Origin: Chthoniobacterales bacterium
GTDB lineage: Bacteria > Verrucomicrobiota > Verrucomicrobiia > Chthoniobacterales > DASVRZ01
Length of the DNA: 64,000 bases
Direction of reading: 5' to 3'
Assembly: GCA_038230215.1 (NCBI GenBank)
Contig: JBBRNR010000001.1
Coordinates: forward strand, 428,498-492,497
Position 1 is the first letter of the stretch, and every line of letters starts with the position of its first letter. The position numbers and the translations under genes are program-made. The notes below the pieces were generated by a model. That model did no database searches, was not told the DNA's origin, and worked only from the letters and a program-made list of their open reading frames with translations. Of this stretch, positions 1-64,000 are shown one piece after another.

Positions 1-1
1 T

Positions 2-238
2 CCAGAGGAAATCGAAAGCCCGCTGGAGAGATTCACATTCTATTGGAAGTCCGGCAACCAGGTCACCGCCCGGCGCGTTCTCGAGGAAGCCCGCGCGCAG
101 GCGGAGAAATCCGGCAAAAAGTCGCCAGAAATCTGGAAAACCTCCGCATCTTTGGCCATTCACGACGAGCACTGGGAGTTGGCTTGGTCCTGTCTGCAAC
201 GCTATGTGCGAGAATCGGGCCTAGACGCCTCCCTCTGA
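2..238 (+). CDS. C-terminal fragment of an upstream gene (helical, TPR-like), truncated by the window edge
   Basis: Frame 2 is open from the window edge to TGA at 236-238. It reads PEEIESPLERFTFYWKSGNQVTARRVLEEARAQAEKSGKKSPEIWKTSASLAIHDEHWELAWSCLQRYVRESGLDASL. This is protein-like, unlike the Arg/Pro-rich track ORF 43..264 in frame 1. Confidence 0.45.
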   Translation, partial: PEEIESPLERFTFYWKSGNQVTARRVLEEARAQAEKSGKKSPEIWKTSASLAIHDEHWELAWSCLQRYVRESGLDASL

Positions 239-267
239 AAAAGGTAGGTTTCCTGTTCCCCTAACCG

Positions 268-1728
268 ATGGCCCACCGCGACTTTTCCCAGACACGACTT
301 TGCCACCAGCTGCGGGATGGGAAAAAATGGATGCGAGTCACATTGGCCTGTGGCTCGGCTTTTGCGGCACTCGGAAAACTCCACGCCCAGACCGTTTCCA
401 CAGTGCGCGAGGCAGAGTTTCGCTCGCGCTGGACGGATTACCAGGTGGACAAGGCGAAAACAAATTCAGCCCCAGCAGAGGCCGATGTCGCGACCAAGGA
501 ATCGCTCCTGACGAAGTTCACCCAATTTGGCCCATTGGAGTTTCATGGCGGTCTGACCACGGGCTGGGAGTATTCCAACGAAAAATACAACCTTAATAAC
601 CAGACGAACCCGTCGAGCAGCAGTCTTTTTCTCGCACCTTCCCTACTCGCCACCTATGAAAAAAAACTCGGGACGTGGGACATCGGAGCCAGCTACTCCG
701 TGGGCTGGCTTTATTATTTGGACCCAAATTATGTCGGCTCGAATGGCGATGTAACCACTTCGCAAACGGCAAATCTGGCGTTGCTGCGCATGAATGAGCG
801 GGTGACCGTTCGTTCGACCACGAGCGCGTCCTCGGGCACGGGGTTTGACATTCAGCGGGGCCAAGCGACGGACCGGGTCGCGGTCGGGGAAAATTTTTCA
901 GTCGAGTACCGAATCACTGAATACATGCGTACCGGCGTGAGCGGAAACTGGGGCTACGACTCCTACAGCACTCCCGGAAATGTGGCGGGCGTGGGCGACA
1001 GCACTAATTATCGTTATGCCGGCGCTGTCTTCGTGGATAATTTCTGGACAGATAAAACCGCTTATCGTCTGGAACTGTCCGCCGGTTCCGACGTTCAGGA
1101 CAATGGCTCCGCCATCTCAAATGATAGGACTTACGCCCAGGGCGTGGTGCGGATCAATTACGGGCCAACCTCGAAGTTGGCATTCACGGGCAGCGTCGGC
1201 CTAGGCGTGCGCGATCAGACTCAGACCAGCAGCGATTCGCAGAATGGATTGCGGACGGTTTACTCGCTTTCGACCACTTACACGCCGTCTGAAAAGACTT
1301 CCATTCGACTCTATGTCGGCATTGAGGGAGCGGCCAGTTTGCCGGAATTCTCTCTGGCGGTGAACTGGCATCCACGGGAGTTCACCTTTCTGGAGCTTTC
1401 AGTGTATCAGCAGACCGGCTTGTCGAATTTCACCACCACGAACGAGCGTCTCTCGAAAGGCTTTCTTCTCAGCATACGGCAAAGACTTTTTGCCCGGCTG
1501 AATGCAAGTATTAGCGGAGGCTACGAGCAAAACGCTTCCATAATCAACGGTTCGACAACCAATATGGAAGACCCATATTCTTTTGTCGCCCTCGGACTGG
1601 GCTGGCAAATGAACACCCACCTATCCCTCCAGACTCAGATTCGCACTTCTCAAGGCCGTAACTCTCTCGGCACCTTAGCCAGCGGAGAGCAAACCCGCGC
1701 CTCAATGAGTTTAAGTTTGACTTTTTAG
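268..1728 (+). CDS. outer-membrane beta-barrel protein, probably partner of the downstream polysaccharide export genes
   Basis: The 486-aa ORF has alternating beta-strand-like Ser/Thr/Gly/Tyr-rich composition and a terminal ...SMSLSLTF ending in Phe, typical of OMPs. A possible signal peptide starts at the alternative Met at 331 (MRVTLACGSAFAALGKLHAQ). It lies directly upstream of the Wza/Wzc-like genes. Confidence 0.55.
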   Translation: MAHRDFSQTRLCHQLRDGKKWMRVTLACGSAFAALGKLHAQTVSTVREAEFRSRWTDYQVDKAKTNSAPAEADVATKESLLTKFTQFGPLEFHGGLTTGWEYSNEKYNLNNQTNPSSSSLFLAPSLLATYEKKLGTWDIGASYSVGWLYYLDPNYVGSNGDVTTSQTANLALLRMNERVTVRSTTSASSGTGFDIQRGQATDRVAVGENFSVEYRITEYMRTGVSGNWGYDSYSTPGNVAGVGDSTNYRYAGAVFVDNFWTDKTAYRLELSAGSDVQDNGSAISNDRTYAQGVVRINYGPTSKLAFTGSVGLGVRDQTQTSSDSQNGLRTVYSLSTTYTPSEKTSIRLYVGIEGAASLPEFSLAVNWHPREFTFLELSVYQQTGLSNFTTTNERLSKGFLLSIRQRLFARLNASISGGYEQNASIINGSTTNMEDPYSFVALGLGWQMNTHLSLQTQIRTSQGRNSLGTLASGEQTRASMSLSLTF

Positions 1729-1762
1729 CCGTCCCGACCACCATTCCCCACTCTTTTTATTC

Positions 1763-2476
1763 ATGATTGGAAAATTCTTTCTCTCCAGACTTAGTATGCT
1801 GGTTCTCCTCACTTTGGGTTCCCTGCAAACGCTTCCCGCCCAAGACAATGGCGCTCCCCCCTTGCAGCAGCCCAAAGCCACACCCGCACCCTCCGATACT
1901 CCCACGGACACGACTAGCAAAAGCAACGCCACGGCGCAATCAGATGATTTCAGCAACCGGGTGATCAATTCCGCCGCCAACGATTATGTGCTGACCACGG
2001 CCGACACCTTGGAAATGTCCATTTTCCACGAACCGGACCTCGCAACACGCAGCAAAATCAGTAGTGACGGGTCTGTGCAACTTCCACTTATTGGTGACAC
2101 CAAGGTTGCCGGAATGACCGTGCGGGATGCCCGCGAACTGATCCGAAAACTTTACGATGCGCGTTATCTGGTAAAGCCGCAGGTTTATCTCAACGTCGTC
2201 GATTACGCGCAGAAGAAATTCACCATTCTCGGCCAGGTTACCAAGCCTGGGACGTATGAATTGCCCGGCGGTGGCTCGATGAGTCTATTGGAGGCCGTTG
2301 GGGTGGCGGGAGGATTCACCCGGAGTGCGGATCGGGGGAAAGTTAGCATCCAGCGTACCACGAAAAAGGGCCGGGAATCGATCAAGATCAACGCCAAGAA
2401 ACTCTCCGGCGAGGGCGAAAATAGCTTTACCGTGCAACCCGGCGACGTCATCACCGTCGCGGAGAGCTGGTTTTAA
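1763..2476 (+). CDS. polysaccharide export protein, Wza-like (Poly_export + SLBB)
   Basis: N-terminal signal peptide MIGKFFLSRLSMLVLLTLGSLQTLPAQ. The LTTADTLEMSIFHEPDL...DGSVQLPLIGDTKVAGMT...KFTILGQVTKPGTYEL pattern is typical of the Wza/GumB/EpsA family. It sits between an OMP and a Wzc-like kinase. Confidence 0.75.
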   Translation: MIGKFFLSRLSMLVLLTLGSLQTLPAQDNGAPPLQQPKATPAPSDTPTDTTSKSNATAQSDDFSNRVINSAANDYVLTTADTLEMSIFHEPDLATRSKISSDGSVQLPLIGDTKVAGMTVRDARELIRKLYDARYLVKPQVYLNVVDYAQKKFTILGQVTKPGTYELPGGGSMSLLEAVGVAGGFTRSADRGKVSIQRTTKKGRESIKINAKKLSGEGENSFTVQPGDVITVAESWF

Positions 2477-2512
2477 GGCCTTCCCATCCAGAATTTTGTA
2501 AAAGTTAGACTC

Positions 2513-4633
2513 ATGAATAACGAATTGGATAACACCTCAAATCTGGGCGGCGACGGCCCGTCGCAAGGCGACAAACTGGCCGGTTACTATCATGCGGTTC
2601 GCGAGCGCCTCTGGATCGTATTGCTTTGCCTCGTCCTCGGTGCCATCGGCGCAGCGATCAAAGTCGCCATGACCGTGCCGAAGTTCCAGGCGAGGTCCGT
2701 GCTCTTTCTCGAGCAGGAACAAAATAAAGTCTTGAGCAACGTCAAGGACGTCCGCGAGGAGCAGATCGGCAGTCTCGACATGATCAACACCGTTGTCGAT
2801 TTGCTGGGGAGTTACACGTTTGCCGAGCGGGTCAGCAAACGCATCGAGTGGAACGATGACCAGCATCATGCCATCCAAGGCCCAGATATTCCGACCGCCG
2901 GCCAGATTCCGCAGTTGGTCGCCCCGCGTTATCGCAAGGCGACGCGTTTGATCGATATTTTTGTTACCCACACCAATCCGCAGGTTGCTACAGTTCTTGC
3001 CAATGCCTATGCGGAGGAATATATCCGGTATGTCTTTGAGAAACGCTCCGAGGCGAGTAAGAATGCCCGGCGTTATCTCATCGAGGAATCGGAGCGCCTG
3101 CGCGAGAAAATGCGCGTCTCCGAGGAAGCCTTGCAGAATTTCCGCCAGCGGGAAAATTCCCCCTCACCTGAGAAACAGCAAACTCTGCTCGAGGGGAAAG
3201 TCCAGCAATCCACCGCTCAGATCGACCAGCTCGAGGCGACCCGGTTCCAACTCGACTCTGACCTGACTATCGCCCGCGCCAATGTTGGGAAAATCGATGA
3301 ACTGCTCCGCCTGCCCAGCGTCGCTCGCGAGCCGAAAATCGCCCAGCTCAACCAAGCCATCGCCGATCAGGAGCGTGTCATGCTCCTGCTTTCACAGCGT
3401 TACCGTCCGGAGCATCCGAATTACATCGCAAATCAGACTCAGCTCAATTCCTTGATCAGCGACCGCAACACCACACTGCAAAACGTCGTTTCCCTTCTGG
3501 AAACCGGACGCGACCATCTCCAAGCGCAGCTAGACGAAATCAACAAAGACAAAAAAGCCCGTGAGTCCGATCTACTCAACGTCACTGGAAAATCTGTCGA
3601 ATACAACGACCTCAAGCGGGAGCTCGACACCGACCGGCTAATGTATGACTCCGTCCTTAACCGCATGAAGGAAATCGACATGACCACTGGCTTCACCAGC
3701 TCGCCAGTCAACATCCAGGAACGCGCCCTCGGTGCCGCCTCGCTCACGGAAAGTCCGATCAAGGTTTACGCCACAAACATCCTTCTCGGACTCGCCGCCG
3801 GCATCGCCATTGCGTTGGGACTCAATGCCTTGGACACCTCCATCCGCACCGTTGAGGCAGCCGAGGAAATGACCGGACTGAGCGTACTCTCAGCGGTTCC
3901 CATTCGCAAAAAAATATCCGCCGGGGAGGCCTCCAGCATCTTCGACACCGTCACTAATCGCCGGGGATTAATCGCCGAATCCTTCCGGTCGCTACGTGCG
4001 TCACTGGCTTTTTTGTCCGCCAATGAAGTCAAACGCACCTACATGATCACCAGCGCGGTGCCGTCCGAGGGCAAGACTTTTTGCAGTTCGAATTTCGCCA
4101 TCACCCTCTCTCAGCAAGGCCTCAAAACCCTCCTCATTGACGCTGATCTGCGCAAGCCCTCCGTCTCCAAGGTCTTTCTCAAAAAACATGTCAGCCCCGG
4201 ACTCAGCGACGTGCTGGCCCACATGGTTTCGCTGAAGGACGCCGTCATCGTCACCGAAGTGGAAAATCTCACCATTCTCACCGCAGGCAATCACGCCCCC
4301 AATCCGGCGGAACTCCTCGGCACGACACGCTTTAAGGAAATCCTCGATGAAGCCCTGCTGACCTACGACCGCGTCGTGGTGGACACCGCCCCCTGTCTCG
4401 CTGTGAGCGATGCTCAACTCATCGCGCCTTACATCGAAGTCCGCTGCCTCGTCATTCGCTCGATGTCCACCCCGAAACGCACTGTTTTACGAGCGGTCAA
4501 GACTCTCGACGAAATCAATTGCCTGCCGGACGGCATCATCCTGAACTTCCTGCCCACCCGAAGCAGCTACTACTACTCAGGCCGTTACCTCGGCTCCTAC
4601 AGCGGCAAGGGAGTTTACGGCGCGGAGACGTAA
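2513..4633 (+). CDS. polysaccharide co-polymerase / tyrosine autokinase (Wzc/GumC/EpsG family)
   Basis: N-terminal transmembrane segment plus a long coiled-coil periplasmic region. Walker A SAVPSEGKT, Walker A' LLIDADLRKP, Walker B VVVDTAP. C-terminal Tyr cluster SSYYYSGRYLGSYSGKGVYG. Confidence 0.85.
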   Translation: MNNELDNTSNLGGDGPSQGDKLAGYYHAVRERLWIVLLCLVLGAIGAAIKVAMTVPKFQARSVLFLEQEQNKVLSNVKDVREEQIGSLDMINTVVDLLGSYTFAERVSKRIEWNDDQHHAIQGPDIPTAGQIPQLVAPRYRKATRLIDIFVTHTNPQVATVLANAYAEEYIRYVFEKRSEASKNARRYLIEESERLREKMRVSEEALQNFRQRENSPSPEKQQTLLEGKVQQSTAQIDQLEATRFQLDSDLTIARANVGKIDELLRLPSVAREPKIAQLNQAIADQERVMLLLSQRYRPEHPNYIANQTQLNSLISDRNTTLQNVVSLLETGRDHLQAQLDEINKDKKARESDLLNVTGKSVEYNDLKRELDTDRLMYDSVLNRMKEIDMTTGFTSSPVNIQERALGAASLTESPIKVYATNILLGLAAGIAIALGLNALDTSIRTVEAAEEMTGLSVLSAVPIRKKISAGEASSIFDTVTNRRGLIAESFRSLRASLAFLSANEVKRTYMITSAVPSEGKTFCSSNFAITLSQQGLKTLLIDADLRKPSVSKVFLKKHVSPGLSDVLAHMVSLKDAVIVTEVENLTILTAGNHAPNPAELLGTTRFKEILDEALLTYDRVVVDTAPCLAVSDAQLIAPYIEVRCLVIRSMSTPKRTVLRAVKTLDEINCLPDGIILNFLPTRSSYYYSGRYLGSYSGKGVYGAET

Positions 4634-4674
4634 GTCTCTGGTGCGTTCTGAGTTTTCCCCAGCCGCCGCTGAAA

Positions 4675-7167
4675 CTAGAACAGAGGAATCTGTTCCTTGT
4701 CCTCGCGATTTCGGCGGGTGCGCGCTCCGGTTGCAGGTCGGGCCCGACCACCGGCACTGAGTTCGGCCTGCTCCAGGTTGGCCAGAATTTCCTTGGCGCG
4801 ACGGATGATCGTCGGGGGTAATCCAGCCAGGCGAGCCACTTGGATGCCGTAGCTTTTATCGGCGCAGCCTTTTACGATCTTGCGCAGGAAAATGATCTGC
4901 TCGTTCCATTCGCGGACGGCAATGTTGTAGTTTTTCACTCCGCCTCGCCCGGATTCCAAGTCGGTCATCTCGTGGTAATGCGTCGCAAACAACGTCCGCG
5001 CGCCGATCGTGTCGTGGAGAAATTCCGCCACGCTCCACGCGATCGACAGTCCGTCGAAGGTCGAGGTGCCGCGCCCGATCTCGTCCAATATGACCAGACT
5101 CCGCACGGTGGCATTGTTGACGATGTTCGCTGTTTCGTTCATCTCGACCATGAACGTCGATTGCCCTTTCGAGAGATCGTCGTTCGCCCCGACACGGGTG
5201 AAAATCCGGTCCACCAGTCCGATTTCGGCGGACGCCGCAGGGACCCAACTTCCAATTTGCGCCACAAGCACGAGCAGCGCGACCTGTCGGATGTAAGTCG
5301 ATTTGCCCGCCATGTTCGGTCCCGTGATGATGAGTAGCCGGTTCGACTCCAAGTCGAGTAACACATCGTTTGGCACAAATTTTCCATCGACCAAATTCTG
5401 ATCCAGCACGGGGTGCCGACCATCGACGATGTGCAGGCGCCCGTCGTTCGTCAGTGTCGGGCGGCAGTAGCCGAACAACCGCGCCGTCTCCGCCAGCGAT
5501 GCCAGCGCGTCGAGCGTGGAGATCGTTGCCGCCGTGCGCTGAAGTGAGGGGAGTTCCATGAGTATCTGACTCCGCAACTCGCCAAAGAGATCGTACTCCA
5601 ACTTCTTCATCCGCTCATCCGAGCCGAGGATCTTGTTCTCCATTTCCTTCAGCTCGGGAGTGACGTAACGCTCGCCGTTGACCGTGGTCTGCTTGCGCAC
5701 GTAGTCGATGGGAATGGAACCCAAGTTCGCCTTCGTCACTTCGATGAAATACCCGAAGACCGACGTGTAGCGGATCTTCAATGACTTGATCCCCGTGCGC
5801 TCGATCTCGCGATCTTGCAGTGCGGCGATCCAGTTTTTGCCCTCCACCGACGCCACCCGCAGCTCGTCGAGCACGGGATGATAACCCTCGCGGAAAATGC
5901 CACCGTCTTTCAATGCGAGCGGCGGCTCGTCGGTGATGGAGCGGGCCAGCAGCGCGGTCAACTCCGGCAATGGCAGTAGATTTTCCTCCAACTCAAACGC
6001 CAGCCGGTCGCGGTCGCGGTCGCCGAGTTCGGGACGCATCAAGGCTACCAAATGGCTCTTTAACTCCGGGATCTGTTCCAGCGAACAGCGCAGTGCCAGC
6101 ACGTCGCGCGCATTGCCACCGCCCTGCGAAAGCCGACTGACGATCCGCTCGATGTCTCGAATATCGCGCGCTGTTTGCCGCAGTTTTTCTAATAGATAAG
6201 TTTCCTCCAATAAATCGCCGATGAACTGCTGGCGGCGGTTCAACTCCACCAAGTCGCAGATCGGTTGGAGCAGCCATTGACGCAAACGGCGCGCTCCCAT
6301 CGGAGTTACAGTCCTATCTAAAGAGGCGAGCAGCGTGTGCTTGCTGGAAGTGCGCGAGGTTACCAGCTCCAGGTTCATCTGCGTCGCCGCGTCGAGAGCG
6401 ACAATGCCGTCCGTGCGATACGATCCCAGTGTGCTGACGTGGCTCACATTCCGCCGCAGGCTGTGACGCAGATAGTGCAGAATCGCCCCCGCCGCCGACG
6501 TGCCGAGCACGAAATGCGACACGCCAAAGCCGTCGAGCGATTGTGTTTTGAAATGGTCCAGCAGCGTGAAACTAGCGTGTTCCGGGCTGAAGAGAAAATC
6601 CTCCACCGACACGACATTCACCAAGTCCGAGAAATGGTCCAGTTGCGCTTCCGCCACCAGCATTTCCGCCGGATTCACCCGCGCCAGTTCATCGAGCAGC
6701 GACGCCATCGTCACCATTTCAGTCAACCGAAACTCGCCCGTGCTCAAGTCGATCACAGCCAGCCCATAGCCTTGCGCGGAATCGTGCCAGACTGAGGCGA
6801 GATAATTGTTTTTCGCAGAATCAAGGAGATTGAAATCCGATACGGTCCCCGGAGAAATAATCTGCGTGACCTCGCGCTGGACGATCTTGCCGGGTTGCGG
6901 ATCACTCGTTTGCTCACAGATGGCGATGCGCTTCCCGGCTCTGATGAGTTTCGCGATGTAACCCTCCGCTGCATGATACGGCACTCCGCACATCGGCGTG
7001 GTGTGACGTTTCGTGAGCGCCACATTGAGGATCGCCGCGGCCTCCCGAGCATCCTCAAAAAACATTTCATAGAAATCCCCCAGCCGATAGAAGAGCAGCG
7101 TCTGCGGCGGCAGACTCGCGCGTATCTTTTGATACTGCTGCATCATGGGGGTGAGATTTTCCGACAT
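4675..7167 (-). CDS. mutS: DNA mismatch repair protein MutS
   Basis: MSENLTPMMQQYQKIRA start motif, Walker A GPNMAGKSTY, STFMVEM, DEIGRGTSTFDG. I chose the internal ATG at 7167 (MSENLTP); the 30-codon upstream extension of the track ORF is not MutS-like. The C terminus ends in QIPLF, a clamp-binding-like pentapeptide. Confidence 0.95.
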   Translation of the reverse strand: MSENLTPMMQQYQKIRASLPPQTLLFYRLGDFYEMFFEDAREAAAILNVALTKRHTTPMCGVPYHAAEGYIAKLIRAGKRIAICEQTSDPQPGKIVQREVTQIISPGTVSDFNLLDSAKNNYLASVWHDSAQGYGLAVIDLSTGEFRLTEMVTMASLLDELARVNPAEMLVAEAQLDHFSDLVNVVSVEDFLFSPEHASFTLLDHFKTQSLDGFGVSHFVLGTSAAGAILHYLRHSLRRNVSHVSTLGSYRTDGIVALDAATQMNLELVTSRTSSKHTLLASLDRTVTPMGARRLRQWLLQPICDLVELNRRQQFIGDLLEETYLLEKLRQTARDIRDIERIVSRLSQGGGNARDVLALRCSLEQIPELKSHLVALMRPELGDRDRDRLAFELEENLLPLPELTALLARSITDEPPLALKDGGIFREGYHPVLDELRVASVEGKNWIAALQDREIERTGIKSLKIRYTSVFGYFIEVTKANLGSIPIDYVRKQTTVNGERYVTPELKEMENKILGSDERMKKLEYDLFGELRSQILMELPSLQRTAATISTLDALASLAETARLFGYCRPTLTNDGRLHIVDGRHPVLDQNLVDGKFVPNDVLLDLESNRLLIITGPNMAGKSTYIRQVALLVLVAQIGSWVPAASAEIGLVDRIFTRVGANDDLSKGQSTFMVEMNETANIVNNATVRSLVILDEIGRGTSTFDGLSIAWSVAEFLHDTIGARTLFATHYHEMTDLESGRGGVKNYNIAVREWNEQIIFLRKIVKGCADKSYGIQVARLAGLPPTIIRRAKEILANLEQAELSAGGRARPATGARTRRNREDKEQIPLF

Positions 7168-7276
7168 TAACGGAGAGGCTAGGGAAATGCTGGGAAGGTT
7201 CAAGTTGCCAGCGACGCGAGCAAGGACGAATCCACCTGAATCCTCTGCAACTCGCATGGAGCGAAGCGGGTCTGGA

Positions 7277-8305
7277 CTAAAACACCGCCGCCATTGCGGC
7301 CCGCGCGGAATCCATCAGCCCGCGGCCGAGCGGAGTCAGGCGTCCGTGTTCCTCGACAACCTTCCACCCGCCTCGAAAAAACTGCGCGTTGGCCGCACTG
7401 TCCTTTTCCGCCAGTTCGGTTTGACTCGCATCGAGCACTCCAGAATCGAGCAGACGCCGCACGCAACGATACATGCGCGCCGACACATAGGTGGCATGGT
7501 AGATTCCCTCCATGGGCCGTGGATCGATCCGCAAGGGCGATTGGTAGCGCTCGTCTTCGCTGTTCAGTGTGAGCGGTTCCTCGGTTGTCATGCCGAAGAG
7601 AAGATTGTGCGCGCTTTCGTGGGCCAGCATTTGCACGAGTTCGAGCACGCCACCACCTCGTCTCGCATTGAGTAAAATGCCACCCCACATCATGAAACTC
7701 GAGGAGCCATCGAAGGTGAGGGCTGCCGGGTCCATACTGCCACTCGCGAGGGTAATCTCCCGGACGAGTTCGCTGATTTCATTCGCCAAGGCAGGGTCGC
7801 CAGCCTTCATCAGGTCAAAGGCACCCTCGATCAGGGCGCGGCATTGGACCGATTCCTCGGGCCGGGGCGGAAAAATTTGAAAATCGGACCCCGTGTCCGC
7901 GATAAAGAACCGGACATAGCGCGCCGCAGCCTCGTCGTGGCGCGGGTCCACCAGTTCCTGAATGCGCAATCCCCCGGAAAAGGAGGGCAGTGCGATGAGC
8001 TTCTGCCAGAAGCCTCGCGCCTCGGCGTATTCTTCCCTTTCGAGGGCCAGAACAATGTCGAAATAGTAACTAAAGGCCACCGGCGACACGGGCGCGGCCT
8101 CCAAACGACCCAGAAAGGGCTCAATCTCCTGCGGCAAAGTGTCGAGGACTGTCCCAGCCTGCTCCTGAATATGGCGCAGACTGTTGGCCAGCCGCGACCG
8201 CATGAGCTGATCCATCTGCCGGGCGCGCACGGCATCCGGCTCGAAGTCCCATGAGAAATTTCCGGCGGCCATTCTCCGATCCAGACCGGTTTCAGCCGTC
8301 GCCAT
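7277..8305 (-). CDS. HExxH-motif protein, resembling the HEXXH peptide-modification / aKG-HExxH hydroxylase family
   Basis: The 342-aa protein has a single HESAH motif (MLAHESAHNLLF), followed by PMEGIYHATYVSARMY. Length and motif spacing recall the TIGR04267-type HEXXH domain proteins. This is recollection, not a search. Confidence 0.55.
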   Translation of the reverse strand: MATAETGLDRRMAAGNFSWDFEPDAVRARQMDQLMRSRLANSLRHIQEQAGTVLDTLPQEIEPFLGRLEAAPVSPVAFSYYFDIVLALEREEYAEARGFWQKLIALPSFSGGLRIQELVDPRHDEAAARYVRFFIADTGSDFQIFPPRPEESVQCRALIEGAFDLMKAGDPALANEISELVREITLASGSMDPAALTFDGSSSFMMWGGILLNARRGGGVLELVQMLAHESAHNLLFGMTTEEPLTLNSEDERYQSPLRIDPRPMEGIYHATYVSARMYRCVRRLLDSGVLDASQTELAEKDSAANAQFFRGGWKVVEEHGRLTPLGRGLMDSARAAMAAVF

Positions 8306-8313
8306 GGAGGAAA

Positions 8314-8463
8314 TTAGCGAATCTTGAGTCCTTGTTTAGTCCCGATTTTCGAGCCGAGCTTCACCAGGGTTGCGGCGGTCAGGCCTTGGGCGCGATCGTC
8401 GACCACGAGGTTGAAGCCGAGAAGTTTTTTCCAGTCGAGTTGCACTTTGGTCGTTGTATTCAT
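8314..8463 (-). CDS. candidate 49-aa small ORF (possible precursor peptide) just upstream of the HExxH gene
   Basis: Not in the ORF track (under 60 aa). My translation of the minus strand from ATG 8463 to TAA 8316-8314 is MNTTTKVQLDWKKLLGFNLVVDDRAQGLTAATLVKLGSKIGTKQGLKIR. It ends 8 nt before the HExxH start codon on the same strand. No obvious Shine-Dalgarno sequence. Confidence 0.3.
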   Translation of the reverse strand: MNTTTKVQLDWKKLLGFNLVVDDRAQGLTAATLVKLGSKIGTKQGLKIR

Positions 8464-8511
8464 GGGCTCATTTTGCCAAAGCTCTGCCAGCTGTCAATCG
8501 CCAATCGACTC

Positions 8512-9606
8512 ATGGTTTACTTTCTTACGACCCAGACCGGCGCTTTCACCCTCGGAGAGGTGCGCCGGTCGAGGATTCGTCGGCAAATGCGCATCCTGGA
8601 CTACGATTCCGCCCTTCAGAAACGCCATTTCGCGCCCGGCACCTATATCTTTACCGACATCGACCGGCTGCACTACCGCCAGCGCGAGGAAGCTGCCCGA
8701 CTCTATCTGCATCTGCGAAACGAAGGCTGCCCCGTGCTCAACGACCCCGCCCTCGTCCAGACCCGCTACCCGCTCCTGCGCACCTTGCACCAGGCCGGCA
8801 TCAACCAATTCTCCGCCCAGCGTGCCTCCGAGCTCGCCGAGCCCCTGCGCTTCCCCGTCTTCATTCGCAACTGCCATGAACACGGCCGACCCTTCTCCGA
8901 TCTGCTCCACTCCCTCGGCGAAGTCCACGCCGAGATCGCCCGCATCGTACAATCCGGCTGCCCGCGCGAGCACCTCATCGTCGTCGAATACGCCGCCGAA
9001 CCCGTCCGGCCCGGCTTGTTTCTGAAATACTCCGCCTTCCGCATGGGCGGTCAGATCCTCCCCCACACTACCGTCCACGAAGGGCGTTGGCTGGTGAAAT
9101 GGGGCACCATGGGCATCGGAGTCGAGGAAGATTACCTCCAGGAACAACGCATGCTCCTCGCCCAGCCCTATGCCTTTCGCGAAATCTTGGAAAAAGTCTT
9201 CCGCCTGGCCGACATCGAGTATGGCAGGGCCGACTTCAGCCTCTACCAGGGCCAGCCGCAGATCTACGAGATCAACACCAACCCGCACGTCACCGCCCCA
9301 CGCCCGCACCCCTTCCCCACTCGGGAACGCAATCAGGACCTCATCTGGCACGCCTACCTCGATGCCGTGCTCGCGATGGACACTCCGTCCCTCCACGCCG
9401 TCGCGTCGTTTCCCGCAGCCAAAAAACCGTGGAGCCCGCCCCATCCCCTTCAGGAAAAAGCCTCCAAAATCCTGGTGAAACTCCAATTTTGGAACCACTC
9501 CGCCTGTCATTGGGCTGTAACCCGGATGAAACAGCACCAAAAAGCCCTCCAAAAGTATCGCGCCAAGAAAGCCCGCGACCGCCAGCGCCGCTCTGGTCAG
9601 CCCTGA
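8512..9606 (+). CDS. ATP-grasp domain protein
   Basis: I chose the internal ATG at 8512 (MVYFLTTQ...); the upstream part of the track ORF overlaps the divergent genes. The C-terminal ...YGRADFSLYQGQPQIYEINTNPHV matches the ATP-grasp Mg/ATP-binding E-x-N signature. The PVFIRNCHEHG...LIVVEY central-domain pattern also fits. Confidence 0.6.
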   Translation: MVYFLTTQTGAFTLGEVRRSRIRRQMRILDYDSALQKRHFAPGTYIFTDIDRLHYRQREEAARLYLHLRNEGCPVLNDPALVQTRYPLLRTLHQAGINQFSAQRASELAEPLRFPVFIRNCHEHGRPFSDLLHSLGEVHAEIARIVQSGCPREHLIVVEYAAEPVRPGLFLKYSAFRMGGQILPHTTVHEGRWLVKWGTMGIGVEEDYLQEQRMLLAQPYAFREILEKVFRLADIEYGRADFSLYQGQPQIYEINTNPHVTAPRPHPFPTRERNQDLIWHAYLDAVLAMDTPSLHAVASFPAAKKPWSPPHPLQEKASKILVKLQFWNHSACHWAVTRMKQHQKALQKYRAKKARDRQRRSGQP

Positions 9607-9692
9607 AGTCGCCCACCTCACCTCCCCAACGCGCCGGACGCGGCCATCTCACTTATTGCCGCCGGGAGCGGAGTTGGATAGAAATCTCCTCG

Positions 9693-11900
9693 ATGTCCGC
9701 CACTCTTCCTCTCTTGCAACGTCTCTTTGGCAGCCTTCTCCGCACGCTCATCTATCGCGTCACCATCCAGGGTCTGGAAAACCTCCCGCGCACCGGCGGC
9801 GTGCTCCTCGTTCCCAACCACCTTACCTATGTGGACGCCGTCGTTCTGCAACTCGCCTGTCCCCGACCCGTGCGATTTCTGGTTCATCGCACCATCTACG
9901 AAATTCCCTGGCTGAACCTCGTTTTCCGCTGGATCAAAGCCATCCCCATCTCGGAAACGCAGGCCAAGGAGGCGATCCGACTCGCCTCGGAAAGACTGAC
10001 CGACGGCGAAGTCGTCTGCATTTTTCCCGAGGGCGAACTCAGCCGCAGCGGGACGTTACTCAAGCTGAAAAAAGGCTTCGAACTCATCGCCCGTCGCGCT
10101 GGCACTCCCGTGGTCCCCGTCTGGCTCGACCGGCTCTGGGACTCCATCTTTTCTTTCAAGGGCGGACACTTTTTTAAGAAAATGCCCACGCGCATTCCGT
10201 ATCCGGTGACGGTCTCCTTCGACGTCCCGATTCCGGCGCCGCAAGCCGATGTCGCCACAGTTCGCGAACGTCTGCTCGTTCTCGGCGAAGCGGCGTATCA
10301 GGCCCGCCAGGAGCTCCAGGGGCATCTCGGTCGCGCGTGCATTCGTGGCCTGAAAAAGCAGTCGAGTTCCATTGCACTCATCGACGGCACCGATCATTCG
10401 GAGTTGAGCCGGGGGATGTTGCTCGCCATCGCCATCGCCCTCAGCCGCCATCTGCGACGTCGTTTTCCCGGTCAGCGCATCGCCATCGTTTTGCCGCCCG
10501 GCAAAGGCGCGGTCATTGCCAATCTCGCCACCGTTCTCGCCGACAAAGTCCCCGTGAATCTGAACCTCACCGCCGGACGCTCCTCCCTCGAATCTGCCAT
10601 TGCCCGCGGCGACATCGATGTGGCGATTACCGCTGACCTCGTGCAGCGCCGTTTCAAAGACATTCCGTGGCCCAAACACGTTGTCCACCTCGAAGCCCTC
10701 CTGCCCCAGCTCAAGCCGCAAATCATTTTCTGGCGCATCTTCGCCACGATTCTGCCCGCCCGATTTCTCGCTTGGTGCATCGATCTCCCGCGCCGAGGCA
10801 ACCGCAAGGAAGCCGTCCTCCTCTTCACCAGTGGGAGCTCCGGCGAACCCAAAGGCGTCGCCCTCAGCCATCGCAATATCCTCGCCAACGTCGCTCAATT
10901 CAGCTCCATGCTCAGCCTTCCGCCGCGCTCCACCATCCTCGCGTCGCTCCCGTTTTTCCACAGCTTCGGCTGCACCGTCACCCTCTGGTATCCACTCATC
11001 GAAGGATTGCGCTCGGTCACGTATCCGTCGCCATTGGAAACGAACAAAAACATCGAACTCATCGAGAAACACCAAGTCACCCTCCTCTGCTCCACGCCCA
11101 CCTTTCTCCGCGGCTACATCCGCAAAGCGAAACCCGAGCAACTCCGCTCCCTCGATTTCGTCGTCACCGGCGCCGAAAAACTCCCCAACGAACTCGCCAC
11201 CGCCTTCGAGGCCGCGCTCGGCTTGCCCGTCCTCCAGGGCTACGGCCTCACCGAAACTTCTCCCGCCGTCGCCGTCAATCTGCCCGACCCAAAAGCCTCG
11301 CGTCCGAACGACACCATCCAGCCCTCCAATCGCCCGGGCAGCGTTGGAAAACTTCTCCCCGGTCAGGCCATCCGCATCACCGATCCCGATACCGACGCCC
11401 CGCGTTCGCTCCACGAAACCGGCATGCTCTGGATCAAAGGCGCGAACATTTTCTCCGGCTACCTCAATGACCCCGCCCGCACCGCCGAAGTCCTGCAAGA
11501 CCACGGCTGGTTTCGCACCGGCGACCTCGCCCGCATGGACGAAGACGGCTTCCTTTTCATCGAGGGCCGCCTCTCGCGCTTTTCGAAGATCGGCGGAGAA
11601 ATGGTCCCGCACGAAACTGTCGAAATGGCCGTCGCGGAAGCCATGCAACTCGACCCCGGTGGCGACCGCAAACTCGCCATCGGCGCCATCCCCGACGAAG
11701 CGAAAGGCGAGGCGCTCGTGCTCCTCACCACAGTCGAGTTAGATTCCACTCTGCTCCGCAAAAAACTCAGCGACGCCAGCATCCCCAATCTCTGGATCCC
11801 CAAGATTATCTCGCGAGTGGAAAAAATCCCCGTCCTCAGCACTGGCAAACTCGACCTCGCCGGAGTCAAAGAGCTGTGCGCCGCCACAGTCAGCAGATAG
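9693..11900 (+). CDS. aas: bifunctional lysophospholipid acyltransferase / acyl-ACP (AMP-dependent) synthetase, Aas-like
   Basis: Start chosen at MSATLPLLQRLF (9693). PlsC-type HX4D motif PNHLTYVDAVV and FPEGELSR. AMP-binding motifs LLFTSGSSGEPKGV, GYGLTETS, TGDLARMDEDGFLFIEGR. The upstream 200 codons of the track ORF are Pro/Arg-rich shadow sequence. Confidence 0.8.
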   Translation: MSATLPLLQRLFGSLLRTLIYRVTIQGLENLPRTGGVLLVPNHLTYVDAVVLQLACPRPVRFLVHRTIYEIPWLNLVFRWIKAIPISETQAKEAIRLASERLTDGEVVCIFPEGELSRSGTLLKLKKGFELIARRAGTPVVPVWLDRLWDSIFSFKGGHFFKKMPTRIPYPVTVSFDVPIPAPQADVATVRERLLVLGEAAYQARQELQGHLGRACIRGLKKQSSSIALIDGTDHSELSRGMLLAIAIALSRHLRRRFPGQRIAIVLPPGKGAVIANLATVLADKVPVNLNLTAGRSSLESAIARGDIDVAITADLVQRRFKDIPWPKHVVHLEALLPQLKPQIIFWRIFATILPARFLAWCIDLPRRGNRKEAVLLFTSGSSGEPKGVALSHRNILANVAQFSSMLSLPPRSTILASLPFFHSFGCTVTLWYPLIEGLRSVTYPSPLETNKNIELIEKHQVTLLCSTPTFLRGYIRKAKPEQLRSLDFVVTGAEKLPNELATAFEAALGLPVLQGYGLTETSPAVAVNLPDPKASRPNDTIQPSNRPGSVGKLLPGQAIRITDPDTDAPRSLHETGMLWIKGANIFSGYLNDPARTAEVLQDHGWFRTGDLARMDEDGFLFIEGRLSRFSKIGGEMVPHETVEMAVAEAMQLDPGGDRKLAIGAIPDEAKGEALVLLTTVELDSTLLRKKLSDASIPNLWIPKIISRVEKIPVLSTGKLDLAGVKELCAATVSR

Positions 11901-11924
11901 AAATTCCAGTAACCTTTTCGATCC

Positions 11925-13136
11925 ATGAAAAATTGCATTCCCCTGGAGAAAATCTATTTCTGGCTCCGCTGGCCGCGAGGTTTTGTGGCAAGCCTGGCGA
12001 TCTATTCCGCCGTGTTTTTTTTCGTGCTGCTCGTCTGGACGTTTGGTAATGCGAGGCGCGAGGCGAAGTTTGGCCATAACAAGGACCAGGGGGAGTATGT
12101 GGCCCTGGCCAAAGACTTTAAGGACGGCCATTTTCTCACTGCCAACTTCAAGCCGCATCGACACCCGCTTTATCCGGCGTTGCTCGTGCCGGTGCTCGCG
12201 CTGGCTCCCGACAATGTCCACTGGCTGGGAGCCGTCAACGGCGTGGTGGGGTTGCTCGCCGTCGGGCTGACTTACTTTTTCGTTTTTCGGGCCGGGAAGC
12301 TGCATGGACCCGCGGCCTGCATTTCCATCCTGCTCGCGACCAACTTTTTTTTCATCAAGATGGCAGACATGGGCATCGTGACCGAGCCGACTTACATCCT
12401 CATGACTCTCTGCGCCGTGTGGTTGCTGGCCGATTATTGTTCCAAAAATAAACTCCGCCATCTCGTGGCGGGCTCTGTCTTCTTGGGTCTCGCTTTTATG
12501 ACACGACCCAATGGCATCCTGCTTTTAGTCGGATTACTAGCCACATTGTTCGTGAAATTCTGCTCGTCAGTGGCGGGCGGAATCCGGCTGCCAGCCTGCC
12601 TGCTAACATGGGTCCGGGATTCCATCGTGGCAGCTCTCGTCTTTGCTGTGGTCGCCAGCCCGCTGTTGTGGGTTAAGTCCAGGCTCTATGGGAACCCGCT
12701 GATGCAAGGCAAGATCATGCAGTATATGTGGAACGACGATTACGAGATGGCGCGCAGTAAAAAAGCGGCGCACAGCTTGTCGGAATATGTGTCCGCTCAT
12801 GGATGGGAAAGCATGGTGCGCCGGGCCGCAACAGGGCTGGCTGAAGTATTTTTTATCGTTCCGCTCGAGGAGGAGGTTCTGCCTATTTTGTATATCACTG
12901 CATTTGTTGGTGTGACGCTGGCTCTGGGGTCCATCCAAAAAAGTCGGGCATGGCCGGTGGGGCCGTTGATCTTCATTTTCTGTGTCGTCCAAATGCTGCC
13001 ACTCGCCTGGACGGCCATTTCCAATCCCACACATCGGATTCCGTATGCAGCCATCCTGCCATTCCTGTTGTTTTTTGGAGCTCACGGCCTCATCGAAATC
13101 TACAAAAGACAACTGGCCACCACTCCAGCCAGGTGA
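11925..13136 (+). CDS. polytopic membrane glycosyltransferase, GT39/ArnT-like
   Basis: The 403-aa protein has about 9-10 hydrophobic segments. An early extracytoplasmic loop with DQGEYVALAKDF resembles the acidic loop motif of ArnT/PMT-type transferases. Confidence 0.5.
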   Translation: MKNCIPLEKIYFWLRWPRGFVASLAIYSAVFFFVLLVWTFGNARREAKFGHNKDQGEYVALAKDFKDGHFLTANFKPHRHPLYPALLVPVLALAPDNVHWLGAVNGVVGLLAVGLTYFFVFRAGKLHGPAACISILLATNFFFIKMADMGIVTEPTYILMTLCAVWLLADYCSKNKLRHLVAGSVFLGLAFMTRPNGILLLVGLLATLFVKFCSSVAGGIRLPACLLTWVRDSIVAALVFAVVASPLLWVKSRLYGNPLMQGKIMQYMWNDDYEMARSKKAAHSLSEYVSAHGWESMVRRAATGLAEVFFIVPLEEEVLPILYITAFVGVTLALGSIQKSRAWPVGPLIFIFCVVQMLPLAWTAISNPTHRIPYAAILPFLLFFGAHGLIEIYKRQLATTPAR

Positions 13137-14113
13137 AATCCTCCATCGAAATCCTCCGGCTGCGTCCGAGGCACGTTTTTCGAATCAGCCGTGGGGCCAA
13201 GGCGGATGTTAGCAATGTGATCTTGAAACTTTCCCATGCGGGTTGCATCGGAATCGGGGAAGCCTCTCCCAACGCCTTTTACAACGAGACTGCGGACGAC
13301 GTCGCCAGCCGACTTACATCGCTTTCCGACTGGCTCACGGGCATCACCATTTCCAGCGCGGAAGACATCATTTCGCTCTGGCCCGCCATCTGGCAGCGCG
13401 TGCAACCATCCCGCGCCGCCGCCTGCGCCGTCGATCTCGCGCTCTGGGATTGGCTGGCGCAATCTCGGTCTGTCACGCTCTCAGAATTGCTTTGGAACGA
13501 ACCAGCGCGCCCGGTCACGAGCTGCGTCACCCTGGGACTTTCCGAGCCCGAGGAACTCGACGCCAAACTGACCGAACTCGCCGGTTTCCCGCTGATTAAA
13601 ATCAAACTCGACCGCAAAAATCCCGTCGAACTCGTCACCCAGATTCGCCAACTAACTTCCGCTCGACTCGTGGTCGATGCGAACGCCGCCTGGGACGCCG
13701 AAATGCTTTCTAACATCGCACCGCAACTCGCCTCACTCGACGTCGAATTCATCGAACAACCGCTCCCGCCCGGCGCTGATTTCACTGCCACTCGACCGCC
13801 TGTTTTCGCCGACGAAAGCTGCGTCACCCCTGAAGACGTGGACCGTCTGCCCGACGTATTTTCCGGGTTCAACATCAAGCTCGTCAAATGCGGCGGCAGC
13901 ACGCCCGCGCTCGAAATGCTGAAGCGCGGCCAACGTCGCGGACTCCGCACCATGACCGGCTGCATGTTAGAAAGCAGCGTCCTCATCGCCGCCGGCTACG
14001 CCCTCGCCCAACGCACCGACTACGCCGACCTCGACGGCGCCTGGCTGCTCCATTCGGAGCCGTTCGGGCGCGTCCGCTTCACCAATGGCATCATCACTTC
14101 CTTATTGTCTTGA
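13133..14113 (+). CDS. dipeptide epimerase (L-Ala-D/L-Glu epimerase type), enolase superfamily
   Basis: The GTG start at 13133 overlaps the upstream stop (GTGA). Motifs IGIGEASP, LIKIKLD, VVDANAAW, EFIEQPL, FADESC, NIKLVKCGG, CMLESS and DLDG match muconate-lactonizing/dipeptide epimerase subgroup catalytic positions. Confidence 0.8.
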   Translation: MKSSIEILRLRPRHVFRISRGAKADVSNVILKLSHAGCIGIGEASPNAFYNETADDVASRLTSLSDWLTGITISSAEDIISLWPAIWQRVQPSRAAACAVDLALWDWLAQSRSVTLSELLWNEPARPVTSCVTLGLSEPEELDAKLTELAGFPLIKIKLDRKNPVELVTQIRQLTSARLVVDANAAWDAEMLSNIAPQLASLDVEFIEQPLPPGADFTATRPPVFADESCVTPEDVDRLPDVFSGFNIKLVKCGGSTPALEMLKRGQRRGLRTMTGCMLESSVLIAAGYALAQRTDYADLDGAWLLHSEPFGRVRFTNGIITSLLS

Positions 14114-14208
14114 GATTAATTTCTCCCTCCTTCTAGGCTTCTCGAACTAGCAAAAAGAGGCGATCCGCTATTCCCAGCGGAAAAGTTTTCTGCTTTCCTC
14201 GGAGGTCC

Positions 14209-15078
14209 ATGAATCTCCTCACCTGCGATCTTCCCGGCATCCCGAAACTGCGCAGCGGCAAAGTCCGCGAAGTCTTCGATCTCGGCGAGCAGTTGCTGAT
14301 CGTGGCGACGGACCGCATTTCGGCTTTCGATTGTGTGTTTCCCGAAGCAATTCCCGGCAAGGGCGAGGTGCTTACTCAACTCAGTCGCTGGTGGTTCGAG
14401 CAGTTTCCTAACATTGCAAATCATTACATCTCGGCGGACGTGGACGAGTTTCCAAGCGAGTTGCATCCGTATCGGAAGGAGCTGGCCGGGCGCTCGATGT
14501 TGGTGAAAAAGACCACGCCACTTCCAGTCGAATGCGTCGTGCGCGGCTATCTCGCTGGCTCCGGCTGGAAGGAATATCAAACCTGCCGCACCGTCGGCGG
14601 ACATCCCGCGCCGATGGGAATGCAGAATGCGGACATTCTGCCCGCGCCGCTTTTCACGCCATCGACCAAGGCCGATGAAGGTCACGATGAAAACATCACC
14701 TGGGATCGGTGCGTGGAGATTCTGGGTGCTAACATTGCCCGCCAAGTGCGCGATTTCAGCATCGAGCTTTACACGAGGGGCCGCGACATCGCTGCTGCGA
14801 AAGGGATCATTATTGCGGATACGAAGTTTGAGTTTGGGCTGTTAGATGGCGAGGTGATTTTGATCGACGAATGTCTCACGCCCGATTCGTCGCGCTTCTG
14901 GCCGGCAGATTCCTATGCGCCGGGATCGAATCCGCCCAGCTACGACAAGCAGTTTGTGCGCGATTATCTGGAGACTCTCGATTGGGATAAAACTCCGCCC
15001 GCACCGTCGCTGCCTGCGGAGGTGATCGCGAAGACGTCCCAGAAATATCGCGAGGCTTTTGAGAGGCTAACGCGATGA
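14209..15078 (+). CDS. purC: phosphoribosylaminoimidazole-succinocarboxamide synthase (SAICAR synthetase)
   Basis: SGKVREVFDLGEQLLIVATDRISAFD, GYLAGSGWKEY, IIADTKFEFG, DSSRFWP are classic long-form PurC motifs. Confidence 0.95.
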   Translation: MNLLTCDLPGIPKLRSGKVREVFDLGEQLLIVATDRISAFDCVFPEAIPGKGEVLTQLSRWWFEQFPNIANHYISADVDEFPSELHPYRKELAGRSMLVKKTTPLPVECVVRGYLAGSGWKEYQTCRTVGGHPAPMGMQNADILPAPLFTPSTKADEGHDENITWDRCVEILGANIARQVRDFSIELYTRGRDIAAAKGIIIADTKFEFGLLDGEVILIDECLTPDSSRFWPADSYAPGSNPPSYDKQFVRDYLETLDWDKTPPAPSLPAEVIAKTSQKYREAFERLTR

Positions 15079-15094
15079 CGCGCGAAGCTCATGT

Positions 15095-15231
15095 TCTGGG
15101 GAGCGCAGGCCGCTGGCCTGCAGTTTTTGGGGGCTCCCCCAAAACATTTTTCTGGCACGTTAGACCTTGCACGAGTCAATGTGGCAGGCGGGCCGCCTGC
15201 CACTGCAGGCCAGCGGCCTGCGCTCCCCAGA
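15095..15231. repeat. perfect 29-bp inverted repeat with 79-nt spacer containing nested palindromes
   Basis: Left arm 15095-15123 TCTGGGGAGCGCAGGCCGCTGGCCTGCAG is the exact reverse complement of 15203-15231. The spacer holds TTTTGGGGG/CCCCCAAAA and GTGGCAGGCGG/CCGCCTGCCAC (15181-15203). It lies in the purC-xerD intergenic region. Confidence 0.9.
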
Positions 15232-15245
15232 GATTGTCTTGACCG

Positions 15246-16136
15246 ATGCAAGAGGACATCGACGACTTCCTGCTTTTTCTAGCGGTCGAGCGCGGGCTCT
15301 CGACTAACTATCAGCTCAATGTCCGCATTTCGCTGGAGCGGTTTGTTGGCTGGCTCCAAAAAAACACCCGGGTGACGGCGTTCTCTAAAGTGAATCTGGA
15401 GCACATCACCGAACATCTGGCGCATCGCAAACGCAGTGGACTCGCTGCGGGTTCGATTAAACTCATCATCGTATCTTTGCGTATTTTCTTCCGGTTTCTG
15501 GTAAAGGAGAAGCGCGTAAAGGCCGACATCGCTGGCGTCCTCCCGCTGCCACGACTCACCCGGTTTCTGCCGGAGACGCTGAATGAAATGCAAGTCGAGA
15601 AGTTGTTAGGCGGGCTGCCGACCAACCATCCGACGGCACTGCGCGAGCGAGCGATGATCGAGTTGCTCTACGCCAGCGGTCTGCGGGTTTCCGAGTTGGT
15701 GAATGCGCGTCTGGAAAACATCAATCTGGAGGAAGGCTGGATTCGCGTGATCGGCAAAGGCGACAAGATGCGGCTTGTGCCCGTCGGCAAACGCGCGCTG
15801 GAGGCGATCCAGAATTATCTAACTGTGGAGCGACCGCGCGTCGTCTCGAAGAAGACTGGCAGCGAGATTTTTCTGAACCGGCGCGGCACGAAGCTGACAA
15901 CCGTTCGCATCTGGCAGATCGTGAAGCAATCGGCGAAGTTTGCCGGCATCGACACGAATGTCTATCCGCACTTGCTGCGCCATTCGTTTGCAACTCATTT
16001 GCTAGGAAACGGAGCCGACTTGCGCATCATTCAAGAGATGTTAGGTCACGCTGATATCGCCACAACCCAGATCTACACCCATGTGGATCGCGACCATCTG
16101 AAATCGATCCATCGCAAGTTTCACCCGCGAGGTTAG
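15246..16136 (+). CDS. xerD: site-specific tyrosine recombinase XerD/XerC
   Basis: N-terminal SAM-like domain (FLLFLAVERGLSTNYQ). Catalytic motifs ELLYASGLRVSEL, HLLRHSFATHLL, LGHADIATTQIYTHV. The length of 296 aa is typical of Xer recombinases. Confidence 0.85.
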   Translation: MQEDIDDFLLFLAVERGLSTNYQLNVRISLERFVGWLQKNTRVTAFSKVNLEHITEHLAHRKRSGLAAGSIKLIIVSLRIFFRFLVKEKRVKADIAGVLPLPRLTRFLPETLNEMQVEKLLGGLPTNHPTALRERAMIELLYASGLRVSELVNARLENINLEEGWIRVIGKGDKMRLVPVGKRALEAIQNYLTVERPRVVSKKTGSEIFLNRRGTKLTTVRIWQIVKQSAKFAGIDTNVYPHLLRHSFATHLLGNGADLRIIQEMLGHADIATTQIYTHVDRDHLKSIHRKFHPRG

Positions 16137-16140
16137 TTTT

Positions 16141-16452
16141 TCATTCGACTTCCACTTCGATCCCGCCAATCCACTTGACGAAAAGGTTGTAGATGGCGGC
16201 ACCAACAATGCCTGTAATGAAGCCCATCAAACCGTAGAAGATCGGCATGAAGATCATAAGTCCCAGGCCAAGCCCCGCAAACATGGCTCCAGGCGTTGCG
16301 GGCATGTTAGGCTGCTTGGGGATGAAAGCTCCAGCCAAGGCAATGACGCCGAAAATTGGTACGAAGATCAGACCCATCGCTCCATAGAGAGCTCCTAACA
16401 TTTTTCCCAATTGCATCGGGGCGATGCGGACGAGACGTTTTTTGAGAGCCAT
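16141..16452 (-). CDS. small integral membrane protein (3 transmembrane segments), unknown function
   Basis: The 103-aa protein is Gly/Ala/Ile/Phe-rich with hydrophobic segments and a clean ATG. It is convergent with xerD with a 4-nt gap. Confidence 0.5.
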   Translation of the reverse strand: MALKKRLVRIAPMQLGKMLGALYGAMGLIFVPIFGVIALAGAFIPKQPNMPATPGAMFAGLGLGLMIFMPIFYGLMGFITGIVGAAIYNLFVKWIGGIEVEVE

Positions 16453-16464
16453 AAGATTCGGATG

Positions 16465-17331
16465 TTAGCTAACGAATTCCAATTCCACGGGAGCTGGAAT
16501 CAGGCCGGCTTCGCTGGCTGCACCTAGAAATGTGGTGATCGCTTTTCTACCGGTGACGCCGTAGTCGAGCGTGTAGTCGTTGACATACATGCCGATGAAT
16601 TTGTCGGCCATCGCAAGGTCGAGTCCGCGTGCCAGGGGCATCGAATGTTGCACGCCCGCGAGCCGGTTTTTGAGGCCGTATTCGATGCTGTCCTTCAGCA
16701 CGATGGAGAGTTCGTGGCGGATTTCGGGTTCGATGTCTTTGCGAATGACATTGCCACCGAGCGGGAGCGGCAGGCCGGTGCTGCGTTTCCACCATTCGCC
16801 CATGTCGAGGAGGAGCTCGAAGCCGTCGGCGGCATAGGTGAGCTGGCCCTCGTGAATGATGAGTCCGACATCGGCGCGTCCGTCTTTCACCGCAGCAAAA
16901 ATCTCATCAAACGGCACGACGATGTAATCCACTTCGCCCACAAACAGCCGAAGGGAAAGGAACGCGCTCGTCCGTGTGCCGGGGATCGCCACAGTGCGAC
17001 CTTTCAACCAGGCGCGCACTCCTTCGTCACTCTTCGAAGCGGGCAAATTTGCGGTTGGCAACCCGACTAACATCGGCCCGTAACCGTCGCCCATGCTGGC
17101 TCCGCAGGTGAGCAGTGCGTATTTATCGAGCACGTAGGCGTAGGCGTGGATCGAGACGGCGGAAATGTGCAATTCCCCGCGCGTCGCCCGGTCGTTGAGC
17201 GTCTCGATGTCCTGGAGAATGTGCTCAAACTCGAAGCCACGCAGGTCGATTTTTTTCTCCGCCATCGCGTAAAACATGAACGCGTCGTCCGGATCGGGGG
17301 AGTGTCCGAGGGTGAAAAATTTTTGAGCCAT
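16465..17331 (-). CDS. MqnA/MqnD family menaquinone (futalosine pathway) biosynthesis protein
   Basis: Start chosen at MAQKFFTLGHSPDPDDAFMFYAM (17331). The GHSPxPxDxFxFYA N-terminal motif is characteristic of MqnD/MqnA periplasmic-binding-fold enzymes. Confidence 0.7.
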   Translation of the reverse strand: MAQKFFTLGHSPDPDDAFMFYAMAEKKIDLRGFEFEHILQDIETLNDRATRGELHISAVSIHAYAYVLDKYALLTCGASMGDGYGPMLVGLPTANLPASKSDEGVRAWLKGRTVAIPGTRTSAFLSLRLFVGEVDYIVVPFDEIFAAVKDGRADVGLIIHEGQLTYAADGFELLLDMGEWWKRSTGLPLPLGGNVIRKDIEPEIRHELSIVLKDSIEYGLKNRLAGVQHSMPLARGLDLAMADKFIGMYVNDYTLDYGVTGRKAITTFLGAASEAGLIPAPVELEFVS

Positions 17332-17372
17332 GACGGCGAGTCTAAGGGAAAGATTAGAGTGCCGCCAAGTTT

Positions 17373-17852
17373 TTAACCGTTTCCCCAAGGCTGCAATTCG
17401 TGGCTGAGCATCTCCTCACCGGCGAAAACGAAGCGTCCGTCCATCTTTTCTCCGGCCAGAATCTGCGGCAGCCAGAGCGCGTCGTCCTGCCACATTTCGC
17501 CGTAGGGAATCGCCTCCAGCTCGCACCAAAACGGGTCCGCCTCGGGAGTCGCATGTGGCTCGCCCTCGTGCGCGAACGCCAGAAAAACGGAGCATTGGAG
17601 CTGGAATCCATCGGTGAAATGAAAGGACAACTCCGCCACATGACGCGGCTCGAGCGGTGTCACACCCACCTCCTCCTGAGTCTCGCGAATGGCGCAGGCG
17701 AGCGCCGTTTCACCCGGCTCGATTTTTCCGCCGGGCGCGTTAACTTTGCCAATGCCGAGCCCGCGCAGTTTGTGAATCAGAAGCACACGGCTGCCCTCAA
17801 TCACAAAACAGAGCGTCGCTCGTTCTTGCGGAATCCAGTTATTCCAATCCAT
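17373..17852 (-). CDS. NUDIX hydrolase (MutT/8-oxo-dGTPase-like)
   Basis: Nudix box GGKIEPGETALACAIRETQEEVGV. Confidence 0.8.
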   Translation of the reverse strand: MDWNNWIPQERATLCFVIEGSRVLLIHKLRGLGIGKVNAPGGKIEPGETALACAIRETQEEVGVTPLEPRHVAELSFHFTDGFQLQCSVFLAFAHEGEPHATPEADPFWCELEAIPYGEMWQDDALWLPQILAGEKMDGRFVFAGEEMLSHELQPWGNG

Positions 17853-17911
17853 CGGGGGACAGCGTAGGATGGTTTTCTCGATCCGAAAACCAGGAAATCA
17901 GGAGAAAAAAT

Positions 17912-18694
17912 ATGAAAACTCTCATCGGCATGATTCATCTCGGGGCCTTGCCCGGCACACCGCGATCGCAGTCGTCCGTGGCCGAAATCGCGCGCCGCGC
18001 CGTGGCCGAGGCGAGGATTTATCGCGAGGCCGGATTTCCCGCGGTGCTCATCGAAAACATGCACGACACACCGTATCTCGCGCGTGAAGTCGGACCGGAA
18101 ATCGTCGCCTCCATGACCATCGCCGCGCAGGCCGTGCGCACGGAATTTCCCGGGAAGATCGGGCTGCAAATTCTCGCCGGAGCGAACGAGTCCGCTCTGG
18201 CCGTGGCGCTGGCAGCGGAGTTGCAGTTCATTCGCGCCGAGGCCTTCACCTTCGGCCACGTCGCCGACGAGGGTTGGATGGATGCCTGCGCCGGGCCTCT
18301 CCTACGCTATCGACGCGCCATCGGGGCAGACGCCGTGGAAGTCTGGGCCGACATTAAAAAGAAACACGCGTCGCACGCGCTCACCGCCGATATTTCCCTC
18401 GGGGAAACCGCTGCCGCCGCCGAATACATGGGCGCGAGCGCGGTGATCGTCACAGGCCGGGTTACGGGCGACGCTCCTAATATCGGCGACTTTACCGATC
18501 TCCGCTCGCACACATCGCTCCCGGTCGTCATTGGCTCCGGCATTTCTGAATCCAATCTAACTCAACTGTGGCCTCTGGCAGACGCGTTTATCGTTGGCTC
18601 CAGTCTGAAAAAAGGCGGCCACTGGCACGGAGACCTCGACCCGCGCGCTACGGAATCGCTTGCCAGTGCCGCCGCGCGACTAACCGTTTCCTAA
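17912..18694 (+). CDS. BtpA/SgcQ family protein
   Basis: MKTLIGMIHLGALPGTPRS start and VLIENMHDTPY, GASAVIVTGRVTG, VVIGSG motifs are typical of BtpA TIM-barrel proteins. Confidence 0.8.
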   Translation: MKTLIGMIHLGALPGTPRSQSSVAEIARRAVAEARIYREAGFPAVLIENMHDTPYLAREVGPEIVASMTIAAQAVRTEFPGKIGLQILAGANESALAVALAAELQFIRAEAFTFGHVADEGWMDACAGPLLRYRRAIGADAVEVWADIKKKHASHALTADISLGETAAAAEYMGASAVIVTGRVTGDAPNIGDFTDLRSHTSLPVVIGSGISESNLTQLWPLADAFIVGSSLKKGGHWHGDLDPRATESLASAAARLTVS

Positions 18695-18695
18695 C

Positions 18696-20129
18696 ATGCG
18701 GCTTCCCGGCCTCCGCAGCATTCACTGGAAGGTGTTTGTCTCGCATCTGCTCATCCTCATTCTTCCCTGCAGCTACCTCATTTGGACCGCCCGCGGCGTG
18801 GTCGAACGCGCCTGGCTACAATCCACCGAGGAAGGCCTCATCGACGTCGCCACCATCACCGCCGGCGTCTATGCGAAGGCCGTGGAAACCGGAACCGCCA
18901 ATCCGGCTTTCATTCGATTCGGACTCAACTCTGTGATTGAGGGGCTGCGCGCGGGCAAACCTCTCAAGTCACGCATTTTTGGCAGCGAACGCACCGCCTT
19001 CGATCTCGAACTCATCCTCTGCGACGACAAAGGCCAGATCGTTTACGACACGCTCGGACGCACAGGAAAATTGCACACCAACGACGTTGTCCAAGCCCGA
19101 CTCGGCAATTACGGCGCGCGCTGGGAGCACATCGATGGCACGGTGAAACTCTACAGCACAGTACCAGTCCGCGTCGGTGATCGCATCGTCGGCACCGTCA
19201 CCGCAGTCAAGCCCACGAAGCGCATCGCAGTCTTCATCCTCACCACCCTCCTCAAGTTCGCGATCCCGGTGATGCTGGCTTTTTCGCTCGCCGCGATTTT
19301 GGCCTACGTCATCTCCGGCTACATCACGAGGATTGTTAGACAACTCGCCAGCCAGGCCGAGTCGATTGCCGCCGGACACCCTAACATCAAACTGGAAACC
19401 TGGACCCGCAGCGAACTGGGAATGCTGGCCCGCGCTCTGGAAAAGATGCGACTCAAACTCGAGGGCAAGGCCTACGTCGAGGACATGGTGACCAACCTTT
19501 CCCACGAGCTAAAAACCCCGCTCGCTGCCATTCGTGGTGCTGCGGAAATTTTGGAAGATTCCGAACAGCCGGAAGTGCGCCAGCGTTTTCTAACTAACAT
19601 CCAGCACGAGGTCGCACGGCTCGATCAAATCGTTGGCAACGTCCTCGCCCTCAGCCGCGTGGAAAGCCAGCGCTCGACTAACATGGCCATCGACATTGCC
19701 GCCATCACGCGGACCTTGGCACAATCCCACGCCGTCCGAGCCACAGCGCTGCAATGCGACTTCCATGCCGATGTCGCCGTGGGCGAGATTTGCCTAACCA
19801 TCGCCACGCAACAATGGCAACTGCTCTGCAACAATCTCCTCGACAACGCCCTCCGCTTCAGTCGGCCTGGAGGCGCTGTTAGTCTGCGGCTCAGTCTCGA
19901 AAACGACATCATTGTTCTCGAAGTCAGCGACCAAGGCGTTGGCATCGAACCCGACTTGCTCCCGAAGATTTTCGACCGCTTTTTCACGACGCCAGCGCCA
20001 GCCACGGGGGAGCGCGGCACCGGGCTCGGGCTCGCCATTGTTAGATCTATCGTCGAGAGCCACCAAGGCACGATCACAGTACAACCTAACTCGCCTGCGG
20101 GCACCGTTTTCCGGGTTAAGTTTCATTGA
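18696..20129 (+). CDS. sensor histidine kinase, CreC-like
   Basis: Two transmembrane segments flank a periplasmic domain. H-box SHELKTPLAAIRGAAEIL, N-box LLDNALRFS, G1 DQGVGI, G2 GTGLGLAIV. The N-terminal STEEGLIDVATITAGV resembles the CreC sensor region. The start ATG is 1 nt after the btpA stop. Confidence 0.8.
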   Translation: MRLPGLRSIHWKVFVSHLLILILPCSYLIWTARGVVERAWLQSTEEGLIDVATITAGVYAKAVETGTANPAFIRFGLNSVIEGLRAGKPLKSRIFGSERTAFDLELILCDDKGQIVYDTLGRTGKLHTNDVVQARLGNYGARWEHIDGTVKLYSTVPVRVGDRIVGTVTAVKPTKRIAVFILTTLLKFAIPVMLAFSLAAILAYVISGYITRIVRQLASQAESIAAGHPNIKLETWTRSELGMLARALEKMRLKLEGKAYVEDMVTNLSHELKTPLAAIRGAAEILEDSEQPEVRQRFLTNIQHEVARLDQIVGNVLALSRVESQRSTNMAIDIAAITRTLAQSHAVRATALQCDFHADVAVGEICLTIATQQWQLLCNNLLDNALRFSRPGGAVSLRLSLENDIIVLEVSDQGVGIEPDLLPKIFDRFFTTPAPATGERGTGLGLAIVRSIVESHQGTITVQPNSPAGTVFRVKFH

Positions 20130-20193
20130 AATCTTCTCGTAAACTTCGCGCTAGCTTCATCAGAACTTCACAGAGCCCCGCCAGAGTCGGCGC

Positions 20194-21819
20194 ATGTTTT
20201 CACGCACATCCGCTCTCGCCCTCCTCCTCATTTTCCCGCAACTCGCACCTGCCGCAGACGCGCCCGGCAAGGTAGAACTTTCGCTCAGCCAGTGGCAGGA
20301 AACCATGGCGCGCTTAACCAAAGCCGAGACGCCGCTACCAGCAATCGAAAAGCCAGTCGCGCCCTGCCCGGCGATCATTTCCAGCGAGCGCTGCGAGGTG
20401 TCCTGGCAAAATGGACAATGGCGGCTGACCACCGATTTTGAAGTTGAGGTCTTGCAGGATCGCTGGCTCATTCTTCCCCTCGCCGACGCCGGACTTCCAT
20501 TGTTATCGAGCCAGGTTTCGGAGGGCCGGATTATCACAAAAGACGGTGCCTGTGCGCTGCTGACTAACAAACCGGGTCCAGTCAAAATCCGGCTCGTTCA
20601 GGAAACGCCGCAACCCATCGAGGATCTGGATTTCTGGGTATCCTCGGCGACTTCCATTCAGGCGCACCTAACATCAACGGAGCCCGGCCTGCATCTCACG
20701 CTGAACGAAGCCGCCCTAACCTCCGCCCCACTCGCCGTGGCTCCGGCGGAAAAGGAGCGCACTCCACTGCAATTCCGCCGCACTACGGTTCCGGCAGTGG
20801 AGAAAAAAGACCTCACGCCCGGAGTCTGGGAGAGTCGTTCCGAGACGCAGATCGCCTATGAGGACGGACGCCTGAATTACCACCATCGCGTCGTCCTGCT
20901 CTGCACCAGCGGAAATGATTCCGCAGCCACGCTCTTGCTTCCGCCAGACTGCATTGTCCTGCGCGTTGCAAGCGAGGAGCTGGATCGCTGGGAAGCCACT
21001 GCCGCGCAAGACCACATCGCACTGCAACTCGATTGGAAAAAACCTGGCGCTCGGCAGCGTATTCTCTTCGTTGATGTGGCGCGCTCGCAACCTAACATCA
21101 TGGCAAACTGGCCGCTCAACTCTCCGCAGACCGGACAACCCCAGCCGGAAGTCTGGCAGCTAACCATTCCCTCCGGACTGCGCACGACGGTTCCAGCGGA
21201 GCATCCATTGGCCGCGTCGCTCTCCACCTGGATGCAGGAGAAGCTAACAGGAAATGACGCCCCAGTTTTCCAGGCTTTGGCAGGTGTTAATATCCCTGTG
21301 ACTCCGCTCAAAACAATCGCGCTGGCCGAGGCGCGGATCGAGGCGGCCAGGTTCTCCAGCGAACTCGCAGCCGGTGGCGGAATGCTCTCGGATGCAACCC
21401 TCGAAATTGCCGCTACGGAGAAGACGACAGTCGATCTGCAATTTGAAAAAGACACGCGCATCATTTCCTGCCGCGTCGCCGGACAACGGCAAAACCCACT
21501 CGATTTGGGTGACGGTCGCATCCAACTGAGCCTGCCAGCGGCCCGCGATCGCATCTCGGTGGAACTCACTTTTTCCCAACAGCTTGTCGCGTTCGATCCG
21601 GCCAGCGGCCAGGTGCGACTGACCATGCCGCAGACGCCGCTTCTAACCAAGACCGCAAGTTGGAGGGTTCGGCTGCCCGACGGGCTCTCCCTGAGCGCGT
21701 TCGATGGAAGCGTGGTTGCCGATGCCTCGGGCGCGAGCGGCGAGCTGCATTTCCAGCAGGAGCTTTATCGCGACACCGCGCCGCTGGCCATTCTCTTCTA
21801 CCAAAAGAAAATCAAATGA
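20194..21819 (+). CDS. secreted protein of unknown function (541 aa)
   Basis: Signal peptide MFSRTSALALLLIFPQLAPAADA. No motif I recognise. It sits between the CreC-like kinase and the CreD-like membrane protein. Confidence 0.6.
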   Translation: MFSRTSALALLLIFPQLAPAADAPGKVELSLSQWQETMARLTKAETPLPAIEKPVAPCPAIISSERCEVSWQNGQWRLTTDFEVEVLQDRWLILPLADAGLPLLSSQVSEGRIITKDGACALLTNKPGPVKIRLVQETPQPIEDLDFWVSSATSIQAHLTSTEPGLHLTLNEAALTSAPLAVAPAEKERTPLQFRRTTVPAVEKKDLTPGVWESRSETQIAYEDGRLNYHHRVVLLCTSGNDSAATLLLPPDCIVLRVASEELDRWEATAAQDHIALQLDWKKPGARQRILFVDVARSQPNIMANWPLNSPQTGQPQPEVWQLTIPSGLRTTVPAEHPLAASLSTWMQEKLTGNDAPVFQALAGVNIPVTPLKTIALAEARIEAARFSSELAAGGGMLSDATLEIAATEKTTVDLQFEKDTRIISCRVAGQRQNPLDLGDGRIQLSLPAARDRISVELTFSQQLVAFDPASGQVRLTMPQTPLLTKTASWRVRLPDGLSLSAFDGSVVADASGASGELHFQQELYRDTAPLAILFYQKKIK

Positions 21820-21882
21820 AACTAACTAACATCGAACTCCGACTCGCCAAACTTCTAACCTCAAAACGCAAAAACTAAATTT

Positions 21883-23088
21883 ATGAGCATCAAACAACTT
21901 CTAACCATCGTCGTCATTTTCCTCTGCACCTGCATCGCCTGGGTAATATTGGGCACCAGCCTCTCCATGCGATCCGAATGGTCGTCCTCCGTTCTGCGCG
22001 GCCAGGTGGCGAACCAATGGGGCGGAGCGTTGCAGCAGGCGCATCCGGAGATCTTTATCGAGGCACCGGATGCGACGGGCGGGAAACGTTTTTTCTCCCC
22101 GGCGGAGTCGCATGTGACTGTGGCGATCCACAACGATCCAAAGCGCAAGGGACTGCTCTGGAATCGTACTTACAACGTGGATTTCAAAGCCGATTATCGC
22201 CTGGAAAACACCAGTCCGATCGACGAGACGATGTTCGTGGTTTTCAAATTTCCAGCGCGCGACGCAGGTTATGAAAACTTCGCCTTTGTGATCGATGGCC
22301 GGCCCAGCACGCAAAATCCGAAGCGCGGTGAACCGCTCACCGAATCGGTCCGTGTGCCCGCTGGAAAATCGGCGAAACTCCTCATCGCCTACCGCACGCG
22401 CGGTCTGGACTCGTGGGGTTACTCGTTTGGCGATGCGACGCGCATCCGAAATTTCGAGATGATGATGAGCACGGATTTCCGCGACTATAATTTTCCGGTC
22501 GGCACGAGTTCGCCGACAGCGCGGACGGACACAGCGAAGGGCTGCGATTTCACCTGGAACTACCCGGATGTGATCGGCGCGCAATCCATCGGAGTGGAAG
22601 TCCCGGTGAAGTTAAACCCCGGTCCGGTGGCGGCGAGGATCACGTTTTTTGCGCCGGTGTCGTTGCTCTTTTTCTTCGCAGTCGTGGTGCTTTGGTCTCT
22701 GGTCTCGCGGACTGCGATGCACCCGATGCACTTCTTTTTTCTGGCGGCAGGTTATTTCGCGTTCCAGTTGCTGTTCGCCTATCTGGTGGACCTGATTCCC
22801 TTGTTGGCCGCCTTCATGGTCGCTGCGGTGGTGTCGGTCGGGCTGGTCGGCGGTTACTTGCGACTGGCCTTTGGATGGGCTTTCACGAAATGGGTCGTGG
22901 TCGCACAAGTCGCCTACATGGCGCTCTTCAGCGCGAGTTTCTTTTTTGACGGACTCACCGGGCTGACGGTCACCCTGGGATCCATCGCGACACTGGCCAT
23001 CCTGATGGTAACCACGGCGAAGATCGACTGGACGACCAGGTTTCAGAAGAAAGTTGTTACTCCCCTCACCCCGGTCGCTGTCTCGTGA
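21883..23088 (+). CDS. CreD-like inner membrane protein
   Basis: Architecture: N-terminal transmembrane segment, about 230-aa exported domain, then 5 C-terminal transmembrane segments. The junction TAMHPMHFFFLAAGYFAFQLLFAYL resembles the LHPMQYLLVGLSLV segment of CreD. From memory. Confidence 0.55.
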   Translation: MSIKQLLTIVVIFLCTCIAWVILGTSLSMRSEWSSSVLRGQVANQWGGALQQAHPEIFIEAPDATGGKRFFSPAESHVTVAIHNDPKRKGLLWNRTYNVDFKADYRLENTSPIDETMFVVFKFPARDAGYENFAFVIDGRPSTQNPKRGEPLTESVRVPAGKSAKLLIAYRTRGLDSWGYSFGDATRIRNFEMMMSTDFRDYNFPVGTSSPTARTDTAKGCDFTWNYPDVIGAQSIGVEVPVKLNPGPVAARITFFAPVSLLFFFAVVVLWSLVSRTAMHPMHFFFLAAGYFAFQLLFAYLVDLIPLLAAFMVAAVVSVGLVGGYLRLAFGWAFTKWVVVAQVAYMALFSASFFFDGLTGLTVTLGSIATLAILMVTTAKIDWTTRFQKKVVTPLTPVAVS

Positions 23089-23163
23089 GAGCACTCCCCC
23101 ACTCCGCCCGGCGCAAAAAAGTGGCTTCCCGCTTTTCCGTTTCCCGGATACTTTGTCCATCCT

Positions 23164-24285
23164 ATGCGACTGCTGGATCGTTACATTCTGAAGAGCTTTT
23201 TTCTCCCGTTCCTCTACTGCTTTCTCGGCATTGCGGCGATTTGGCTCATCCTCGACATGGGCGACAAACTCCCCAGCCTGATCGACTCCCACGCCTCGGG
23301 AAGAGACATCCTCCGTTTCTATCGAATCCAACTCCCGCAGATTACCGTCTTCTGCCTGCCCATCGCGCTGCTCCTCGCCACGCTGTATTCGCTCAGCCGC
23401 CTTTCGCGCAGCAACGAGATCGTCTCCATGGTCACGGCAGGCATCAGCATCGTGCGCATCCTCGTGCCGATCTTTGTTTTCGGATTGCTGGCGACCGGAG
23501 TTACACTGGCCTTGAACTACCAACTCGCGCCCGAGTCCGAGACGAATCGCAAGGAGTTTTACGACGAGCTGACCCAGGGAAAAAAGCGCTCGACCGACCT
23601 CTTCGCCGTGCTTTTTCGCAATCGCGCCGACTCGCGAACGTGGTTTTTTGAGAAACTTTCCCGAGTCGATTCCGATGCGCGCGGCATCCAGATTCTCCAG
23701 CAGAATGACAAAGGAGACGCCGTCTGGAAAATCTTCGCCAAAGCCGCGCACTACGACGTGGAGACCCATCTCTGGACCATGCAAAGCGGCGAATTTCTCG
23801 AGCTCGCCCCCGATGGAAAAATCAAGCGCCAGAAGAATTTCGACAAACGCATCTTCCCCATGTTCACCGAGAGCCCTTATCGCATTGCCACGATGGATTT
23901 GCAGGCGGAGAACCTCGGCGTCCCCGCGCTGCATGAATATCTGACCCTGAACAGCGACCTGCCCGCCGTCCAAAAAGCGCCGTTCCAGACCCATTTCTTC
24001 TACCGCTGGGCCATGCCGTGGATGTGCCTCATCGTACTCTTACTCGCCGGCGCACTCGGCATCGCCTTCTCGCGGCGCGGCGTGCTCAATGGCGTCATCG
24101 CCACGCTTGTGCTCTTTTTTGCGATGCTTTTTGTCCGCAGCATTTGCCTCTCGCTCGGCCAGGGCGGACGCATTCCCGCGCTCTACGCAGCGTGGCTGCC
24201 GATGGCGCTTTTCACATTTCTCGGCCTGCTCCTACTTTGGAAACGCAGCTCGGGCGGCAACCTCCCCTTCTACCGCTTCAGCTAG
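23164..24285 (+). CDS. LptF/LptG family LPS export permease
   Basis: MRLLDRYILKSFFLPFLYCFLGIAAIWLILD is the canonical YjgP/YjgQ N terminus. Six transmembrane segments with a large periplasmic loop. Confidence 0.8.
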   Translation: MRLLDRYILKSFFLPFLYCFLGIAAIWLILDMGDKLPSLIDSHASGRDILRFYRIQLPQITVFCLPIALLLATLYSLSRLSRSNEIVSMVTAGISIVRILVPIFVFGLLATGVTLALNYQLAPESETNRKEFYDELTQGKKRSTDLFAVLFRNRADSRTWFFEKLSRVDSDARGIQILQQNDKGDAVWKIFAKAAHYDVETHLWTMQSGEFLELAPDGKIKRQKNFDKRIFPMFTESPYRIATMDLQAENLGVPALHEYLTLNSDLPAVQKAPFQTHFFYRWAMPWMCLIVLLLAGALGIAFSRRGVLNGVIATLVLFFAMLFVRSICLSLGQGGRIPALYAAWLPMALFTFLGLLLLWKRSSGGNLPFYRFS

Positions 24286-24290
24286 AAACC

Positions 24291-24791
24291 ATGGCACTTC
24301 CCACCGATTGGCACATCCAGCGCCGGGCCAGCCGTTGCTCGGTCACTGACACTCCATTTACCGACGGCGAAGTCTTTCACACCCTGCTTTTCCACGAAAA
24401 AGAAGGCCTGCGCCGTGAGGATCTCTGCGACGCCGCCTGGAACGCACGCCTGCCTGAGCTGGTCCCCTTCTGCTATTGGAAATCCAAATACGAGAAACCT
24501 GCCGAGACCGCTCCCGAAGCCATGCCTCGCCAGGGCGTTGAGAGCCTCCTCCGCCGCCTGATTCTGGAAGACGAACCGCACACACAGAATGTCCGCTACA
24601 TTCTCGTCCTCATGCTGGAACGGAAGCGCATCCTGAAGCCCATCGACGAAAAACCCTCCGACGAGGGTCGGCTCCTCATCTACGAGCACGCCAAAACTGG
24701 TGAAGCCTTCATCGTCACCGACCCCATGTTGCGCCTCGATCAGATCGAAACCATCCAGCAGGAAGTTTACGATTTGCTGATGCAGGGGTAA
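24291..24791 (+). CDS. conserved hypothetical protein (166 aa)
   Basis: Start at ATG 24291 (MALPTDWHIQRRASRC), 6 nt after the lptF/G stop. Protein-like composition. The upstream part of the track ORF (24018-24290) overlaps lptF/G out of frame. Confidence 0.5.
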   Translation: MALPTDWHIQRRASRCSVTDTPFTDGEVFHTLLFHEKEGLRREDLCDAAWNARLPELVPFCYWKSKYEKPAETAPEAMPRQGVESLLRRLILEDEPHTQNVRYILVLMLERKRILKPIDEKPSDEGRLLIYEHAKTGEAFIVTDPMLRLDQIETIQQEVYDLLMQG

Positions 24792-24814
24792 ACGGCATCG
24801 CTCGCGTTTTGCAT

Positions 24815-24969
24815 CGGGAGCGCACGCGTCTCGCGTGTATCCAGCGGGCGTCCCGCCCGGTGGCGTTGCTTCTACAGCAACTAAGTTAGCGATGGATCAC
24901 TACAAACTTAGGCGGCGCAGACTTCCCGGCGAGACGCCAGCAAGAACACGCGAGACGCGTGCGCTCCCG
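24815..24969. repeat. perfect 24-bp inverted repeat with 107-nt spacer
   Basis: 24815-24838 CGGGAGCGCACGCGTCTCGCGTGT is the exact reverse complement of 24946-24969. It shares GGGAGCGCA with the 15095 element and GGCGAGACGCC with the 48757 element. It lies just upstream of dusB. Confidence 0.9.
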
Positions 24970-24993
24970 GGACTTTCTGCTAAAATCTCCCCG

Positions 24994-26031
24994 ATGCTTC
25001 CCTGGTTCCAAAACCAATTCCCGCTCTACCTCGCCCCGATGGCGGGCGTCACCGACCACATCTTCCGCCAGCTTTGCAAAGAACAGGGCGCCGACGTCAT
25101 GGTCACGGAATTCGTCTCCGCCGAGGGCATCCTCCGGCGCAACGAGCGCACCTGCGAATACCTCGAATTTACCCCCGACGAACGCCCCCTCGGCGTCCAG
25201 CTCTTCGGAGCCGACCCCGAGCACCTCGGCGAAGCCGCCCGATCCGTCATCGACTGGGTGCAGCCCGACTTTATCGACCTCAATTTCGGCTGCCCGGTGA
25301 ACAAGGTCGTCAGCAAACTCGGCGGGTCCGCCCTTCTGCGCGATTGCCCCCTCCTCGGCCGCGTCGCCAGCGCCGTCGTCCGCGCGGCGGGAAACGTCCC
25401 CGTCACCGGCAAAATCCGCATTGGCTGGAGCGCCAGCACCATCAACGCCACCGAGACCGCCCGCGTCCTCGAAGACAGCGGCATCCAGGCCGTCGCCGTC
25501 CACGGACGCACCAAAGAGCAGGGCTACAGCGGCCAGGCCGATTGGGACGTCATCGGCGAAGTCGCCGCCAGCGTGAAAATCCCCGTCATCGGCAACGGCG
25601 ATATCGCCAGCCCCATCGACGTGGAACTCCGCCGTGCGCAAACCGGCGTCGCGGGCATCATGATCGGACGCGCCGCCATGACCGCCCCCTGGATTTTCCG
25701 CCGGATCAAACACTACCTCGCCACCGGCGAAGTCCTGCCCGACATCGCCTTGGAACTCAAATGGAAATTTGTCCAACGCCACGCCCGCGCCGTCGTCGCC
25801 GCCTCCATCGCCGGTGGCCGCGCCGAATCCCCCGCCATGCATTCCCTGCGCGCCCGCCTCATGGCGTATTCACGCGGCATGCCTGGCGGCAAACACCTCC
25901 GCAGCCGCCTGCAAAGCGTGTCGAGTTTGAGCGAATTGGAAGTCATCGCCAGAGAACACGTCGCCCACTTCGCCAATGTTGGGACTGCAAGTGCCCATCC
26001 ACTTGAGCCAGACGCCCATTTACACTTGTAA
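24994..26031 (+). CDS. dusB: tRNA-dihydrouridine synthase
   Basis: Start chosen at MLPWFQNQFPLYLAPMAGVTD (24994). LNFGCP, GKIRIGW, AVHGRT, IGNGDI motifs of the Dus family. Confidence 0.9.
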   Translation: MLPWFQNQFPLYLAPMAGVTDHIFRQLCKEQGADVMVTEFVSAEGILRRNERTCEYLEFTPDERPLGVQLFGADPEHLGEAARSVIDWVQPDFIDLNFGCPVNKVVSKLGGSALLRDCPLLGRVASAVVRAAGNVPVTGKIRIGWSASTINATETARVLEDSGIQAVAVHGRTKEQGYSGQADWDVIGEVAASVKIPVIGNGDIASPIDVELRRAQTGVAGIMIGRAAMTAPWIFRRIKHYLATGEVLPDIALELKWKFVQRHARAVVAASIAGGRAESPAMHSLRARLMAYSRGMPGGKHLRSRLQSVSSLSELEVIAREHVAHFANVGTASAHPLEPDAHLHL

Positions 26032-26036
26032 ATGCC

Positions 26037-26250
26037 CTGTCTGGTCGAGCGGAACCCTCTTTCCATCTCACAAGCACCATTCCGGTTGGCAGGAACGCCT
26101 CTTTTCATCCTGCCAGCATCCATCTGGTCGAGCGGAACCCCTCTTTCCATCCGACAAATGCCATTCCTGTGGCCAGTTCTCGGACTTGTAGGATGAAAAT
26201 GATCGGGATCGGACACATTTTCGCTCCATTTTGTCCAAACAGCCCAAAAC
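26037..26250. repeat. three degenerate ~42-bp tandem units plus ~85-nt conserved tail (copy 1 of a dispersed element)
   Basis: Units at 26037-26082, 26083-26123 and 26124-26166 share GG(A/T)(A/C)C(C/G)CCTCTTTCCATC. The tail from 26167 (CTGTGGCCAG...TTGTAGGATGAAA...GGACAC...CCAAACAG) matches 47815-47898. Confidence 0.8.
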
Positions 26251-26318
26251 TGGCTTTTTGGAAGTTGATGGAGTGGACCTCCATCAAACTGTCAGTCGAA
26301 TGTCGTTCGCGGGTTTCT

Positions 26319-27719
26319 TCAGGGAATGGCCGCAAGGGCAGCGAGGGCCAGTTTTTTGGCCTTGGGCTGCTTGAAGTGGTCGCTGGCGGCAGCGGTAAAG
26401 TCGGCTTTGGCCTCCTCTTTTTTGCCAGTGGCGAGGAGGGCCTGACCGCGATTGTAGAGAATATAGGCGTCGTCGGGGGCGAGCGGGAGGGCGGCGTTAA
26501 ACTCCGCGAGCGCATCGTCCGCGCGACCGAGCAGGAGCAGCGCATCGCCCCGGCGGTTGTGGGCCTTGGCGGCGAGCGGGGCGAGTTGTGGATGATTCGG
26601 AGGCAGGCAATCGGGGAGGATTTTCAAAAGAAAGAGGCAGGCCTCTGCGGCAGACAGGACTTTGGGTGAGGGAGATGGGGCATCCTTGAGGTCGTTTTTG
26701 ATTTTCTCCAACACGGCTTCCAGGGGAGTCAGGGTGTAATCACCTGGGCCGCGTTCTCGCACGACGACTGCCAGTTGTTTCAGGCATTCCAAGGTGTTTC
26801 CGGCGGCGGCGAGCTTGGGGAGCGCGGCCAGATCGGGAACGGGTGTCTCCACGGGAGTCGGCACGGGAGTGGCCGAAAGCGGCGGAGCGGCGGCGATGGT
26901 GGCAGGACCGGCGAGGTAGATGTCGTCGCCAACGAGACGCGAATATTCCGCTGGCACCTGGCCGCCCTCGGACCGGGCGAGGACTCCGGCTCGGGTGCGT
27001 TTGAAGACTTGCTCGATGCTGAGCCCTGGAGCGCGCATGTATTTGAGCAATTCCTCGGTGTAGAGGCCGTTGGTGCCGTCGCCGTCGAACGCGGTGTGAC
27101 CCGCCTCGGTGGCAAAGGCGATGAGCGACCCAGCGGGGGGCGTCATTTCCGACAAGCCGGTGCTCTCGGGCAGGCTGCGGGTGCGCCCGGTGCGAGTGAG
27201 GGGCGTATTGCGGCAGGCGTCGAGGATCACGAGGTTGCAGTGTGCGCCGGCCACGCTCATGTCGGCGACGGCTTGCTCGGCGTTGAAAAGACGCGTCTCG
27301 GCCAGCACCCGGAGAGTGGTCCCGTCCGCGCCCTCGGGGTTAAAGCCAGACTTGAGCGGGATGAGGTAATTGGCCCCGCCGATGGAGATGCCGTGCCCGG
27401 CGTAGTAGAAAAGCGCGATGTCGGAGCCGGGGACGGTTTTGCGAAATTCGTCCATGCTTCGCATGAGTTGGTCGCGAGTAAGGTTGTGGCGTTCCATGAC
27501 GCTGAAACCGAGGAAGCGAAGGGTCTTGGCGACGGCTTTGGCGTCGTTGTCGGTGTTGCGGAGGGTGCCGATGGCAGACTCGTATTTGGAGTTTCCGATA
27601 ACGAGAGCGGTGCGCGGGAGAACCGCAGCCTGGCCGACGGAATGGCTGAGCCAAAGGACGAGTGCCAGCAGTCCGCTGGTGGCGGAGAGAATGCGTTGTC
27701 TGCCAATAGTTGAAGCCAT
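26319..27719 (-). CDS. caspase-family (peptidase C14) protein with C-terminal TPR repeats, secreted
   Basis: Start chosen at MASTIGRQRILSATSGLLALVLWLSHSVGQA (signal peptide, 27719). Catalytic dyad contexts LFYYAGHG and LVILDACRN. The C-terminal NRRGDALLLLGRADDALAEFNAALPLAPDDAYILYNRGQALLATGKKEEA is TPR-like. Confidence 0.8.
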   Translation of the reverse strand: MASTIGRQRILSATSGLLALVLWLSHSVGQAAVLPRTALVIGNSKYESAIGTLRNTDNDAKAVAKTLRFLGFSVMERHNLTRDQLMRSMDEFRKTVPGSDIALFYYAGHGISIGGANYLIPLKSGFNPEGADGTTLRVLAETRLFNAEQAVADMSVAGAHCNLVILDACRNTPLTRTGRTRSLPESTGLSEMTPPAGSLIAFATEAGHTAFDGDGTNGLYTEELLKYMRAPGLSIEQVFKRTRAGVLARSEGGQVPAEYSRLVGDDIYLAGPATIAAAPPLSATPVPTPVETPVPDLAALPKLAAAGNTLECLKQLAVVVRERGPGDYTLTPLEAVLEKIKNDLKDAPSPSPKVLSAAEACLFLLKILPDCLPPNHPQLAPLAAKAHNRRGDALLLLGRADDALAEFNAALPLAPDDAYILYNRGQALLATGKKEEAKADFTAAASDHFKQPKAKKLALAALAAIP

Positions 27720-27790
27720 AAATCTGGACGCCGAGAGGGAAATCGGAACTTCCCCCCAGTCCGTGGCGGGCATATTAGAAGAGGCCGGAT

Positions 27791-28657
27791 ATGCTGCAAG
27801 TGCCAACTTCCCCCCGAACTCTCGATCTTCTCGCGGCGAGTCTCATTGCGATCTGGCTGACACTCTCCAGTGGGTGCGTTTCCCCTCCGGCTCCTTCTGC
27901 GACACCAGTGGCATTGATCGCGGGAGATCCGGCGGCACCGTCGCAAGTGACTCCCTCGGAAGCGGTAGCCATCGCAGAAATCTACTCGCGCCACGCCTGG
28001 CAGCCATTTGCCCGGAACATCCTGCACGGCCCCGATAAGGCAGGCATCCGCGTGGATACTCCTGATGCGGGTTTCACCCCAGAATCAGGCCGCGACGGGT
28101 GGTGGATTCCGGGAGAGGTGAACCAGGGCATACCCTATAAATGGGGAGGCTTCGACGATCCCGCGTCGTTCGATCTGGCAATCGCGAATGGGGCGGCGGG
28201 CGGCGATGTTTCCACTCCGGCAAAGCGTAAGGCCGACAACGCGGCGGTTAGCCAGCAGGCGGCGGGGGTGGATTGCTCGGGGTTTGTTTCGCGCTGCCTC
28301 AAGTTGCCATCGGGCCGCGACTCCACGCAACTTCCCGCGCTTTGCGATCTGCTCCCAGACGCGAAGGATTTGCGGGCAGGAGACATTCTCAACATCCCTC
28401 ATCGTCACGTAATCTTGGTGGCAGGCTGGGCGCAGCCCGATCATTCGTGGATCTACTATTATGAAACGGGCGGCATTCCCTATTGGAAACCCGCGCTAAA
28501 ACAAGCCCCGCTTCACGCCCTGCTCGCGCTCGGTTACGCCCCGCTGCGTTACAAGGGCATGGCTCGCGAGGAAAAGCCCTCTGGAAAAGAAATCTTAACT
28601 CGCTCCGTGAAAAGCCGGGCGGTGAAGATCGAGAATCCCGTGGTCGGCGACCCGTGA
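27791..28657 (+). CDS. NlpC/P60-like cysteine peptidase lipoprotein
   Basis: Lipobox LTLSSGC. Catalytic Cys context GVDCSGFVSRC and downstream His (PHRHVILVAGW), typical of NlpC/P60. Confidence 0.65.
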   Translation: MLQVPTSPRTLDLLAASLIAIWLTLSSGCVSPPAPSATPVALIAGDPAAPSQVTPSEAVAIAEIYSRHAWQPFARNILHGPDKAGIRVDTPDAGFTPESGRDGWWIPGEVNQGIPYKWGGFDDPASFDLAIANGAAGGDVSTPAKRKADNAAVSQQAAGVDCSGFVSRCLKLPSGRDSTQLPALCDLLPDAKDLRAGDILNIPHRHVILVAGWAQPDHSWIYYYETGGIPYWKPALKQAPLHALLALGYAPLRYKGMAREEKPSGKEILTRSVKSRAVKIENPVVGDP

Positions 28658-28682
28658 GTCAGGCTGTAGTTGTTTAGAAAAC

Positions 28683-30218
28683 TCAGAGGTGGTGCACCAG
28701 GCTGTGGCCGGTCATTTCCTTGGGTTGAGGGACTCCTAAGAGGGCGAGCAAGGTGGGGGAGACGTCGGCGAGGATGCCGGGTTCCATTTTGATCTGACTC
28801 GCATCGGCTCCGACGTAGATGAAATGCACGAGGTTGGTGGTGTGCGCGGTGTTCGGGCTGCCGTCGGGGTTGCGCATGAGTTCGCAGTTGCCGTGGTCGG
28901 CGGTGATGAGCAGTTTGCCGCCGAGCGCGAGCACTTTTTCCACGACCCGACGCACGCAATCGTCGATTTTTTCCACGGCTTTGATTCCGGCATCGACCAC
29001 GCCGGTGTGGCCGACCATGTCGGGGTTGGCGAAATTGAGGATGACGAGGTCGTAGCGGTCGATGACGGCGAGCAATTCTGTGGTGACTTGCTCGGCGTTC
29101 ATCACGGGCTGGAGGTCGTAGGTGGCGACTTGGGGCGAGGGGACGATGATGCGGTCTTCGCCGGGGTAGGCGATTTCGACGCCGCCATTAAAAAAGTAGG
29201 TGACGTGGGGATATTTCTCGGTTTCGGCGATGCGGAGTTGTTTCAGGCCGGCGTCGGAGACGGCTTTGCCGAGGATGTTGTCAAGGGTCTGCGGCTGGAA
29301 GAGGACGGGGACGTTATATTTTTTGTCGTATTGCGTGAGGCTGACGAAGTGGACTTTCGGAAAGACTTCGCGCTCGAAGCTGAGGAAGTCGGGCTCGAGC
29401 AATGCGTCGGAAAGCTGGCGGGCACGGTCGGCCCGGAAGTTGAACCACAGGACGACGTCATCGTTTCTGATCCGAGTTTCATTCGGATGAGAAAAGATGG
29501 TGGGCGGGAGAAATTCGTCGCCGCGCGGTTCGCTGGCGTAAAGGGCGCGGACGGCTTCGGAGGGTTTCTCTTCGGAGAAAATGCCGCGGCCGAGAACGAT
29601 GGCGTCCCAGGCGAGTTTGTTGCGGTCCCAGCGTTTGTCGCGGTCCATCGCGAAGTAGCGTCCGATGACGGTGGCGATCTCTGCGCCGGTGCCAGCGATG
29701 CCTTTTTCGACGGTTTCCAGATAACCCGCGCCGCCGGTGGGCGAGGTGTCGCGTCCGTCGGTGATGGCGTGGATCAGGATGTCGGTGACGCCGTTGGCGG
29801 CCGCAATCTTCGTGAGGGCGATGAGGTGGTCCTGATGACTGTGGACACCGCCGTCGGAGACGAGGCCGATGAGGTGGAGCCGGGTGGTTTTGGCCTGGCC
29901 GAGCGCGGTGAGGAGGACGGGGTTGCGGGCGAGTTCGCCCTGCTCGATGGCGAGGTTGATGCGGGTGAAATCCTGATAAACGATGCGCCCGGCGCCGAGG
30001 TTGAGGTGGCCTACTTCGGAGTTGCCCATCTGACCGGGCGGCAGGCCGACGTCGAGCCCGCTGGCGCTCAAGGTCGAGCCGGGGTAGGTGGCGTAAAGTT
30101 GATCGTGGAAGGGAGTGTGCGCGAGGAGAGTCGCATTGCCATCGTCGGCGGCATGTTCTTTTCCACGGGGGTTGATGCCCCAGCCGTCGCGAATGATGAG
30201 TACTACAGGTTTGGCCAT
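28683..30218 (-). CDS. gpmI: 2,3-bisphosphoglycerate-independent phosphoglycerate mutase
   Basis: Start chosen at MAKPVVLIIRDGWG (30218). GNSEVGHLNLGAGR, SDGGVHSH, TADHGN motifs. Confidence 0.95.
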   Translation of the reverse strand: MAKPVVLIIRDGWGINPRGKEHAADDGNATLLAHTPFHDQLYATYPGSTLSASGLDVGLPPGQMGNSEVGHLNLGAGRIVYQDFTRINLAIEQGELARNPVLLTALGQAKTTRLHLIGLVSDGGVHSHQDHLIALTKIAAANGVTDILIHAITDGRDTSPTGGAGYLETVEKGIAGTGAEIATVIGRYFAMDRDKRWDRNKLAWDAIVLGRGIFSEEKPSEAVRALYASEPRGDEFLPPTIFSHPNETRIRNDDVVLWFNFRADRARQLSDALLEPDFLSFEREVFPKVHFVSLTQYDKKYNVPVLFQPQTLDNILGKAVSDAGLKQLRIAETEKYPHVTYFFNGGVEIAYPGEDRIIVPSPQVATYDLQPVMNAEQVTTELLAVIDRYDLVILNFANPDMVGHTGVVDAGIKAVEKIDDCVRRVVEKVLALGGKLLITADHGNCELMRNPDGSPNTAHTTNLVHFIYVGADASQIKMEPGILADVSPTLLALLGVPQPKEMTGHSLVHHL

Positions 30219-30311
30219 GCCGGAGTTTCCCCATCCGCCGTCATGGGGCAAACTAAAAATCGTTTGTTTACAGGAATGAAGGGAGTGGTAAACCATCGGA
30301 CTCCCATTTGT

Positions 30312-31649
30312 ATGAAGACCCGGAACCTGCTCATCGCCCTCACTTGCATCGCGCTCTTCATCCTAGCCGGCGTACTTTATTTCAAGTCCTGGGTGGTGCA
30401 AAAGCCCTTCGCGATCATCCTCATCACCGGCGACGGCTTAAATACGTCGTCACTTGCCGCCGCCCGCATTTACGAGGGTGGCGCGGACAAGAATCTGGCG
30501 GTGGAATCGATGCCGCATATGGGGCTACTGAAGTTGACTTCCAATGAATTCGCGGTGCCCGATGCTGCCGCCGCCGCGTCCTCACTTGCGACCGGACGCC
30601 GGGTAAATCAGAACGGACTTTCAGTCGATTCAGACGGCAAAAATATCGCCACTCTCCTGGAACTCGCCGCCCGCGCCGGACGCAAAACCGGCGTGGTGAC
30701 AAACGCGTCTGTGGTCGATCCGGCGGTGGCGGCTTATTTTTCCCACAACACCGATGGGCAGAATCGCACGGGAGTCGCATCCGAATTGCCCGATTTGGGG
30801 AATGTGGATCTGCTCCTCGGCGGCGGTGAAAAATATTTTCTGCCCGTGGATAAAGGCGGCGTGCGCACCGATGGCCAGGATCTCATTTTGGCTATGCGCC
30901 AGAAGAACTGGACCGTTGCCCGCACCAAGGCCGAGCTGGCTGCCATTCAGTCGTGGCTCGCCCCGCGCACGCTGGGGGTTTTCAATCGTGGCGAACTCGC
31001 CAACAGTCGCGCCATTGCCTCCGGAACCGAGGAGCCGTCGCTGGAGGAATTGGTAAAATCGGCCATCTCGCTTCTGCAATACAATACCAAGGGCTATTTC
31101 CTGGTGATCGACGCCGGGCTGATCGAAAAAGCCGCTCGCGGAAACGATGGTGAAAATTTTCTCGCGGAAACGGTTGCTCTCGACAACGCCGTCGCCGTGG
31201 CCCGCCGTTATGCGGGTGACAATGCGATGATCGTGGTCGCTGGCAAGCAGGCACCGGGCGGTTTCCGAATGAATGGCTATCCGTTTCGCCAGGACCAGGG
31301 TGCCGCCGTGCTCGGCGTGAACGCACAGGGGATTCCGAGTCTGACGTGGAGTACCGGCCCGCACGCTCTGCCTCCGGCTCCTGCCGCGAAACCGACGCCG
31401 AGACGCGAGGGCGAGGTGTTGCCATCGCTGATCGTGCCCGAGACGCCGCTGCCGGAACATCCCACTCCCGAGCCGCCGCCACCCCAGCTTCCGCCGAGCG
31501 CAGCCGTGGAGCCGTCCACCGTTTTCACTCCCGAGTCGCTCAATGTGGTGGACGATCCGCTTATTTTCAGCGGCGGGAAAGGTTCGGAGAAACTGACCGG
31601 CTATCTGGATGCCAAGGACGTGTTTACGGTGGTGCAAACACAGCTCTAA
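30312..31649 (+). CDS. membrane-anchored alkaline-phosphatase-family homologue with degenerate active site
   Basis: Start at ATG 30312 (MKTRNLLIALTCIALFILAGV). ILITGDGLN aligns to the PhoA GDGMG motif. VPDAAAAASSLATG aligns to PhoA DSAASATAWSTG with Ser replaced by Ala. VVAGKQAP sits where TADHAHA is expected. There is a Pro-rich insertion near the C terminus. The first 496 codons of track ORF 28824..31649 are antisense to gpmI and are rejected. Confidence 0.7.
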   Translation: MKTRNLLIALTCIALFILAGVLYFKSWVVQKPFAIILITGDGLNTSSLAAARIYEGGADKNLAVESMPHMGLLKLTSNEFAVPDAAAAASSLATGRRVNQNGLSVDSDGKNIATLLELAARAGRKTGVVTNASVVDPAVAAYFSHNTDGQNRTGVASELPDLGNVDLLLGGGEKYFLPVDKGGVRTDGQDLILAMRQKNWTVARTKAELAAIQSWLAPRTLGVFNRGELANSRAIASGTEEPSLEELVKSAISLLQYNTKGYFLVIDAGLIEKAARGNDGENFLAETVALDNAVAVARRYAGDNAMIVVAGKQAPGGFRMNGYPFRQDQGAAVLGVNAQGIPSLTWSTGPHALPPAPAAKPTPRREGEVLPSLIVPETPLPEHPTPEPPPPQLPPSAAVEPSTVFTPESLNVVDDPLIFSGGKGSEKLTGYLDAKDVFTVVQTQL

Positions 31650-31722
31650 CGCAGCTTTACAAGGCGGCGCGTTTTTGCGGTGACATTCCGGGCGGTCTTC
31701 CCTACGGTATTTTCATCCCCGC

Positions 31723-32199
31723 ATGAGCAAACCCAAGAGCCCCACTCTGGCCCAGAAAAAGAAACGGCTGGTGCAACTTCGCGATGCGCAACGCCGCCGT
31801 CGCGAGCGTTTGCGGGCGGGCAAACAGTTTTTCGTGCAGATCATTTTGCCGGAGAAAACGCTCCAGCAACTCACACGCATGCTGGAAGTTTCTGGCGAGA
31901 CGATGCAACAAATCATCGCCCGCCTCGTGCAATTCTCGCTGCCAGCCGAGTCTGAGTCGGATGTGACCGAGGCCTCCGCACCCATGACCATGGAAGTCGT
32001 CCCCGAGCTGGAGGAGGAAATCGTGGAAATAGCCGAGGAGGAATTAGTCGAAGAGGTTATTCCAGAGCCCGTTTTGGCGGCGGTAAATGCGGAAGTGGAG
32101 GTTTTTTCCAGTATGGAAGAAGTCGAGCCAACTCTGGAGCCAGAAATCAAGGCATCCCCCCATCCTTCAAAAGCTGGCCAACTGGATCTCTTCAGCTAG
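31723..32199 (+). CDS. small basic/acidic protein ending in a beta-clamp-binding-like QLDLF motif
   Basis: The 158-aa protein has a Lys/Arg-rich N terminus (KKKRLVQLRDAQRRRRERLRAGK), a short helical segment, a long Glu-rich linker, and the C terminus ...KAGQLDLFS. Confidence 0.55.
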   Translation: MSKPKSPTLAQKKKRLVQLRDAQRRRRERLRAGKQFFVQIILPEKTLQQLTRMLEVSGETMQQIIARLVQFSLPAESESDVTEASAPMTMEVVPELEEEIVEIAEEELVEEVIPEPVLAAVNAEVEVFSSMEEVEPTLEPEIKASPHPSKAGQLDLFS

Positions 32200-32448
32200 C
32201 TGATTTCCGGGCTGGCCCCGGAACCGAGGGAAAAGGCACGGGAACCCCTAAAAACGCACGGGTTTTTCATTCCTGCAACAATTTTGAACGAAAAGACTTG
32301 GCTTCAGTCGAATCTTTTTGATACTTAACATCATTAACTAATTTGGAGATCGCAGAAATCTAGCCAACGAAAACACAAAACCAAACGTATAACCTTGTGA
32401 GAGGCAATCCCATTGCCTCCCTAATTGAGCTAGAAGCGAAACAACAAT

Positions 32449-33309
32449 ATGGCTGCTGAAGATACAGATTCCGGAATTAAGATCTATCTGCGTGAAATCG
32501 GGCAAATCGCCCTTTTGACCCCAGATCAAGAGATCGAATTGGCCGCAAAAATTAAGAAAGGCGACAAAGAAGCACGTTCTTTGATGATTCGCTCGAACCT
32601 CCGTCTCGTGGTGAAGATCGCTCACGACTACGCTAATTTGGGCCTGCCTCTGCTCGACCTCATTTCTGAGGGAAACATCGGTCTCATGAAGGCCGTCGAA
32701 CGCTTTGACCCCGCAAAGGGTGGAAAATTAAGCACTTACGCCGCTTGGTGGATCAAACAATCCATCAAACGCGCACTGGCCAACCAGAGCAAAACGATCC
32801 GACTTCCAGTTCACCTGGTGGACAAAATTTCGAAAATGCGCCGCGTCTCGCTGCAAATGAGCGAGGAACTCGGTCGCGAACCGACCGATGACGAGCTCGC
32901 CGAGGAAATCGGCATTGCCAGCGGCAAGGTTTCCCAACTAAAGACCGTTTCGATTCGTCCTGCGTCCCTCGACGCGCCGATTAGCGACGACGATTCTACT
33001 GAATTTGGCGAAATCGTCGGCGATGAAGACGCGCAAACGCCCTTCGAGTTGCTGCGCGACAAGGACTTGCGCGACGAGGTGGGCGACCTCCTCGATGTGC
33101 TCGACGAGCGCGAGAAGAAAATCATTTTTTCCCGTTTCGGCCTCGACGGCGGCAAACCCAAGACGCTGGAGGAAGTCGGCAAGAAATTCGGTGTCACCCG
33201 CGAGCGTATCCGACAGTTACAAAACATCGCGCTCTCCAAACTGCGCCGCGCCTTGGGCAAGAAAGAAAAACCCATTGAGGCGTTGCAGGAAATGGGCGTC
33301 GAATACTAG
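32449..33309 (+). CDS. RNA polymerase sigma-70 family factor (RpoD-like, regions 1.2-4.2)
   Basis: IYLREIGQIALLT (region 1.2), NLRLVVKIAHDY, EGNIGLMKAVERFD, YAAWWIKQSI (2.4), TLEEVGKKFGVTRERIRQLQNIAL (4.2). Confidence 0.85.
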   Translation: MAAEDTDSGIKIYLREIGQIALLTPDQEIELAAKIKKGDKEARSLMIRSNLRLVVKIAHDYANLGLPLLDLISEGNIGLMKAVERFDPAKGGKLSTYAAWWIKQSIKRALANQSKTIRLPVHLVDKISKMRRVSLQMSEELGREPTDDELAEEIGIASGKVSQLKTVSIRPASLDAPISDDDSTEFGEIVGDEDAQTPFELLRDKDLRDEVGDLLDVLDEREKKIIFSRFGLDGGKPKTLEEVGKKFGVTRERIRQLQNIALSKLRRALGKKEKPIEALQEMGVEY

Positions 33310-33334
33310 CCGCTGTTAAAACACATTCAAGTTG

Positions 33335-33367
33335 CAGGCGAATCTCACGATTCGCCTGTCTTGTTTT
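33335..33367. terminator. bidirectional rho-independent terminator between convergent genes
   Basis: Stem CAGGCGAATC (33335-33344), loop TCAC, stem GATTCGCCTG (33349-33358), followed by TCTTGTTTT. The T-tract overlaps the stop of the convergent gene. Confidence 0.6.
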
Positions 33368-34058
33368 ACGGCTGGAGACGGAACGCGAGCAGACAATCCT
33401 TCGCTATATCCGAACGATTGAGCGACACCGCTGCGCCCAACAAACGGACAAGTTCCATCGCCATCTGAAATTCCGGCGATGTGATTTTCTGAGGCTCCAA
33501 GGCATTTTCGCCTCTGAAATGAACGAGCAAACCGCGGTCCGGGTTCTCCCCATTCAGGGAACGGAGCGCGTGTTTATATTGGCGTGGCGGCAACAAACCG
33601 AGGGAGACTTCCACGGATCCGAGTTTCGTTTGCATGTTGGCGATCAGTTGAGAAATAATCGTCGGCAACCACGCGAGATTCAGCATCACCTGCGCATCGC
33701 CAATGACCTTGGACCGCGCATTCCAGCCTTTGCAATTGCCGACGGCCTCCATGATTCCGTCAACGGCCTCTGGCAGGCTGACGGTTTCGATCTTGATCGG
33801 ATGCGTTTTCCGAAAGGCATTAAACTCGTCGCAAGTGGCCGACAAACGATGAATCGAGCCGAAAAGCCCTTGCAGAAATTCGGCGACCTCGGGCGAAATG
33901 GAGTCCGCGTCCGGCAACAGCAACTCCGAATTGGAAAGGACGGCCATCTGATTGTTCACATCGTGAAGCTGGCTCGTAAAAAACGCTCCGAGCCGCTCCA
34001 ATGAACTCAAGCCCGGCTCATTTTCATTCTGCCTCGGTTCTGGGGGATGGGCGATCAT
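33366..34058 (-). CDS. histidine-kinase-like protein with apparently degenerate ATP-binding domain
   Basis: H-box-like LHDVNNQMAVLSNSELL. Downstream N-box-like IISQLIANM, but I see no DxGxG or GxGxG boxes. Last gene of a three-gene operon. Confidence 0.45.
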   Translation of the reverse strand: MIAHPPEPRQNENEPGLSSLERLGAFFTSQLHDVNNQMAVLSNSELLLPDADSISPEVAEFLQGLFGSIHRLSATCDEFNAFRKTHPIKIETVSLPEAVDGIMEAVGNCKGWNARSKVIGDAQVMLNLAWLPTIISQLIANMQTKLGSVEVSLGLLPPRQYKHALRSLNGENPDRGLLVHFRGENALEPQKITSPEFQMAMELVRLLGAAVSLNRSDIAKDCLLAFRLQP

Positions 34059-34060
34059 GC

Positions 34061-34414
34061 TTAAAAAACCGTCCGCTCCAAGGCGCTGCGGAACACGCGC
34101 TCGATGCGGTCGCCGAGTTCGTCGTTGCTGTTTTTGTCCACGATTACGCCCAAAGTCGTCCCTTTTTCACTGATCATGCAGAGCACTTTCACGCGCTCGA
34201 AATTCCAGCACATGCGCGGCGAACCGAGCTTGTGGAGGTGGGCGACTTGAATCGTGTCTGCGAGCGCACGCCAGATGGTTTCGTCAATGGCCTGATCCCC
34301 CGGGCTTTTAAAGTCGGCGAAAATCACCATGCGATTATGCAGGCAAATACCTGCCCGCAAGACGCCAGGCAGCATTTCGATTTTGCGCTGCAACTCGATG
34401 AAAGTCTCTCTCAT
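34061..34414 (-). CDS. Roadblock/LC7-like small protein
   Basis: Start at the ATG at 34414 overlaps the upstream stop (ATGA). The 117-aa protein has an alpha-beta pattern (LPGVLRAGICLHNRMVIFADF...KVLCMISEKGTTLGVIVDK) reminiscent of MglB/Robl. Weak call. Confidence 0.45.
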   Translation of the reverse strand: MRETFIELQRKIEMLPGVLRAGICLHNRMVIFADFKSPGDQAIDETIWRALADTIQVAHLHKLGSPRMCWNFERVKVLCMISEKGTTLGVIVDKNSNDELGDRIERVFRSALERTVF

Positions 34415-35697
34415 GCCAATGTGCTGGCTTGGGTGAATTCCGGGAGAATTTGCACCGCATTTGCGACGGATGCGCGCAGATCGGCCGTGGGAACGAGCGG
34501 GCGACGGACAAGTCCGAACGCGCCGACGCCAGCGGGAAACTCGACGGTCGCGGTGTAGTCTTTTCCTTGGATAGCCAGATATTCGAGTGCGCCCCACTCG
34601 GGCCTCCCGCCGAGCTGGCGCATTTTGTTGCTGAATAATTCAAGCAGATCGATCCGGCGCTGGGCGTTCATGCAGCCGACATTTTTCAGAAGTTCGCCAT
34701 CGGGCGAGCAAACAACGAGTTCATCGAGACGCAGCGGCGATGGGGCGGAACTCGGCTTTTGCGCCAGTCGAATGGCACTGAAAGCTATCGGGACCGTTTC
34801 TCGCTGGCGAACAGGTTTGATCGCGATGGAAGCCGTTTCCATTTCCTGCTCCATGCGACTGTAACTCGGGACCGCCGGCAGGCTGCCGTTTTCGAAGGGT
34901 GACCGCACGACTTTGATGAGCGGGCTGGTAATGCGTTGCGTTTTTGGAATGGGAATCGGCCCCGCGTGCGGCGCAGGCAAGCTCTCCTCACCGTCGAGAA
35001 CGCCGCTTTCGTCGAGCAACCGGGCGGATTCCATGAGGAGATATTCCCAGGAATTCGAGATCGTGCACTTTGGCGGATCGAAGAACGGCATGGTGTGAAA
35101 CTCCCCGCCGCGAAGGGTCATAACCTGGTAAAACGCGTCGTAGCCGTCCGAGTTTCCGGCAGTAGCGTGAATGACCGACCCTTCGCGAATAAAAATTTCG
35201 GCGAGCCCGTCATGCGATTTCACCTGGAGAATGAGCGAATTACCGCCCGTGCAGAGCATTTGCAGCATGTCGGCCAGACTCGCCTGCTGGAGGACGCCGC
35301 TGAAACCGCGCGTATGGGGAAATTCCAGAAGCTGGACGAGCGCCGCATAGACGCTTTTCATTTCATCTGTATTGCGTGGTTTCTCAAGAAATAGAGCCGC
35401 GCCATGCGCCAGACAGGCGGTGCGGTATTCTTCCTCGGCGTAACCGGTGAGAATGGCTTTCTGGACGTTCGGGTGCTTTCGATTGAGTAGCCGGAGGAAT
35501 TGCAGGCCGTCCACCACGGGCATCCGGATGTCGATTACGACCACAGTCACGGGCGATTCCTGGAGGATCATAATCGCGTCCCCCACACTGTGCGCCGTCT
35601 CGATCACCAAGGGCGTGCCGGTGCTCCACGTCTTAAAGACGCGCTGGATCGACTCCAGAAAAGCGAGGTCGTCATCGACGAAAAGTAAAGTGGTCAT
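34411..35697 (-). CDS. response regulator receiver fused to DUF4388 (PATAN-associated) domain
   Basis: Start MTTLLFVDDD (35697). Receiver motifs VVVIDIRMPVVDG and ILTGY. DUF4388-like FSGVLQQASLADMLQMLCTGGNSLILQV. Confidence 0.75.
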   Translation of the reverse strand: MTTLLFVDDDLAFLESIQRVFKTWSTGTPLVIETAHSVGDAIMILQESPVTVVVIDIRMPVVDGLQFLRLLNRKHPNVQKAILTGYAEEEYRTACLAHGAALFLEKPRNTDEMKSVYAALVQLLEFPHTRGFSGVLQQASLADMLQMLCTGGNSLILQVKSHDGLAEIFIREGSVIHATAGNSDGYDAFYQVMTLRGGEFHTMPFFDPPKCTISNSWEYLLMESARLLDESGVLDGEESLPAPHAGPIPIPKTQRITSPLIKVVRSPFENGSLPAVPSYSRMEQEMETASIAIKPVRQRETVPIAFSAIRLAQKPSSAPSPLRLDELVVCSPDGELLKNVGCMNAQRRIDLLELFSNKMRQLGGRPEWGALEYLAIQGKDYTATVEFPAGVGAFGLVRRPLVPTADLRASVANAVQILPEFTQASTLA

Positions 35698-35867
35698 TAA
35701 ATAGTGGCGATTCTTCCGCTGCCGGGCCGCCTCCAATCACGGAGACGTCACGGCAGCACTTCTTTACATAGCAACTCGCAAGCCATCCACGGGATTGTGG
35801 CGAGGTTTTGCTGATTTTTTCGGCGCGGGCGCTTTGCCTTTTGAGAGCGCTCGGCGGATAATGGAGC

Positions 35868-36218
35868 ATGGCTGGCTGGCTCAATTCCCTCAAAGACACG
35901 GCTTTAGGTGCGACCGTGCGTCAATTTCTCGGCTCCAAACTCGACGGCTATGGAAAGATCGAGCAGCTCAAAATAGACACCAAAAACCACCTCATCGAAG
36001 TGGAAGTCCGTCTCGAAGGCGAGAATACGCCAGTGCAGGTGATCCTTCGCGGCTACGAAATCGTCGAAAAAGACGGGGTCACCCACATCTCGGCACCCAC
36101 TGGGGCGTTTACCGCGTCGCGCATCTGGCTCGGAAAATTACTTAATGCCCAGCTTGCCGGACGGTCATTTGTCATCCCCGAAAAATACGCGAAATACGCT
36201 CGTGGACTCGTGGGCTAA
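35868..36218 (+). CDS. hypothetical protein (116 aa)
   Basis: Protein-like composition and clean ATG. No recognisable motif. Confidence 0.45.
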   Translation: MAGWLNSLKDTALGATVRQFLGSKLDGYGKIEQLKIDTKNHLIEVEVRLEGENTPVQVILRGYEIVEKDGVTHISAPTGAFTASRIWLGKLLNAQLAGRSFVIPEKYAKYARGLVG

Positions 36219-36236
36219 GATTTCACTCCAAGTCCC

Positions 36237-36737
36237 ATGGAAGACCTTTTGAAAGCCCTTCAGCAACCCGAATACGTTCACGTCGTGCTGAATCATCTGC
36301 CTGTGATCGGGCTCCTCGCAGGGTTGCTGGTGCTGGCGATCTCGATTTTTCAGAAAAGTCGAACCACGTCCATCGCGAGTTACATCGTGATCTTAATCAT
36401 GGCTCTGAGTGTTATTCCCGTCAGCGAATTCGGAGAAAAAGCCGTGGACCAGGTAGAAAGTTTACTTGATGCACCCGCCCACCAATGGCTGCACGAGCAC
36501 CAGGAACGCGCTGAAAAAACGAGCTGGGTCTTTTACGCCACGGCGCTGGCGGCGGCTGGCGGATTATTTCTCCCGAGATTCATCCCCAAGTCCGCCTTGT
36601 TTTTCCTGTGGACCACGCTTTTGGTAGGCGCTGTTGCTCTCGCGGGGGGGATATGGACCGCGGCCGCTGGCGGGAAAATCATGCATCGCGAATTTCGCTA
36701 TTCCCTTCCACCAGTAGAGTCGGCGGCGGAAAATTAA
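36237..36737 (+). CDS. membrane protein, 4 transmembrane segments
   Basis: Four hydrophobic segments. The loop contains HQWLHEHQERAEK. Confidence 0.5.
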   Translation: MEDLLKALQQPEYVHVVLNHLPVIGLLAGLLVLAISIFQKSRTTSIASYIVILIMALSVIPVSEFGEKAVDQVESLLDAPAHQWLHEHQERAEKTSWVFYATALAAAGGLFLPRFIPKSALFFLWTTLLVGAVALAGGIWTAAAGGKIMHREFRYSLPPVESAAEN

Positions 36738-36792
36738 ACCGGCTTCTTTCCGATTGATGTAGGTCTGAGAGCGTGACACTCTACACGTTTTT

Positions 36793-39700
36793 ATGCCCCT
36801 CATCGTCCTCGGAATGCATCAGTCTGGCGCGTCCGTCGCCGCGGATTTGATCGAACGAATGGGTGGCCAGCGACCGGATTTGCGGCGGCTCCACGAGGAG
36901 ATTCTTCATTCCTGCGACACCGAATGGCAGAAAATCGACGAGTCCACTGCCAGGCAAATCGCCTCAGCGGAGTTGGAGTCGTATCAGGGGCGCGCAAGGC
37001 AAATCCTCGGCGAGTTGGAGCCGCATCAGCCGTGGGTTTTGCAGGAATCGAGTCTGTGTTTCCTGGTCCCGTTTTGGCGGCCATTCTTGGAAAACCCAGT
37101 CTGCCTACACGTTGTCCGCAATCCGATGGAAGTCGCCTCGGCGCTAAAAAAACACCACGGCCTCAGCATACAACACGGGCTCGCGCTCTGGGAACTTTCC
37201 ACGATTTCCGGCCTGCAAAATGCCCGGGGCTTGCCGCAAATCATGGTGCACCACGAGGATTTGCGCGATCCCGTGCGTCTTCGTAAACAACTGGAAGCGG
37301 CAGGCGTTGAGGGTTTGCTTCAGCCGTTGGAAAACAGAGTCGAGTTTGAGTCCAATCTGGAAGAACCCGGCTATTATTTGAATCACAAACAGCTCGCACT
37401 CTACGAGGCATTGCAGAGCCAGTCGCCGACACTGGCGGATGATTTTTACACCCTTTCCGAGGGAGCCGTCGAGGCACTTTCCATTCAAAAAACCATCCGG
37501 AATACCTCTCAGGCCAATCTTCGCGAACTCGCCGAAGTCCAGAAATCTTCACGCTCCTCCTGGAAAACCCATTTAAAGCTGACCCGGCTCCAGGAATCCG
37601 CCAAAAACAACCTCGAGGACTCCCTTTCCCTCCTCCAGACCTTCCGCCAGGAGCATCTGAAAACGCTCAACTCGCTACCGTGGATTCTCGGCAATCTGTT
37701 GCATTTTCGCTGGAAAATTCTTAGTCGGACGACGCGCCTTCGCCGGTTGCGCGAGCTGGAGGCGCAAATCGAGGATCAGCGTTACAAAATCCAGCAAAGC
37801 AGTTCCATTTCCATGTCCGAGAGCGAGCAATCGCGGCGCAATCGGCAGAAAAAACCACGTCCCGTCGCGGTCATTATCCCGGTGTTCAATGCCTATGAGG
37901 AAGTCGTCACTTGCATCGAAAACCTCCTGCAGTATACCCGCCATCCGCACGAAATCCTCCTGATTGACGATCGCAGCACCGACGAGCGAGTCTGGCCCAA
38001 ATTGCGGGCGTATGCGAAGGCGCACGATCACATCCGCGCCATCCGCAACCGCAAGAATCTCGGCTACACGCGGACGGTAAACATGGGCTGTGAATTTGCC
38101 CGGCCCTGCGATGTGATTTTGCTGAACAGCGATACCATTGTAACTCCGTTCTGGCTCGAAAAACTAACCGCCGTCGCCTACAGCCGCGCCGACGTGGCCA
38201 CGGTCACGGCCATCTCGAATGCGGCGGGAAATTTCTCCGTTCCCATCAATAAAATTGACAATCCGATGCCCGACGATCTCACTCCGTCCGAGTTCGCTGG
38301 CTGGGTGGAGCGTCTGAGCCGGCGGCGGCGACCGGCGGTGCCGTGCGGCAATGGATTTTGCCTTTTTGTGCTGCGCAGTGCGCTGGAGAAAGTGGGGCCG
38401 TTTGACGAGGTGTCATTCCCGCGTGGCTACGGCGAGGAGAATGATTTTTGCATGAGGGCGCGTAAGTTGGGCCTCCTCAGTTTGATCGACGATGCGACTT
38501 TCATTTATCACAAGCGCACGGCGTCGTTCGGCGCGGCGGCGAAAGCCCCGCTGCTCGAGGCCAGCAAGATCAAGCTCCAGGAGTTGCATCCCGATTACGT
38601 GAAACTGCGCACGGAATGGCTGAAAAACGACCCTGTGGACGAGCTGCGGGCGGAGTTGCAAAAGGCGCCCTGGAGCCGCGGTTTTCCCAAGCCCCAGACG
38701 AAGCCCGTGCTGCTCTACGTGATCCATGCCAGCGGCGGCGGGACACGATTTACCTCGGAGGATTTGATTCGCGGGATGATGGATCACTACGAAGTGCTCC
38801 TGCTGGAGACGGCGGAACATCACTGGACGCTGTTGCAGTCGTTGGGCACGAAGCTAACCCCGCTGCGACGTTATCATTTCGCCGAAAGATGGGAATATTA
38901 CCAGATACTGAACGGCGAGCGCGTGGACGTTTGGTCGGAAATCCTGAGCGCGATGAAAGTCGGCTTAGTCCACTTCCGACACCTCATCGGCAATGGTCCG
39001 GAGGCACTCGCCCTTGCTCGGCAAAAAGGACTGCGCGTCGTCCTTTCACTGCACGATTTTTACACGATTTGCCCCACGACAACGCTGCTCGATGAGCGGC
39101 TCCAGTTCTGCGGCGGCCATTGCACTCCCGGCGAGGGGAAATGCGATTTGCGCGGGCGGTGGTTCGATAACAGCGGCCCAGTTTTGAAGCATGCCCACGT
39201 CCATGTGCACCGGAAATTGATGGCCGATGCCATGGAATGCGACGCGCTGGTGACGACCTCAATGTTCTCGCGGAACTTGTTCGTAGAGTTCTTCCCGCAC
39301 ATCGCCTCGCGTCTGCACGTCATCGAACATGGCCGCGACCTGCAGCGGGAGGATTTCGTCGCCGCGCCCGTGGTTGGGCAGCCGATGCGCGTCATTTGTC
39401 TGGGTAACATGAGCGTCCCGAAAGGCATGAATCTCATTCGAGAAATCATGGCACTCGACCAGGCGGGCGCGCGCCGATTCGAGTTCCATTTCCTGGGCAG
39501 TCTGCCGAAGGAAATCACCGATCTTCCACAACTCGGCGGCGTGCTCCACGGACGTTACAAACGCGAGCATCTCAACCAGTATCTCCAGAAAATCGGGCCG
39601 TCATTTTCCATCGTCTCCTCCATCTGGCCGGAAACGTATTGCCACACGCTCACCGAATCGTGGGCCGTCGGGTTGCCCGTTTTTGCCTCGAATATTGGGA

Positions 39701-39939
39701 CGCTCCAGGAACGCGTCGAGGAGCACGGCGGAGGCTGGCTGCTCGATTATCGCAGTGCCGAGGCTTGGTATCGGGGCATGCTGGCGGTTGTGGACAACCC
39801 TGCGGAGTTTGAGCAAAAGCGCGGTCAAATCCGGCAGATGCCCGGCAAAACCGTCGCCAAAATGACGGGTGAATACCTCGAAATCTACCAGTCTCTTGAA
39901 GACAGATCGGCGACCGCTCGGTCCCCGATGCTCGTCTGA
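36793..39939 (+). CDS. three-domain glycan-modifying protein: sulfotransferase-like N terminus + GT2 + GT4/GT1 glycosyltransferase
   Basis: N-terminal PAPS-loop-like IVLGMHQSGAS. Coiled-coil linker. GT2 signature VAVIIPVFNAYEEV...LIDDRSTD...LLNSDT. C-terminal GT-B signature ICLGNMSVPKG...SIWPETYCHTLTESWAVGLPVFASNIGTLQERVEEHGGG. Confidence 0.75.
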   Translation: MPLIVLGMHQSGASVAADLIERMGGQRPDLRRLHEEILHSCDTEWQKIDESTARQIASAELESYQGRARQILGELEPHQPWVLQESSLCFLVPFWRPFLENPVCLHVVRNPMEVASALKKHHGLSIQHGLALWELSTISGLQNARGLPQIMVHHEDLRDPVRLRKQLEAAGVEGLLQPLENRVEFESNLEEPGYYLNHKQLALYEALQSQSPTLADDFYTLSEGAVEALSIQKTIRNTSQANLRELAEVQKSSRSSWKTHLKLTRLQESAKNNLEDSLSLLQTFRQEHLKTLNSLPWILGNLLHFRWKILSRTTRLRRLRELEAQIEDQRYKIQQSSSISMSESEQSRRNRQKKPRPVAVIIPVFNAYEEVVTCIENLLQYTRHPHEILLIDDRSTDERVWPKLRAYAKAHDHIRAIRNRKNLGYTRTVNMGCEFARPCDVILLNSDTIVTPFWLEKLTAVAYSRADVATVTAISNAAGNFSVPINKIDNPMPDDLTPSEFAGWVERLSRRRRPAVPCGNGFCLFVLRSALEKVGPFDEVSFPRGYGEENDFCMRARKLGLLSLIDDATFIYHKRTASFGAAAKAPLLEASKIKLQELHPDYVKLRTEWLKNDPVDELRAELQKAPWSRGFPKPQTKPVLLYVIHASGGGTRFTSEDLIRGMMDHYEVLLLETAEHHWTLLQSLGTKLTPLRRYHFAERWEYYQILNGERVDVWSEILSAMKVGLVHFRHLIGNGPEALALARQKGLRVVLSLHDFYTICPTTTLLDERLQFCGGHCTPGEGKCDLRGRWFDNSGPVLKHAHVHVHRKLMADAMECDALVTTSMFSRNLFVEFFPHIASRLHVIEHGRDLQREDFVAAPVVGQPMRVICLGNMSVPKGMNLIREIMALDQAGARRFEFHFLGSLPKEITDLPQLGGVLHGRYKREHLNQYLQKIGPSFSIVSSIWPETYCHTLTESWAVGLPVFASNIGTLQERVEEHGGGWLLDYRSAEAWYRGMLAVVDNPAEFEQKRGQIRQMPGKTVAKMTGEYLEIYQSLEDRSATARSPMLV

Positions 39940-39940
39940 T

Positions 39941-40867
39941 TTACCGTCGTCGCAGGAGAAAATCCAGCACGCCGCGCGGACGATGATCTTCCTCCAGCGC
40001 GGACGTAAACGGGCGTCCCTCTTGCTGCGCCAGCCACCAGGCACGAACGATTCCAGCGCCGGAACGAGCCATGATTCTCGCGGCCAATTTTCGCCCATTC
40101 TTCTGAGTCTGCCGCAGTCGCACACGGTCACGGAGCAGGGCGGCACATTTGGAAACGGCATTTTCCGGCGTGATAAACAGACAGTTTACCTCGTCGGCGA
40201 ACCCGAGTTTTTCCAGGATCTCGCTGCGTTCCGTCACCAGCACACTGCCATCGAGCAGGATCTCCAAAAACGCGGGCAGGAAACGTCCCTCGACTCCGCC
40301 GCAGAGCGCAGTCAGATCGCATTGGGCCCGATATTCCCGCTGTAAATGGACCCTGTCCGCCGACAGGAAAGACAGACAGGGAAATGTCTGCATCAGCGGC
40401 TCTACCACCTGACTGCGCCAGGGGTAATCCGAGTCCGACGGCTCTCCGAAATGAAACCCCTCTCCGACCAGCCCCAGGGGGAAAGGTTTTTCCATGGTTG
40501 CGTCCAGGGGCCGCAAAGTTCCCGGATAATTGGCCACACGATAAACAGGGACGGCTCCCATGGTTTCCAAGGCGGTGTCGCCGACGAAGATCGCACTGCA
40601 ACCCAGTTCGGCAGCGAGGCGGAGTTGCTTTTCACTGACGCGCCCGGCGTGATCGGACGGCAACCAGGCGGCGCGAGTTGTCGCGGGTGATTTTTGAGTT
40701 TCCGGCACGCTCTCGACATCCGGGGAAATGAGGACGAGTTCCAATGTATTCACGTCACCCGTTTCCGCGAGACCAGCAAGGAACGAAGGCGGAATTGGCC
40801 AGTCGCGGGCGCAGAAAAAATCATTTCTGGTTCGACTCAGACTCAAATGGAGGCGTGGAAAACTCAT
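39941..40867 (-). CDS. hypothetical protein, possibly glycosyltransferase-like
   Basis: Start chosen at the ATG at 40867, which overlaps the upstream stop (ATGA). Last gene of a translationally coupled minus-strand trio. Confidence 0.4.
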   Translation of the reverse strand: MSFPRLHLSLSRTRNDFFCARDWPIPPSFLAGLAETGDVNTLELVLISPDVESVPETQKSPATTRAAWLPSDHAGRVSEKQLRLAAELGCSAIFVGDTALETMGAVPVYRVANYPGTLRPLDATMEKPFPLGLVGEGFHFGEPSDSDYPWRSQVVEPLMQTFPCLSFLSADRVHLQREYRAQCDLTALCGGVEGRFLPAFLEILLDGSVLVTERSEILEKLGFADEVNCLFITPENAVSKCAALLRDRVRLRQTQKNGRKLAARIMARSGAGIVRAWWLAQQEGRPFTSALEEDHRPRGVLDFLLRRR

Positions 40868-42402
40868 GACGGTGTCTGGCGCACAGCGGCGAGCAGCGGC
40901 TCCAGAAAGGACTGCAACTCGCTTGTGTTTTGCCACGGCGGACGCACCGCGGAAGGCGTTGCGCCGGAAGGATTTACCGCCAGTTCCGCACCGTTGATGG
41001 CCTGCCGGACAGCGTCCAGAACCGGGTGGCGCACGTCGGGAAAAGTCGAGCTAAGCGTCCGTGCCTGGGTCGCATTTCCCGCCAAATGAAGGGCCAGTAA
41101 GTAGGCCGCCCAGACGAGCGGATCGGGACTCGCGGCCCCCCATTGGATGCAGCGCAGAAGGATTCCTCGCAGTGGCGGCAACGCTTCGGCGACGCTCCCT
41201 TTTTTCAAGGCCGCATACGCCAGCAATAATGGCGGCTCCATGGTGAATGGCAACAGGTCGCGGGCAGCCTCGGCAGCTGTTTCGCCAGCAGGAAAATCGC
41301 CCTGTCTCCACGCTTCCACTGCCTCGCGCAGAGCGACTGTGAAGGGCGCCCGGGAGCTGAGGCAAACGCTGGCGCGTTCGCTGTCCGCGCCAGCGAGTTC
41401 AAGTGGTCCCATGACGTCGGGCTGGATGATGCGCTCGCCTGGTTTTTTCTGTTGTCGGAGTTTCAGCCAGTCGGCTATTACGCGCCGGTTTTTTGCGCTG
41501 TGCTGATCGAGAACGAAGGCGCGGCCGCGGTCAGTGATCGCCTGGAGCTCGTCCGGGTGATCGAGAAGGTGACGGCATTTCTCGACGACGGTGTCGGGCT
41601 CGGCAAACACGCAGTTCTCCATGTCGCGGAAGCCGAGATGAATGAGCGTATCGTTGGGCTCGGTGAGAAGGCAGCTGCGAGAGGCGGGAATCTCGAGATT
41701 TTTCTTCATGAAAATATGCCGCGACGCCCCGCAGCCCAGAGCTATGAAACTCCGGTTGAGCATGCGGGCGTAGGATTCGCCGACCATGCGGTGTGAGTAG
41801 CCGCGCGTGGGTCGGGGCGAGCTGAAAACCGGAAATGTCTCCCGCAGACGCGTGGCCACATTGCGCCGCCATGGATAGCGCCAGTCTTTGCCTGTGGAGA
41901 CGAATCCATCTCCAATGAGAGCAACTGGGATGACTTTTTTTTCACCGAAGTCGCGGCACATGGCTTCGTTGACGAACCACGGGCAATAGAAAACCAAATC
42001 CGCGAAGTCCCCGGCGATCTCTCTCATGCCTGTGTCGATAGTGAAGACGGCCTCAACGCCCAGTTTCCAAGCGTGGTCGAAGAATGGCTGTTTGGCTGGG
42101 CTGTGGCCGTCCATCAGGGTGAGCGCGGCGATGGGAATGCCGAGCAGAGCTTGGAAGTTTTGGACCGGTCCGTCGTAGAGCAGCTTGTATTTCGCCCCGA
42201 AAAACAGCACCAAATCCGGTGTAAAACGTTTTGCCGCCGGGATCAGCTCTTTAGCCGACTCCACGACTTCGACCTGAAAGTGGTGCCGCAATCCATCGAC
42301 CCACGGCAGCACGCCGGAGAGATAGAAATATTCCTCGATGCCGGACGTGGAGCCGGTGACGAAGAGCAGCCGGGGGAGGTCCGCCGTGCCGGGTGCGATC
42401 AT
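40864..42402 (-). CDS. CgeB-family/DUF3880-like glycosyltransferase with helical C-terminal extension
   Basis: Start at the ATG at 42402 overlaps the upstream stop (ATGA). The central ...GDGFVSTGKDWRYPWRRNV...MLNRSFIALGCGAS...LEIPASRSCLLTEP...ENCVFAEP...ITDRGRAFVLDQHS pattern resembles CgeB-type Glyco_trans_1_2 domains. Confidence 0.5.
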   Translation of the reverse strand: MIAPGTADLPRLLFVTGSTSGIEEYFYLSGVLPWVDGLRHHFQVEVVESAKELIPAAKRFTPDLVLFFGAKYKLLYDGPVQNFQALLGIPIAALTLMDGHSPAKQPFFDHAWKLGVEAVFTIDTGMREIAGDFADLVFYCPWFVNEAMCRDFGEKKVIPVALIGDGFVSTGKDWRYPWRRNVATRLRETFPVFSSPRPTRGYSHRMVGESYARMLNRSFIALGCGASRHIFMKKNLEIPASRSCLLTEPNDTLIHLGFRDMENCVFAEPDTVVEKCRHLLDHPDELQAITDRGRAFVLDQHSAKNRRVIADWLKLRQQKKPGERIIQPDVMGPLELAGADSERASVCLSSRAPFTVALREAVEAWRQGDFPAGETAAEAARDLLPFTMEPPLLLAYAALKKGSVAEALPPLRGILLRCIQWGAASPDPLVWAAYLLALHLAGNATQARTLSSTFPDVRHPVLDAVRQAINGAELAVNPSGATPSAVRPPWQNTSELQSFLEPLLAAVRQTPS

Positions 42403-43214
42403 GCGTGGCGACCTTTCCGCAGAAAACCCAGATAACGTCGGCGGCGATACATTTCCCAAAGTTGGAAATCGGCGATGTTTGCGTCGCGGATGATGCGTCT
42501 CTCTGCGGCACTCAAGAGGGTTCCCTGGCCGCGATGTCTCACAATGATGGGCAGGGAAACATGGAGAATGTCGGTCCGTAAAATGCGCGCCAACAGCGGT
42601 TGCGGCCCCACGTCGAGTCCCTCCATGCCGACCCAGGCGAAATGCTCCAGACGTCGGCGGGCGTGGTTGTAAAGCCATTCGGATTCCACATCCTGCTGGG
42701 TGGAGACGGCGAGGAGTTTGCTACTTTGCCGGTTGCGAGCAGGCTTGGAAATGGAAGAGGCAAAAAAATCTCCGATCGACAGTTGTGCCTTGGAGACTTC
42801 CTCATGCAGCGGGTGCGTCGTGTCTTGAAGGATGTTGCGGTAGCTGTCCATCGCCCGCCAGAGGGGATTGCCCAAAATAGTGACCCACGAGGAGTCTGCG
42901 AAGAGCCGCCAGAACCCCATCACTTCGCGGCCATGAATAATGTGTCCGCTGGACTGGTTGACGATGGCCCAAAAGCCGATGATCTGATCGGAGGCGGCGG
43001 CCTGCAGCTTTTTATTATTGGAAAACAAGGCGTCGTTCGCCCAATAAAATTCTGCGTCTGGGCAGGCCTCGCGCAGGGCATCACCCAGCAGCGTGGGCTT
43101 CACACCCGGAAGAATGAGAGAAATCACCACGGCGTCTCTGGCGAGGTCAATCAGGCCAGCCTTCTGAGGGCTGCATCGGAATGACTGGCATAAGGGTTTT
43201 TGTTGTGGCAACAC
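42399..43214 (-). CDS. sulfotransferase-family-like protein
   Basis: The 271-aa protein has C-terminal ...EWLYNHARRRLEHFAWVGMEG... and ...AERRIIRDANIADFQLWEMY, which resemble sulfotransferase-family C-terminal blocks. Weak call. Confidence 0.4.
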   Translation of the reverse strand: MLPQQKPLCQSFRCSPQKAGLIDLARDAVVISLILPGVKPTLLGDALREACPDAEFYWANDALFSNNKKLQAAASDQIIGFWAIVNQSSGHIIHGREVMGFWRLFADSSWVTILGNPLWRAMDSYRNILQDTTHPLHEEVSKAQLSIGDFFASSISKPARNRQSSKLLAVSTQQDVESEWLYNHARRRLEHFAWVGMEGLDVGPQPLLARILRTDILHVSLPIIVRHRGQGTLLSAAERRIIRDANIADFQLWEMYRRRRYLGFLRKGRHA

Positions 43215-43363
43215 ATTGGAAGCTCCATGTCAGGCGAGTTTTTTCAGAACCTCCCACGTCTGGCAAGGCGACACTTCGTTTCTTCCGGGGGGAAGAATGC
43301 CAACCGGCCTGAGTTAAAATATTTTTTGCGACTTTTGGGGCCGCTTACAGTTAAATTCTACGT

Positions 43364-43735
43364 ATGCCACCTCAAGAAAATCCAGCAGATCGCCCGCTTT
43401 GGGATTTGCTCGGTCACGCCCGGGAAGTACGCCCGCCAGGCCGTTTCGCCGACGATGTGCTGCGCCGGATTCGGCTGGAGACAACGATGGAACCCGTCTG
43501 GAGTTTTCGCATGTGGCTCGCGCAATCTTGGAAAGTGCTCGCTGGCGTAACGACCGGGATGGCGCTGCTCGTTTCCGCGATTCCAGTTCAGGAAAATCAG
43601 ACTTTGGCCCTGAACGACAGCCCCGACATGTCCCAGTTACTCGCGTCGATACCGGCCAATACTCTGGCAGACTTGGGCGACTTGGATACTTCTCTCGACG
43701 ACAACGAACTATGGCTCGGAACCACTTCTTACTAA
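43364..43735 (+). CDS. single-pass membrane protein (anti-sigma-like architecture)
   Basis: The 123-aa protein has a cytoplasmic N terminus, one transmembrane segment (WKVLAGVTTGMALLVSAI) and a short exported tail. Confidence 0.4.
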   Translation: MPPQENPADRPLWDLLGHAREVRPPGRFADDVLRRIRLETTMEPVWSFRMWLAQSWKVLAGVTTGMALLVSAIPVQENQTLALNDSPDMSQLLASIPANTLADLGDLDTSLDDNELWLGTTSY

Positions 43736-44250
43736 CAGTCGTTGCCTGCGCGGCATCGCTCCCGTGGTTGATTTGCGCCCAAGAAAGTCCGACGCCTCCA
43801 CCCGCAGACCGGCAGCCAAATCAACAGCCGCGTCCGCGCGAGGGACGCGATCCACGATTTCGGGAAATGCGGGAGAGTTTCGAAAAAATGCCGAAGGAGC
43901 AGCGGGAGAGGCTCTTTGATAAGTTTAGCCGTTGGCAGCAGATGCCTGCGGACGAGCAGGCGCATTTGCGATTCATGCAGGAGGAGCGCGAAAAGCGGAC
44001 GCGCCAGGCCATGGAAGACACCATCCAGGCCAGCGGACTGAAATTCGACGACGCCCAAAAGCAGAAGTTCATGGAGATTTACAAAAGAGAGCGTCGCAAC
44101 CTCGAGGAGGAGTTGCGCAAGGAAATGGACCAGCGCCGTCAGGAGCGGCTGCCCGGGCTGCAAAAAAGGGTGCTCGATACCTATCAAAAGGAAGCTGCCG
44201 CACCCGCGCCTAGTCCTTCCGCCAGTCCGGCACCAAGCCCCGCGCCTTAA
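43711..44250 (+). CDS. secreted Arg/Glu/Gln-rich helical protein (DUF3106-like)
   Basis: Start at ATG 43711 (MARNHFLLTVVACAASLPWLICAQ, signal peptide). Repeated FxxMPxEQR / RWQQMPADEQ blocks. Low-complexity APSP tail. Overlaps the previous ORF by 25 nt. Confidence 0.5.
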   Translation: MARNHFLLTVVACAASLPWLICAQESPTPPPADRQPNQQPRPREGRDPRFREMRESFEKMPKEQRERLFDKFSRWQQMPADEQAHLRFMQEEREKRTRQAMEDTIQASGLKFDDAQKQKFMEIYKRERRNLEEELRKEMDQRRQERLPGLQKRVLDTYQKEAAAPAPSPSASPAPSPAP

Positions 44251-44260
44251 TCGTCCTTAG

Positions 44261-46780
<2,520 letters not shown>

Positions 46781-46818
46781 GGGATAAAAGTGGCGGGCAC
46801 CAGTAAAGATTTGCTCCC

Positions 46819-47415
46819 ATGCCCGCGCAACCCCTTTTAATCGCCACCCGCAACGCCCACAAGACGGACGAGATTCGCCAGATGCTCGGCGCTGGTTACA
46901 CGGTGGAGGATTTGAATGTGCGCGCCGACTGGCCAGATATCGCTGAAACTGCCCTCACTTTTTTGGGCAACGCCAAACTCAAAGCACTCGGCATTTCCGC
47001 GATTTACGACGGCCTGGTGCTCTCCGACGACTCCGGGCTGGAAGTCGATGCGCTGGAAGGCGCGCCCGGTGTTTTCTCGGCCCGTTTCGCCGGGGAAAAA
47101 GCGACCGATGCGGAAAACCGCGCATTGCTTCTCGGAAAAATGTGCGGAGTTACAGTCCGATCAGCCCGCTTCCGCTGCGTGATGGTCTTGGCGCGGGGCG
47201 AGACGGTTCTGGGGAGTTTTTCTGGCGCGGTCGAGGGAAGGATTCTTGAGGAGGAGCGCGGCGACCACGGCTTCGGCTACGACTCGCTTTTCGTCCCCGA
47301 GGGATTTGATAAAACATTCGCCGAACTCCCCGCAGCAACGAAAAACCTCCTCAGCCACCGCGCCCGCGCTCTGGAGCAGGTCCTCGCGTTTTTAGGAAAC
47401 GCGGCTGCTGGGTGA
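46819..47415 (+). CDS. rdgB: non-canonical purine NTP pyrophosphatase (RdgB/HAM1)
   Basis: [42 protein letters not shown] motifs. Confidence 0.9.
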
Positions 47416-47604
47416 TTTATTTCCCAAACACACAAATAGTCATCGCCTCTCACGGATTCGCTTGATAGCGTGCGCGGCATGGCTGCTCTGGCGACTCCCA
47501 ATTTGTGCAAAACGTCCGACGCGCGGAACGCGGGGTCCGTCGTCCCTTCCGTCAGCGGCAAAATCGGGTGCCACTCCGCTGGTTTTCAATTTACCGGGGG
47601 CTTT

Positions 47605-47898
47605 CTGCCCGGCCAGATCGCCTCTGGCGGCCCTGCCAGCAGCGTTCCGCTGGGCCGGATCGCCCCTTTCCATCCTGCAAGCCCCGTTCCTCTGGGCGGA
47701 TCGCCCCTTTCCATCCTGCAAGCCCCGTTCTGCTGGAGCGGATGGCCTCTTTTCATCCTGCAAGCACCCATCCTGTCCGCCAGATGACGCATTTCAAAAT
47801 GGAAAATGCCGTTCCTGTGGCCGGGTCTTGCATTTGTGGGATGAAATCTGTCCAAAACGGACACCTTTTCCCTATTATTTGACCAAACAGACCCATTT
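47605..47898. repeat. five ~42-bp tandem units plus ~85-nt conserved tail (copy 2 of the dispersed element)
   Basis: Units at 47605-47647, 47648-47689, 47690-47730, 47731-47772 and 47773-47814. Units 2 and 3 share an identical 33-nt core GGATCGCCCCTTTCCATCCTGCAAGCCCCGTTC. The tail at 47815-47898 matches 26167-26250. Confidence 0.85.
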
Positions 47899-47951
47899 CA
47901 CCAAAAACAACCCCTCCCCGTTTATCTCAACCAACCCACCCTAAAAACACC

Positions 47952-48701
47952 ATGCCCAACCGTCGCCTGCCCAATAGCACTCCTGCCGTCCTCCGCACTT
48001 TTCAGACCGCTTACGACACGTATTTGCTCACGCCCGTCGCCAGCGAACGCGCCATTACGCCCGAACAAATCGCCCACCTCAATCTCACCGTGCCGGGGTC
48101 GCTTTTCAGCCGGTTTAAGAAGGAAGCCAGCGAAGTCGATCTCGCACTCGCCGCCCAGGCTCCCCTGAGCAGCGACCTGGCGGTGAAGGTCGCGCGACTC
48201 ACGCTGTTCGTTTCGCATTTTCATCAAGTGCTCGACCTCGGCATCGCTCGCGGCACGTTTGCCGTCGGCGCGCGGACGTTCTACGGGCGCGACATCACCG
48301 CCACCATGTTGCCCGACCTCACGACTTACGTCGCCGTGGCCGAGGCGGCGCAAAAGATCGTCGATGGCGAAGTGGCGCGTCAGGCAGCCGAAGGTGCGAG
48401 TTTCAGAGCGATGGCGCTGCCCAGTGCCATGGAAGTCGGATCTGTTTTGACCGCCTACAAAGCCGCCGCCAGCGCCTCGCAAACCGCCGTGCGGAAAACC
48501 GACAAAGAGCGCGAGGACGTGGGCCTGCTCTACCCCGAAGCGCAGGCTTTGGCCGTCGATCTATGCGACACCGTGGAATTTTTCTACCGCAAAGACCCGT
48601 CCGACTCGTCAAGGAGAACCAAATGCCAACGCTGGGGCGTGGTCTATCTCTTCGATACCGCCGCAACTCCGGTGGTCATTCCGCCAGTGGTGACGCCGTA
48701 A
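47952..48701 (+). CDS. hypothetical protein (249 aa), orphan
   Basis: Clean ATG and Ala-rich helical composition. No motif recognised. Flanked by both repeat families. Confidence 0.5.
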   Translation: MPNRRLPNSTPAVLRTFQTAYDTYLLTPVASERAITPEQIAHLNLTVPGSLFSRFKKEASEVDLALAAQAPLSSDLAVKVARLTLFVSHFHQVLDLGIARGTFAVGARTFYGRDITATMLPDLTTYVAVAEAAQKIVDGEVARQAAEGASFRAMALPSAMEVGSVLTAYKAAASASQTAVRKTDKEREDVGLLYPEAQALAVDLCDTVEFFYRKDPSDSSRRTKCQRWGVVYLFDTAATPVVIPPVVTP

Positions 48702-48756
48702 GGGCAACGCGGGTTCGCAGAGAGGGATTAACGAATCCAGTAGAAGACGCTAATAC

Positions 48757-48902
48757 GTCTCGGGTAGTGCGGGCGTCTCGCCTGCTGAGTGAGGCATCTT
48801 GCCTCACTAATTTTCTTAAGCCGCTTTTCGCGGTGCTGCGAGAGGGACGGAACCGGGCAGGATGCCCGCTTCAGCAGGCGAGACGCCCGCACTACCCGAG
48901 AC
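48757..48902. repeat. perfect 32-bp inverted repeat with 82-nt spacer
   Basis: 48757-48788 GTCTCGGGTAGTGCGGGCGTCTCGCCTGCTGA is the exact reverse complement of 48871-48902. An inner hairpin GTGAGGCA-TCT-TGCCTCAC lies at 48789-48807. Confidence 0.9.
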
Positions 48903-48980
48903 CTGCCACGCAATTTTTTCCGCATCTTGTCCGTGTTCGAGTGGACGTTACCTCTCTCCGAGACTCCGTTAGCATAAGTT

Positions 48981-49145
48981 ATGCAGCCAAACTCCATCTC
49001 GAGCGAAATCCGGTCCACTCGCGACGAACTCGCACGGAAGTCGGGCTACAACGTTCGCAAGCTGATGGATCGCGTGCGGAAGCAGGAGAAAGTGGTGACA
49101 CCAACCGCTCTGCCGAAGTTGGAAAAAGAGAAGGCGCACTGGTAG
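48981..49145 (+). CDS. possible 54-aa small ORF
   Basis: Translation from ATG 48981 to TAG 49143-49145 is MQPNSISSEIRSTRDELARKSGYNVRKLMDRVRKQEKVVTPTALPKLEKEKAHW. It is followed by a terminator-like hairpin. Not in the track (under 60 aa). Confidence 0.25.
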   Translation: MQPNSISSEIRSTRDELARKSGYNVRKLMDRVRKQEKVVTPTALPKLEKEKAHW

Positions 49146-49171
49146 ATTTCACCCCTGCGGGAAACAAAAAT

Positions 49172-49211
49172 GGCGGTCGAGTCGTGGGACTGGCCGCCGT
49201 TTTCGTTTTTT
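49172..49211. terminator. terminator-like hairpin with T-tract, usable from both strands
   Basis: GGCGGTC (49172-49178) pairs with GGCCGCC (49192-49198, one G-U pair) and is followed by GTTTTCGTTTTTT. An A-rich run lies upstream, which would serve the opposite strand. Confidence 0.45.
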
Positions 49212-49219
49212 GATTGGAG

Positions 49220-49432
49220 TTACATCCGAGTCTTCCAAACAGCCGAGGATGAGCTTTTTGAGTGTCGCCACCATGCAAATCCTCCCGCGACGATGAATAG
49301 CAAAACGCCGGTCGCTAAATAGAGTCGCGACGAATGAGTTACTGTGATGTTGGAAATACCGTAATAAGTGTCTTTAACCTGAATGAAGACCGCGTTTTTG
49401 GTGAACTCGATTCCGTAGTCCCCGATTTTCAT
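49220..49432 (-). CDS. possible small membrane protein (70 aa)
   Basis: One hydrophobic segment LYLATGVLLFIVAGGFAWW. Locally lower GC. No homology recognised. Confidence 0.3.
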   Translation of the reverse strand: MKIGDYGIEFTKNAVFIQVKDTYYGISNITVTHSSRLYLATGVLLFIVAGGFAWWRHSKSSSSAVWKTRM

Positions 49433-49439
49433 CGTCCGC

Positions 49440-50393
49440 TTACAGCCGGGCCTGGATGAGTTTCTCCAGCTTCACGATGTCGGCGCAGAAGGCTCGGATG
49501 CCTTGGGCGGTTTTTTCGGTGGCCATGGCGTCGTCATTTAACTGCAACCGGAATGATTTTTCGTCGAGCTTGATCTCGGGGATGTCGAGGCTTTTGGCGT
49601 TGGCTTCGTTGAGTTTCTCGGTGAGCGGGTCGGTGCTGGCTTTGAGTTCGGCGAGCAGGCTCGGGCTGATGGTGAGGAGGTCGCAGCCGGCGAGTTCGAC
49701 GATCTGGCTTTTGTTGCGGAAGCTGGCGCCCATGACTTCGGTCTTGTGGCCGTATTTTTTGTAGTAGTTGTAGATGGTGGTGACGCTTTGCACGCCGGGG
49801 TCTTCGGCGCCGGTGTAGTCGCGTTTCTCGGCGGCTTTATACCAGTCGTAAATGCGGCCGACGAAGGGCGAGATGAGTTGCACTTTGGCGTTGGCGCAGG
49901 CGACTGCCTGGGTGAGGGAGAAGAGGAGAGTGAGATTGCAATGGATGCCTTCCTTTTCGAGGATTTCGGCGGCGCGGATTCCTTCCCAAGTGGAGGCGAT
50001 TTTGATGAGGATGCGGTCTTTGGAGATGCCGGCAGCTTCGTAGAGGGCGATGAGTTCGCGGCCTTTTTTGACGGTGCCCTCGGTGTCGAAGGAAAGGCGG
50101 GCGTCGGTCTCGGTGCTGACACGGCCGGGGACGATCTTCAGGATTTCCAGGCCAAAGGCGACGAGGACGTGGTCGATGATGGTTTCGACGGAGGCTTTCT
50201 GGGATTCGAGGTCTTTGAGGACGCCTTGCAGGAGGTGGTCGTAGGCGGGTTTGCTGACGGCCTGAAGGATGAGGCTGGGGTTGGTGGTGGCGTCCTGCGG
50301 GGTGAACTCGCGAATCGACTCGAAGTCGCCCGTGTCGGCGACAACGGTCGTGAAGTTTTTCAGGGCGGAAAGTTGGTCGGTGGCGGTGCTCAT
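49440..50393 (-). CDS. tal: transaldolase
   Basis: [39 protein letters not shown] (the Schiff-base Lys is in the IKIAST context). Confidence 0.95.
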
Positions 50394-50438
50394 AGGACGG
50401 CTTAACTAGCGCGGGATGAGGGGTGTGGAAAGGGAATT

Positions 50439-51281
50439 TTAGCCTCGAAGGAGCTTTAACCCAGACCCGCTCGCGAGGAGAACGAGGAAAATCGCGCCTG
50501 CCACGAGGAGGGCTAAAAGGGCTAACGCCAGAAGATGAATGGGCCGGCTGACCGGCTGCGACTGGCCGAGGGAATAATCGAGATGGAAGTCGAGGTCGGT
50601 AATTGTTTCGCGGAGCGCGAGGACGCGGGCGAGGATGCCAGGCTGGTTCATCGGGGCGATGCCGACGTCTGCAAGTTCATGGCCGATGTGGGCAAAATGG
50701 GTGGCTTTCTTTTGCTGCAACTGGTTGAGCTGCGCTTCCAATGTCTTCAGATCGGTCTGGAGACGGTCGAGTTCCAACCGGTTCTGCCGCTCGTCTCTGG
50801 CGAGAATTTCCCGCAAACTCTGGAGTAGCGCGCGGGTCTCGCGGAGCGCGGCCTCATCGGCGGCGAGGGTTTTTTCGTCGCTCTCGATCAAGTAAAATGC
50901 GGCTTTGCGGGCGCGCTCGACCTCGAGCACCTGGGCGAGGCGCTGGGCGTGGGCTTCACGTTGAGCGGCGTCGGTTTCGCAGGCTGCGATTTGTTGATGA
51001 AGCTCGACCATGCGGGTGTGGGAGTCGGATTGGTGCCCGGCGATTTGCTCTTTTTGCTCGGCAATCTCAAAAATGAGCCGCGCCTGAGCCTGCTCGGTCG
51101 TCTGCAACTCGCGCACATTCCGGTCATTCGGATCGAAGTCCGCCTGCTGCCAGCCGAGTTCCCCCAATTGCCGCTCGGCCACACATAGCCTACGACGAGC
51201 CCACCAAAGCTGCGAACGCCAAGTCGTGCGGGCGGCGAGGCGCCGGCACTCCTGCCAACATGCGGGCCAGAGTGGATTCAT
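50439..51281 (-). CDS. coiled-coil protein with C-terminal membrane anchor
   Basis: Start chosen at MNPLWPACWQ (51281), because the longer track ORF would overlap the divergent gene. Long heptad-like Gln/Glu/Leu/Arg region and C-terminal transmembrane segment LLALALLALLVAGAIFLVLLA. Confidence 0.45.
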   Translation of the reverse strand: MNPLWPACWQECRRLAARTTWRSQLWWARRRLCVAERQLGELGWQQADFDPNDRNVRELQTTEQAQARLIFEIAEQKEQIAGHQSDSHTRMVELHQQIAACETDAAQREAHAQRLAQVLEVERARKAAFYLIESDEKTLAADEAALRETRALLQSLREILARDERQNRLELDRLQTDLKTLEAQLNQLQQKKATHFAHIGHELADVGIAPMNQPGILARVLALRETITDLDFHLDYSLGQSQPVSRPIHLLALALLALLVAGAIFLVLLASGSGLKLLRG

Positions 51282-51389
51282 TTTTCGGGGGGAGAAAGGA
51301 TGAGGCACTAACATAGGACGTTTTGGCTTCGAGATGAAACAAAAAAACGTCCGTTGCCAGCTGGGTAAAACATCACGAGTTTGAGTGCG

Positions 51390-51872
51390 ATGGAACTCAT
51401 GATCTGGCTCGTGATCGTTCTGCTGATGCTCGCTGGCATCGCGGGAACCTTGTTGCCGCTGATCCCGGGTCATGTGCTGATTCTCACGGGCGCGGTGGTA
51501 CATCGGCTGGCCTTCCACGAGCGCGGGGTGAGTTGGATCGTAATCACGATTCTGGCCGCGCTAGTGCTGGTAGGTCTGGCAGTGGATTTCCTGAGCGGCG
51601 CGGCGGGTGCAAAATATTTCGGGGCCACGCGCTGGGGTGCACTCGGCGGAATCCTGGGAACAATCGTCGGGCTGTTTTTCGGTTTGATCGGAATGATCGC
51701 GGGGCCGCTGATCGGCGTCTTGCTCGGGGAGTTGCTCGGAGGCCAGGGTCTGCTCCCCGCAGGCAAATCGACTTGGGGCACTTTCCTCGGCGGCGTCGCC
51801 GGAGCGATCATCAAATTTACAGTGGCTGTGGTGATGGTGGCTGTGTTTGCCGGTTCGCTCCTGATTTCCTGA
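51390..51872 (+). CDS. DUF456 family membrane protein
   Basis: MELMIWLVIVLLMLAGIAGTLLPLIPG... and Gly-rich transmembrane segments typical of DUF456. I prefer the ATG at 51390 over the TTG at 51381. Confidence 0.6.
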   Translation: MELMIWLVIVLLMLAGIAGTLLPLIPGHVLILTGAVVHRLAFHERGVSWIVITILAALVLVGLAVDFLSGAAGAKYFGATRWGALGGILGTIVGLFFGLIGMIAGPLIGVLLGELLGGQGLLPAGKSTWGTFLGGVAGAIIKFTVAVVMVAVFAGSLLIS

Positions 51873-51904
51873 TTTCCTGATTCCGTTTTTCTGCTAGATT
51901 CCCA

Positions 51905-52327
51905 GCGTCCGACAGACGATCGCTGGTTTCGCGCAAGCAGAGCTGGAGGAAAGTCCGAACACCACAAGGCAATCCGCCGCGTAAAATGCGCGGGAGTTTT
52001 CGATGAAAATCAGATTCGACGGAAAGTGTCACAGAAAACAAACCGCCTCATGAGCAATCACGAGGTCAGGGTGAAAAGGCGGGGTAAGAGCCCACCGGGC
52101 GCGTTGTAAAATGCGCCGCATGACAAACCCCGGATGGTGCAAGACAAAACAGGAGATCCGAGCCGCCTGCTCATCCGCTGGCAACAGCGAAATCTCCGGG
52201 TAATAGTCGCATTCGAATCGCAAGATTCAGCGGCTCATTCCGATGCAAGTCGGATTGGGTTGAGATAAATGATCGTCACGGCTGCGGGCAACCGGAGCCG
52301 GACAAAATTCGGCTTATCGTCGGACAC
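51905..52327 (+). ncRNA. rnpB: RNase P RNA, bacterial type A
   Basis: Universal blocks GGAGGAAAGTCCGAACACC (51945-51963), ACAGAAAACAAACCGCC, GGGTGAAAAGGCGGGGTAAGAGCCCACCG, CAAACCCCGGATGGTGCAAGACAAAAC, AGATAAATGATCG and ACAAAATTCGGCTTA. P1 pairs GTCCGAC (51907-51913) with GTCGGAC (52319-52325). The ends are approximate. Confidence 0.85.
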
Positions 52328-52378
52328 CACGGCGGCTATTCGGAGAAATCCGGGTGGCCGCCACCTTGTTGGTGGGAA

Positions 52379-53089
52379 CTAGGACGAGCGGAGTTCCAAT
52401 GAATTGGGAGCCAGGATTTCCGCCATCCAGGTGAACATCGTCACCCAAAACGTCAGCGCCAGACAAAAAATCGGAATCTGCAAAATCTGCGGCAGACAGT
52501 AAACGATGCTAACCACTGGAAGCCACACGCTCCAGGTCGCGATCAAACCCGGAAAGATACGCGTGCCATACCATTTCCAAGTGAAAAACTCGCCGGACCA
52601 GCGGTAGCCGCGATTTTTCCATTCGTAGAGCGTGACGCCGACCGGCGCGGCCAGAATCGGGTTGTAGAGAAACTGATCGACGCAGACCTTTTTCAAGAGC
52701 GTGAGAGGGTGGGCGTCATTTCCAAACCACTCCGCCTGTCCACGATACAGCAGATCGACCCAGATGCCCTGCATGCCCCAATAAGGAACCGAAAACGCGA
52801 GGTTGGCCCAGTTCCGTGCGGCGACACGGCCTTTTTGAAAAAAAACCACGCGCAGGATTTCCGGCAACACACCACCCGCGATCATGGCGGAGACCGATGA
52901 GAAAAGCAGCCCGCCGTGTAACTTCCAGAGTCCGATTTGGTCAAAAATAGGCCGCGCCCCCGATACCAGATAATAGGCGAGCACCACACAGATCATGACA
53001 CTTTGCACCACCAGCCCAGGCAACAAAGTGGCCCGCGCCGCAGCCAATCCAGCTCTCAGCGGATGGAGTTTGGCAGGCAAGGGCGGCAT
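52379..53089 (-). CDS. polytopic membrane protein (Mpv17/PMP22-like?)
   Basis: The 236-aa protein has about 6 hydrophobic segments and a Trp/Tyr-rich loop. Weak family guess. Confidence 0.4.
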   Translation of the reverse strand: MPPLPAKLHPLRAGLAAARATLLPGLVVQSVMICVVLAYYLVSGARPIFDQIGLWKLHGGLLFSSVSAMIAGGVLPEILRVVFFQKGRVAARNWANLAFSVPYWGMQGIWVDLLYRGQAEWFGNDAHPLTLLKKVCVDQFLYNPILAAPVGVTLYEWKNRGYRWSGEFFTWKWYGTRIFPGLIATWSVWLPVVSIVYCLPQILQIPIFCLALTFWVTMFTWMAEILAPNSLELRSS

Positions 53090-53421
53090 TTCGCGGAAAC
53101 CATGGCGTGATTCAACGGGTTGTCCAGCTTAGTCCCAAAATCCTCCGGGTATAAGATTTCTTAATAACAGCCTGTTTTTCCATTGACCTTGGGCGGTAGT
53201 CCGAAATAAAAGAAAGATTCAACTTGGCAGAATTCTTATTGATAATGAAAAGCGGATTCATAATCTCTGGCGCGGCAAACGAAGCGATTCCTTGATTTCT
53301 TCTGCTGCCATAGCCTAAAACCACCAACTCATTTGTGAACACCACCAGCCAACCCTTCATCAGCTCCCTGATCGAGCTGGCGCGTTTCACAATCGCGCCC
53401 CACGGCCCCATTCAATAAGTC

Positions 53422-54084
53422 ATGGCCAATATTTTCCCACGCTGGTCGAATCAGCTTCCACTCAAAGTCCTCGTCTGCGTGGCCGTCCTCGGAGCCGCCA
53501 TCACCTGCGGAGTGGCCTACTACTTTACTCCGAAATACACTCGCGTCGGTTATCAGCCAATCCAGCCGGTGCCGTTTCAGCACGACATCCACGTTAACCA
53601 GCTAGGGATGGATTGCCGCTACTGCCATTCCAACGTCGAAGTCTCCGCCCACTCAAACATTCCCACGGCGCAGACCTGCATGAACTGCCACTCGCAGATT
53701 CAGAAAAACAACCCGAAACTCGCTGCTCTCAAGACCGCTTGGGAAACCGGCCTGCCCCTGCCCTGGGTGCGCATCCATTACGCGCCAGATTACGCGTATT
53801 TCAACCACTCCGTGCACGTCAATCGCGGCGTCAGTTGCGTCAGTTGCCACGGAAACATCAATCGCATGGAAGTCGTCTGGCACGACCAGCCGCAAAGCAT
53901 GAGCTGGTGTCTGGACTGCCATCGCAACCCCGAAAAACACGTTCGTCCAATGGAGCAAGTCTTCAATCTCGACTGGAAACCTGAAGGCAAGGATCCGCAA
54001 AAAGCTCAAAACGAAATCGGCACCCAGCTCGTAAAAGAATGGGCCATCCGCCCGCCGCAAAACTGCGGAGGCTGCCACCGCTAA
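53422..54084 (+). CDS. actA: alternative complex III subunit ActA, pentaheme cytochrome c
   Basis: N-terminal transmembrane segment and five CxxCH motifs (CRYCH, CMNCH, CVSCH, CLDCH, CGGCH). First gene of the act operon. Confidence 0.85.
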   Translation: MANIFPRWSNQLPLKVLVCVAVLGAAITCGVAYYFTPKYTRVGYQPIQPVPFQHDIHVNQLGMDCRYCHSNVEVSAHSNIPTAQTCMNCHSQIQKNNPKLAALKTAWETGLPLPWVRIHYAPDYAYFNHSVHVNRGVSCVSCHGNINRMEVVWHDQPQSMSWCLDCHRNPEKHVRPMEQVFNLDWKPEGKDPQKAQNEIGTQLVKEWAIRPPQNCGGCHR

Positions 54085-54095
54085 TCACCAGGTCA

Positions 54096-57000
54096 ATGAA
54101 ACGTATTTTACAACACCCAACCGAGGTCGCGACCGGCAAAAAATATTGGCGCAACGTCGAAGAACTGGCCGATACCCCGTCATTTCGCGGCTGGCTGGCG
54201 CGCGAGTTTCCCCAAGGTGCCGCCGAAATGGAGCTGGATGGCCCCGATGGGTTGAGCCGCCGCAGTTTCGTGCAAATCATGGGTGCCTCTCTGGCATTGG
54301 CTGGCTTCGGATTCAGCGGCTGCCGTCGTCCGGAAATCCAGTTTGCCGCACTCTCGAAGAGTGTGGAATGGAGCATTCCCGGGAAGGCTCTTTACTATGC
54401 CAGCGCGATGCCTCGTCGTGGTGGCGCGATGCCCTTGATGGTAACCACCAACGATGGTCGTCCAACAAAGATCGAAGGTAATCTGCTACATCCGTCGAGC
54501 GGAGGTTCGACCGATTTGCAGGCTCAGGCGACGATTCTCGACCTCTACAATCCAGATCGCTCCAGAACATTTGTTGGCCACGGCCAAAAATCCGAGAGAT
54601 CCGAGTTTGAGCGTTATCTAAAAGATCTTCTTGGTAAAGTCGGCACCGGTGCGGGAATGGCTTTCCTTTCCGATGTCAGCAACTCGCCGACCCGCGCACG
54701 TCTTCAAAAGGAGGTTTTAGCGAAATATCCTGGTGCCAAATTCCACGTTTATGATCCAACCGGCAGCCTTCAGCACGAAGCGGTCGCCTCAGCTTTCGGC
54801 GATGGCGTCGCGCTGAAATACAATCTCGAAAAGGCGAACGTCATTCTCGCAGTGGATTCTGATTTCCTCGGCATCGACGCCATTGGAACGGAAGTCACCC
54901 GTCAATTTTCCCGCCGCCGCAATCCCTCTGGCAAAATGAACCGCCTCTACGCGGTCGAAAATCGCTACACGATCACCGGGGGAATGGCCGATCATCGTCT
55001 GCGCCTCAAGGCCAGTCTGGTTCCAGCCTTTCTTGTAGCGCTCGCAAAAGAATTGGGAGTCGCTGCGACCGCGACAGGCACCGCTGATCTCGGAGCCAGT
55101 GCCGAGTGGATCAAGGAATGCGCCACTGATTTGCTGTCCGCCAAGGGAACGAGTCTCGTCTTCGTCGGACCCCACCAGCCCGTCGAAGTGCAGGCGCTCG
55201 GGTTCGCCATCAATCAAGCCCTGGGCAACATCGGCTCCACTATTTTGGGAGTCGCTGTTCCTCCTGCCGCCGCCGGAACACTGGCTGATCTGGTCGCGTC
55301 CATCAAAGCCAAGGCGATTTCGACGCTCTTCATTCTGGAGTCCAACCCGGTTTACACCGCTCCAGCGGACTTCCAATTTGCTGAACTGCTCAAGTCCGTT
55401 GCAGATGTCATTCATGTCGGTCTTCGCACGGACGCCACGGCTCAAGCGGCCAAATGGCATGTTCCAGGAACGCATTTTCTCGAAAGCTGGGACGATGCCT
55501 TCACCCCCGATGGGACTTACGTTCCGGTGCAGCCGATGATTCTGCCGCTTTTCGGAGGGCTTTCTATTAACGATGTGCTTTCGCTCGTTGCCGGGCTTCC
55601 GGTTCCGACCGGAGCGGAGTTGGTCAAAGCAACTTTCGACACCCTCGCCGCCGGAACTGACTGGCCGAAATTTCTCCAAAACGGCTATCTCGACATTCCC
55701 GCCGCCGTGGCTCCGCTCGCCTTCCGTGGATCGGCCCCGATGATTACGATCCCGAGTGACAAAGGAATCGAAATCGTTTTCCCGCCAGATTACAAAATTT
55801 CTGATGGCCACAGCATCGACAACGGCTGGCTGCACGAATTGCCAGACCCGATCACGAAGCTGACCTGGGACAACGCGGCACTCATTAGCCGCAAAACAGC
55901 CACCTCACTCGATCTCGCCCGGGCGAGCGATCCACTGGTTCGTTCCGACGAGGCGCACTTGGATAGCGATGTTGTTAAAATCACGGTGAATGGACGCAGC
56001 TTGGAGGTGCCCGTTCTGGTGACTCCGGGTCATGCGGACGACTCGATCACGCTACCTCGCGGCTACGGCCATGCCCCCGGCACCACTGGCAAAATCGGCA
56101 CCGGAGTCGGGTTCAATGCCTTTCAGCTCATCAGTTCGACCACCCCCTATGTTGCCGTGGCGACCGTGGAAAGAACTGGGAAACAATATAAACTCGCCCT
56201 TACCCAGGAGCACAATCAGATGGAAGGCCGCGCGCTCGTTCGCGAAGCCACCGCTGAGAAATTTGCCAAGGAACCCGAGTTTGCGAAAACAATGCACATC
56301 GACGGACATATTCCGCCGAATATCTCGCTCTACAAATCGCCGCCGCTGACCATGCCCGAGCAATGGGGCATGATGATCGATCTGAACACCTGCACTGGCT
56401 GCAGCACTTGCACGATTGCCTGCCAGGCGGAAAATAACATCCCCATCGTCGGCAAACAGCAGGTCATCAATAACCGCGAAATGCACTGGTTGCGTATTGA
56501 TCGCTACTTCGCCACGGCTGGTGACGAGCACAATGAAACGGAACCCGAAATGGTCATGCAGCCAATGGGTTGTCAGCAATGCGAAAACGCCCCGTGCGAG
56601 ACGGTTTGTCCGGTCAACGCCACGGTGCACAGCCCGGACGGCCTCAATGTGATGGCTTACAACCGCTGTATCGGCACGCGTTATTGCGCAAACAACTGCC
56701 CTTTCAAGGTGCGCCGCTTCAATTTTTTCAACTACAACGAGCGTCCGATCGAGAAAATCAAGGTCGGCATCCTGCCCGAGGCTAGCGGTCTTTATTATGG
56801 GCCTCTCGCTCCGAAAGGCACCGAGGAGCTCACGAAGATGCAGAAAAATCCGAACGTCACGGTTCGCATTCGGGGCGTCATGGAGAAATGCACCTACTGC
56901 ATCCAGCGCATCGAAGAAGGCCGCATCAGTTCGCGCATTAAGGCGGGCGCGTCTGACAAATTGAGAATTCCTACGGACTCGATTCAATCCGCCTGCATGC

Positions 57001-57305
57001 AGGCCTGCCCGACCGAGGCGATCACCTTCGGCGATTTGCGCGACCCAGACAGCGCAGTGGCCAAACTGCTAGACAACCCTCGCCGCTATCGCCTGCTGGA
57101 ATATTTAGACGTTCGCACCCGCACCAGCTATCTGGCGCGCATTCGCAACCCAAATCCAAAAATGCCCGGAGCTGAGAAAATCGCCGACATTTATCCCGAC
57201 GAATACGAGTCTCTTCACGGCGAGGGCGCCCCCGGCGGCCATGGTCCCGCGAAAAACCCGGACGAGTTGCATTCCAATCCAGAACCCGCAGGAGCACATC
57301 ACTAA
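54096..57305 (+). CDS. actB: alternative complex III subunit ActB (molybdopterin-like domain fused to 4Fe-4S ferredoxin domain)
   Basis: Start MKRILQHP (54096). Tat-like [18 protein letters not shown]-terminal Cys clusters [39 protein letters not shown]...CMQAC. Confidence 0.9.
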
Positions 57306-58795
57306 TGGCTACTTCCGACATGCTTGTAATGGGGCCGAACCCCACCGCCGAGGAACCGCTGCCGCGCATTCCTCTCGTCCTCAACAACCGCTCGATGGCT
57401 TGGGTCACTCAGCGTATCTGCGGCATCGTGGAAGGCCCGACGCCGCTCTGGTGGTTCATCGCGCTGGCGATCTGCGGCACACTGGCCCTCATCTGTTTTT
57501 CCTGCATCGGCTACCTTATTTCCACCGGCATCGGTGTCTGGGGATTGAACCATCCTGTCGGCTGGGCGTGGGACATCACGAATTTCGTGTTCTGGATCGG
57601 CATCGGCCACGCCGGAACGTTGATTTCGGCAGTTCTGTTTCTGACTCGTCAGAAATGGCGCACGTCGATCAACCGCGCCTCGGAGGCGATGACTCTTTTT
57701 GCGGTGGTGTGCGCCGGTATTTTCCCAGGCGTTCACGTCGGACGCATCTGGATGGTCTGGTTTCTTGCGCCGATCCCAAATGCCAATGGCATCTGGCCCA
57801 ACTTCAAATCACCGCTGCTTTGGGACGTGTTTGCGGTGTCCACTTATTTCACCGTCTCCGTGATGTTCTGGTTCGTCGGACTGATTCCCGATCTGGCAAC
57901 GCTACGGGATCGCGCCACGAGCAAAATTGCTCGGTTTGCCTACGGTTTTCTCGCGCTCGGCTGGCGCGGAGGCAATCGTCAATGGCGTCACTACGAGCTG
58001 GCTTATTTGATTCTTGCCGGTATCTCAACTCCTCTCGTGCTTTCGGTCCACTCCGTTGTGTCCTTCGACTTCGCGACTTCGGTCATTCCGGGGTGGCACA
58101 CAACGATTTTCCCACCGTATTTTGTGGCGGGCGCCATCTTCGGTGGCTTCGCCATGGTGCTCACGCTCATGCTTCCTGCCCGGGCAATTTATGGATTGCA
58201 CGATTTGATCACCCCGAAGCACGTCGATGTGATGTGCAAGATCATCCTCCTCACCGGCAGCATCGTGGGTTACGCATATTGCATGGAGTTTTTCACGGCA
58301 GCCTACTCGGGTAATCCGTATGAAACCTGGCTCTTCTTACGTAACCGCATGGCCGATCCTTATATTTTCAGCAAGCTCTACAACGTGCCAGTAGCCCCGT
58401 ATTGGTGGGCCTACTGGGCCATGATGTCGCTCAATGTCATCTCTCCCCAGATCTTCTGGTGGCCAAAAATGCGCTACAACATCTGGGTCGTTTTCGCCGT
58501 CTGCATGTGCGTCAACGCAGGCATGTGGTTCGAGCGCTTTGTCATCATCGTCACCTCCATCCACCGCGATTTCGTACCTTCTTCGTGGGGCATGTTCCAT
58601 CCGACTTGGGTCGATATCTGGACTTTCACCGGGACTTTCGGTTTGTTCATGACGTTATTCCTGCTTTTCATCCGCTTCCTACCGATGATCGCGATCTCCG
58701 AGGTGAAAGGCGTCCTGCCCGAAGCCGACCCGCATTATCATCCCAAAAAGGGCGATCACGAAAACCAGCCTGTCACCACGGGATTGCACTACTAA
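57305..58795 (+). CDS. actC: alternative complex III subunit ActC (NrfD/PsrC-like quinol-interacting membrane subunit)
   Basis: About 10 transmembrane segments. The NrfD-like [27 protein letters not shown] motif. Start overlaps the actB stop (TAATG). Confidence 0.9.
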
Positions 58796-58798
58796 TTT

Positions 58799-59353
58799 AT
58801 GGCTGCCACCGCTGAACGACGCAAAATTTACGGACTGGGCGCACGCTTTTCGAGTGCGACCGAGATTTACGAAGCCGCCAAAAAAATTCGTGATAAAGGA
58901 TTCCGTCGTTGGGATGTTCACACCCCCTACCCAGTCCACGGAATGGACGCCGCCATGGGTCTGAAGCATTCCATTTTGGGCAAAATCGTGTTTTGCGGTG
59001 GAATTACCGGATTCACCACAGCCGTTTGTTTGGAGTTTATTCCATCCAGTATTCTTTACCCGTTGATCGTTCATGGAAAACCAACTGGCCTTTTTACCGT
59101 TCCAGCTTTTTTCCCGATCATGTTCGAGTTGACGATCCTGTTTTCAGCGTTCACCGCCGTCGGCACCATGTTCGTGCTCAACGGATTGCCGCGCTGGCAT
59201 CATCCTGTCTTTAACTGGGATGGCTTTGGCCAGTTTAGCGACGACGGTTTTATGATGATCATCGAAGCAGCCGATCCAAAATTTACCGAACAGGGAACCT
59301 CGGAACTCCTCGCTGAGCTGGGCGCCAAGGATATAACGCTGATTCACGAATAA
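58799..59353 (+). CDS. actD: alternative complex III subunit ActD (DUF3341)
   Basis: Its position in the operon, its size of 184 aa, and the YGLGARFSSATEIYEAAKKIRDKGFRRWDVHTPYPVHG pattern typical of DUF3341. Confidence 0.8.
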   Translation: MAATAERRKIYGLGARFSSATEIYEAAKKIRDKGFRRWDVHTPYPVHGMDAAMGLKHSILGKIVFCGGITGFTTAVCLEFIPSSILYPLIVHGKPTGLFTVPAFFPIMFELTILFSAFTAVGTMFVLNGLPRWHHPVFNWDGFGQFSDDGFMMIIEAADPKFTEQGTSELLAELGAKDITLIHE

Positions 59354-59359
59354 ACGACG

Positions 59360-60031
59360 ATGCGTTACTTTTTTCTCATTTTACTTTTGGTCGGCATCGG
59401 TGTGATCGCGGGGGCGGGTTTCCGTGGATCCATCTCCCGCAAACCGCCCACGGAGATTTTTCCCGACATGGATCGCCAGGTCAAATATAAGCCCCAGAAA
59501 ACGAGCGAGTTCTTTGCCGATGGACGCGTCGAACGTCCGCCGGTCCTGGGCACGGTTCCTTTTGGATACAACGAACCTCGCAAACCCATTCCCGGCCAGA
59601 ACACCGGCCCCGGTCTCTATAAAGGATTCAGCCAGGGTGACGACTATCTCAACACCGGTAAAATGGGTGCCAACTGGGGCAGCGGCATTCCCGTTCCGGT
59701 GAATGAGGACCTCCTCAATCGCGGACATCAGCGCTTTCAAATCAATTGCGCTGTCTGCCACGGAGCAACGGGCGCTGGCAACGGTATCACCACTCAATAC
59801 GGCTTGGTCGGCGTCCCAACTTATCATCAGGATCGTCTCCGCAACATGGCCGACGGGGAAATTTACAATACCATTGTGCATGGTAAAAACACCATGATGC
59901 CCTACGGCGATAAAGTGACTCGTGAGGATCGCTGGGCCATTGTGGCCTATGTCCGCGCCTTGCAACGTGCGCAAAATGCTGCAAAAACCGACGTTCCAGC
60001 AGACGTTCTAGCCAAATTGGAGGCCAAGTGA
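59360..60031 (+). CDS. actE: alternative complex III subunit ActE, monoheme cytochrome c
   Basis: Single CAVCHG heme motif with downstream Met (NTMMPYG). N-terminal transmembrane/signal segment. Confidence 0.8.
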   Translation: MRYFFLILLLVGIGVIAGAGFRGSISRKPPTEIFPDMDRQVKYKPQKTSEFFADGRVERPPVLGTVPFGYNEPRKPIPGQNTGPGLYKGFSQGDDYLNTGKMGANWGSGIPVPVNEDLLNRGHQRFQINCAVCHGATGAGNGITTQYGLVGVPTYHQDRLRNMADGEIYNTIVHGKNTMMPYGDKVTREDRWAIVAYVRALQRAQNAAKTDVPADVLAKLEAK

Positions 60032-61260
60032 GCGACCATACTATTACCTTACCGAAAGCGGAGCAGTTTGACTCCAAAGCTACCAGTCGACTCAGCTTTT
60101 CCGCCGCCGTGGTGGGAATTATTGGACTGATCATCGCTACAATTTACGGCTTCCGGGCGACTCACGATGTTCTGCTAGCCAAGCAGTTTGCCTTTTCCGC
60201 GCTCTTCGGATTTCTCTTCTTCTTCACCATTCTGGCCGGTTCGCTCTTCTGGATCATCATCCACCATGCCACCGACGCCGCCTGGTCGGTCGTGGTCCGG
60301 CGGCAGATGGAAAATCTGGCGTCCTTGATGCCTTACCTAGCTCTGTTTTTTATTCCCATCGTGCTCTTCCGCACCACGATCTGGGAGTGGTTGAGCGTCG
60401 ATCCGGCACATGACCCGGTTTTCGCGAGCAAGACTTGGTATTTTTATCCAGTGATCGCCGGCGTGAAGATTCCACTCTTCTGGATTCGCTCCGTTTTCTA
60501 CTTCGCCTTTTTCACGTTCTTTGCCCGCACTTTCCGCAGCCATTCCGCCGCGCAGGACGCCACGGGCGACATCAAACACAGCTTGAAAATGCGCACCAAA
60601 TCCTATCGCGCACTTCCCCTTTTTGCACTTTCGATCACCTTCGCTGGTATCGATTGGGTCATGGCCCTCAACTATAAATGGTACTCCACCATGTGGGGTG
60701 TTTACATTTTCGCCGGTTCCGCGCTCGCTTCCATGGCCGTGCTCATACTTGTCATCACCGGCTTGAAAAAGCTTGGCTATCTTCAGGTCGTCAATATGGA
60801 GCATTACCATATTATGGGGAAATTTCTCCTGACCTTCTCCATTTTCTGGGCCTACATCGGCTTCTCGCAATACATGCTCATCTGGTATGCGAACATCCCG
60901 GAGGAAACCGAATACTTCCTCCTCCGCAATACCGAGAGCTGGAACACGCTGAATATTTTCCTCGTTGTCGGGCACTTTTTCATTCCGTTCCTGATGCTGC
61001 TCTTCCGTTTCGTGAAGAAAGTTCCCACCATTCTGAGTTGGATCGCCATCTGGATCCTGTGCATGCATTTCCTGGATATTTACATCATCGTCCTGCCAAA
61101 CATCCACCACGCCGGGTTTGCGCCGCACATCCTCGATCTGATTTGTCCGATCACCATCGGCTGCTTCCTCGTCGTCGCCTTCCTCTATGAAGTCGGCAAG
61201 CGTTCCTTGTTTCCCGCTCGCGATCCGCGTCTGGTGGAATGCCTCAAACTGACCAACTAA
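60028..61260 (+). CDS. actF: alternative complex III subunit ActF (second NrfD-like membrane subunit)
   Basis: GTG start overlaps the actE stop. About 9-10 transmembrane segments. The position after actE is as in described ACIII operons. Confidence 0.8.
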   Translation: MSDHTITLPKAEQFDSKATSRLSFSAAVVGIIGLIIATIYGFRATHDVLLAKQFAFSALFGFLFFFTILAGSLFWIIIHHATDAAWSVVVRRQMENLASLMPYLALFFIPIVLFRTTIWEWLSVDPAHDPVFASKTWYFYPVIAGVKIPLFWIRSVFYFAFFTFFARTFRSHSAAQDATGDIKHSLKMRTKSYRALPLFALSITFAGIDWVMALNYKWYSTMWGVYIFAGSALASMAVLILVITGLKKLGYLQVVNMEHYHIMGKFLLTFSIFWAYIGFSQYMLIWYANIPEETEYFLLRNTESWNTLNIFLVVGHFFIPFLMLLFRFVKKVPTILSWIAIWILCMHFLDIYIIVLPNIHHAGFAPHILDLICPITIGCFLVVAFLYEVGKRSLFPARDPRLVECLKLTN

Positions 61261-61270
61261 CCCTGACACC

Positions 61271-61651
61271 ATGGTCTCTTCTGAATTATCCGATCACAAA
61301 CCCGGCGTGCTGACCGCCTTTCGCGTTCTCGGCGCCTTCTTCTCGGCTGCGATCATCGTCGCTCTAATACTCTGGGCCACCCGCGGCACCACCACTTACG
61401 ATCCCGACCGCTCCACCAAACGTTACGCGAACCTGAAAAAGCTGAACGATGATAACGCCAAAAAAACGGGCGAATATGCCGTGGTTGATAAAGCCAAGGG
61501 CATTTACCAGCTTCCGATCAAGGCCGCCATCACATTGACCGTTAAGGACTTAGCGAAAGTCCAACCGCATCCTGCGTATCCCGTGGTCACGGCTCCAGCC
61601 GCGCCTGCCGCCGCGCCATCTCCAGTCGCAACACCTGCCGCCCAACCATGA
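61271..61651 (+). CDS. single-pass membrane protein linking the ACIII and cbb3-like genes
   Basis: The 126-aa protein has one transmembrane segment (VLGAFFSAAIIVALILWA) and a Pro/Ala-rich tail. Its stop overlaps the next start (ATGA). Confidence 0.5.
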   Translation: MVSSELSDHKPGVLTAFRVLGAFFSAAIIVALILWATRGTTTYDPDRSTKRYANLKKLNDDNAKKTGEYAVVDKAKGIYQLPIKAAITLTVKDLAKVQPHPAYPVVTAPAAPAAAPSPVATPAAQP

Positions 61652-63138
61652 GTGCCATTCTTGCCGAACCCGAATTGACCCCGACTCTGACCTCCTATCC
61701 AAAGGTCAGCGAGGCCGACATGCGCGCTCGCAGGGAACTCGACGCTTCCGCTTCCGGCCCCGTTGCCCTCCTTTTCACCTTTGGCATTCTCTGGCTGGTC
61801 GCTTGGAGCGTGCTCAATCTCATCCTGACTTGGAAACTGCTCTCACCAGACTTCTTATCGAGTTACAGCTTTCTCACCTTCGGTCGTCTGCGTCCCATCG
61901 CGACCAGTATGTTTGCCTACGGCTGGGCATCTTGCGCGGGAATGGGCGTCTCGCTCTGGCTCATGGTTCGCCTCTGCCGGGTTAAACTTCGCTCACCGCT
62001 CTCCGTCGTCATCGGCACCCTGATCTGGAATGCTGGACTTTTCGCAGGCATTGTGGCGATTCACCTCGGCTACGGTCGTTCGATGGAATACCTGGAACTC
62101 CCGGTTTGGTCACAACTCACCATGTTGGGTGGTTTTTCCATCATCGGAATTTGGATCGTTGGCCTCTTTTATAATCGCCGTGAGGGCACCGGATTCATCA
62201 CCCAAGCCTACGTGACAGCCGCCTTCATATGGATGGCTTGGACGCTTCTCGCGGCGAACATTTTCGCTGCTATGCCTTGGGTGCACGGCGTGATCATTGC
62301 CATTAATAACGCCTGGTTCATCAGCGGCATCACCCATTATTGGTTCACTGCCATCGGACTTGGAGCGGCCTTTTACCTCATCCCGAAAGTCACGGGACGT
62401 CCGATTCACAGCTACTATCTCGCGAATCTCGGCTTCTGGGGTTTTGCGTTTCTAGCCGGTTGGGGCGGCTTGCAACGTTATAACGGAGGTCCTATTCCGA
62501 CATGGTTGATTACGTTGAACATTGTGGCCACCGCCCTGACCATCATTCCAGTCGCGACGGTGGCGGTGAACCACCATTTTACCATGGCTGGCGGGGCTCA
62601 TCAGATGATGCATTACAGCCCTACCCTGCGTTTCACGGTTGTCGGCGCGATGGCTTACACGGTTTCCTCCTTGACCGCGATCCTCTTGTCCCTACGCACC
62701 GTCGCCTCGGAAACCGGGCTGACGTATGTCAACCTCGCCCAAAGTCATCTTGTGCTTTACGCGTTTTTCACCTTCATCATGTTCGGCGCAATCTACTTCA
62801 TCGTCCCGCGGTTGGTGGGCCGCGAGTGGGTTTCGGCTACTTTCATTCGATTCCATTTCTGGGGCACGGCTTACGGTATAGGCCTGACCATTATTACACT
62901 GACCATCGCCGGACTTTTCCAAGGAAAAGACTGGGCCAACGCGCTGGTCGACAATACCACAATCGTCCAGACCACTCTGCCGCTGCTCCGTGGCTCGATC
63001 ATCGGCGCTTTGCTACTGCTTGGCGGTCATCTTATTTTCGCCCTCCATTTTTTGTTGATGATTCTGCGCCTCGGCCAGATCAGCGACGAACCTACGCTCA
63101 TGGCCCAGCTGCACTCGGAGGAGTGCTCACTAAAATGA
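61648..63138 (+). CDS. CcoN-like heme-copper oxidase subunit I homologue lacking canonical His ligands
   Basis: About 12 transmembrane segments and the CcoN-specific block FGRLRP. The following residues read IATS where CcoN has (L)HT(N/S). AGWGGLQRY sits where AGPHHLHY is expected. AQSHLV sits where GHVH is expected. Confidence 0.65.
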   Translation: MSAILAEPELTPTLTSYPKVSEADMRARRELDASASGPVALLFTFGILWLVAWSVLNLILTWKLLSPDFLSSYSFLTFGRLRPIATSMFAYGWASCAGMGVSLWLMVRLCRVKLRSPLSVVIGTLIWNAGLFAGIVAIHLGYGRSMEYLELPVWSQLTMLGGFSIIGIWIVGLFYNRREGTGFITQAYVTAAFIWMAWTLLAANIFAAMPWVHGVIIAINNAWFISGITHYWFTAIGLGAAFYLIPKVTGRPIHSYYLANLGFWGFAFLAGWGGLQRYNGGPIPTWLITLNIVATALTIIPVATVAVNHHFTMAGGAHQMMHYSPTLRFTVVGAMAYTVSSLTAILLSLRTVASETGLTYVNLAQSHLVLYAFFTFIMFGAIYFIVPRLVGREWVSATFIRFHFWGTAYGIGLTIITLTIAGLFQGKDWANALVDNTTIVQTTLPLLRGSIIGALLLLGGHLIFALHFLLMILRLGQISDEPTLMAQLHSEECSLK

Positions 63139-63821
63139 AATATTTCTTTCCCGGCATCTTCGGAGCCTTTCTTCTCGGCTGGATCGTCCAGATCGGAATT
63201 CCTTACGCCAGTCTGGCCAAACTCGACCCCGTCGTCGATCCAGACACGAACGAGCCCTATCCCTACAATGTCGCCGGACTCGCCCAGCAAGGCCGCGCTG
63301 TTTACGCCGCCAACGGTTGCGTGAGCTGCCACACCCAGCAAGTACGCGCCGCTTACATGGGTGCCGACGTGGATCGTCATTGGGGCACGCGTCAGAGCGT
63401 CGCTCGCGATTATCTCTACGAGGACGCTGTTTTCCTCGGGTCACTCCGCGCCGGCCCTGATCTGAGCAGTGTCGGAGCGCGTGATGTCGCAGGCACCAAG
63501 GCCCCAGACCTCGGCTCAGTGGAGGCCCGGGCAAAAAACGCCCAGTGGCATTACGTGCATCTTTACAATCCACGGATTGTGCAGCCGAAGTCGAACATGC
63601 CGTCGTTTTCCTACCTGTTCGACACCAAGAAAATCAAAGGCGAACGCTCCGCCAAAGCCCTCGATCTTCCCCCACCTTACAGCGCGACCGATGGCTATGA
63701 GATCGTTCCCACTCCAGAAGCGGAAGCTCTCGTTGGCTATCTGCTTTCCCTTAATAAAAATCACGACGTGCCCGAAATGAAAGGCGCTCCCGCCCCGGCC
63801 AAGGCCAACCAGGCAAAGTAA
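63135..63821 (+). CDS. ccoO: cbb3-type cytochrome c oxidase subunit II (CcoO), monoheme
   Basis: Start at ATG 63135 overlaps the upstream stop (ATGA). GRAVYAANGCVSCHTQQVR, LRAGPDLSSVG, WHYVHLYNPRIVQPKSNMPSF are canonical CcoO blocks. Confidence 0.8.
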   Translation: MKYFFPGIFGAFLLGWIVQIGIPYASLAKLDPVVDPDTNEPYPYNVAGLAQQGRAVYAANGCVSCHTQQVRAAYMGADVDRHWGTRQSVARDYLYEDAVFLGSLRAGPDLSSVGARDVAGTKAPDLGSVEARAKNAQWHYVHLYNPRIVQPKSNMPSFSYLFDTKKIKGERSAKALDLPPPYSATDGYEIVPTPEAEALVGYLLSLNKNHDVPEMKGAPAPAKANQAK

Positions 63822-63824
63822 ACC

Positions 63825-64000
63825 ATGAACGAGCCTACCAATAAAATTCCCGAGTTCCTCATTCCTCAGAAATATCCGAAGAATGAAATGGGCGGAAAAA
63901 TGGATTACGACGAATCCTCCGACATCGCCCGTCTGCATGGCGCGGTCGGTCGCGAGAAGGACGAGCCCGGCTACGACGGTGTTAACAAAGCCGTTCCCGG
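63825..64000 (+). CDS. 5' part of a further gene (possibly CcoP/FixP-N-like), truncated by the window end
   Basis: The ATG at 63825 lies 4 nt after the ccoO stop. Translation is MNEPTNKIPEFLIPQKYPKNEMGGKMDYDESSDIARLHGAVGREKDEPGYDGVNKAVP.... The YDG(V/I) segment is reminiscent of the FixP N-terminal motif. Confidence 0.35.
   Translation, partial: MNEPTNKIPEFLIPQKYPKNEMGGKMDYDESSDIARLHGAVGREKDEPGYDGVNKAVP

Follow-up and report, generated by a model that had tools for sequence, protein, structure and literature searches.

Within the 64-kb window, the whole stretch of DNA that was analysed, three genes lie between mutS (4675–7257, minus strand) and an acyltransferase/AMP-binding Aas-like gene (9696–11900). 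A 49-codon gene on the minus strand (8463..8314) encodes MNTTTKVQLDWKKLLGFNLVVDDRAQGLTAATLVKLGSKIGTKQGLKIR, and 8 nt after its stop codon is the ATG (8305) of a gene for a 342-residue protein (8305..7277, minus strand). A gene for a predicted ATP-grasp-fold ligase of 364 residues (8512..9606) is divergently oriented on the plus strand, where an alignment of homologues sets residue 1 at the ATG at 8512 and not at the longer ORF start at 8251. The intergenic sequence between this ATG and that of the peptide gene (8464..8511) is 48 nt long, and many related loci likewise have short divergent spacers. This layout agrees with the preliminary description, which gave the position and sequence of the small reading frame exactly, recognized the 8-nt and 48-nt gaps, and named mutS and aas as the flanking genes. 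The spacer contains a predicted promoter-like site, TTGACA-16 nt-CAAAAT with an extended TG (8470..8497, minus strand), with one such site found compared to 0.8 expected in shuffled sequences. As its −10 element ends 7 nt 5′ of the peptide ATG, the putative promoter weakly suggests a leaderless or near-leaderless peptide transcript. Neither a second copy of the peptide gene nor a CphA-like gene occurs anywhere in the 64-kb window.

The 49-codon gene is a real and conserved gene. It is also predicted by an independent gene caller, and a tblastn search with the 49-residue query returns matches upstream of HExxH homologues with E-values down to 6.5e-13. Because dN/dS values for the peptide gene among close relatives are 0.03–0.35, the small ORF is under purifying selection. 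None of the three window proteins has a significant match in Pfam, and no NCBIfam precursor model is matched by the window peptide or by five canonical members of its family. In a database of 5.8 billion sequences, a profile of the peptide family matches 1,075 protein clusters at E ≤ 0.01, and all of these clusters are labelled 'hypothetical'.

The N-terminal part of the family follows the leader consensus [KR][IV]xLDxSKLLGF[KR][LI], which in the window peptide reads LDWKKLLGF (residues 9–17; 8413..8439, minus strand). Among 78 peptides the individual positions are strongly conserved (Leu in 70, Asp in 72, Lys in 62, Leu in 73, Gly in 74, and Phe in 69), and 118 of about 120 database peptides also carry the motif. 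The C-terminal core is variable and is composed of 1–12 Φ-G-x-K units per peptide, with 593 such units counted over the 118 database peptides. In the window the core KLGSKIGTKQGLKIR (residues 35–49; 8317..8361, minus strand) holds three units, G37-S-K39, G41-T-K43, and G45-L-K47, and an alignment of the family shows Gly37, Lys39, Gly41, Lys43, and Lys47 to be nearly invariant. Relative to each Lys, a Gly is situated at −2 in 65% of cases and another Lys at ±4 in 52–54%. Only Gly and Lys are conserved in the repeats across the family; Thr and Asp are not. Asp and Glu are absent from the first repeat to the C-terminus in 80 of 118 database cores, and from everything that follows the leader in 16 of 118 database peptides and 7 of 78 genome-derived peptides. 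The C-termini are variable, mostly …G-x-K-P-x or …K-x, and carry no acidic motif. Several loci encode two or three tandem paralogous copies of the peptide, one encodes a fused double precursor, and PEP-CTERM variants occur within the family.

In order to establish how the three genes are linked, we compared 80 related HExxH loci, 77 of which include upstream sequence. The small ORF is found by tblastn in 69 of the 80, and with a search for the leader motif, 75 of the 77 prove to have a small ORF carrying that leader immediately 5′ of the HExxH gene. The carriers, which include cultured strains such as Quisquiliibacterium transsilvanicum DSM 29781 and Parvibaculum sedimenti HXT-9, belong to at least seven phyla (Verrucomicrobiota, Pseudomonadota, Planctomycetota, Myxococcota, Bacteroidota, Acidobacteriota, and Gemmatimonadota). 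An ATP-grasp gene adjoins the pair at 73 of the 80 loci, being of the short type in 58 and of a cyanophycin-synthetase-like type in 15. Clustering of ORFs from the 80 loci and the window recovers no further widely shared gene beyond those for the HExxH protein and the two ATP-grasp types, together with antisense shadow ORFs, and no protease or exporter conserved across the 80 loci. Because no other family is conserved around the trio and the flanking genes differ between genomes, the trio behaves as an autonomous module. The preliminary description had proposed a RiPP-like trio with no protease or exporter beside it, and none was found in the window; conservation of the small ORF, the family of the HExxH protein (see below), and the linkage to ATP-grasp genes all uphold that proposal. 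Its view of the locus as a minimal and atypical cluster stands as to size and falls as to atypicality, since these three genes are what a widespread cassette normally consists of.

Additional genes accompany the cassette in subsets of the loci. A GT2 glycosyltransferase gene is located directly 3′ of the ATP-grasp gene in six loci, and one protein is an ATP-grasp–GT2 fusion; a gene for a Wzx/MOP-type transporter lies between the HExxH and ATP-grasp genes in four loci only. These partners fit a product that is tailored and sometimes exported. Genes for ABC ATPases (10 loci), UDP-glucose dehydrogenase (4), cardiolipin-synthase-like proteins (5), and rubrerythrin-VIT1 (4) were rejected as cassette members because they occupy variable positions or reflect local synteny.

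The αKG-HExxH oxygenases were first recognized in 2024. The 342-residue protein matches the model TIGR04267.2 with an E-value of 1.4e-27 and 96.8 bits (cutoff 40) over model positions 2–176 of 177, and the matching region (residues 160–333; 7307..7828, minus strand) holds the invariant motif S256-P-L-R259-x-D261-x-R263-P…G267-I-Y-H270-A-T. Across 23 homologues, His229, Glu230, Ser231, and His233 of the HESAH metal-binding motif (7607..7621, minus strand) are invariant, with Ala or Ser at position 232, as are Arg259, Asp261, Arg263, Pro264, Gly267, His270, and Ala271. HESAH aligns with HEHRH of ChlH (PDB 8s5f), and the downstream motif aligns with SPWREDLRPPSGLLHAIFV of the same protein. A superposition of the AF2 model (pLDDT 87.1) by Foldseek onto 8S5F (ChlBHExxH) extends over the full length (E=1.8e-11, TM 0.68, 368 aligned columns); SjiH (22OB) follows at E=6.4e-7 and the next match at E=0.12. 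Judged by family HMM, motifs, and the zincin-like fold of the model, the protein is a bona fide αKG-HExxH oxygenase, as the preliminary description had suspected from its HESAH motif, and not a member of a metallopeptidase family.

For the AF2 model (pLDDT 86.4) of the ATP-grasp protein, Foldseek returns 294 PDB matches at E ≤ 0.001, and the best 50 of these are all Ddl, RimK, or LysX/ArgX (probability 1.0, E from 5e-10, TM 0.39–0.59). The segment YGRADF…QIYEINTNP (residues 237–258; 9220..9285, plus strand), assigned to catalysis and Mg binding, corresponds to GRaDF…EvNTxPG of the D-Ala-D-Ala ligases 5nrh and 4egq, and its residues Arg239, Asp241, Glu253, and Asn255 are invariant in 26 homologues. 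The phosphate-binding strand FV(K/R) displays an apparent Lys-to-Arg change in an alignment segment that is not itself significant. Thus, according to the model and the aligned motifs, the 364-residue protein has an ATP-grasp fold with intact Mg/ATP motifs. Its best Pfam match is Dala_Dala_lig_C (E=0.097, 12.6 bits; cutoff 24), its best NCBIfam match (E=0.043) is far under the respective cutoff, and no graspetide-synthetase model such as TIGR04187 is matched in NCBIfam at E ≤ 1. As no Pfam or NCBIfam cutoff is reached, this family of 2,134 representative clusters has no curated model. The last ∼45 residues of the window protein form a predicted K/R-rich helix that is specific to this lineage.

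RimK, LysX/ArgX, and the D-Ala-D-Ala ligases share the R-x-D…E-x-N motif with the 364-residue protein, although the sequence similarity is marginal (E 0.003–0.1) and under every curated cutoff. RimK and LysX likewise modify a small ribosomally made protein, but they require an acidic C-terminus on the acceptor, which the peptides described here do not have, and none of the RimK, LysX/ArgX, and D-Ala-D-Ala ligase enzymes is associated with an oxygenase. The alternative ATP-grasp protein of 15 loci, with 620 residues, resembles the N and G domains of CphA1 but has no complete Mur-ligase-like M domain and, at 239 bits, stays far under the CphA cutoff of 877. A profile–profile comparison of the two ATP-grasp types gives a probability of 0.7%, and at the level of sequence they have no detectable relation beyond the fold; swaps between them are polyphyletic on the HExxH tree. 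ATP-grasp chemistry looks obligatory for the pathway, because the peptide/HExxH pair is accompanied now by one and now by the other of two dissimilar families.

The locus has the traits of a RiPP cluster: a short precursor gene, a conserved recognition sequence, a variable core, and adjoining modifying enzymes. By HMM, motifs, and predicted fold the oxygenase belongs with ChlBH (PDB 8S5F), SjiH, BpmH, PflC/PosC, and PesO (TIGR04267/IPR026337), in whose systems a short precursor gene adjoins the oxygenase gene as it does here, and by analogy leader-dependent Fe/αKG oxidation may be expected. The known systems pair the oxygenase with radical SAM, MNIO, nitroreductase, or Asn-synthetase-like partners, whereas the partner here is an ATP-grasp protein, and the precursor has neither an NHLP leader nor an Asp/His/Gln/Pro target motif but instead Lys/Gly repeats. 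Characterized αKG-HExxH enzymes hydroxylate His, Asp, Phe, Gln, and Pro in a leader-dependent manner (PMC12636437, PMC13060819). Most are plain β-hydroxylases, Lys is not among the reported substrates, and the reactions 'at present cannot be predicted' (PMC13060819).

We consider it likely that the trio is a self-contained RiPP-type modification cassette made up of a leader-docked precursor, an oxygenase, and an ATP-grasp ligase, and its product is very probably a chemically modified Lys/Gly-repeat peptide of an uncharacterized kind. From the conserved leader, the differing lengths and repeat numbers of the core, and the tandem copies, we infer that the 49-residue product is the precursor and the substrate of both enzymes, onto which the leader LDxxKLLGF would dock, while the Φ-G-x-K repeats would be the modified part. 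The likeliest scheme is repeat-wise hydroxylation and ATP-dependent acylation. The αKG-HExxH protein, acting as an Fe(II)/2-oxoglutarate oxygenase, would oxidize side chain C–H bonds in the repeats, by family precedent through β-hydroxylation, with Lys as the favoured target since no other invariant residue carries a side chain. The ATP-grasp enzyme would spend ATP on an acyl-phosphate, from which an amide or ester bond would then be made on this peptide. As most cores contain neither Asp nor Glu, the carboxylate that is activated would most likely belong to a free (amino) acid or lie at the C-terminus of the peptide itself, and the nucleophile may be the Lys ε-amine or, should oxidation come first, the newly installed hydroxyl.

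A precedent for such a scheme is corallotide (cor, Corallococcus, graspetide group 15), in which an ATP-grasp enzyme and an Fe/2OG oxygenase act on Lys in five repeats, the Lys being both acylated as an isopeptide and hydroxylated (PMC13097080). The enzymes differ in family, CorB being a graspetide synthetase of TIGR04187 and CorC a canonical 2OG oxygenase of PF13640; the KxxxD repeat of corallotide includes an obligatory Asp acceptor that is missing here, CorA is a protein of ∼22 kDa, and the cor cluster is confined to one genus (PMC13097080). Several points count against this reading. Neither the window nor most other loci contain a protease or exporter for leader removal and export. The repeats might be conserved for what the mature product does and not as sites of modification. 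Finally, RimK and LysX/ArgX, the closest structural relatives of the ATP-grasp protein, use a polymer-borne carboxylate and not Lys amines, as does the CphA G domain, which the alternative ATP-grasp resembles.

A more specific form of this scheme, which we offer tentatively as one possibility, is a new RiPP class in which the αKG-HExxH enzyme hydroxylates Lys in each Φ-G-x-K repeat. An ATP-grasp family not recognized before would then acylate or aminoacylate the repeat, to which a GT2 enzyme would add an O-linked sugar in some lineages. The product would be a polycationic peptide of the envelope or extracellular matrix and not a classical antibiotic, a destination hinted at by the Wzx-type transporters and the PEP-CTERM/exosortase variants. 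Such a pathway would resemble collagen in its logic of 'hydroxylysine then decorate', here in bacteria.

The lack of a conserved protease gene also bears on a different, and in our estimate unlikely, course of the reaction, in which the HExxH enzyme, besides or in place of side chain hydroxylation, would α-hydroxylate the backbone, for example at the invariant Gly of each repeat, and cut the peptide into amidated fragments on which the ATP-grasp protein then acts, thereby standing in for a leader protease. At least two members of the same family, PflC and PosC, cleave the backbone oxidatively and leave a C-terminal amide, and PflC also hydrolyses when the leader is absent (PMC12636437). Gly is second only to Lys in conservation within the repeats, which would suit such a cut, but the ARMD-type cleavage motif of PflA/PosA is not present and plain β-hydroxylation prevails among characterized members (PMC13060819). 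Amide ends would moreover remove carboxylates, leaving the ATP-grasp enzyme with no obvious peptide-borne substrate.

The fold neighbours of the ATP-grasp protein include RimK and the LysX/ArgX enzymes complexed with the carrier protein LysW, and the alternative type resembles the G domain of cyanophycin synthetase. These likenesses could suggest that the peptide is a reusable carrier, LysW- or pearlin-like, onto which the ligase loads a free amino acid that is hydroxylated while tethered and then released; the HExxH family has Asp among its canonical substrates (PMC12636437), and a reusable peptide would agree with the scarcity of protease and exporter genes. We regard this as quite improbable, as the acidic C-terminus of LysW (EDWGE) is replaced by variable and mostly non-acidic ends and no release enzyme is conserved. 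A repeat number of 1–12 is more typical of cores that encode a product, and the transporter genes of four loci together with the PEP-CTERM variants hint at export of the peptide itself.

From the abundance of Thr, Lys, and Asp in the peptide, the preliminary description had considered graspetide-type tailoring. In a canonical graspetide the ATP-grasp enzyme would make lactam or lactone rings from Lys or Thr to Asp or Glu, which the hydroxylase would decorate. The window peptide does contain Asp22, Asp23, and several Thr and Lys residues, at least one Asp or Glu occurs somewhere past the leader in 102 of 118 database peptides, and in corallotide a Lys–Asp isopeptide is formed in each repeat before Lys is hydroxylated (PMC13097080). 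Lys is conserved across the family, but Thr and Asp are not, and the 80 cores free of Asp and Glu, along with the peptides devoid of them after the leader, would offer no ring acceptor there. With TIGR04187-type synthetase models unmatched at E ≤ 1 and the best 50 fold neighbours being Ddl, RimK, and LysX/ArgX and not MdnB/C-type enzymes, a canonical graspetide is very improbable. A known anti-phage system is likewise unsupported, because none of the three proteins matches a PADLOC defence model.

No description of this cassette was found in the searchable literature, a search outside which the similarity network of Morishita et al. (Nat Chem 2024) lay. The RiPP-type cassette proposed here pairs an αKG-HExxH oxygenase with an ATP-grasp family that falls under all curated cutoffs and with a precursor family that has no name in databases, and its centrepiece is a gene of fewer than 60 codons, readily missed by length filters. 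The alternation of two unrelated ATP-grasp families provides a clean natural experiment as to which of the pathway's steps is indispensable. With three genes, a distribution over at least seven phyla, and carriers among cultured strains, the cassette is a cheap and well-defined target for heterologous co-expression. New peptide chemistry is likely to emerge from it, for instance the modification of Lys in tandem repeats, and Lys, if it is indeed hydroxylated, would be a new substrate for the αKG-HExxH family.

In the window, the 49-codon peptide ORF (8463..8314, minus strand), which encodes MNTTTKVQLDWKKLLGFNLVVDDRAQGLTAATLVKLGSKIGTKQGLKIR, is followed on the same strand by the 342-codon HExxH ORF (8305..7277), whose start lies 8 nt past the peptide stop and whose HESAH motif forms residues 229-233. 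The divergent ATP-grasp ORF (364 codons; 8512-9606, plus strand) starts 48 nt from the peptide ATG; its longest-reading start is at 8251, and its homologues all align from the ATG at 8512. Each feature set out in the preliminary description is thus present in the window sequence at the position it had been assigned. The trio is flanked by mutS (4675-7257, minus strand) and by an acyltransferase/AMP-binding (Aas-like) gene (9696-11900). A promoter-like sequence (TTGACA-16 nt-CAAAAT, with an extended TG) occupies positions 8470-8497 on the minus strand, where one such site was found against 0.8 expected by chance; its -10 element would end 7 nt before the peptide ATG, a weak hint that the mRNA is leaderless or nearly so. 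Neither the peptide gene nor the HExxH gene has a Shine-Dalgarno-like sequence ahead of it, and the two are separated by the 8 nt TTTCCTCC.

The 49-aa ORF is a real, conserved gene, as had been proposed. One genome per GTDB species was scanned for relatives of the HExxH protein, which confirmed 147 loci, 80 of them retained. Named strains that carry such loci include Quisquiliibacterium transsilvanicum DSM 29781 (L022), Parvibaculum sedimenti HXT-9 (L036), Thalassovita mediterranea CECT 5383 (L066), Pseudomonas sp. N040 (L027), and Thioalkalivibrio sp. ALJT (L060). A tblastn search with the 49-aa query located a peptide homologue just upstream of the HExxH gene, on the same strand, in 69 of these 80 loci (E values down to 6.5e-13), frequently in two to three tandem copies. 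A regular expression for the leader motif, the conserved N-terminal motif of the peptide, added six loci, so that a leader-bearing ORF is present in 75 of the 77 loci with any upstream sequence. Across the first 38 codons, comparison with close relatives (Chthoniobacterales and Terrimicrobiaceae) gave dN/dS values of 0.03-0.35, and an independent gene caller predicted the same 49-aa ORF on a Logan contig. When a profile of 24 family members was run against a database of 5.8 billion sequences, 1,075 protein clusters matched at E <= 0.01, the named ones bearing only the labels 'hypothetical' or 'uncharacterized'. The window peptide is matched by no Pfam or NCBIfam model, and five other members, scanned against NCBIfam only, match none of its models; the precursor family is unnamed and without a model in the databases searched.

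Alignment of 78 genome-derived peptides defines the N-terminal leader as [KR][IV]x-L-D-x-S-K-L-L-G-F-[KR]-[LI], with conservation of L in 70, D in 72, K in 62, L in 73, G in 74, and F in 69 of the 78. The leader is followed by a variable linker and then by 1-12 Φ-G-x-K units (median 3-4); relative to each Lys, Gly stands at -2 in 65% of cases and a second Lys at ±4 in 52-54%. The pattern is reproduced in 118 database peptides comprising 593 units, in which Φ is I/L/V in 76% and x is mainly A/G/V/S. Pro directly follows the last unit in 41 of the 118, and the tail past that unit is just 1-2 residues in 60; Cys and aromatic residues are nearly absent from the cores. The window peptide carries the leader LDWKKLLGF at residues 9-17 and three units (GSK, GTK, and GLK) within residues 37-47; the orthologues at L051 and L055 are richer in repeats. 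In one database protein, P0241 (115 aa, on a 233 kb NCBI contig), two complete precursors are fused in a single ORF, in the order leader, repeats, leader, repeats. With a conserved leader, a core of variable length and copy number, and paralogous copies, the family is organised like a typical RiPP precursor.

The HExxH protein has no Pfam match, and its residues 160-333 are matched by TIGR04267 ('aKG-HExxH-type peptide beta-hydroxylase') in NCBIfam with E=1.4e-27 and 96.8 bits against a cutoff of 40. Across 23 homologues, His229, Glu230, and His233 never vary, nor does the block S256-P-L-R259-x-D261-x-R263-P..G267-I-Y-H270-A-T further downstream. When PDB sequences were searched with a profile, ChlH (8s5f; E=3.2e-6) and a radical-SAM/HExxH protein (22nu/22ob) were retrieved, in an alignment that spans both motifs. 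The AlphaFold2 model (pLDDT 87.1) superimposes over its full length on the crystal structure of the ChlBHExxH HExxH domain (E=1.8e-11, TM 0.68) and also matches SjiH (E=6.4e-7), the best remaining match reaching only E=0.12. These model, motif, and fold matches place the protein in the αKG-HExxH oxygenase family, where it had been put from its motif alone, and exclude a zinc protease family. This oxygenase family, reportedly defined by Morishita et al. in Nat Chem in 2024, is a known one, of which the window enzyme is a new member. In the members characterised so far, the β-carbon of His, Asp, Phe, Gln, or Pro is the hydroxylation target (PMC12636437; PMC13060819). Two of them, PflC and PosC, also carry out oxidative cleavage of the backbone, and the authors of those studies regard the reactions of the family as not yet predictable (PMC12636437; PMC13060819); a PflC-like cleaving role for the window enzyme is a less likely rival to hydroxylation.

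Sequence models place the ATP-grasp protein only marginally (Dala_Dala_lig_C, E ~0.1; Ddl NCBIfam models, E 0.04-0.3), and its family profile matches Ddl structures with E=0.003 over the segment YGRADF...EINTNP. Arg239, Asp241, Glu253, and Asn255, equivalent to the ATP-grasp Arg and Mg-binding triad, are invariant in 26 homologues. The AlphaFold2 model (pLDDT 86.4) has 294 PDB matches at E <= 0.001, among which the 50 best consist entirely of D-Ala-D-Ala ligases, RimK, and LysX/ArgX (prob 1.0, E from 5e-10, TM 0.39-0.59). The protein belongs to a known superfamily, but its family falls below the cutoff of every curated model. An HMM searched exhaustively against 1.84 billion representative proteins recovered 2,134 members at E <= 0.001 (1,261 at E <= 1e-30); longer ones carry C-terminal TPR repeats and one is a tandem duplication. 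The window protein ends in a K/R-rich extension of ~45 residues (9445-9606, residues ~312-364), predicted to be a single long helix, which is missing from typical 319-aa homologues and stands where other members have TPR repeats. An invariant Arg in the motif FPVF[VIL]R (Arg119; 8866-8868) aligns with the ATP-phosphate-binding Lys of the Ddl 'FVKP' motif, and tentatively replaces it, since the aligned segment alone lacks statistical significance. A second rival reading casts the peptide as a LysW-like carrier. A canonical graspetide is the least tenable, as no graspetide-synthetase model (e.g., TIGR04187) matches the ligase at E <= 1, and Asp and Glu are absent between the start of the repeats and the C-terminus in 80 of the 118 database peptides and anywhere after the leader in 16.

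The small gene is tightly linked to both enzymes, whose catalytic motifs are intact. The short ATP-grasp gene adjoins the peptide/HExxH pair in 58 loci. In some of these it is divergent and upstream, the arrangement of the window; in the others it immediately follows the HExxH gene, often with a 4-nt overlap. In 15 others (L022, L025, L031, L041, L042, L054, L055, L059, L061, L062, L064, L065, L067, L074, and L079), it is absent and replaced by a 620-aa CphA-like protein that resembles cyanophycin synthetase in its N and G domains; PRK14016 matches with E=1e-70, far under its cutoff, and a complete M domain is absent. No profile-level similarity was detected between the two ATP-grasp families. 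The swap is polyphyletic: a neighbour-joining tree of HExxH proteins splits the CphA-like loci into four or more groups. Leader position +6, otherwise Leu, is Tyr/Phe in 10 of 13 CphA-type versus 7 of 51 short-type loci (Fisher p=2.5e-5, uncorrected for phylogeny). One or the other ATP-grasp is present in 73 of the 80 loci (L006, L009, and L015 being counted on partial matches cut by a contig edge), which agrees with the pairing suggested in the preliminary description and makes ATP-grasp chemistry look like an obligatory second step. Among the seven without one, L018, L025, and L068 end at the HExxH gene by contig end.

The window's flanking genes are found in none of the other loci, and nothing else is conserved around the trio, which thus constitutes an autonomous module. 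Envelope- or polysaccharide-related genes surround it in the window (2513-4633, 11925-13136, and 12950-14113), encoding a Wzz chain-length-determinant/P-loop tyrosine-kinase-like protein, a weak PMT_2-like membrane glycosyltransferase, and an MR_MLE (dipeptide-epimerase-like) enolase-superfamily protein; since none recurs at the other 80 loci, this association is probably coincidental. In six Verrucomicrobial loci the ATP-grasp gene is immediately followed by one for a GT2 glycosyltransferase similar to the galactosyltransferase N-terminal domain (L005:3758-4549, L007:1151-1936, L010:2065-3087, L011:3798-4646, L012:3700-4632, and L013:1914-2705), and the database protein P0402 is an ATP-grasp-GT2 fusion. 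These partners suggest that some lineages glycosylate the introduced hydroxyls. In four loci, a gene for a Wzx/MOP-type membrane protein (Pfam Polysacc_synt_3) lies between the HExxH and ATP-grasp genes (L037:6926-8458, L047:4911-6401, L051:6996-8447, and L057:6998-8539), overlapping the HExxH stop by 4 nt in L051; it is a candidate product exporter in those lineages. L020 and L033, which pair as sisters in the HExxH tree, are the only loci with full flanks that have a leader-bearing peptide but no ATP-grasp (L068 also lacks one, but its sequence ends just upstream of the HExxH gene). Their PEP-CTERM-like peptides (L020:5741-5992 and L033:5635-5865) keep the leader IELDxSRLLGFKQ and replace the Φ-G-x-K repeats with APEPS, a hydrophobic helix, and an R/K-rich basic tail, suggesting an exosortase-targeted variant. 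Both the transporter loci and the PEP-CTERM variants suggest export of at least some products from the cytoplasm.

The locus is best classed as a RiPP-type cluster, and the peptide is probably modified by both enzymes. The leader would dock the peptide onto them, with the HExxH enzyme, as the constant partner, its likeliest primary reader. The oxygenase may then hydroxylate side-chain carbons within the repeats; Lys, the sole invariant residue with a side chain, is the best candidate, although its being the site is a tentative assignment. The ATP-grasp enzyme would proceed through an acyl-phosphate to an amide or ester, with the Lys ε-amine or a new hydroxyl as nucleophile; an amide involving Lys is an equally tentative assignment. 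Because most cores lack Asp and Glu, the carboxylate is likely to be supplied either by a free (amino) acid or by the C-terminus of the peptide. The RiPP-like reading first offered for the trio thus stands as a modification cassette and loses its graspetide flavour, most cores lacking an Asp/Glu acceptor and the ligase matching no synthetase model.

The closest functional precedent is corallotide: each of its five KxxxD repeats acquires a Lys-Asp isopeptide from a graspetide synthetase, after which the δ-carbon of the Lys is hydroxylated by a canonical 2OG oxygenase (PMC13097080). The corallotide enzymes both belong to families other than those found here, and the cassette lacks the Asp acceptor. 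The literature searched, whose reach did not extend to the founding Nat Chem paper, yielded no description of an HExxH/ATP-grasp/Φ-G-x-K cassette. Short of a paradigm shift, the cassette offers a solid and inexpensive experimental lead.

Follow-up and report, generated by a model that had tools for sequence, protein, structure and literature searches.

Uptake sequences are represented by the DUS of Neisseriaceae (GCCGTCTGAA and its dialects) and the USS of Pasteurellaceae (AAGTGCGGT / ACAAGCGGT). These classical words are 9–12 bp long, occur genome-wide, are evenly spaced and are often paired in terminators. HIP1 (GCGATCGC), the highly iterated palindrome of cyanobacteria, also occurs throughout the genome, with a link to a cognate methyltransferase. 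Chi is GCTGGTGG in E. coli and the 5-mer AGCGG in Bacillus subtilis, and both Chi and KOPS are co-oriented with replication. The sites in parS clusters, DnaA-box clusters (datA) and plasmid iterons are 9–16 bp long, few, positionally conserved and often regularly spaced. Here we describe the word CTAAC, or its complement GTTAG, counted exactly in a 64,000-nt stretch of DNA (the window) from a soil Verrucomicrobia (Chthoniobacterales). The nearest known parallel appears to be the DNA uptake sequences of Neisseria and Haemophilus, and our literature search found no uptake sequence described for the phylum.

The window holds 76 sites (main features in Table 1). A first-pass annotation, made from the sequence alone, had placed 43 of them between 12603 and 21905, and the exact count gives 43 at precisely those starts; the palindrome, the tandems at 19590-19598 and 21822-21830, the motif-free gap and the three stop codons within motifs that it listed are likewise present. 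Its flank counts are right for 1-12602 (4 sites) and 46680-64000 (5), but 21906-44358 has 6 sites and not 5 (24885, 28247, 31646, 38164, 38854 and 43732). The island had been started at 12603, but this site is most likely a background site, isolated and in a gene in which 1 of 31 accessible (protein-permitted) positions is filled, as in the flanks. Island 1 proper is 13208-21905, in two blocks, and its edges lie near gene edges. The edges had been thought independent of those of genes, but island 2, which lies in a stretch set aside by the first-pass annotation, is exactly leuS, and in relatives the enrichment tracks the same genes; a 4.1-kb insertion within the island of L091 has only 1 site. 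Density is 4.6–7.8 sites per kb in the islands and 0.29 per kb elsewhere (15 sites in 52.4 kb). The number of sites per kb has a variance/mean of 3.66 and is thus clustered, while intersite spacing is exponential, with no helical (10–11 bp) or fixed phasing.

Table 1. Features of the CTAAC/GTTAG distribution in the window
Feature	Position	Strand	Description
Isolated CTAAC	12603..12607	+	In GT39/PMT_2-like gene; next site 605 bp off
Sub-island Ia	13208..17071		19 sites: enolase-superfamily racemase gene, purC, xerD, 103-aa ORF, mqnA
Perfect palindrome GTTAGCTAAC, two head-to-head sites	16464..16473		12-bp spacer, mqnA stop to 103-aa ORF start, within operon
Motif-free gap	17072..18556		Part of mqnA, NUDIX gene, most of btpA
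Sub-island Ib	18557..21905	+	23 sites, 20 on plus strand
Three spacer sites, including tandem CTAACTAAC	21822..21859	+	Upstream of CreD-like gene
Island 2	44359..46679		18 sites, all within leuS (44261-46780, minus strand)

In a k-mer contrast between island and flanks only words derived from CTAAC stand out: CTAAC has 43 copies against 2.8 expected, CTAACA 25 against 0.4 and CTAACATC 10 against 0.1. As synonymous-codon nulls we used flank codon usage or a shuffle within each gene. The genes of island 1 have 35 in-gene sites, compared with 5.6 ± 2.2 and 7.2 ± 2.4 under the two nulls (z 11–13), and leuS has 18, compared with 1.7 ± 1.3 and 3.7 ± 1.7 (z 8–13); neither count was matched by any shuffle. 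The flanks had been described as depleted. They are low by about 2-fold against codon-aware nulls (13 sites against 24 expected in the remaining 44 genes, z -2.5), but this is mostly generic to stop-containing words: all words containing CTAA are rare, and a maximal-order Markov model expects 16.4 sites where 15 are observed. Accessible positions are filled to 42% in leuS (18 of 43), 19% in island 1 and 1.6% elsewhere. Sense and antisense sites number 31 and 24, the four stop-free frames hold 17, 14, 13 and 10, and six sites fall in spacers or gene junctions. The rare leucine codons CTA and TTA, used by 30 of the 55 in-gene sites, are enriched only within the motif and not outside it. The use of both strands, all stop-free frames, stop codons and spacers, together with the codon-preserving shuffles, bears out the proposal of a constraint on DNA and not on proteins. 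Unrelated leuS genes (n = 44) are without the word, averaging 0.19 sites per kb with a maximum of 1.56. The three challenges that the first-pass annotation had set for its own observation (a codon-preserving shuffle, the density elsewhere and orthologues in unrelated genomes) were all run and none overturned it; the observation is correct and highly significant, and the interpretation attached to it is partly supported. It is at the DNA level that the word has been written in, chiefly by the choice among synonymous codons and in part by replacing amino acids where the protein tolerates it. At 13 of 28 leuS site positions the protein is changed relative to all three outgroups, compared with 14% for background dipeptides.

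In sub-island Ia both orientations occur (9 plus, 10 minus), the word is extended 3’ to CTAACAT(C) or CTAACCAT, and 11–25% of accessible dipeptide positions are filled per gene; the same genes are likewise enriched in the relatives L091, L092 and L003. The NUDIX gene of the motif-free gap has only 4 accessible positions and no site in any of the five relatives compared, and L091 also has a motif-free gap of comparable size. Sub-island Ib spans the 3’ end of btpA, a histidine kinase gene, a 541-aa ORF of unknown family, a 63-bp spacer and the first 23 nt of the CreD-like gene. It is skewed by strand, with sense CTAAC in 13 of 25 accessible positions and antisense in 3 of 47. The histidine kinase orthologue of L091 has 9 sites as well, while the block from the histidine kinase to creD (18645-23163) is missing from L003 and L092, an indel. 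The three sites in the CreD-side spacer show that the word is dense even where there is no protein constraint. In the sense of the leuS mRNA there are 12 GTTAG and 6 CTAAC. Among relatives, the leuS island has 22 sites in L083 and 13 in L082, is weaker in L085 (8), and is absent in L084, L175 and L176 (0–2).

The word is natural and vertically inherited, with islands in the same genes of related species and concordant gene trees. Over 14547-16591 the window matches a Logan contig, an independent assembly, at 100% identity, and same-gene islands are found in GCA_039930045.1, GCA_043758065.1 and ENA/JGI contigs, including MAGs of other studies built from short and from long reads. Identity to the nearest relative is 80–87% in islands and flanks alike, the ranks of per-gene identity are congruent for all island genes, and island genes have the same GC3 as the flanks. 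Motif content is sharply different among related genomes. The mutS gene, with 9 sites in L003, has none in the window. Sister lineages have gained the word independently and keep it slightly better than background, so that the force is ongoing. In xerD, purC and the histidine kinase it is kept in 48–56% of comparisons, against 32–35% for background 5-mers. Only 5 of 19 sites are common to L003, the chance level at 75% identity. Within leuS, 3 sites are specific to the window and 5–7 to L083, and at two places the word stands in opposite orientations in different lineages.

In a large sister clade the CTAAC core is embedded in a 9-mer, GCCTAACGA, which recurs about once per kb: 323 kb contain 223 exact copies, and L054 has 21 where 0.13 are expected. 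The two orientations of the 9-mer are used equally and 78% of copies are coding. Over 16 loci the orientations number 201:230 and are near-equal at each locus. Copies are spaced more evenly than at random (variance/mean mostly 0.4–1.1, compared with 2.9–3.9 in the window subclade), and 315 sites include 5 close pairs, one of them inverted. The core is constant and the flanks vary between clades: 431 sites in the 9-mer clade prefer G at -2 (330), C at -1 (349), G at +1 (363) and A at +2 (332), whereas in the window clade CTAAC stands bare and G is avoided at +1. A tree of the single gene mqnA shows a motif state that holds for whole clades and is not sporadic. The 9-mer and window clades separate in this tree, so the shared core could be convergent.

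We tentatively suggest that CTAAC may be a previously undescribed recognition word, akin to an uptake sequence, that in the window subclade has clustered in a few genes. Among the candidates that had been listed, an uptake-like signal has the most support, the 9-mer with the same core being evenly spaced. The word would be recognised on double-stranded DNA by a cellular system of Chthoniobacterales most like the DUS/USS systems of Neisseriaceae and Pasteurellaceae. Fragments that bear it would be favoured in uptake or recombination between cells, and alleles with more copies would therefore spread, as a form of molecular drive. If in the window subclade specificity has been reduced to the 5-bp core, a single copy would discriminate poorly and the advantage would rise with the number of copies per fragment. 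Copies could then pile up in runaway clusters on kb-long stretches of conserved genes (purC-xerD, the histidine kinase block and leuS; mutS in a relative), while the remaining genome would stay word-poor. Runaway clustering is our own suggestion and we know of no precedent for it. Among the island genes are those for an aminoacyl-tRNA synthetase and a recombinase, with mutS joining them in L003, and the DUS of Neisseriaceae has been reported to be enriched in genes for aminoacyl-tRNA biosynthesis, mismatch repair and recombination (10.1101/2025.10.24.684340). No competence or pilin gene lies within the 64-kb window. An uptake signal on double-stranded DNA does not predict the strong strand specificity of sub-island Ib, and mutS, a genome-maintenance gene, has no site in the window; both observations count against an uptake role. 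It is possible, if rather doubtful, that soil Chthoniobacterales (Verrucomicrobiota) have a third independent uptake-sequence system, with GCCTAACGA genome-wide in one clade and degenerated in the window subclade to a 5-bp core that spreads by copy-number-dependent drive. If true, certain core genes (leuS, xerD-purC and the histidine kinase; mutS in a relative) would carry self-reinforcing, kb-scale ‘uptake islands’, a distribution that to our knowledge is undescribed for any uptake sequence.

The islands could instead be where a sequence-specific DNA-binding protein, such as a nucleoid, segregation, silencing or titration factor, has its sites clustered; it would load densely on particular genes, with selection on the local number of sites. 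The extreme clustering, the recurrence of the same genes across several species, and the retention of sites above background are consistent with this, as is the mild avoidance outside the islands, expected if stray sites are harmful; the extensions seen in island 1 point to a site of more than 5 bp. However, spacing is exponential and lacks any phasing, positions turn over, and the island-bearing genes differ between relatives, as seen for mutS and for leuS (18–22 sites against 0–2). The 9-mer clade would also require thousands of sites, and we know of no specific chromosomal binding protein with that many. We consider a binding protein somewhat unlikely.

We think it unlikely that CTAAC is targeted by a DNA methyltransferase or by a modification-based defence or epigenetic system, with the islands heavily modified and the remaining genome avoiding the site. 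Avoidance of about 2-fold outside the islands fits such a reading; inside them the word is 5- to 10-fold enriched. Restriction targets are avoided and not enriched 6- to 10-fold at silent sites. Type IIS, Type III or BREX-like targets are typically, like CTAAC, short and non-palindromic with adenines, but the fully specified 9-mer of the sister clade exceeds the usual length of a methyltransferase site. Similarly, the sharp differences in motif content among related genomes recall mobile restriction-modification systems, but in the mqnA tree whole clades share one motif state, and the 64-kb window contains no methyltransferase or restriction gene.

A functionless, motif-directed repair bias (very-short-patch-like correction or biased gene conversion) might make CTAAC from near-matches in heteroduplex, in which case the islands would mark recombination-prone genes. 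Sites do arise in any frame or orientation and recurrently at the same permissive places, and the excess conservation of individual sites is only modest. Some one-mismatch neighbours are low in island 1 (GTAAC 2 against 8.3, ATAAC 2 against 6.2, CTGAC 6 against 13.5, CTTAC 2 against 6.4), but others are not (CTCAC 14 against 13.5, TTAAC 7 against 4.6, CCAAC 20 against 18.3), and any word-making force would deplete neighbours. The amino acids altered in leuS would need a strong bias, and no Vsr-like gene or cognate methyltransferase was seen; we regard a repair bias as improbable.

Import by recombination from an unsampled lineage that is CTAAC-rich genome-wide has a precedent in the tracing of transfer through Haemophilus uptake sequences in Neisseria genes, and block Ib is an indel relative to L003 and L092. 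It is nevertheless very unlikely here, as islands do not differ from flanks in identity or GC3, the ranks of per-gene identity agree, none of the sampled genomes has 5–8 sites per kb throughout, and lineage-specific gains go on after divergence. Chance, codon or codon-pair usage, rare-codon (bldA-like) regulation, assembly or sequencing artefact and synthetic recoding can be dismissed: the word does contain rare leucine codons, but these are not enriched outside it, the codon-preserving nulls are far exceeded, both strands, spacers and stop codons are used, unrelated leuS genes are poor in the word, and the islands recur in independent metagenome assemblies of related species. The codon-usage and artefact readings were rejected on the same evidence, and deliberate recoding, which the first-pass annotation had raised, fails on the last point.

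Unlike synthetic watermarks, CTAAC fills the same genes in environmental assemblies of natural relatives. As in parS, DnaA-box and iteron clusters, copies of one short word are locally dense and lie partly within genes, but spacing is random, sites turn over, and retention in closer relatives is modestly above background. Chi and KOPS/AIMS are also short, over-represented, lineage-specific words acting on DNA, and Chi may be 5 bp, but they form no gene islands, and the orientations of CTAAC are mixed (Ia 9:10, leuS 12:6), only block Ib being skewed (20:3). A Chi-like signal, as had been proposed, is not supported because strand skew is absent at the loci of the 9-mer clade. HIP1 is likewise a lineage-specific word, greatly over-represented in coding and non-coding DNA and evolutionarily maintained, but CTAAC and GCCTAACGA are asymmetric and CTAAC is clustered. 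Compared with DUS and USS, the word of the window genome is only 5 bp long and forms kb-scale islands, outside which it is at or below expectation and not at about 1 per kb genome-wide. Its spacing is clustered and not more even than random, terminator pairing is rare (the one head-to-head pair of the window is inside an operon), and block Ib is strand-biased. Like DUS and USS, however, CTAAC is short, occurs on both strands, in coding and non-coding DNA and within genes in every permissible frame, and is imposed on silent sites and tolerant residues. Its islands are biased to some housekeeping and genome-maintenance genes, bare CTAAC and GCCTAACGA resemble dialects with a conserved core and lineage-specific flanks, and the sister-clade 9-mer is USS-like, being as long, as dense (about 1 per kb) and as evenly spaced.

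By exact count, the window contains 76 CTAAC/GTTAG sites. All 43 sites that the first-pass annotation listed between 12603 and 21905 lie at precisely those coordinates, and the palindrome, the two tandems, the 1.5-kb gap and the three word-embedded stop codons are as it described them. Its sole miscount concerns 21906-44358, where it gave five sites and we count six. The stretch 44359-46679, which it had set aside, contains 18 further sites, all of them within the single gene leuS, here called island 2. In a comparison of every 3- to 8-mer between island 1 and its flanks, CTAAC and its extensions were the only words that stood out (CTAAC, 43 observed in the island and 2.8 expected; CTAACA, 25 and 0.4; ATGTTAG, 18 and 0.3; CTAACATC, 10 and 0.1). 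With the protein fixed, codons were either redrawn from flank usage or shuffled among synonymous codons within the gene. Under these two nulls the nine island 1 genes are expected to have 5.6+-2.2 and 7.2+-2.4 sites, respectively (35 observed), and leuS 1.7+-1.3 and 3.7+-1.7 (18 observed). The observed island values were reached by zero shuffles under both nulls, so that the enrichment stands against a codon-preserving shuffle in the island 1 genes and in leuS. The other 44 genes have 13 sites (24+-4.5 and 24+-4.4 expected). The depletion of the flanks reported in the first-pass annotation is mostly generic, since CTAA-containing words are all rare and the 15 flank sites observed compare with 16.4 expected under a maximal-order Markov model; what stands of it is a 2-fold deficit relative to the codon-aware nulls (z -2.5). 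The CTAAC islands are a real, strongly supported DNA-level feature.

The pressure targets DNA, neither protein nor mRNA. In-gene sites are found in all four frames of the word that are free of an in-frame stop (CTA-ACN 17, NCT-AAC 14, NNG-TTA-G 13, GTT-AGN 10), while the fifth frame is used solely at a genuine stop codon; 31 are sense and 24 antisense, and six more sites lie in spacers or gene junctions. Accessible positions, that is, dipeptide positions where the protein permits the word, are of similar density in leuS, island 1 and elsewhere, and the word fills 18 of 43 (42%), 34 of 175 (19%) and 13 of 791 (1.6%) of them, respectively. The use of both strands, of all four stop-free frames and of spacers, together with the codon-preserving nulls, bears out the earlier suggestion of a constraint on the DNA itself. 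Rare-codon (bldA-like) control is excluded because CTA and TTA, the rare Leu codons, show no enrichment beyond the word itself. An off-frame stop 'ambush' is also excluded, as the exact word alone is enriched and other TAA/TAG-containing words are not, and so is an RNA-level target (MazF-type toxin or small RNA), sense and antisense being about equal overall. Intersite distances follow an exponential distribution, and neither helical phasing nor regular arrays were found. Unlike the other islands, block Ib is strand-specific, with CTAAC on the coding strand at 13 of 25 accessible positions and the complement at 3 of 47. A 14-nt likeness of one leuS site to 16S rRNA (GGCTAACTCCGTGC) was put down to opposite-strand Glu-Leu (GAG-TTA-G) coding.

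Several structures of the window are listed in the table below. In addition to the btpA stop codon, those of xerD and mqnA also lie inside sites. The perfect inverted repeat of the purC-xerD spacer could represent a small intergenic element, either structured or mobile. No tRNA was found in the window and RNase P RNA was the only Rfam match; two mechanically listed ORFs that overlap or abut it are probably not genes.

Coordinates of features in the window
Feature	Coordinates	Strand	Remarks
mutS	4675-7257		0 CTAAC sites
Island 1	13208-21905		CTAAC-dense stretch
Block Ia	13208-17071		
Block Ib	18557-21905		
Segment matching Logan contig L001	14547-16591		2045 bp, 100% identity
Inverted repeat, purC-xerD spacer	15095-15124 and 15202-15231		30 bp, perfect; encloses GTTAG (15159) and GC-rich hairpin (about 15184-15202)
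Palindrome	16464-16473		
Variable block	18645-23163		histidine kinase, 541-aa ORF, CreD-like
Fused btpA stop and kinase start	18691-18698		within extended motif CTAACATG (TAA, C, ATG)
leuS (island 2)	44261-46780	-	
Bacterial RNase P RNA, class A	51904-52332	+	216.8 bits, Rfam

Graded relatives of this Chthoniobacterales bacterium (Verrucomicrobiota) were obtained through LeuS and XerD homologues. The leuS gene, with its 18 sites in the window, has 13 in GCA_039930045.1 (locus L082; LeuS identity 95%) and 22 in GCA_043758065.1 (L083; 92%), in both cases between motif-poor flanks, 2 in GCA_036388355.1 (L084; 89%), 8 in GCA_038228695.1 (L085; 85%), none in locus L175 (78%) and 1 in L176 (76%). 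Two sister species share the leuS island, and three relatives at a slightly greater distance lack it. The relatives recovered by a LeuS metagenome scan were all distant (50-59% identical) and serve only as a negative control. Shared codons in orthologues from unrelated genomes, which the first-pass annotation had named as a refuting outcome, were not seen: 44 unrelated leuS genes have a mean of 0.19 sites per kb (maximum 1.56), and the pattern therefore does not stem from LeuS coding sequence as such. In island 1, xerD has 5 sites in the window and 9, 8, 5 and 2 in the related loci L091, L092, L003 and L086, respectively; purC has 4 in the window and 3, 5, 3 and 1 in the same loci; the histidine kinase has 9 in both the window and L091; and NUDIX has none in the window or in the relatives compared. 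In L091, the nearest relative, a four-gene, 4.1-kb insertion (10888-15015) lies mid-island between xerD and a 103-aa ORF and contains a single CTAAC, which indicates that the enrichment follows the genes themselves rather than their place in the chromosome. Island genes differ between lineages: the islands of L003 (GCA_038228695.1) are partly elsewhere, and its mutS (16990-19581) has 9 sites where that of the window has none. The variable block is absent from L003 and L092, in which lptF/lptG directly follow btpA, but L086 has it and L091 has part of it. Within it the kinase and the 541-aa ORF, which has no Pfam or NCBIfam match, are motif-rich, while the CreD-like gene is not.

In codon alignments, sites common to several lineages are interspersed with sites confined to one, and at two places different lineages have the word in opposite orientations. 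Pairwise comparisons of xerD, purC and the kinase find the word retained in 48-56% of cases, as against 32-35% for background 5-mers, and third codon positions are identical in 63-76% of comparisons inside sites and 56-57% outside. Conversion from one precursor word, of the deaminase or methyl-C type, is excluded, since aligned orthologues have many different words in its place (CCAAC, CTCAC, CGAAC, GCTGG and others), which do not trace to any one source. In leuS, 13 of 28 site positions have residues unlike those of all three outgroups, compared with 14% of background dipeptides; the force is strong enough to alter protein at tolerant residues. The CTAAC islands are natural, inherited and still under renewal.

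Among 80 orthologous 20-kb loci fetched around mqnA, motif content takes three states. In a large clade of the mqnA tree CTAAC is nearly always found within the 9-mer GCCTAACGA (whole loci L021, L027, L029, L038, L041, L053, L054, L055, L061, L064, L065, L066, L069, L070, L072 and L076). Flanking bases at its 431 sites are G at -2 in 330, C at -1 in 349, G at +1 in 363 and A at +2 in 332, and the exact 9-mer occurs 223 times in 323 kb, 78% of the copies being coding, at a density of about 1-1.9 per kb; L054 alone has 21 copies where 0.13 are expected. Plus and minus orientations are equal in every locus, and there is a 2:1 sense bias (167 vs 79). Copies are spaced more evenly than expected at random (variance/mean per kb mostly 0.4-1.1), and short-read and long-read assemblies both carry the 9-mer. 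The second state, found in other clades, is almost zero copies. The third is that of the window's clade, a bare 5-mer with G avoided at +1, strongly clustered in the subclade of the window, L091/L082, L083 and L092 (variance/mean 2.9-3.9; 1.2-1.4 in deeper relatives). In this single-gene tree the window clade does not group with the 9-mer clade. CTAAC is a heritable DNA-level signal on particular genes, and forms the core of the genome-wide 9-mer of a sister clade, which itself looks like an uptake-signal-like sequence outside the Proteobacteria, undescribed so far.

We tentatively suggest that the word may be read by an uptake-sequence-like system, with alleles richer in the word spreading through uptake-biased recombination. 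A single copy of a 5-bp core would discriminate poorly, so that the advantage would grow with the number of copies per fragment and could lead to runaway accumulation over kb-sized stretches. Such accumulation would account for the size of the islands (2.3-9 kb), their random spacing and both orientations, as well as for the silent-site mechanism, the lineage-specific and then inherited choice of genes and the motif-poor recent insertion in L091. Against it stand the non-classical distribution, the strand bias of block Ib and the separation of the two clades in the mqnA tree; no competence genes are in view in the window. Clusters of binding sites for a putative DNA-binding protein would fit the clustering and the mild avoidance elsewhere, but not the site turnover, random spacing and shifting gene set, and we consider them a doubtful explanation. 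A modification or defence target is rather improbable, because restriction predicts the opposite of enrichment and the 9-mer would be unusually long for this role; we give similarly little credence to a functionless bias of motif-directed repair or gene conversion. Import from an unsampled motif-rich donor is very unlikely. The window and its nearest relative have a nucleotide identity of 80-87% both inside and outside the islands, with a flat profile across island borders; per-gene identity ranks agree for all island genes, and these genes match the flanks in GC3, so that recent foreign import is not supported. Plasmid and phage collections gave no match that would indicate a mobile element. 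Chance, codon usage, artefact or engineering can be dismissed for practical purposes: a contig of the Logan assembly of SRR19962015 is identical over 2045 bp, the motif is present in short-read and long-read MAGs alike, and the deliberate recoding once proposed fails as the word occurs in natural relatives.

A comparable word system in soil Verrucomicrobia, which are abundant and uncultured, would extend the range known for this form of bacterial sex, and GCCTAACGA or arrays of CTAAC would offer a sequence handle for attempts at genetic transformation. The concentration in gene islands is relevant to whether such words build up by drive or by selection, and through single-copy or multi-copy recognition, the word having come to occupy 42% of the silently accessible positions of an essential gene and to alter its protein at tolerant residues. 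Should the word turn out to serve as a binding array or an epigenetic mark, or to reflect a repair bias, this would still be an unusually clean case of gene-by-gene, non-translational pressure on codon choice. The oligonucleotide composition of such genes should not be taken as a sign of foreign origin.

To our knowledge, selective DNA uptake signals occur in only two families, both of host-associated Proteobacteria. In the searchable literature on these words, on uptake sequences in Verrucomicrobia and on over-represented words with islands, no description of either word was found, and the uptake papers found concern only Neisseriaceae and Pasteurellaceae. The sister-clade 9-mer is like the USS of Pasteurellaceae in length, density, evenness and frame-independence. 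CTAAC shares with uptake sequences their independence of orientation and frame and their dialect structure, but the islands in this genome lack genome-wide abundance, even spacing and terminator pairs, and with these three descriptive features missing they cannot be filed as uptake sequences. In Neisseriaceae, DUS are reported to be over-represented in genes for aminoacyl-tRNA synthetases, mismatch repair and recombination (recent preprint, 10.1101/2025.10.24.684340), a bias paralleled here by leuS, xerD and, in L003, mutS. CTAAC differs from Chi and KOPS in being without their strand skew, on which the Chi-like signal proposed earlier fails, from HIP1 in symmetry, and from protein-binding arrays in being without their positional conservation and phasing. 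The finding belongs with lineage-specific over-represented DNA words, among which its distribution in gene islands is unusual.

Follow-up and report, generated by a model that had tools for sequence, protein, structure and literature searches.

A CcoN-derived subunit lacking most haem-copper ligands in an ACIII-linked operon of Verrucomicrobiota and its possible role as a scaffold for cytochromes c

Introduction

A cbb3 oxidase gene is routinely taken as a marker of high-affinity, microaerobic respiration. Directly behind the ACIII genes of a Chthoniobacterales bacterium (assembly GCA_038230215.1, contig JBBRNR010000001.1, positions 428,498 to 492,497; this stretch of 64,000 nucleotides is the window analysed here) lies a gene for a protein resembling the cbb3 catalytic subunit CcoN, in which a preliminary description of the DNA found the metal ligands missing. 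The question arises whether this protein, here called ccoN*, really derives from CcoN, whether its ligands are lost, and what a catalytic subunit without cofactors would be kept for. Two answers had been suggested, namely that (i) the protein acts as a structural part or adaptor of an ACIII supercomplex; or (ii) it houses a new cofactor arrangement.

Results

Gene context

The genes of interest are co-linear and extend to the end of the window (L numbers below denote related loci):

actA, 53422..54084, plus strand: penta-haem cytochrome c, with five CxxCH in the translation
actB, 54039..57305, plus strand: Fe-S and molybdopterin-like ACIII subunit, given as the open reading frame
actC, 57305..58795, plus strand: NrfD-type membrane subunit (Pfam NrfD, E=2.4e-17)
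actD, 58799..59353, plus strand: ActD (Pfam ActD, E=1.2e-57)
actE, 59360..60031, plus strand: mono-haem cytochrome c (Pfam Cytochrome_CBB3 and Cytochrom_C)
actF, 60028..61260, plus strand: second large membrane subunit, assigned by position and synteny
ActG-like gene, 61271..61651, plus strand: small protein of 126 aa with a single TM segment, ATGA overlap with ccoN*
ccoN*, 61648..63138, plus strand: CcoN-derived subunit of 496 aa with 12 TM helices, assigned by Pfam COX1, ligand mapping and fold
ccoO, 63135..63821, plus strand: mono-haem cytochrome c with a membrane anchor, haem motif CVSCH and axial Met in KSNMPSF (Pfam FixO, 83 bits)
ccoP-like gene, 63825..64000, plus strand: 5' end only, cut by the window end; N-terminus as in L001 12199-12933

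The co-linear actA, actB, actC, actD, actE and actF identify an ACIII in the window. Homologues of actA in L001 and L087 match Cytochrome_C7, and those of actB in L001 and L003 (1054-1058 aa, with Fer4 matches) start after actA; the true start of actB is hence probably just past the actA stop rather than at 54039. The single CxxCH of actE recurs in 66 of 68 loci, and actF, for which Pfam gave no match, sits between actE and the small gene wherever a contig extends that far. The small protein found no match in Pfam, NCBIfam or, as a single sequence, in the PDB. It has a homologue in 85 of 89 related loci, canonical ones included, with a conserved motif G-x-x-x-(L/I)P(I/V) and a Pro/Ala-rich tail, and a profile of 11 homologues gave ActG of ACIII (8k9e_G) as best PDB match, at a marginal E=0.047 over IPIdrAmdL. 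It is thus probably ActG-like and an ACIII subunit.

The reading frames of the small protein and ccoN* and the coupling of the latter to a CVSCH-bearing CcoO were re-found as originally described, with overlapping ATGA, i.e. translational coupling, at both the small-gene/ccoN* and the ccoN*/ccoO junction. CcoO aligns with 3MK7_B (E=1.5e-17) including the haem motif and the Met ligand, and carries one CxxCH in 82/82 loci. The ccoP at L001 12199-12933 matches Pfam Cytochrom_C, Cytochrome_CBB3 and, weakly, FixP_N; in close relatives the protein has 244 aa, a TM anchor and one CxxCH, the latter being found in 67 of 71 loci. With neighbouring ccoO and ccoP genes that both encode CxxCH, ccoN* is part of a ccoNOP operon.

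Descent from CcoN

The open reading frame 61648-63138 descends from the cbb3 catalytic subunit CcoN. Its product matches Pfam COX1 (E=3.4e-44) and Pseudomonas stutzeri CcoN (3MK7_A; phmmer, E=1.3e-26) and is about 46% identical to canonical verrucomicrobial CcoN such as P0021, while its 134.1 bits against NCBIfam TIGR00780 (ccoN) do not reach the cutoff of 583.15. The CcoN-like identity with about 12 TM segments, which had been read from the sequence, is borne out by the COX1 match and by an AF2 model (pLDDT 92.3, pTM 0.92) in which the 12-helix CcoN fold is intact. The best Foldseek matches of this model are cbb3 CcoN structures (TM-score 0.85-0.91; 3MK7_A, 9g83_t), NorB structures being more remote (E about 1e-10). 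Searches of the window with the family HMM and with A-type COX1 and COX2 queries found no second oxidase gene.

Loss of the cofactor residues

Ligands were mapped by phmmer to 3MK7_A, and the register was then fixed with the canonical verrucomicrobial intermediates of 46% identity (e.g. P0021). The P. stutzeri residue is given first and that of the window protein second:

H60, haem b, to A85: codon 61900-61902, GCG
H207, CuB, to S226: codon 62323-62325, AGC
Y251, cross-linked Tyr, to A270: codon 62455-62457, GCC
H257, CuB, to Q276: codon 62473-62475, CAA
H258, CuB, to R277: codon 62476-62478, CGT
H345, haem b3, to Q365: codon 62740-62742, CAA
H347, haem b, to H367, retained: codon 62746-62748, CAT

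Of the seven cofactor residues only the equivalent of H347 is left; the other six have been exchanged. None of the three CuB His of haem-copper oxidases (HCO) is present; the bis-His site of the low-spin haem b is broken by the His-to-Ala exchange already described; and the FeB site of NorB (three His and a Glu, next to both haems) is absent too, the same His columns reading S, Q and R. Ligand loss in the motif blocks singled out earlier hence holds, but some residue-level details were in the wrong register: the two CuB His are replaced by Gln-Arg and not by Gly-Gly, and the supposedly unalignable H207 block does align. The one of two His that was seen to survive in LAQSHLVLY is the H347 equivalent. 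In the H345 column the register can be followed from canonical AHSHLG via AYSHLG, found in a subclade, to AQSHLV in ccoN*, and canonical sequences read HHYHHHH at the ligand columns of those same alignments. Proper alignment, which might have restored His ligands, thus left the loss standing.

Other residues were considered as substitute ligands. HH309-310 (VNHHFT) are common to canonical relatives such as P0021, and H310 is more than 90% conserved in ligand-less and canonical groups alike, which makes the pair a feature of the clade and not a substitute. Neither H230 (the His of THYW) nor M88 is conserved even within the clade of ccoN*, and H403 and H461 also occur in canonical relatives with all ligands intact. 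The H367 column itself varies between His, Tyr and Gln inside this clade, which, beyond residues common to canonical CcoN, has no invariant His, Cys or Met except H467 and M471, which lie towards the C-terminal end of helix 12.

Judged from the aligned sequences, ccoN* is left without CuB and the cross-linked Tyr, and of the haem ligands it has lost that of haem b3 and one of the two of haem b. Since the redox cofactor sites are gone, the protein cannot, on this reading, perform haem-copper reduction of O2 or NO.

Selection and conservation

An independent NCBI MAG contig, L085, encodes a protein of 97% amino-acid identity with the same seven residues at the ligand positions, which dismisses the earlier concern about sequencing or assembly errors. 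Compared with L085, the dN/dS of ccoN* is 0.047, similar to neighbouring ACIII genes (e.g. actF, 0.029); ccoO gives 0.070. The overall range of 0.047-0.13 for ccoN* is comparable to that of ACIII genes. The reading frame is intact in all full-length copies examined (over 80 loci), truncations occurring only at contig ends. Among 156 sites that are at least 97% conserved in canonical verrucomicrobial CcoN (n=108), 118 persist in the ligand-less family. Each of the six lost cofactor positions is among the other 38, as are many residues near them in sequence, for example the columns of P. stutzeri E122, W203, G211, E323, H337 and R437. Column entropy rises chiefly in helices 6, 7 and 10, and as far as the alignment columns tell, the relaxation of constraint is localised. 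The substitution pattern indicates that the ccoN* gene is under strong purifying selection and functional. Lost catalytic residues are thus found together with purifying selection and phylogenetic persistence, as in a pseudoenzyme.

Extent of the ligand-less family

A family profile matched 700 clusters at 50% identity (E<=1e-30), canonical CcoN among them. Within the best 150 of these 700, 132 cluster representatives are ligand-less, and in 67 of the 132 all six lost positions are devoid of His. All seven cofactor positions are hypervariable across the wider ligand-less family. Only 24 columns are at least 90% conserved there, namely 19 W, G or P and otherwise M1, L, R, N and A; His, Cys, Tyr, Lys, Asp and Glu do not occur among them. 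All members with a source name are from Verrucomicrobiota, including Udaeobacter MAGs and the cultured Chthoniobacter flavus. The survey of ACIII-linked relatives that had been proposed found ligand loss to be widespread, in 83 of the 84 loci first fetched, and the order actABCDEF, actG-like, ccoN*, ccoO, ccoP is the same in these 84, as judged where the contig reaches far enough, as well as in the more distant L090 and L091 and in C. flavus (L092). Canonical verrucomicrobial CcoN is also found in the same ACIII-linked operon.

MAGs labelled Udaeobacter belong to the largest subclade, which is denoted by its residue pattern HN[SA]QRYH and mostly keeps H60 and H347, i.e. both haem b His, and N207, Q257, R258 and Y345 are each found in about 82-90% of 120 homologues plus the query. 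In Chthoniobacterales, the polar residues S255, Y256, N308, H309/H310, T312 and Y337 are conserved in helices 6-9.

After the ligand columns had been taken out and 108 canonical verrucomicrobial sequences included, ligand-less and canonical sequences were separated by one split in 50/50 NJ bootstraps. An NJ tree rooted on P. stutzeri alone nested the canonical sequences inside the ligand-less ones, which would imply several independent losses, but we distrust this rooting. Across the wider family the split is less clean, with one canonical representative outside.

It is hardly credible that ccoN* is a decaying pseudogene or an artefact of sequencing, assembly or alignment. Near-total loss of catalytic residues is what one would expect of a dying gene; the intact frames, the low dN/dS, the identical residues of L085, the large share of ligand-less clusters and the register set by canonical intermediates, however, all speak against it.

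Neighbouring oxidase and maturation genes

Of 83 ligand-less loci, 28 encode a canonical A-family COX1 (motifs GHPEVY, HHMY and HFH) on the same strand, 1.5-9.6 kb further downstream; counting only the 43 loci whose downstream flank spans 9.5 kb or more, it is 23. The COX2 beside this COX1 shows a CuA-like motif but lacks CxxCH. The oxidase cluster comes almost immediately after the operon in L091 and L092, while no aa3 genes follow it in the clade of ccoN* itself (L001, L003, L085).

In all five canonical-ligand operons examined (L058, L086, L087, L088 and L089), a TM protein of 60-77 aa resembling the cofactor-insertion factor FixS/CcoS is encoded directly upstream of ccoN. Such a gene was found neither in the window nor in the ccoN* clade or most ligand-less loci, and a TM-less remnant of it is conserved in about 14 loci of the Udaeobacter-containing subclade.

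Discussion

From our point of view, ccoN* is probably a cofactor-free scaffold that holds CcoO and CcoP on ACIII for electron relay to a separate aa3 oxidase. The protein would persist as a 12-helix membrane scaffold within the ten-gene operon, presumably binding no haem b, and would anchor the two membrane-tethered mono-haem cytochromes c beside ACIII. Menaquinol would be oxidised by ACIII, and the electrons would exit via the ActA/ActE haems to the haems of CcoP/CcoO, which could pass them to CuA of an aa3-type oxidase without a fused cytochrome c domain; both this path and a physical association of ccoN* with ACIII and aa3 are predictions of the model. Purifying selection, the 12-helix fold, the operon order, the c-haem motifs, the loss of the CcoS-like gene and the downstream aa3 genes favour the structural or adaptor role over the new cofactor arrangement. 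In particular, that the c-haem motifs are so strictly kept speaks for selection on electron transfer by CcoO/CcoP. An extra c-haem relay is, however, not obviously required, since the ACIII mono-haem subunit of Flavobacterium johnsoniae is not essential for electron transfer to aa3, according to the title of PMC8552683.

A new redox site, with one or two haems on non-canonical ligands (e.g. H367 and another) and copper-free catalysis, appears quite improbable to us. In the HN[SA]QRYH subclade, such a site might pair a haem b held by two His with a second haem that has Tyr as ligand and an Asn/Gln/Arg pocket opposite, and reduce peroxide, NO or another acceptor with electrons from CcoO/CcoP. 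The residues conserved in this subclade could indeed mean a residual or new redox site there, the CcoS-like remnant points the same way, and the c-haem donors are kept everywhere. Yet the window protein has Ala and Gln at H60 and H345 and a remaining His that varies within its clade, where H467 and M471 are the only new invariant residues of their kind. Family-wide, the former ligand positions are hypervariable, His is absent from all of them in half of the representatives, and no polar candidate ligand is conserved; the surroundings of the haem ligands that canonical CcoN conserves (H337, R437 and E323 columns) are degraded as well. It is likewise unlikely, if a little less so, that ccoN* serves as an ion- or proton-conducting or assembly module, needed for ACIII assembly or stability or reusing the proton-input channel, with the c-haems as no obligatory relay. 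The position directly after the ACIII genes, the translational coupling and the polar residues that stay conserved in helices 6-9 of Chthoniobacterales would fit such a module, but none of these residues is among the 24 positions kept by the wider family, so that no polar channel is conserved, and the strictly kept c-haem motifs point to electron transfer by CcoO/CcoP.

A farther-reaching form of the scaffold proposal, which we put forward tentatively and hold to be somewhat less probable than not, is that the ligand-less CcoN is the obligatory adaptor of a previously unrecognised tripartite ACIII-CcoN*OP-aa3 supercomplex in Verrucomicrobiota. In a bolder version still, the Udaeobacter-containing subclade may hold a novel haem active site that lacks copper and performs other chemistry, of which the clade of the window would then be a further-degenerated derivative.

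Compared with cbb3 CcoN/FixN, a C-family HCO (P. stutzeri 3MK7 / 5DJQ), ccoN* shares homology, the 12-TM fold and the neighbouring ccoO/ccoP; it differs by the lost ligands, a score far under the TIGR00780 cutoff and the absence of a CcoS-like maturation gene. Links between ACIII and oxidases are known from the ACIII-aa3 supercomplex of F. johnsoniae (Sun et al., 2018, PMC6004266, as cited in PMC8498564) and from ACIII-oxidase 'superoperons' (Refojo et al., 2010; PMC8407424). As in these systems, terminal-oxidase genes follow the ACIII genes here, and a c-haem domain would lie between the ACIII haems and CuA. In the F. johnsoniae structure, the linking cytochrome c reportedly belongs to a caa3 oxidase, whereas COX2 here has no haem c domain and the candidate link is a separate CcoO/CcoP on a dead CcoN.

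Enzyme homologues that lost their activity can be kept for structural reasons, as exemplified by the cofactor-less molybdopterin-like domain of ACIII ActB and by the bc1 core proteins, which derive from MPP peptidases. The scaffold proposal would likewise place an enzyme fold under selection, after loss of its cofactors or active site, inside an electron-transfer complex. HCO variants with altered sites have been described, namely gNOR, in which one active-site His is changed to Asp, and NOD (Murali et al., 2024, PMC11214002), and the same recent survey describes the active-site His as conserved in all families but one. Like these, ccoN* has canonical active-site residues replaced and no cross-linked Tyr. 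In gNOR and NOD, however, one or few residues are changed and both haems and the metal site are kept, whereas in ccoN* all three CuB His have gone along with the ligand of haem b3, and these positions show no conservation. No ligand-less CcoN family and no dead HCO catalytic subunit was found in the openly accessible literature, from which subscription papers, e.g. Refojo et al. (2010), may differ. If the scaffold proposal is true, ccoN* would present the first known case of an HCO catalytic subunit that lives on as a cofactor-free pseudoenzyme.

This would represent a natural reuse of a respiratory catalytic core as a scaffold and widen the known range of the haem-copper superfamily. It further suggests a concrete, testable electron route from ACIII to an aa3 oxidase without its own cytochrome c domain, and since C. 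flavus is in culture, the question is open to experimental settlement. If the subunit is catalytically dead, the inference of microaerobic respiration from a cbb3 gene fails for a large part of Verrucomicrobiota, among them Udaeobacter, which is abundant in soils worldwide, and the cultured C. flavus. Both NCBI and JGI name the ligand-less proteins 'cbb3-type cytochrome c oxidase subunit I'.

Gene content of the operon

The open reading frames bear out the layout that a preliminary description had claimed, in which a small membrane protein, a CcoN-like protein and a CcoO follow the genes of alternative complex III (ACIII). The features, in window coordinates, are:

upstream of the small gene: actA (five CxxCH), actB, actC (Pfam NrfD), actD (Pfam ActD, E=1e-57), actE (mono-haem) and actF
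61271-61651: single-TM small protein, 126 aa
61648-63138: CcoN-like protein (ccoN*, the asterisk denoting lost cofactor ligands), 496 aa, Pfam COX1 E=3.4e-44
63135-63821: CcoO-like protein, 228 aa, FixO 83 bits, with CVSCH and axial Met
from 63825: further ORF, cut by the window end
51904-52332 (+): class A bacterial RNase P RNA, Rfam RF00010, 216.8 bits, full-length

Both junctions, small gene/ccoN* and ccoN*/ccoO, are ATGA overlaps, and the axial Met of the CcoO-like protein aligns with that of P. stutzeri CcoO (3MK7_B). Against the NCBIfam ccoN equivalog the 496-aa protein scores 134 bits, the cutoff being 583. No tRNA genes were found across the whole 64-kb window. The actB frame as mechanically listed opens 46 nt inside actA (54039-54084); in relatives actB encodes 1054-1058 aa and starts just past the actA stop, and the true start in the window probably lies downstream of 54084.

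The 126-aa protein is kept in canonical as well as ligand-less operons. A profile of 11 homologues finds as its best PDB match the ACIII subunit ActG (8k9e_G), a marginal hit (E=0.047) that covers a conserved IPIdrAmdL-type motif, and the protein is probably a member of ACIII rather than part of the cbb3-derived module.

Loss of the cofactor ligands

In a phmmer search against the PDB, ccoN* matches P. stutzeri CcoN (3MK7_A) with E=1e-26, and the ligand blocks align with high posterior support. H60 corresponds to A85, H207 to S226, Y251 to A270, H257 to Q276, H258 to R277, H345 to Q365 and H347 to H367, the latter being a histidine that is kept. One register ambiguity in the H345/H347 block was settled via intermediate sequences, the block reading AHSHLG in canonical verrucomicrobial CcoN, AYSHLG in a large ligand-less subclade and AQSHLV in the query. 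The ligand loss proposed in the preliminary description is right in substance, although details need correction: the CuB histidine pair became Gln-Arg and not Gly-Gly, the supposedly unalignable block around the CuB ligand H207 does align, and the single histidine retained in the last block is the equivalent of the haem b ligand H347. Two candidates for replacement ligands are rejected, namely HH309-310, since this pair occurs in canonical relatives too, and H230, which is not conserved even among close relatives. None of the catalytic features that define CcoN is intact in the protein, while its fold and partners are kept.

That ccoN* might be a pseudogene or an artefact, sequencing or assembly errors included, is refuted. 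An independent MAG contig (L085) encodes a protein with 97% amino-acid identity and identical residues at the ligand positions. The dN/dS of ccoN* against this relative is 0.047 (Nei-Gojobori), with 0.029, 0.026 and 0.070 for the neighbours actF, actD and ccoO, and it amounts to 0.09-0.13 against more distant relatives. AF2 yields a confident 12-helix model (pLDDT 92.3, pTM 0.92) whose top structural matches are cbb3 CcoN chains (TM-score 0.85-0.91), NorB and A/B-type subunit I matching far more weakly.

Distribution of the ligand-less family

A protein search returned 1732 relatives at E<=1e-5, and many of the best 120 are named Chthoniobacterales or Verrucomicrobiota 'cbb3-type cytochrome c oxidase subunit I'. 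Among GTDB species representatives, 575 loci encode relatives, the best 80 coming nearly all from Chthoniobacterales, Udaeobacter or other Verrucomicrobiota MAGs. The order actABCDEF, small gene, ccoN*, ccoO, ccoP is uniform in the 84 loci first fetched, as far as the contigs reach, and ccoP is the last gene of the operon in the query's clade.

Residues at the P. stutzeri H60, H207, Y251, H257, H258, H345 and H347 columns (canonical: HHYHHHH)
Query's clade: A-[S/N/G/A]-[A/Y]-Q-[R/H]-Q-[H/Y/Q]
Loci L005 and L006: AGYHQQY
Chthoniobacter sp.: YQAVRQH and variants
Cultured Chthoniobacter flavus: FQTVREQ (zero ligand His)
Large clade with Udaeobacter MAGs: HN[S/A][Q/T]RY[H/Y/Q]
Distant member L090: AGGAAAS
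Distant member L091 (Verrucomicrobiales): ANGQKLF

Both distant members have the same operon, with CxxCH in ccoO and ccoP. Searching 1.84 billion cluster representatives with a profile gave 700 clusters at E<=1e-30, and the best 150 include 132 full-length ligand-less sequences. Counted over the six ligand positions, histidine is absent from 67 of these, occurs once in 47 and twice in 16. All source-named members of the family are Verrucomicrobiota. Two short contigs with the verrucomicrobial operon (L058, L069) sit in MAGs labelled Blastochloridaceae and Candidatus Dormiibacterota, placements that are probably binning errors.

Within the large subclade containing Udaeobacter (e.g. L022, L040, L051, L056, L060), most members retain both haem b histidines, Asn, Gln, Arg and Tyr are well conserved at the former H207, H257, H258 and H345, and CcoO is extended to roughly 300-480 aa. 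This subclade, unlike the window's clade, may still bind haem b.

Canonical sisters

When used for a search, the canonical verrucomicrobial CcoN P0021, whose ligands are complete and which shares 46% identity with the query, retrieved 108 canonical CcoN from Terrimicrobiaceae, Verrucomicrobiales and subdivision 3, alongside a few intermediates with Y251 changed to Ser or Phe, or H207 to Arg or Asn. All haem and CuB histidines are kept in the Tyr-less variants HHSHHHH (P0196, P0198, P0213, P0226, P0228) and HHFHHHH (P0182), while in P0231 (HHFAHHH) the cross-linked Tyr is Phe and the H257 ligand is gone too. The first CuB histidine alone is replaced by Arg in P0195 (operon L089) and P0203 (HRYHHHH) and by Asn in P0204 (HNYHHHH). 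Such variants may represent steps toward losing the ligands, or else enzymes whose substrate is not O2.

Canonical operons (L058, L086-L089) share the ACIII context and have one additional gene immediately upstream of ccoN, encoding a FixS/CcoS-like TM protein of 60-77 aa. CcoS is required for loading cofactors into CcoN. This gene is missing in the window, the query's clade and most ligand-less loci. In the HNAQRY(H/Y) subclade, about 14 loci, all ligand-less, contain a remnant, a short ORF between the small gene and ccoN* in which the TM helix is gone and only the cytoplasmic C-terminal motif is left (L075 ~9854, L045 ~8422, L052 ~9816, L067 ~2098, L077 ~9822, L078 ~9861, L080 ~9202, L081 ~9795, L083 ~9876, and others). 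Since its motif, MSxxDLFxxxK...IFDxxEPIGxxTDxVxPxRRWFR, is well conserved, the remnant may itself be functional.

Canonical sequences share 156 sites with at least 97% conservation. The ligand-less family retains 118 of these, and the 38 that it has altered include each of the six lost cofactor positions together with many residues nearby in sequence (the E122, W203, G211, E323, H337 and R437 columns, for example); entropy rises most in helices 6, 7 and 10. Once the ligand columns are taken out, NJ groups the ligand-less sequences in a single split in 50/50 bootstraps, a result consistent with a single origin although NJ is a weak method; in the wider family the split from canonical CcoN is less clean.

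Possible role beside ACIII

Reviews and genome papers regard the cbb3 genes next to ACIII in Verrucomicrobia as encoding an ordinary oxidase (PMC8498564, PMC6688271), and a recent HCO survey presents gNOR as the first family replacing even one active-site histidine (PMC11214002). We found no account of a ligand-less CcoN in the searchable full-text literature, an earlier mention in subscription papers such as Refojo 2010 being possible.

The best-supported reading is that ccoN* acts as a cofactor-free scaffold, which would keep CcoO and CcoP at ACIII or close to it; their c-haems would then take electrons from ActA/ActE and deliver them to a separate oxidase. We are confident that ccoN* is not a haem-copper reductase and is kept for a non-catalytic role, and we regard the full proposal, scaffold and onward electron transfer together, as moderately likely. 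The alternative of a new redox site free of copper is plausible for the HN[SA]QRYH subclade only and poorly supported for the window's protein. Among the ligand-less representatives of the best 150 clusters, conservation reaches 90% in no more than 24 columns, largely Trp, Gly and Pro, and residue types able to act as ligands are absent from them. It is also possible that ccoN* serves a proton path or assembly, with no electron relay.

As for the acceptor in the proposed scaffold arrangement, an A-family COX1 gene lies on the same strand 1.5-9.6 kb downstream in 28 of 83 ligand-less loci; of the 43 whose downstream flank extends to 9.5 kb or more, 23 have it. Its product bears the canonical motifs GHPEVY, HHMY and HFH, and the neighbouring oxidase is aa3, not caa3, as the COX2 beside it has a CuA-like motif (CxQLCGxGHxxM) and zero CxxCH. 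In L091 and C. flavus (L092), genes for COX1, COX3, COX4-like, COX2, CtaA, CtaB and SCO1 follow ccoP almost directly. No oxidase genes follow the operon in the query's clade, and nowhere else in the 64-kb window is there a COX1 or COX2. A relay specifically to aa3 could equally well prove right or wrong.

In C. flavus, ccoP (L092 12162-13373) encodes a 403-aa protein containing two cytochrome c domains, and an extra 165-aa cytochrome c gene (13519-14016) stands between it and the aa3 COX1 gene, a pair predicted to place additional c-haems between ACIII and the oxidase. Two canonical-type operons, that of a Terrimicrobiaceae member (L087 12970-13848) and that carrying the H207-to-Arg variant P0195 (L089 12899-13738), have a lone COX2-like gene directly after ccoP with no adjacent COX1; it is devoid of CxxCH in both, and the copy checked for a CuA-like motif, that of L087, has one.
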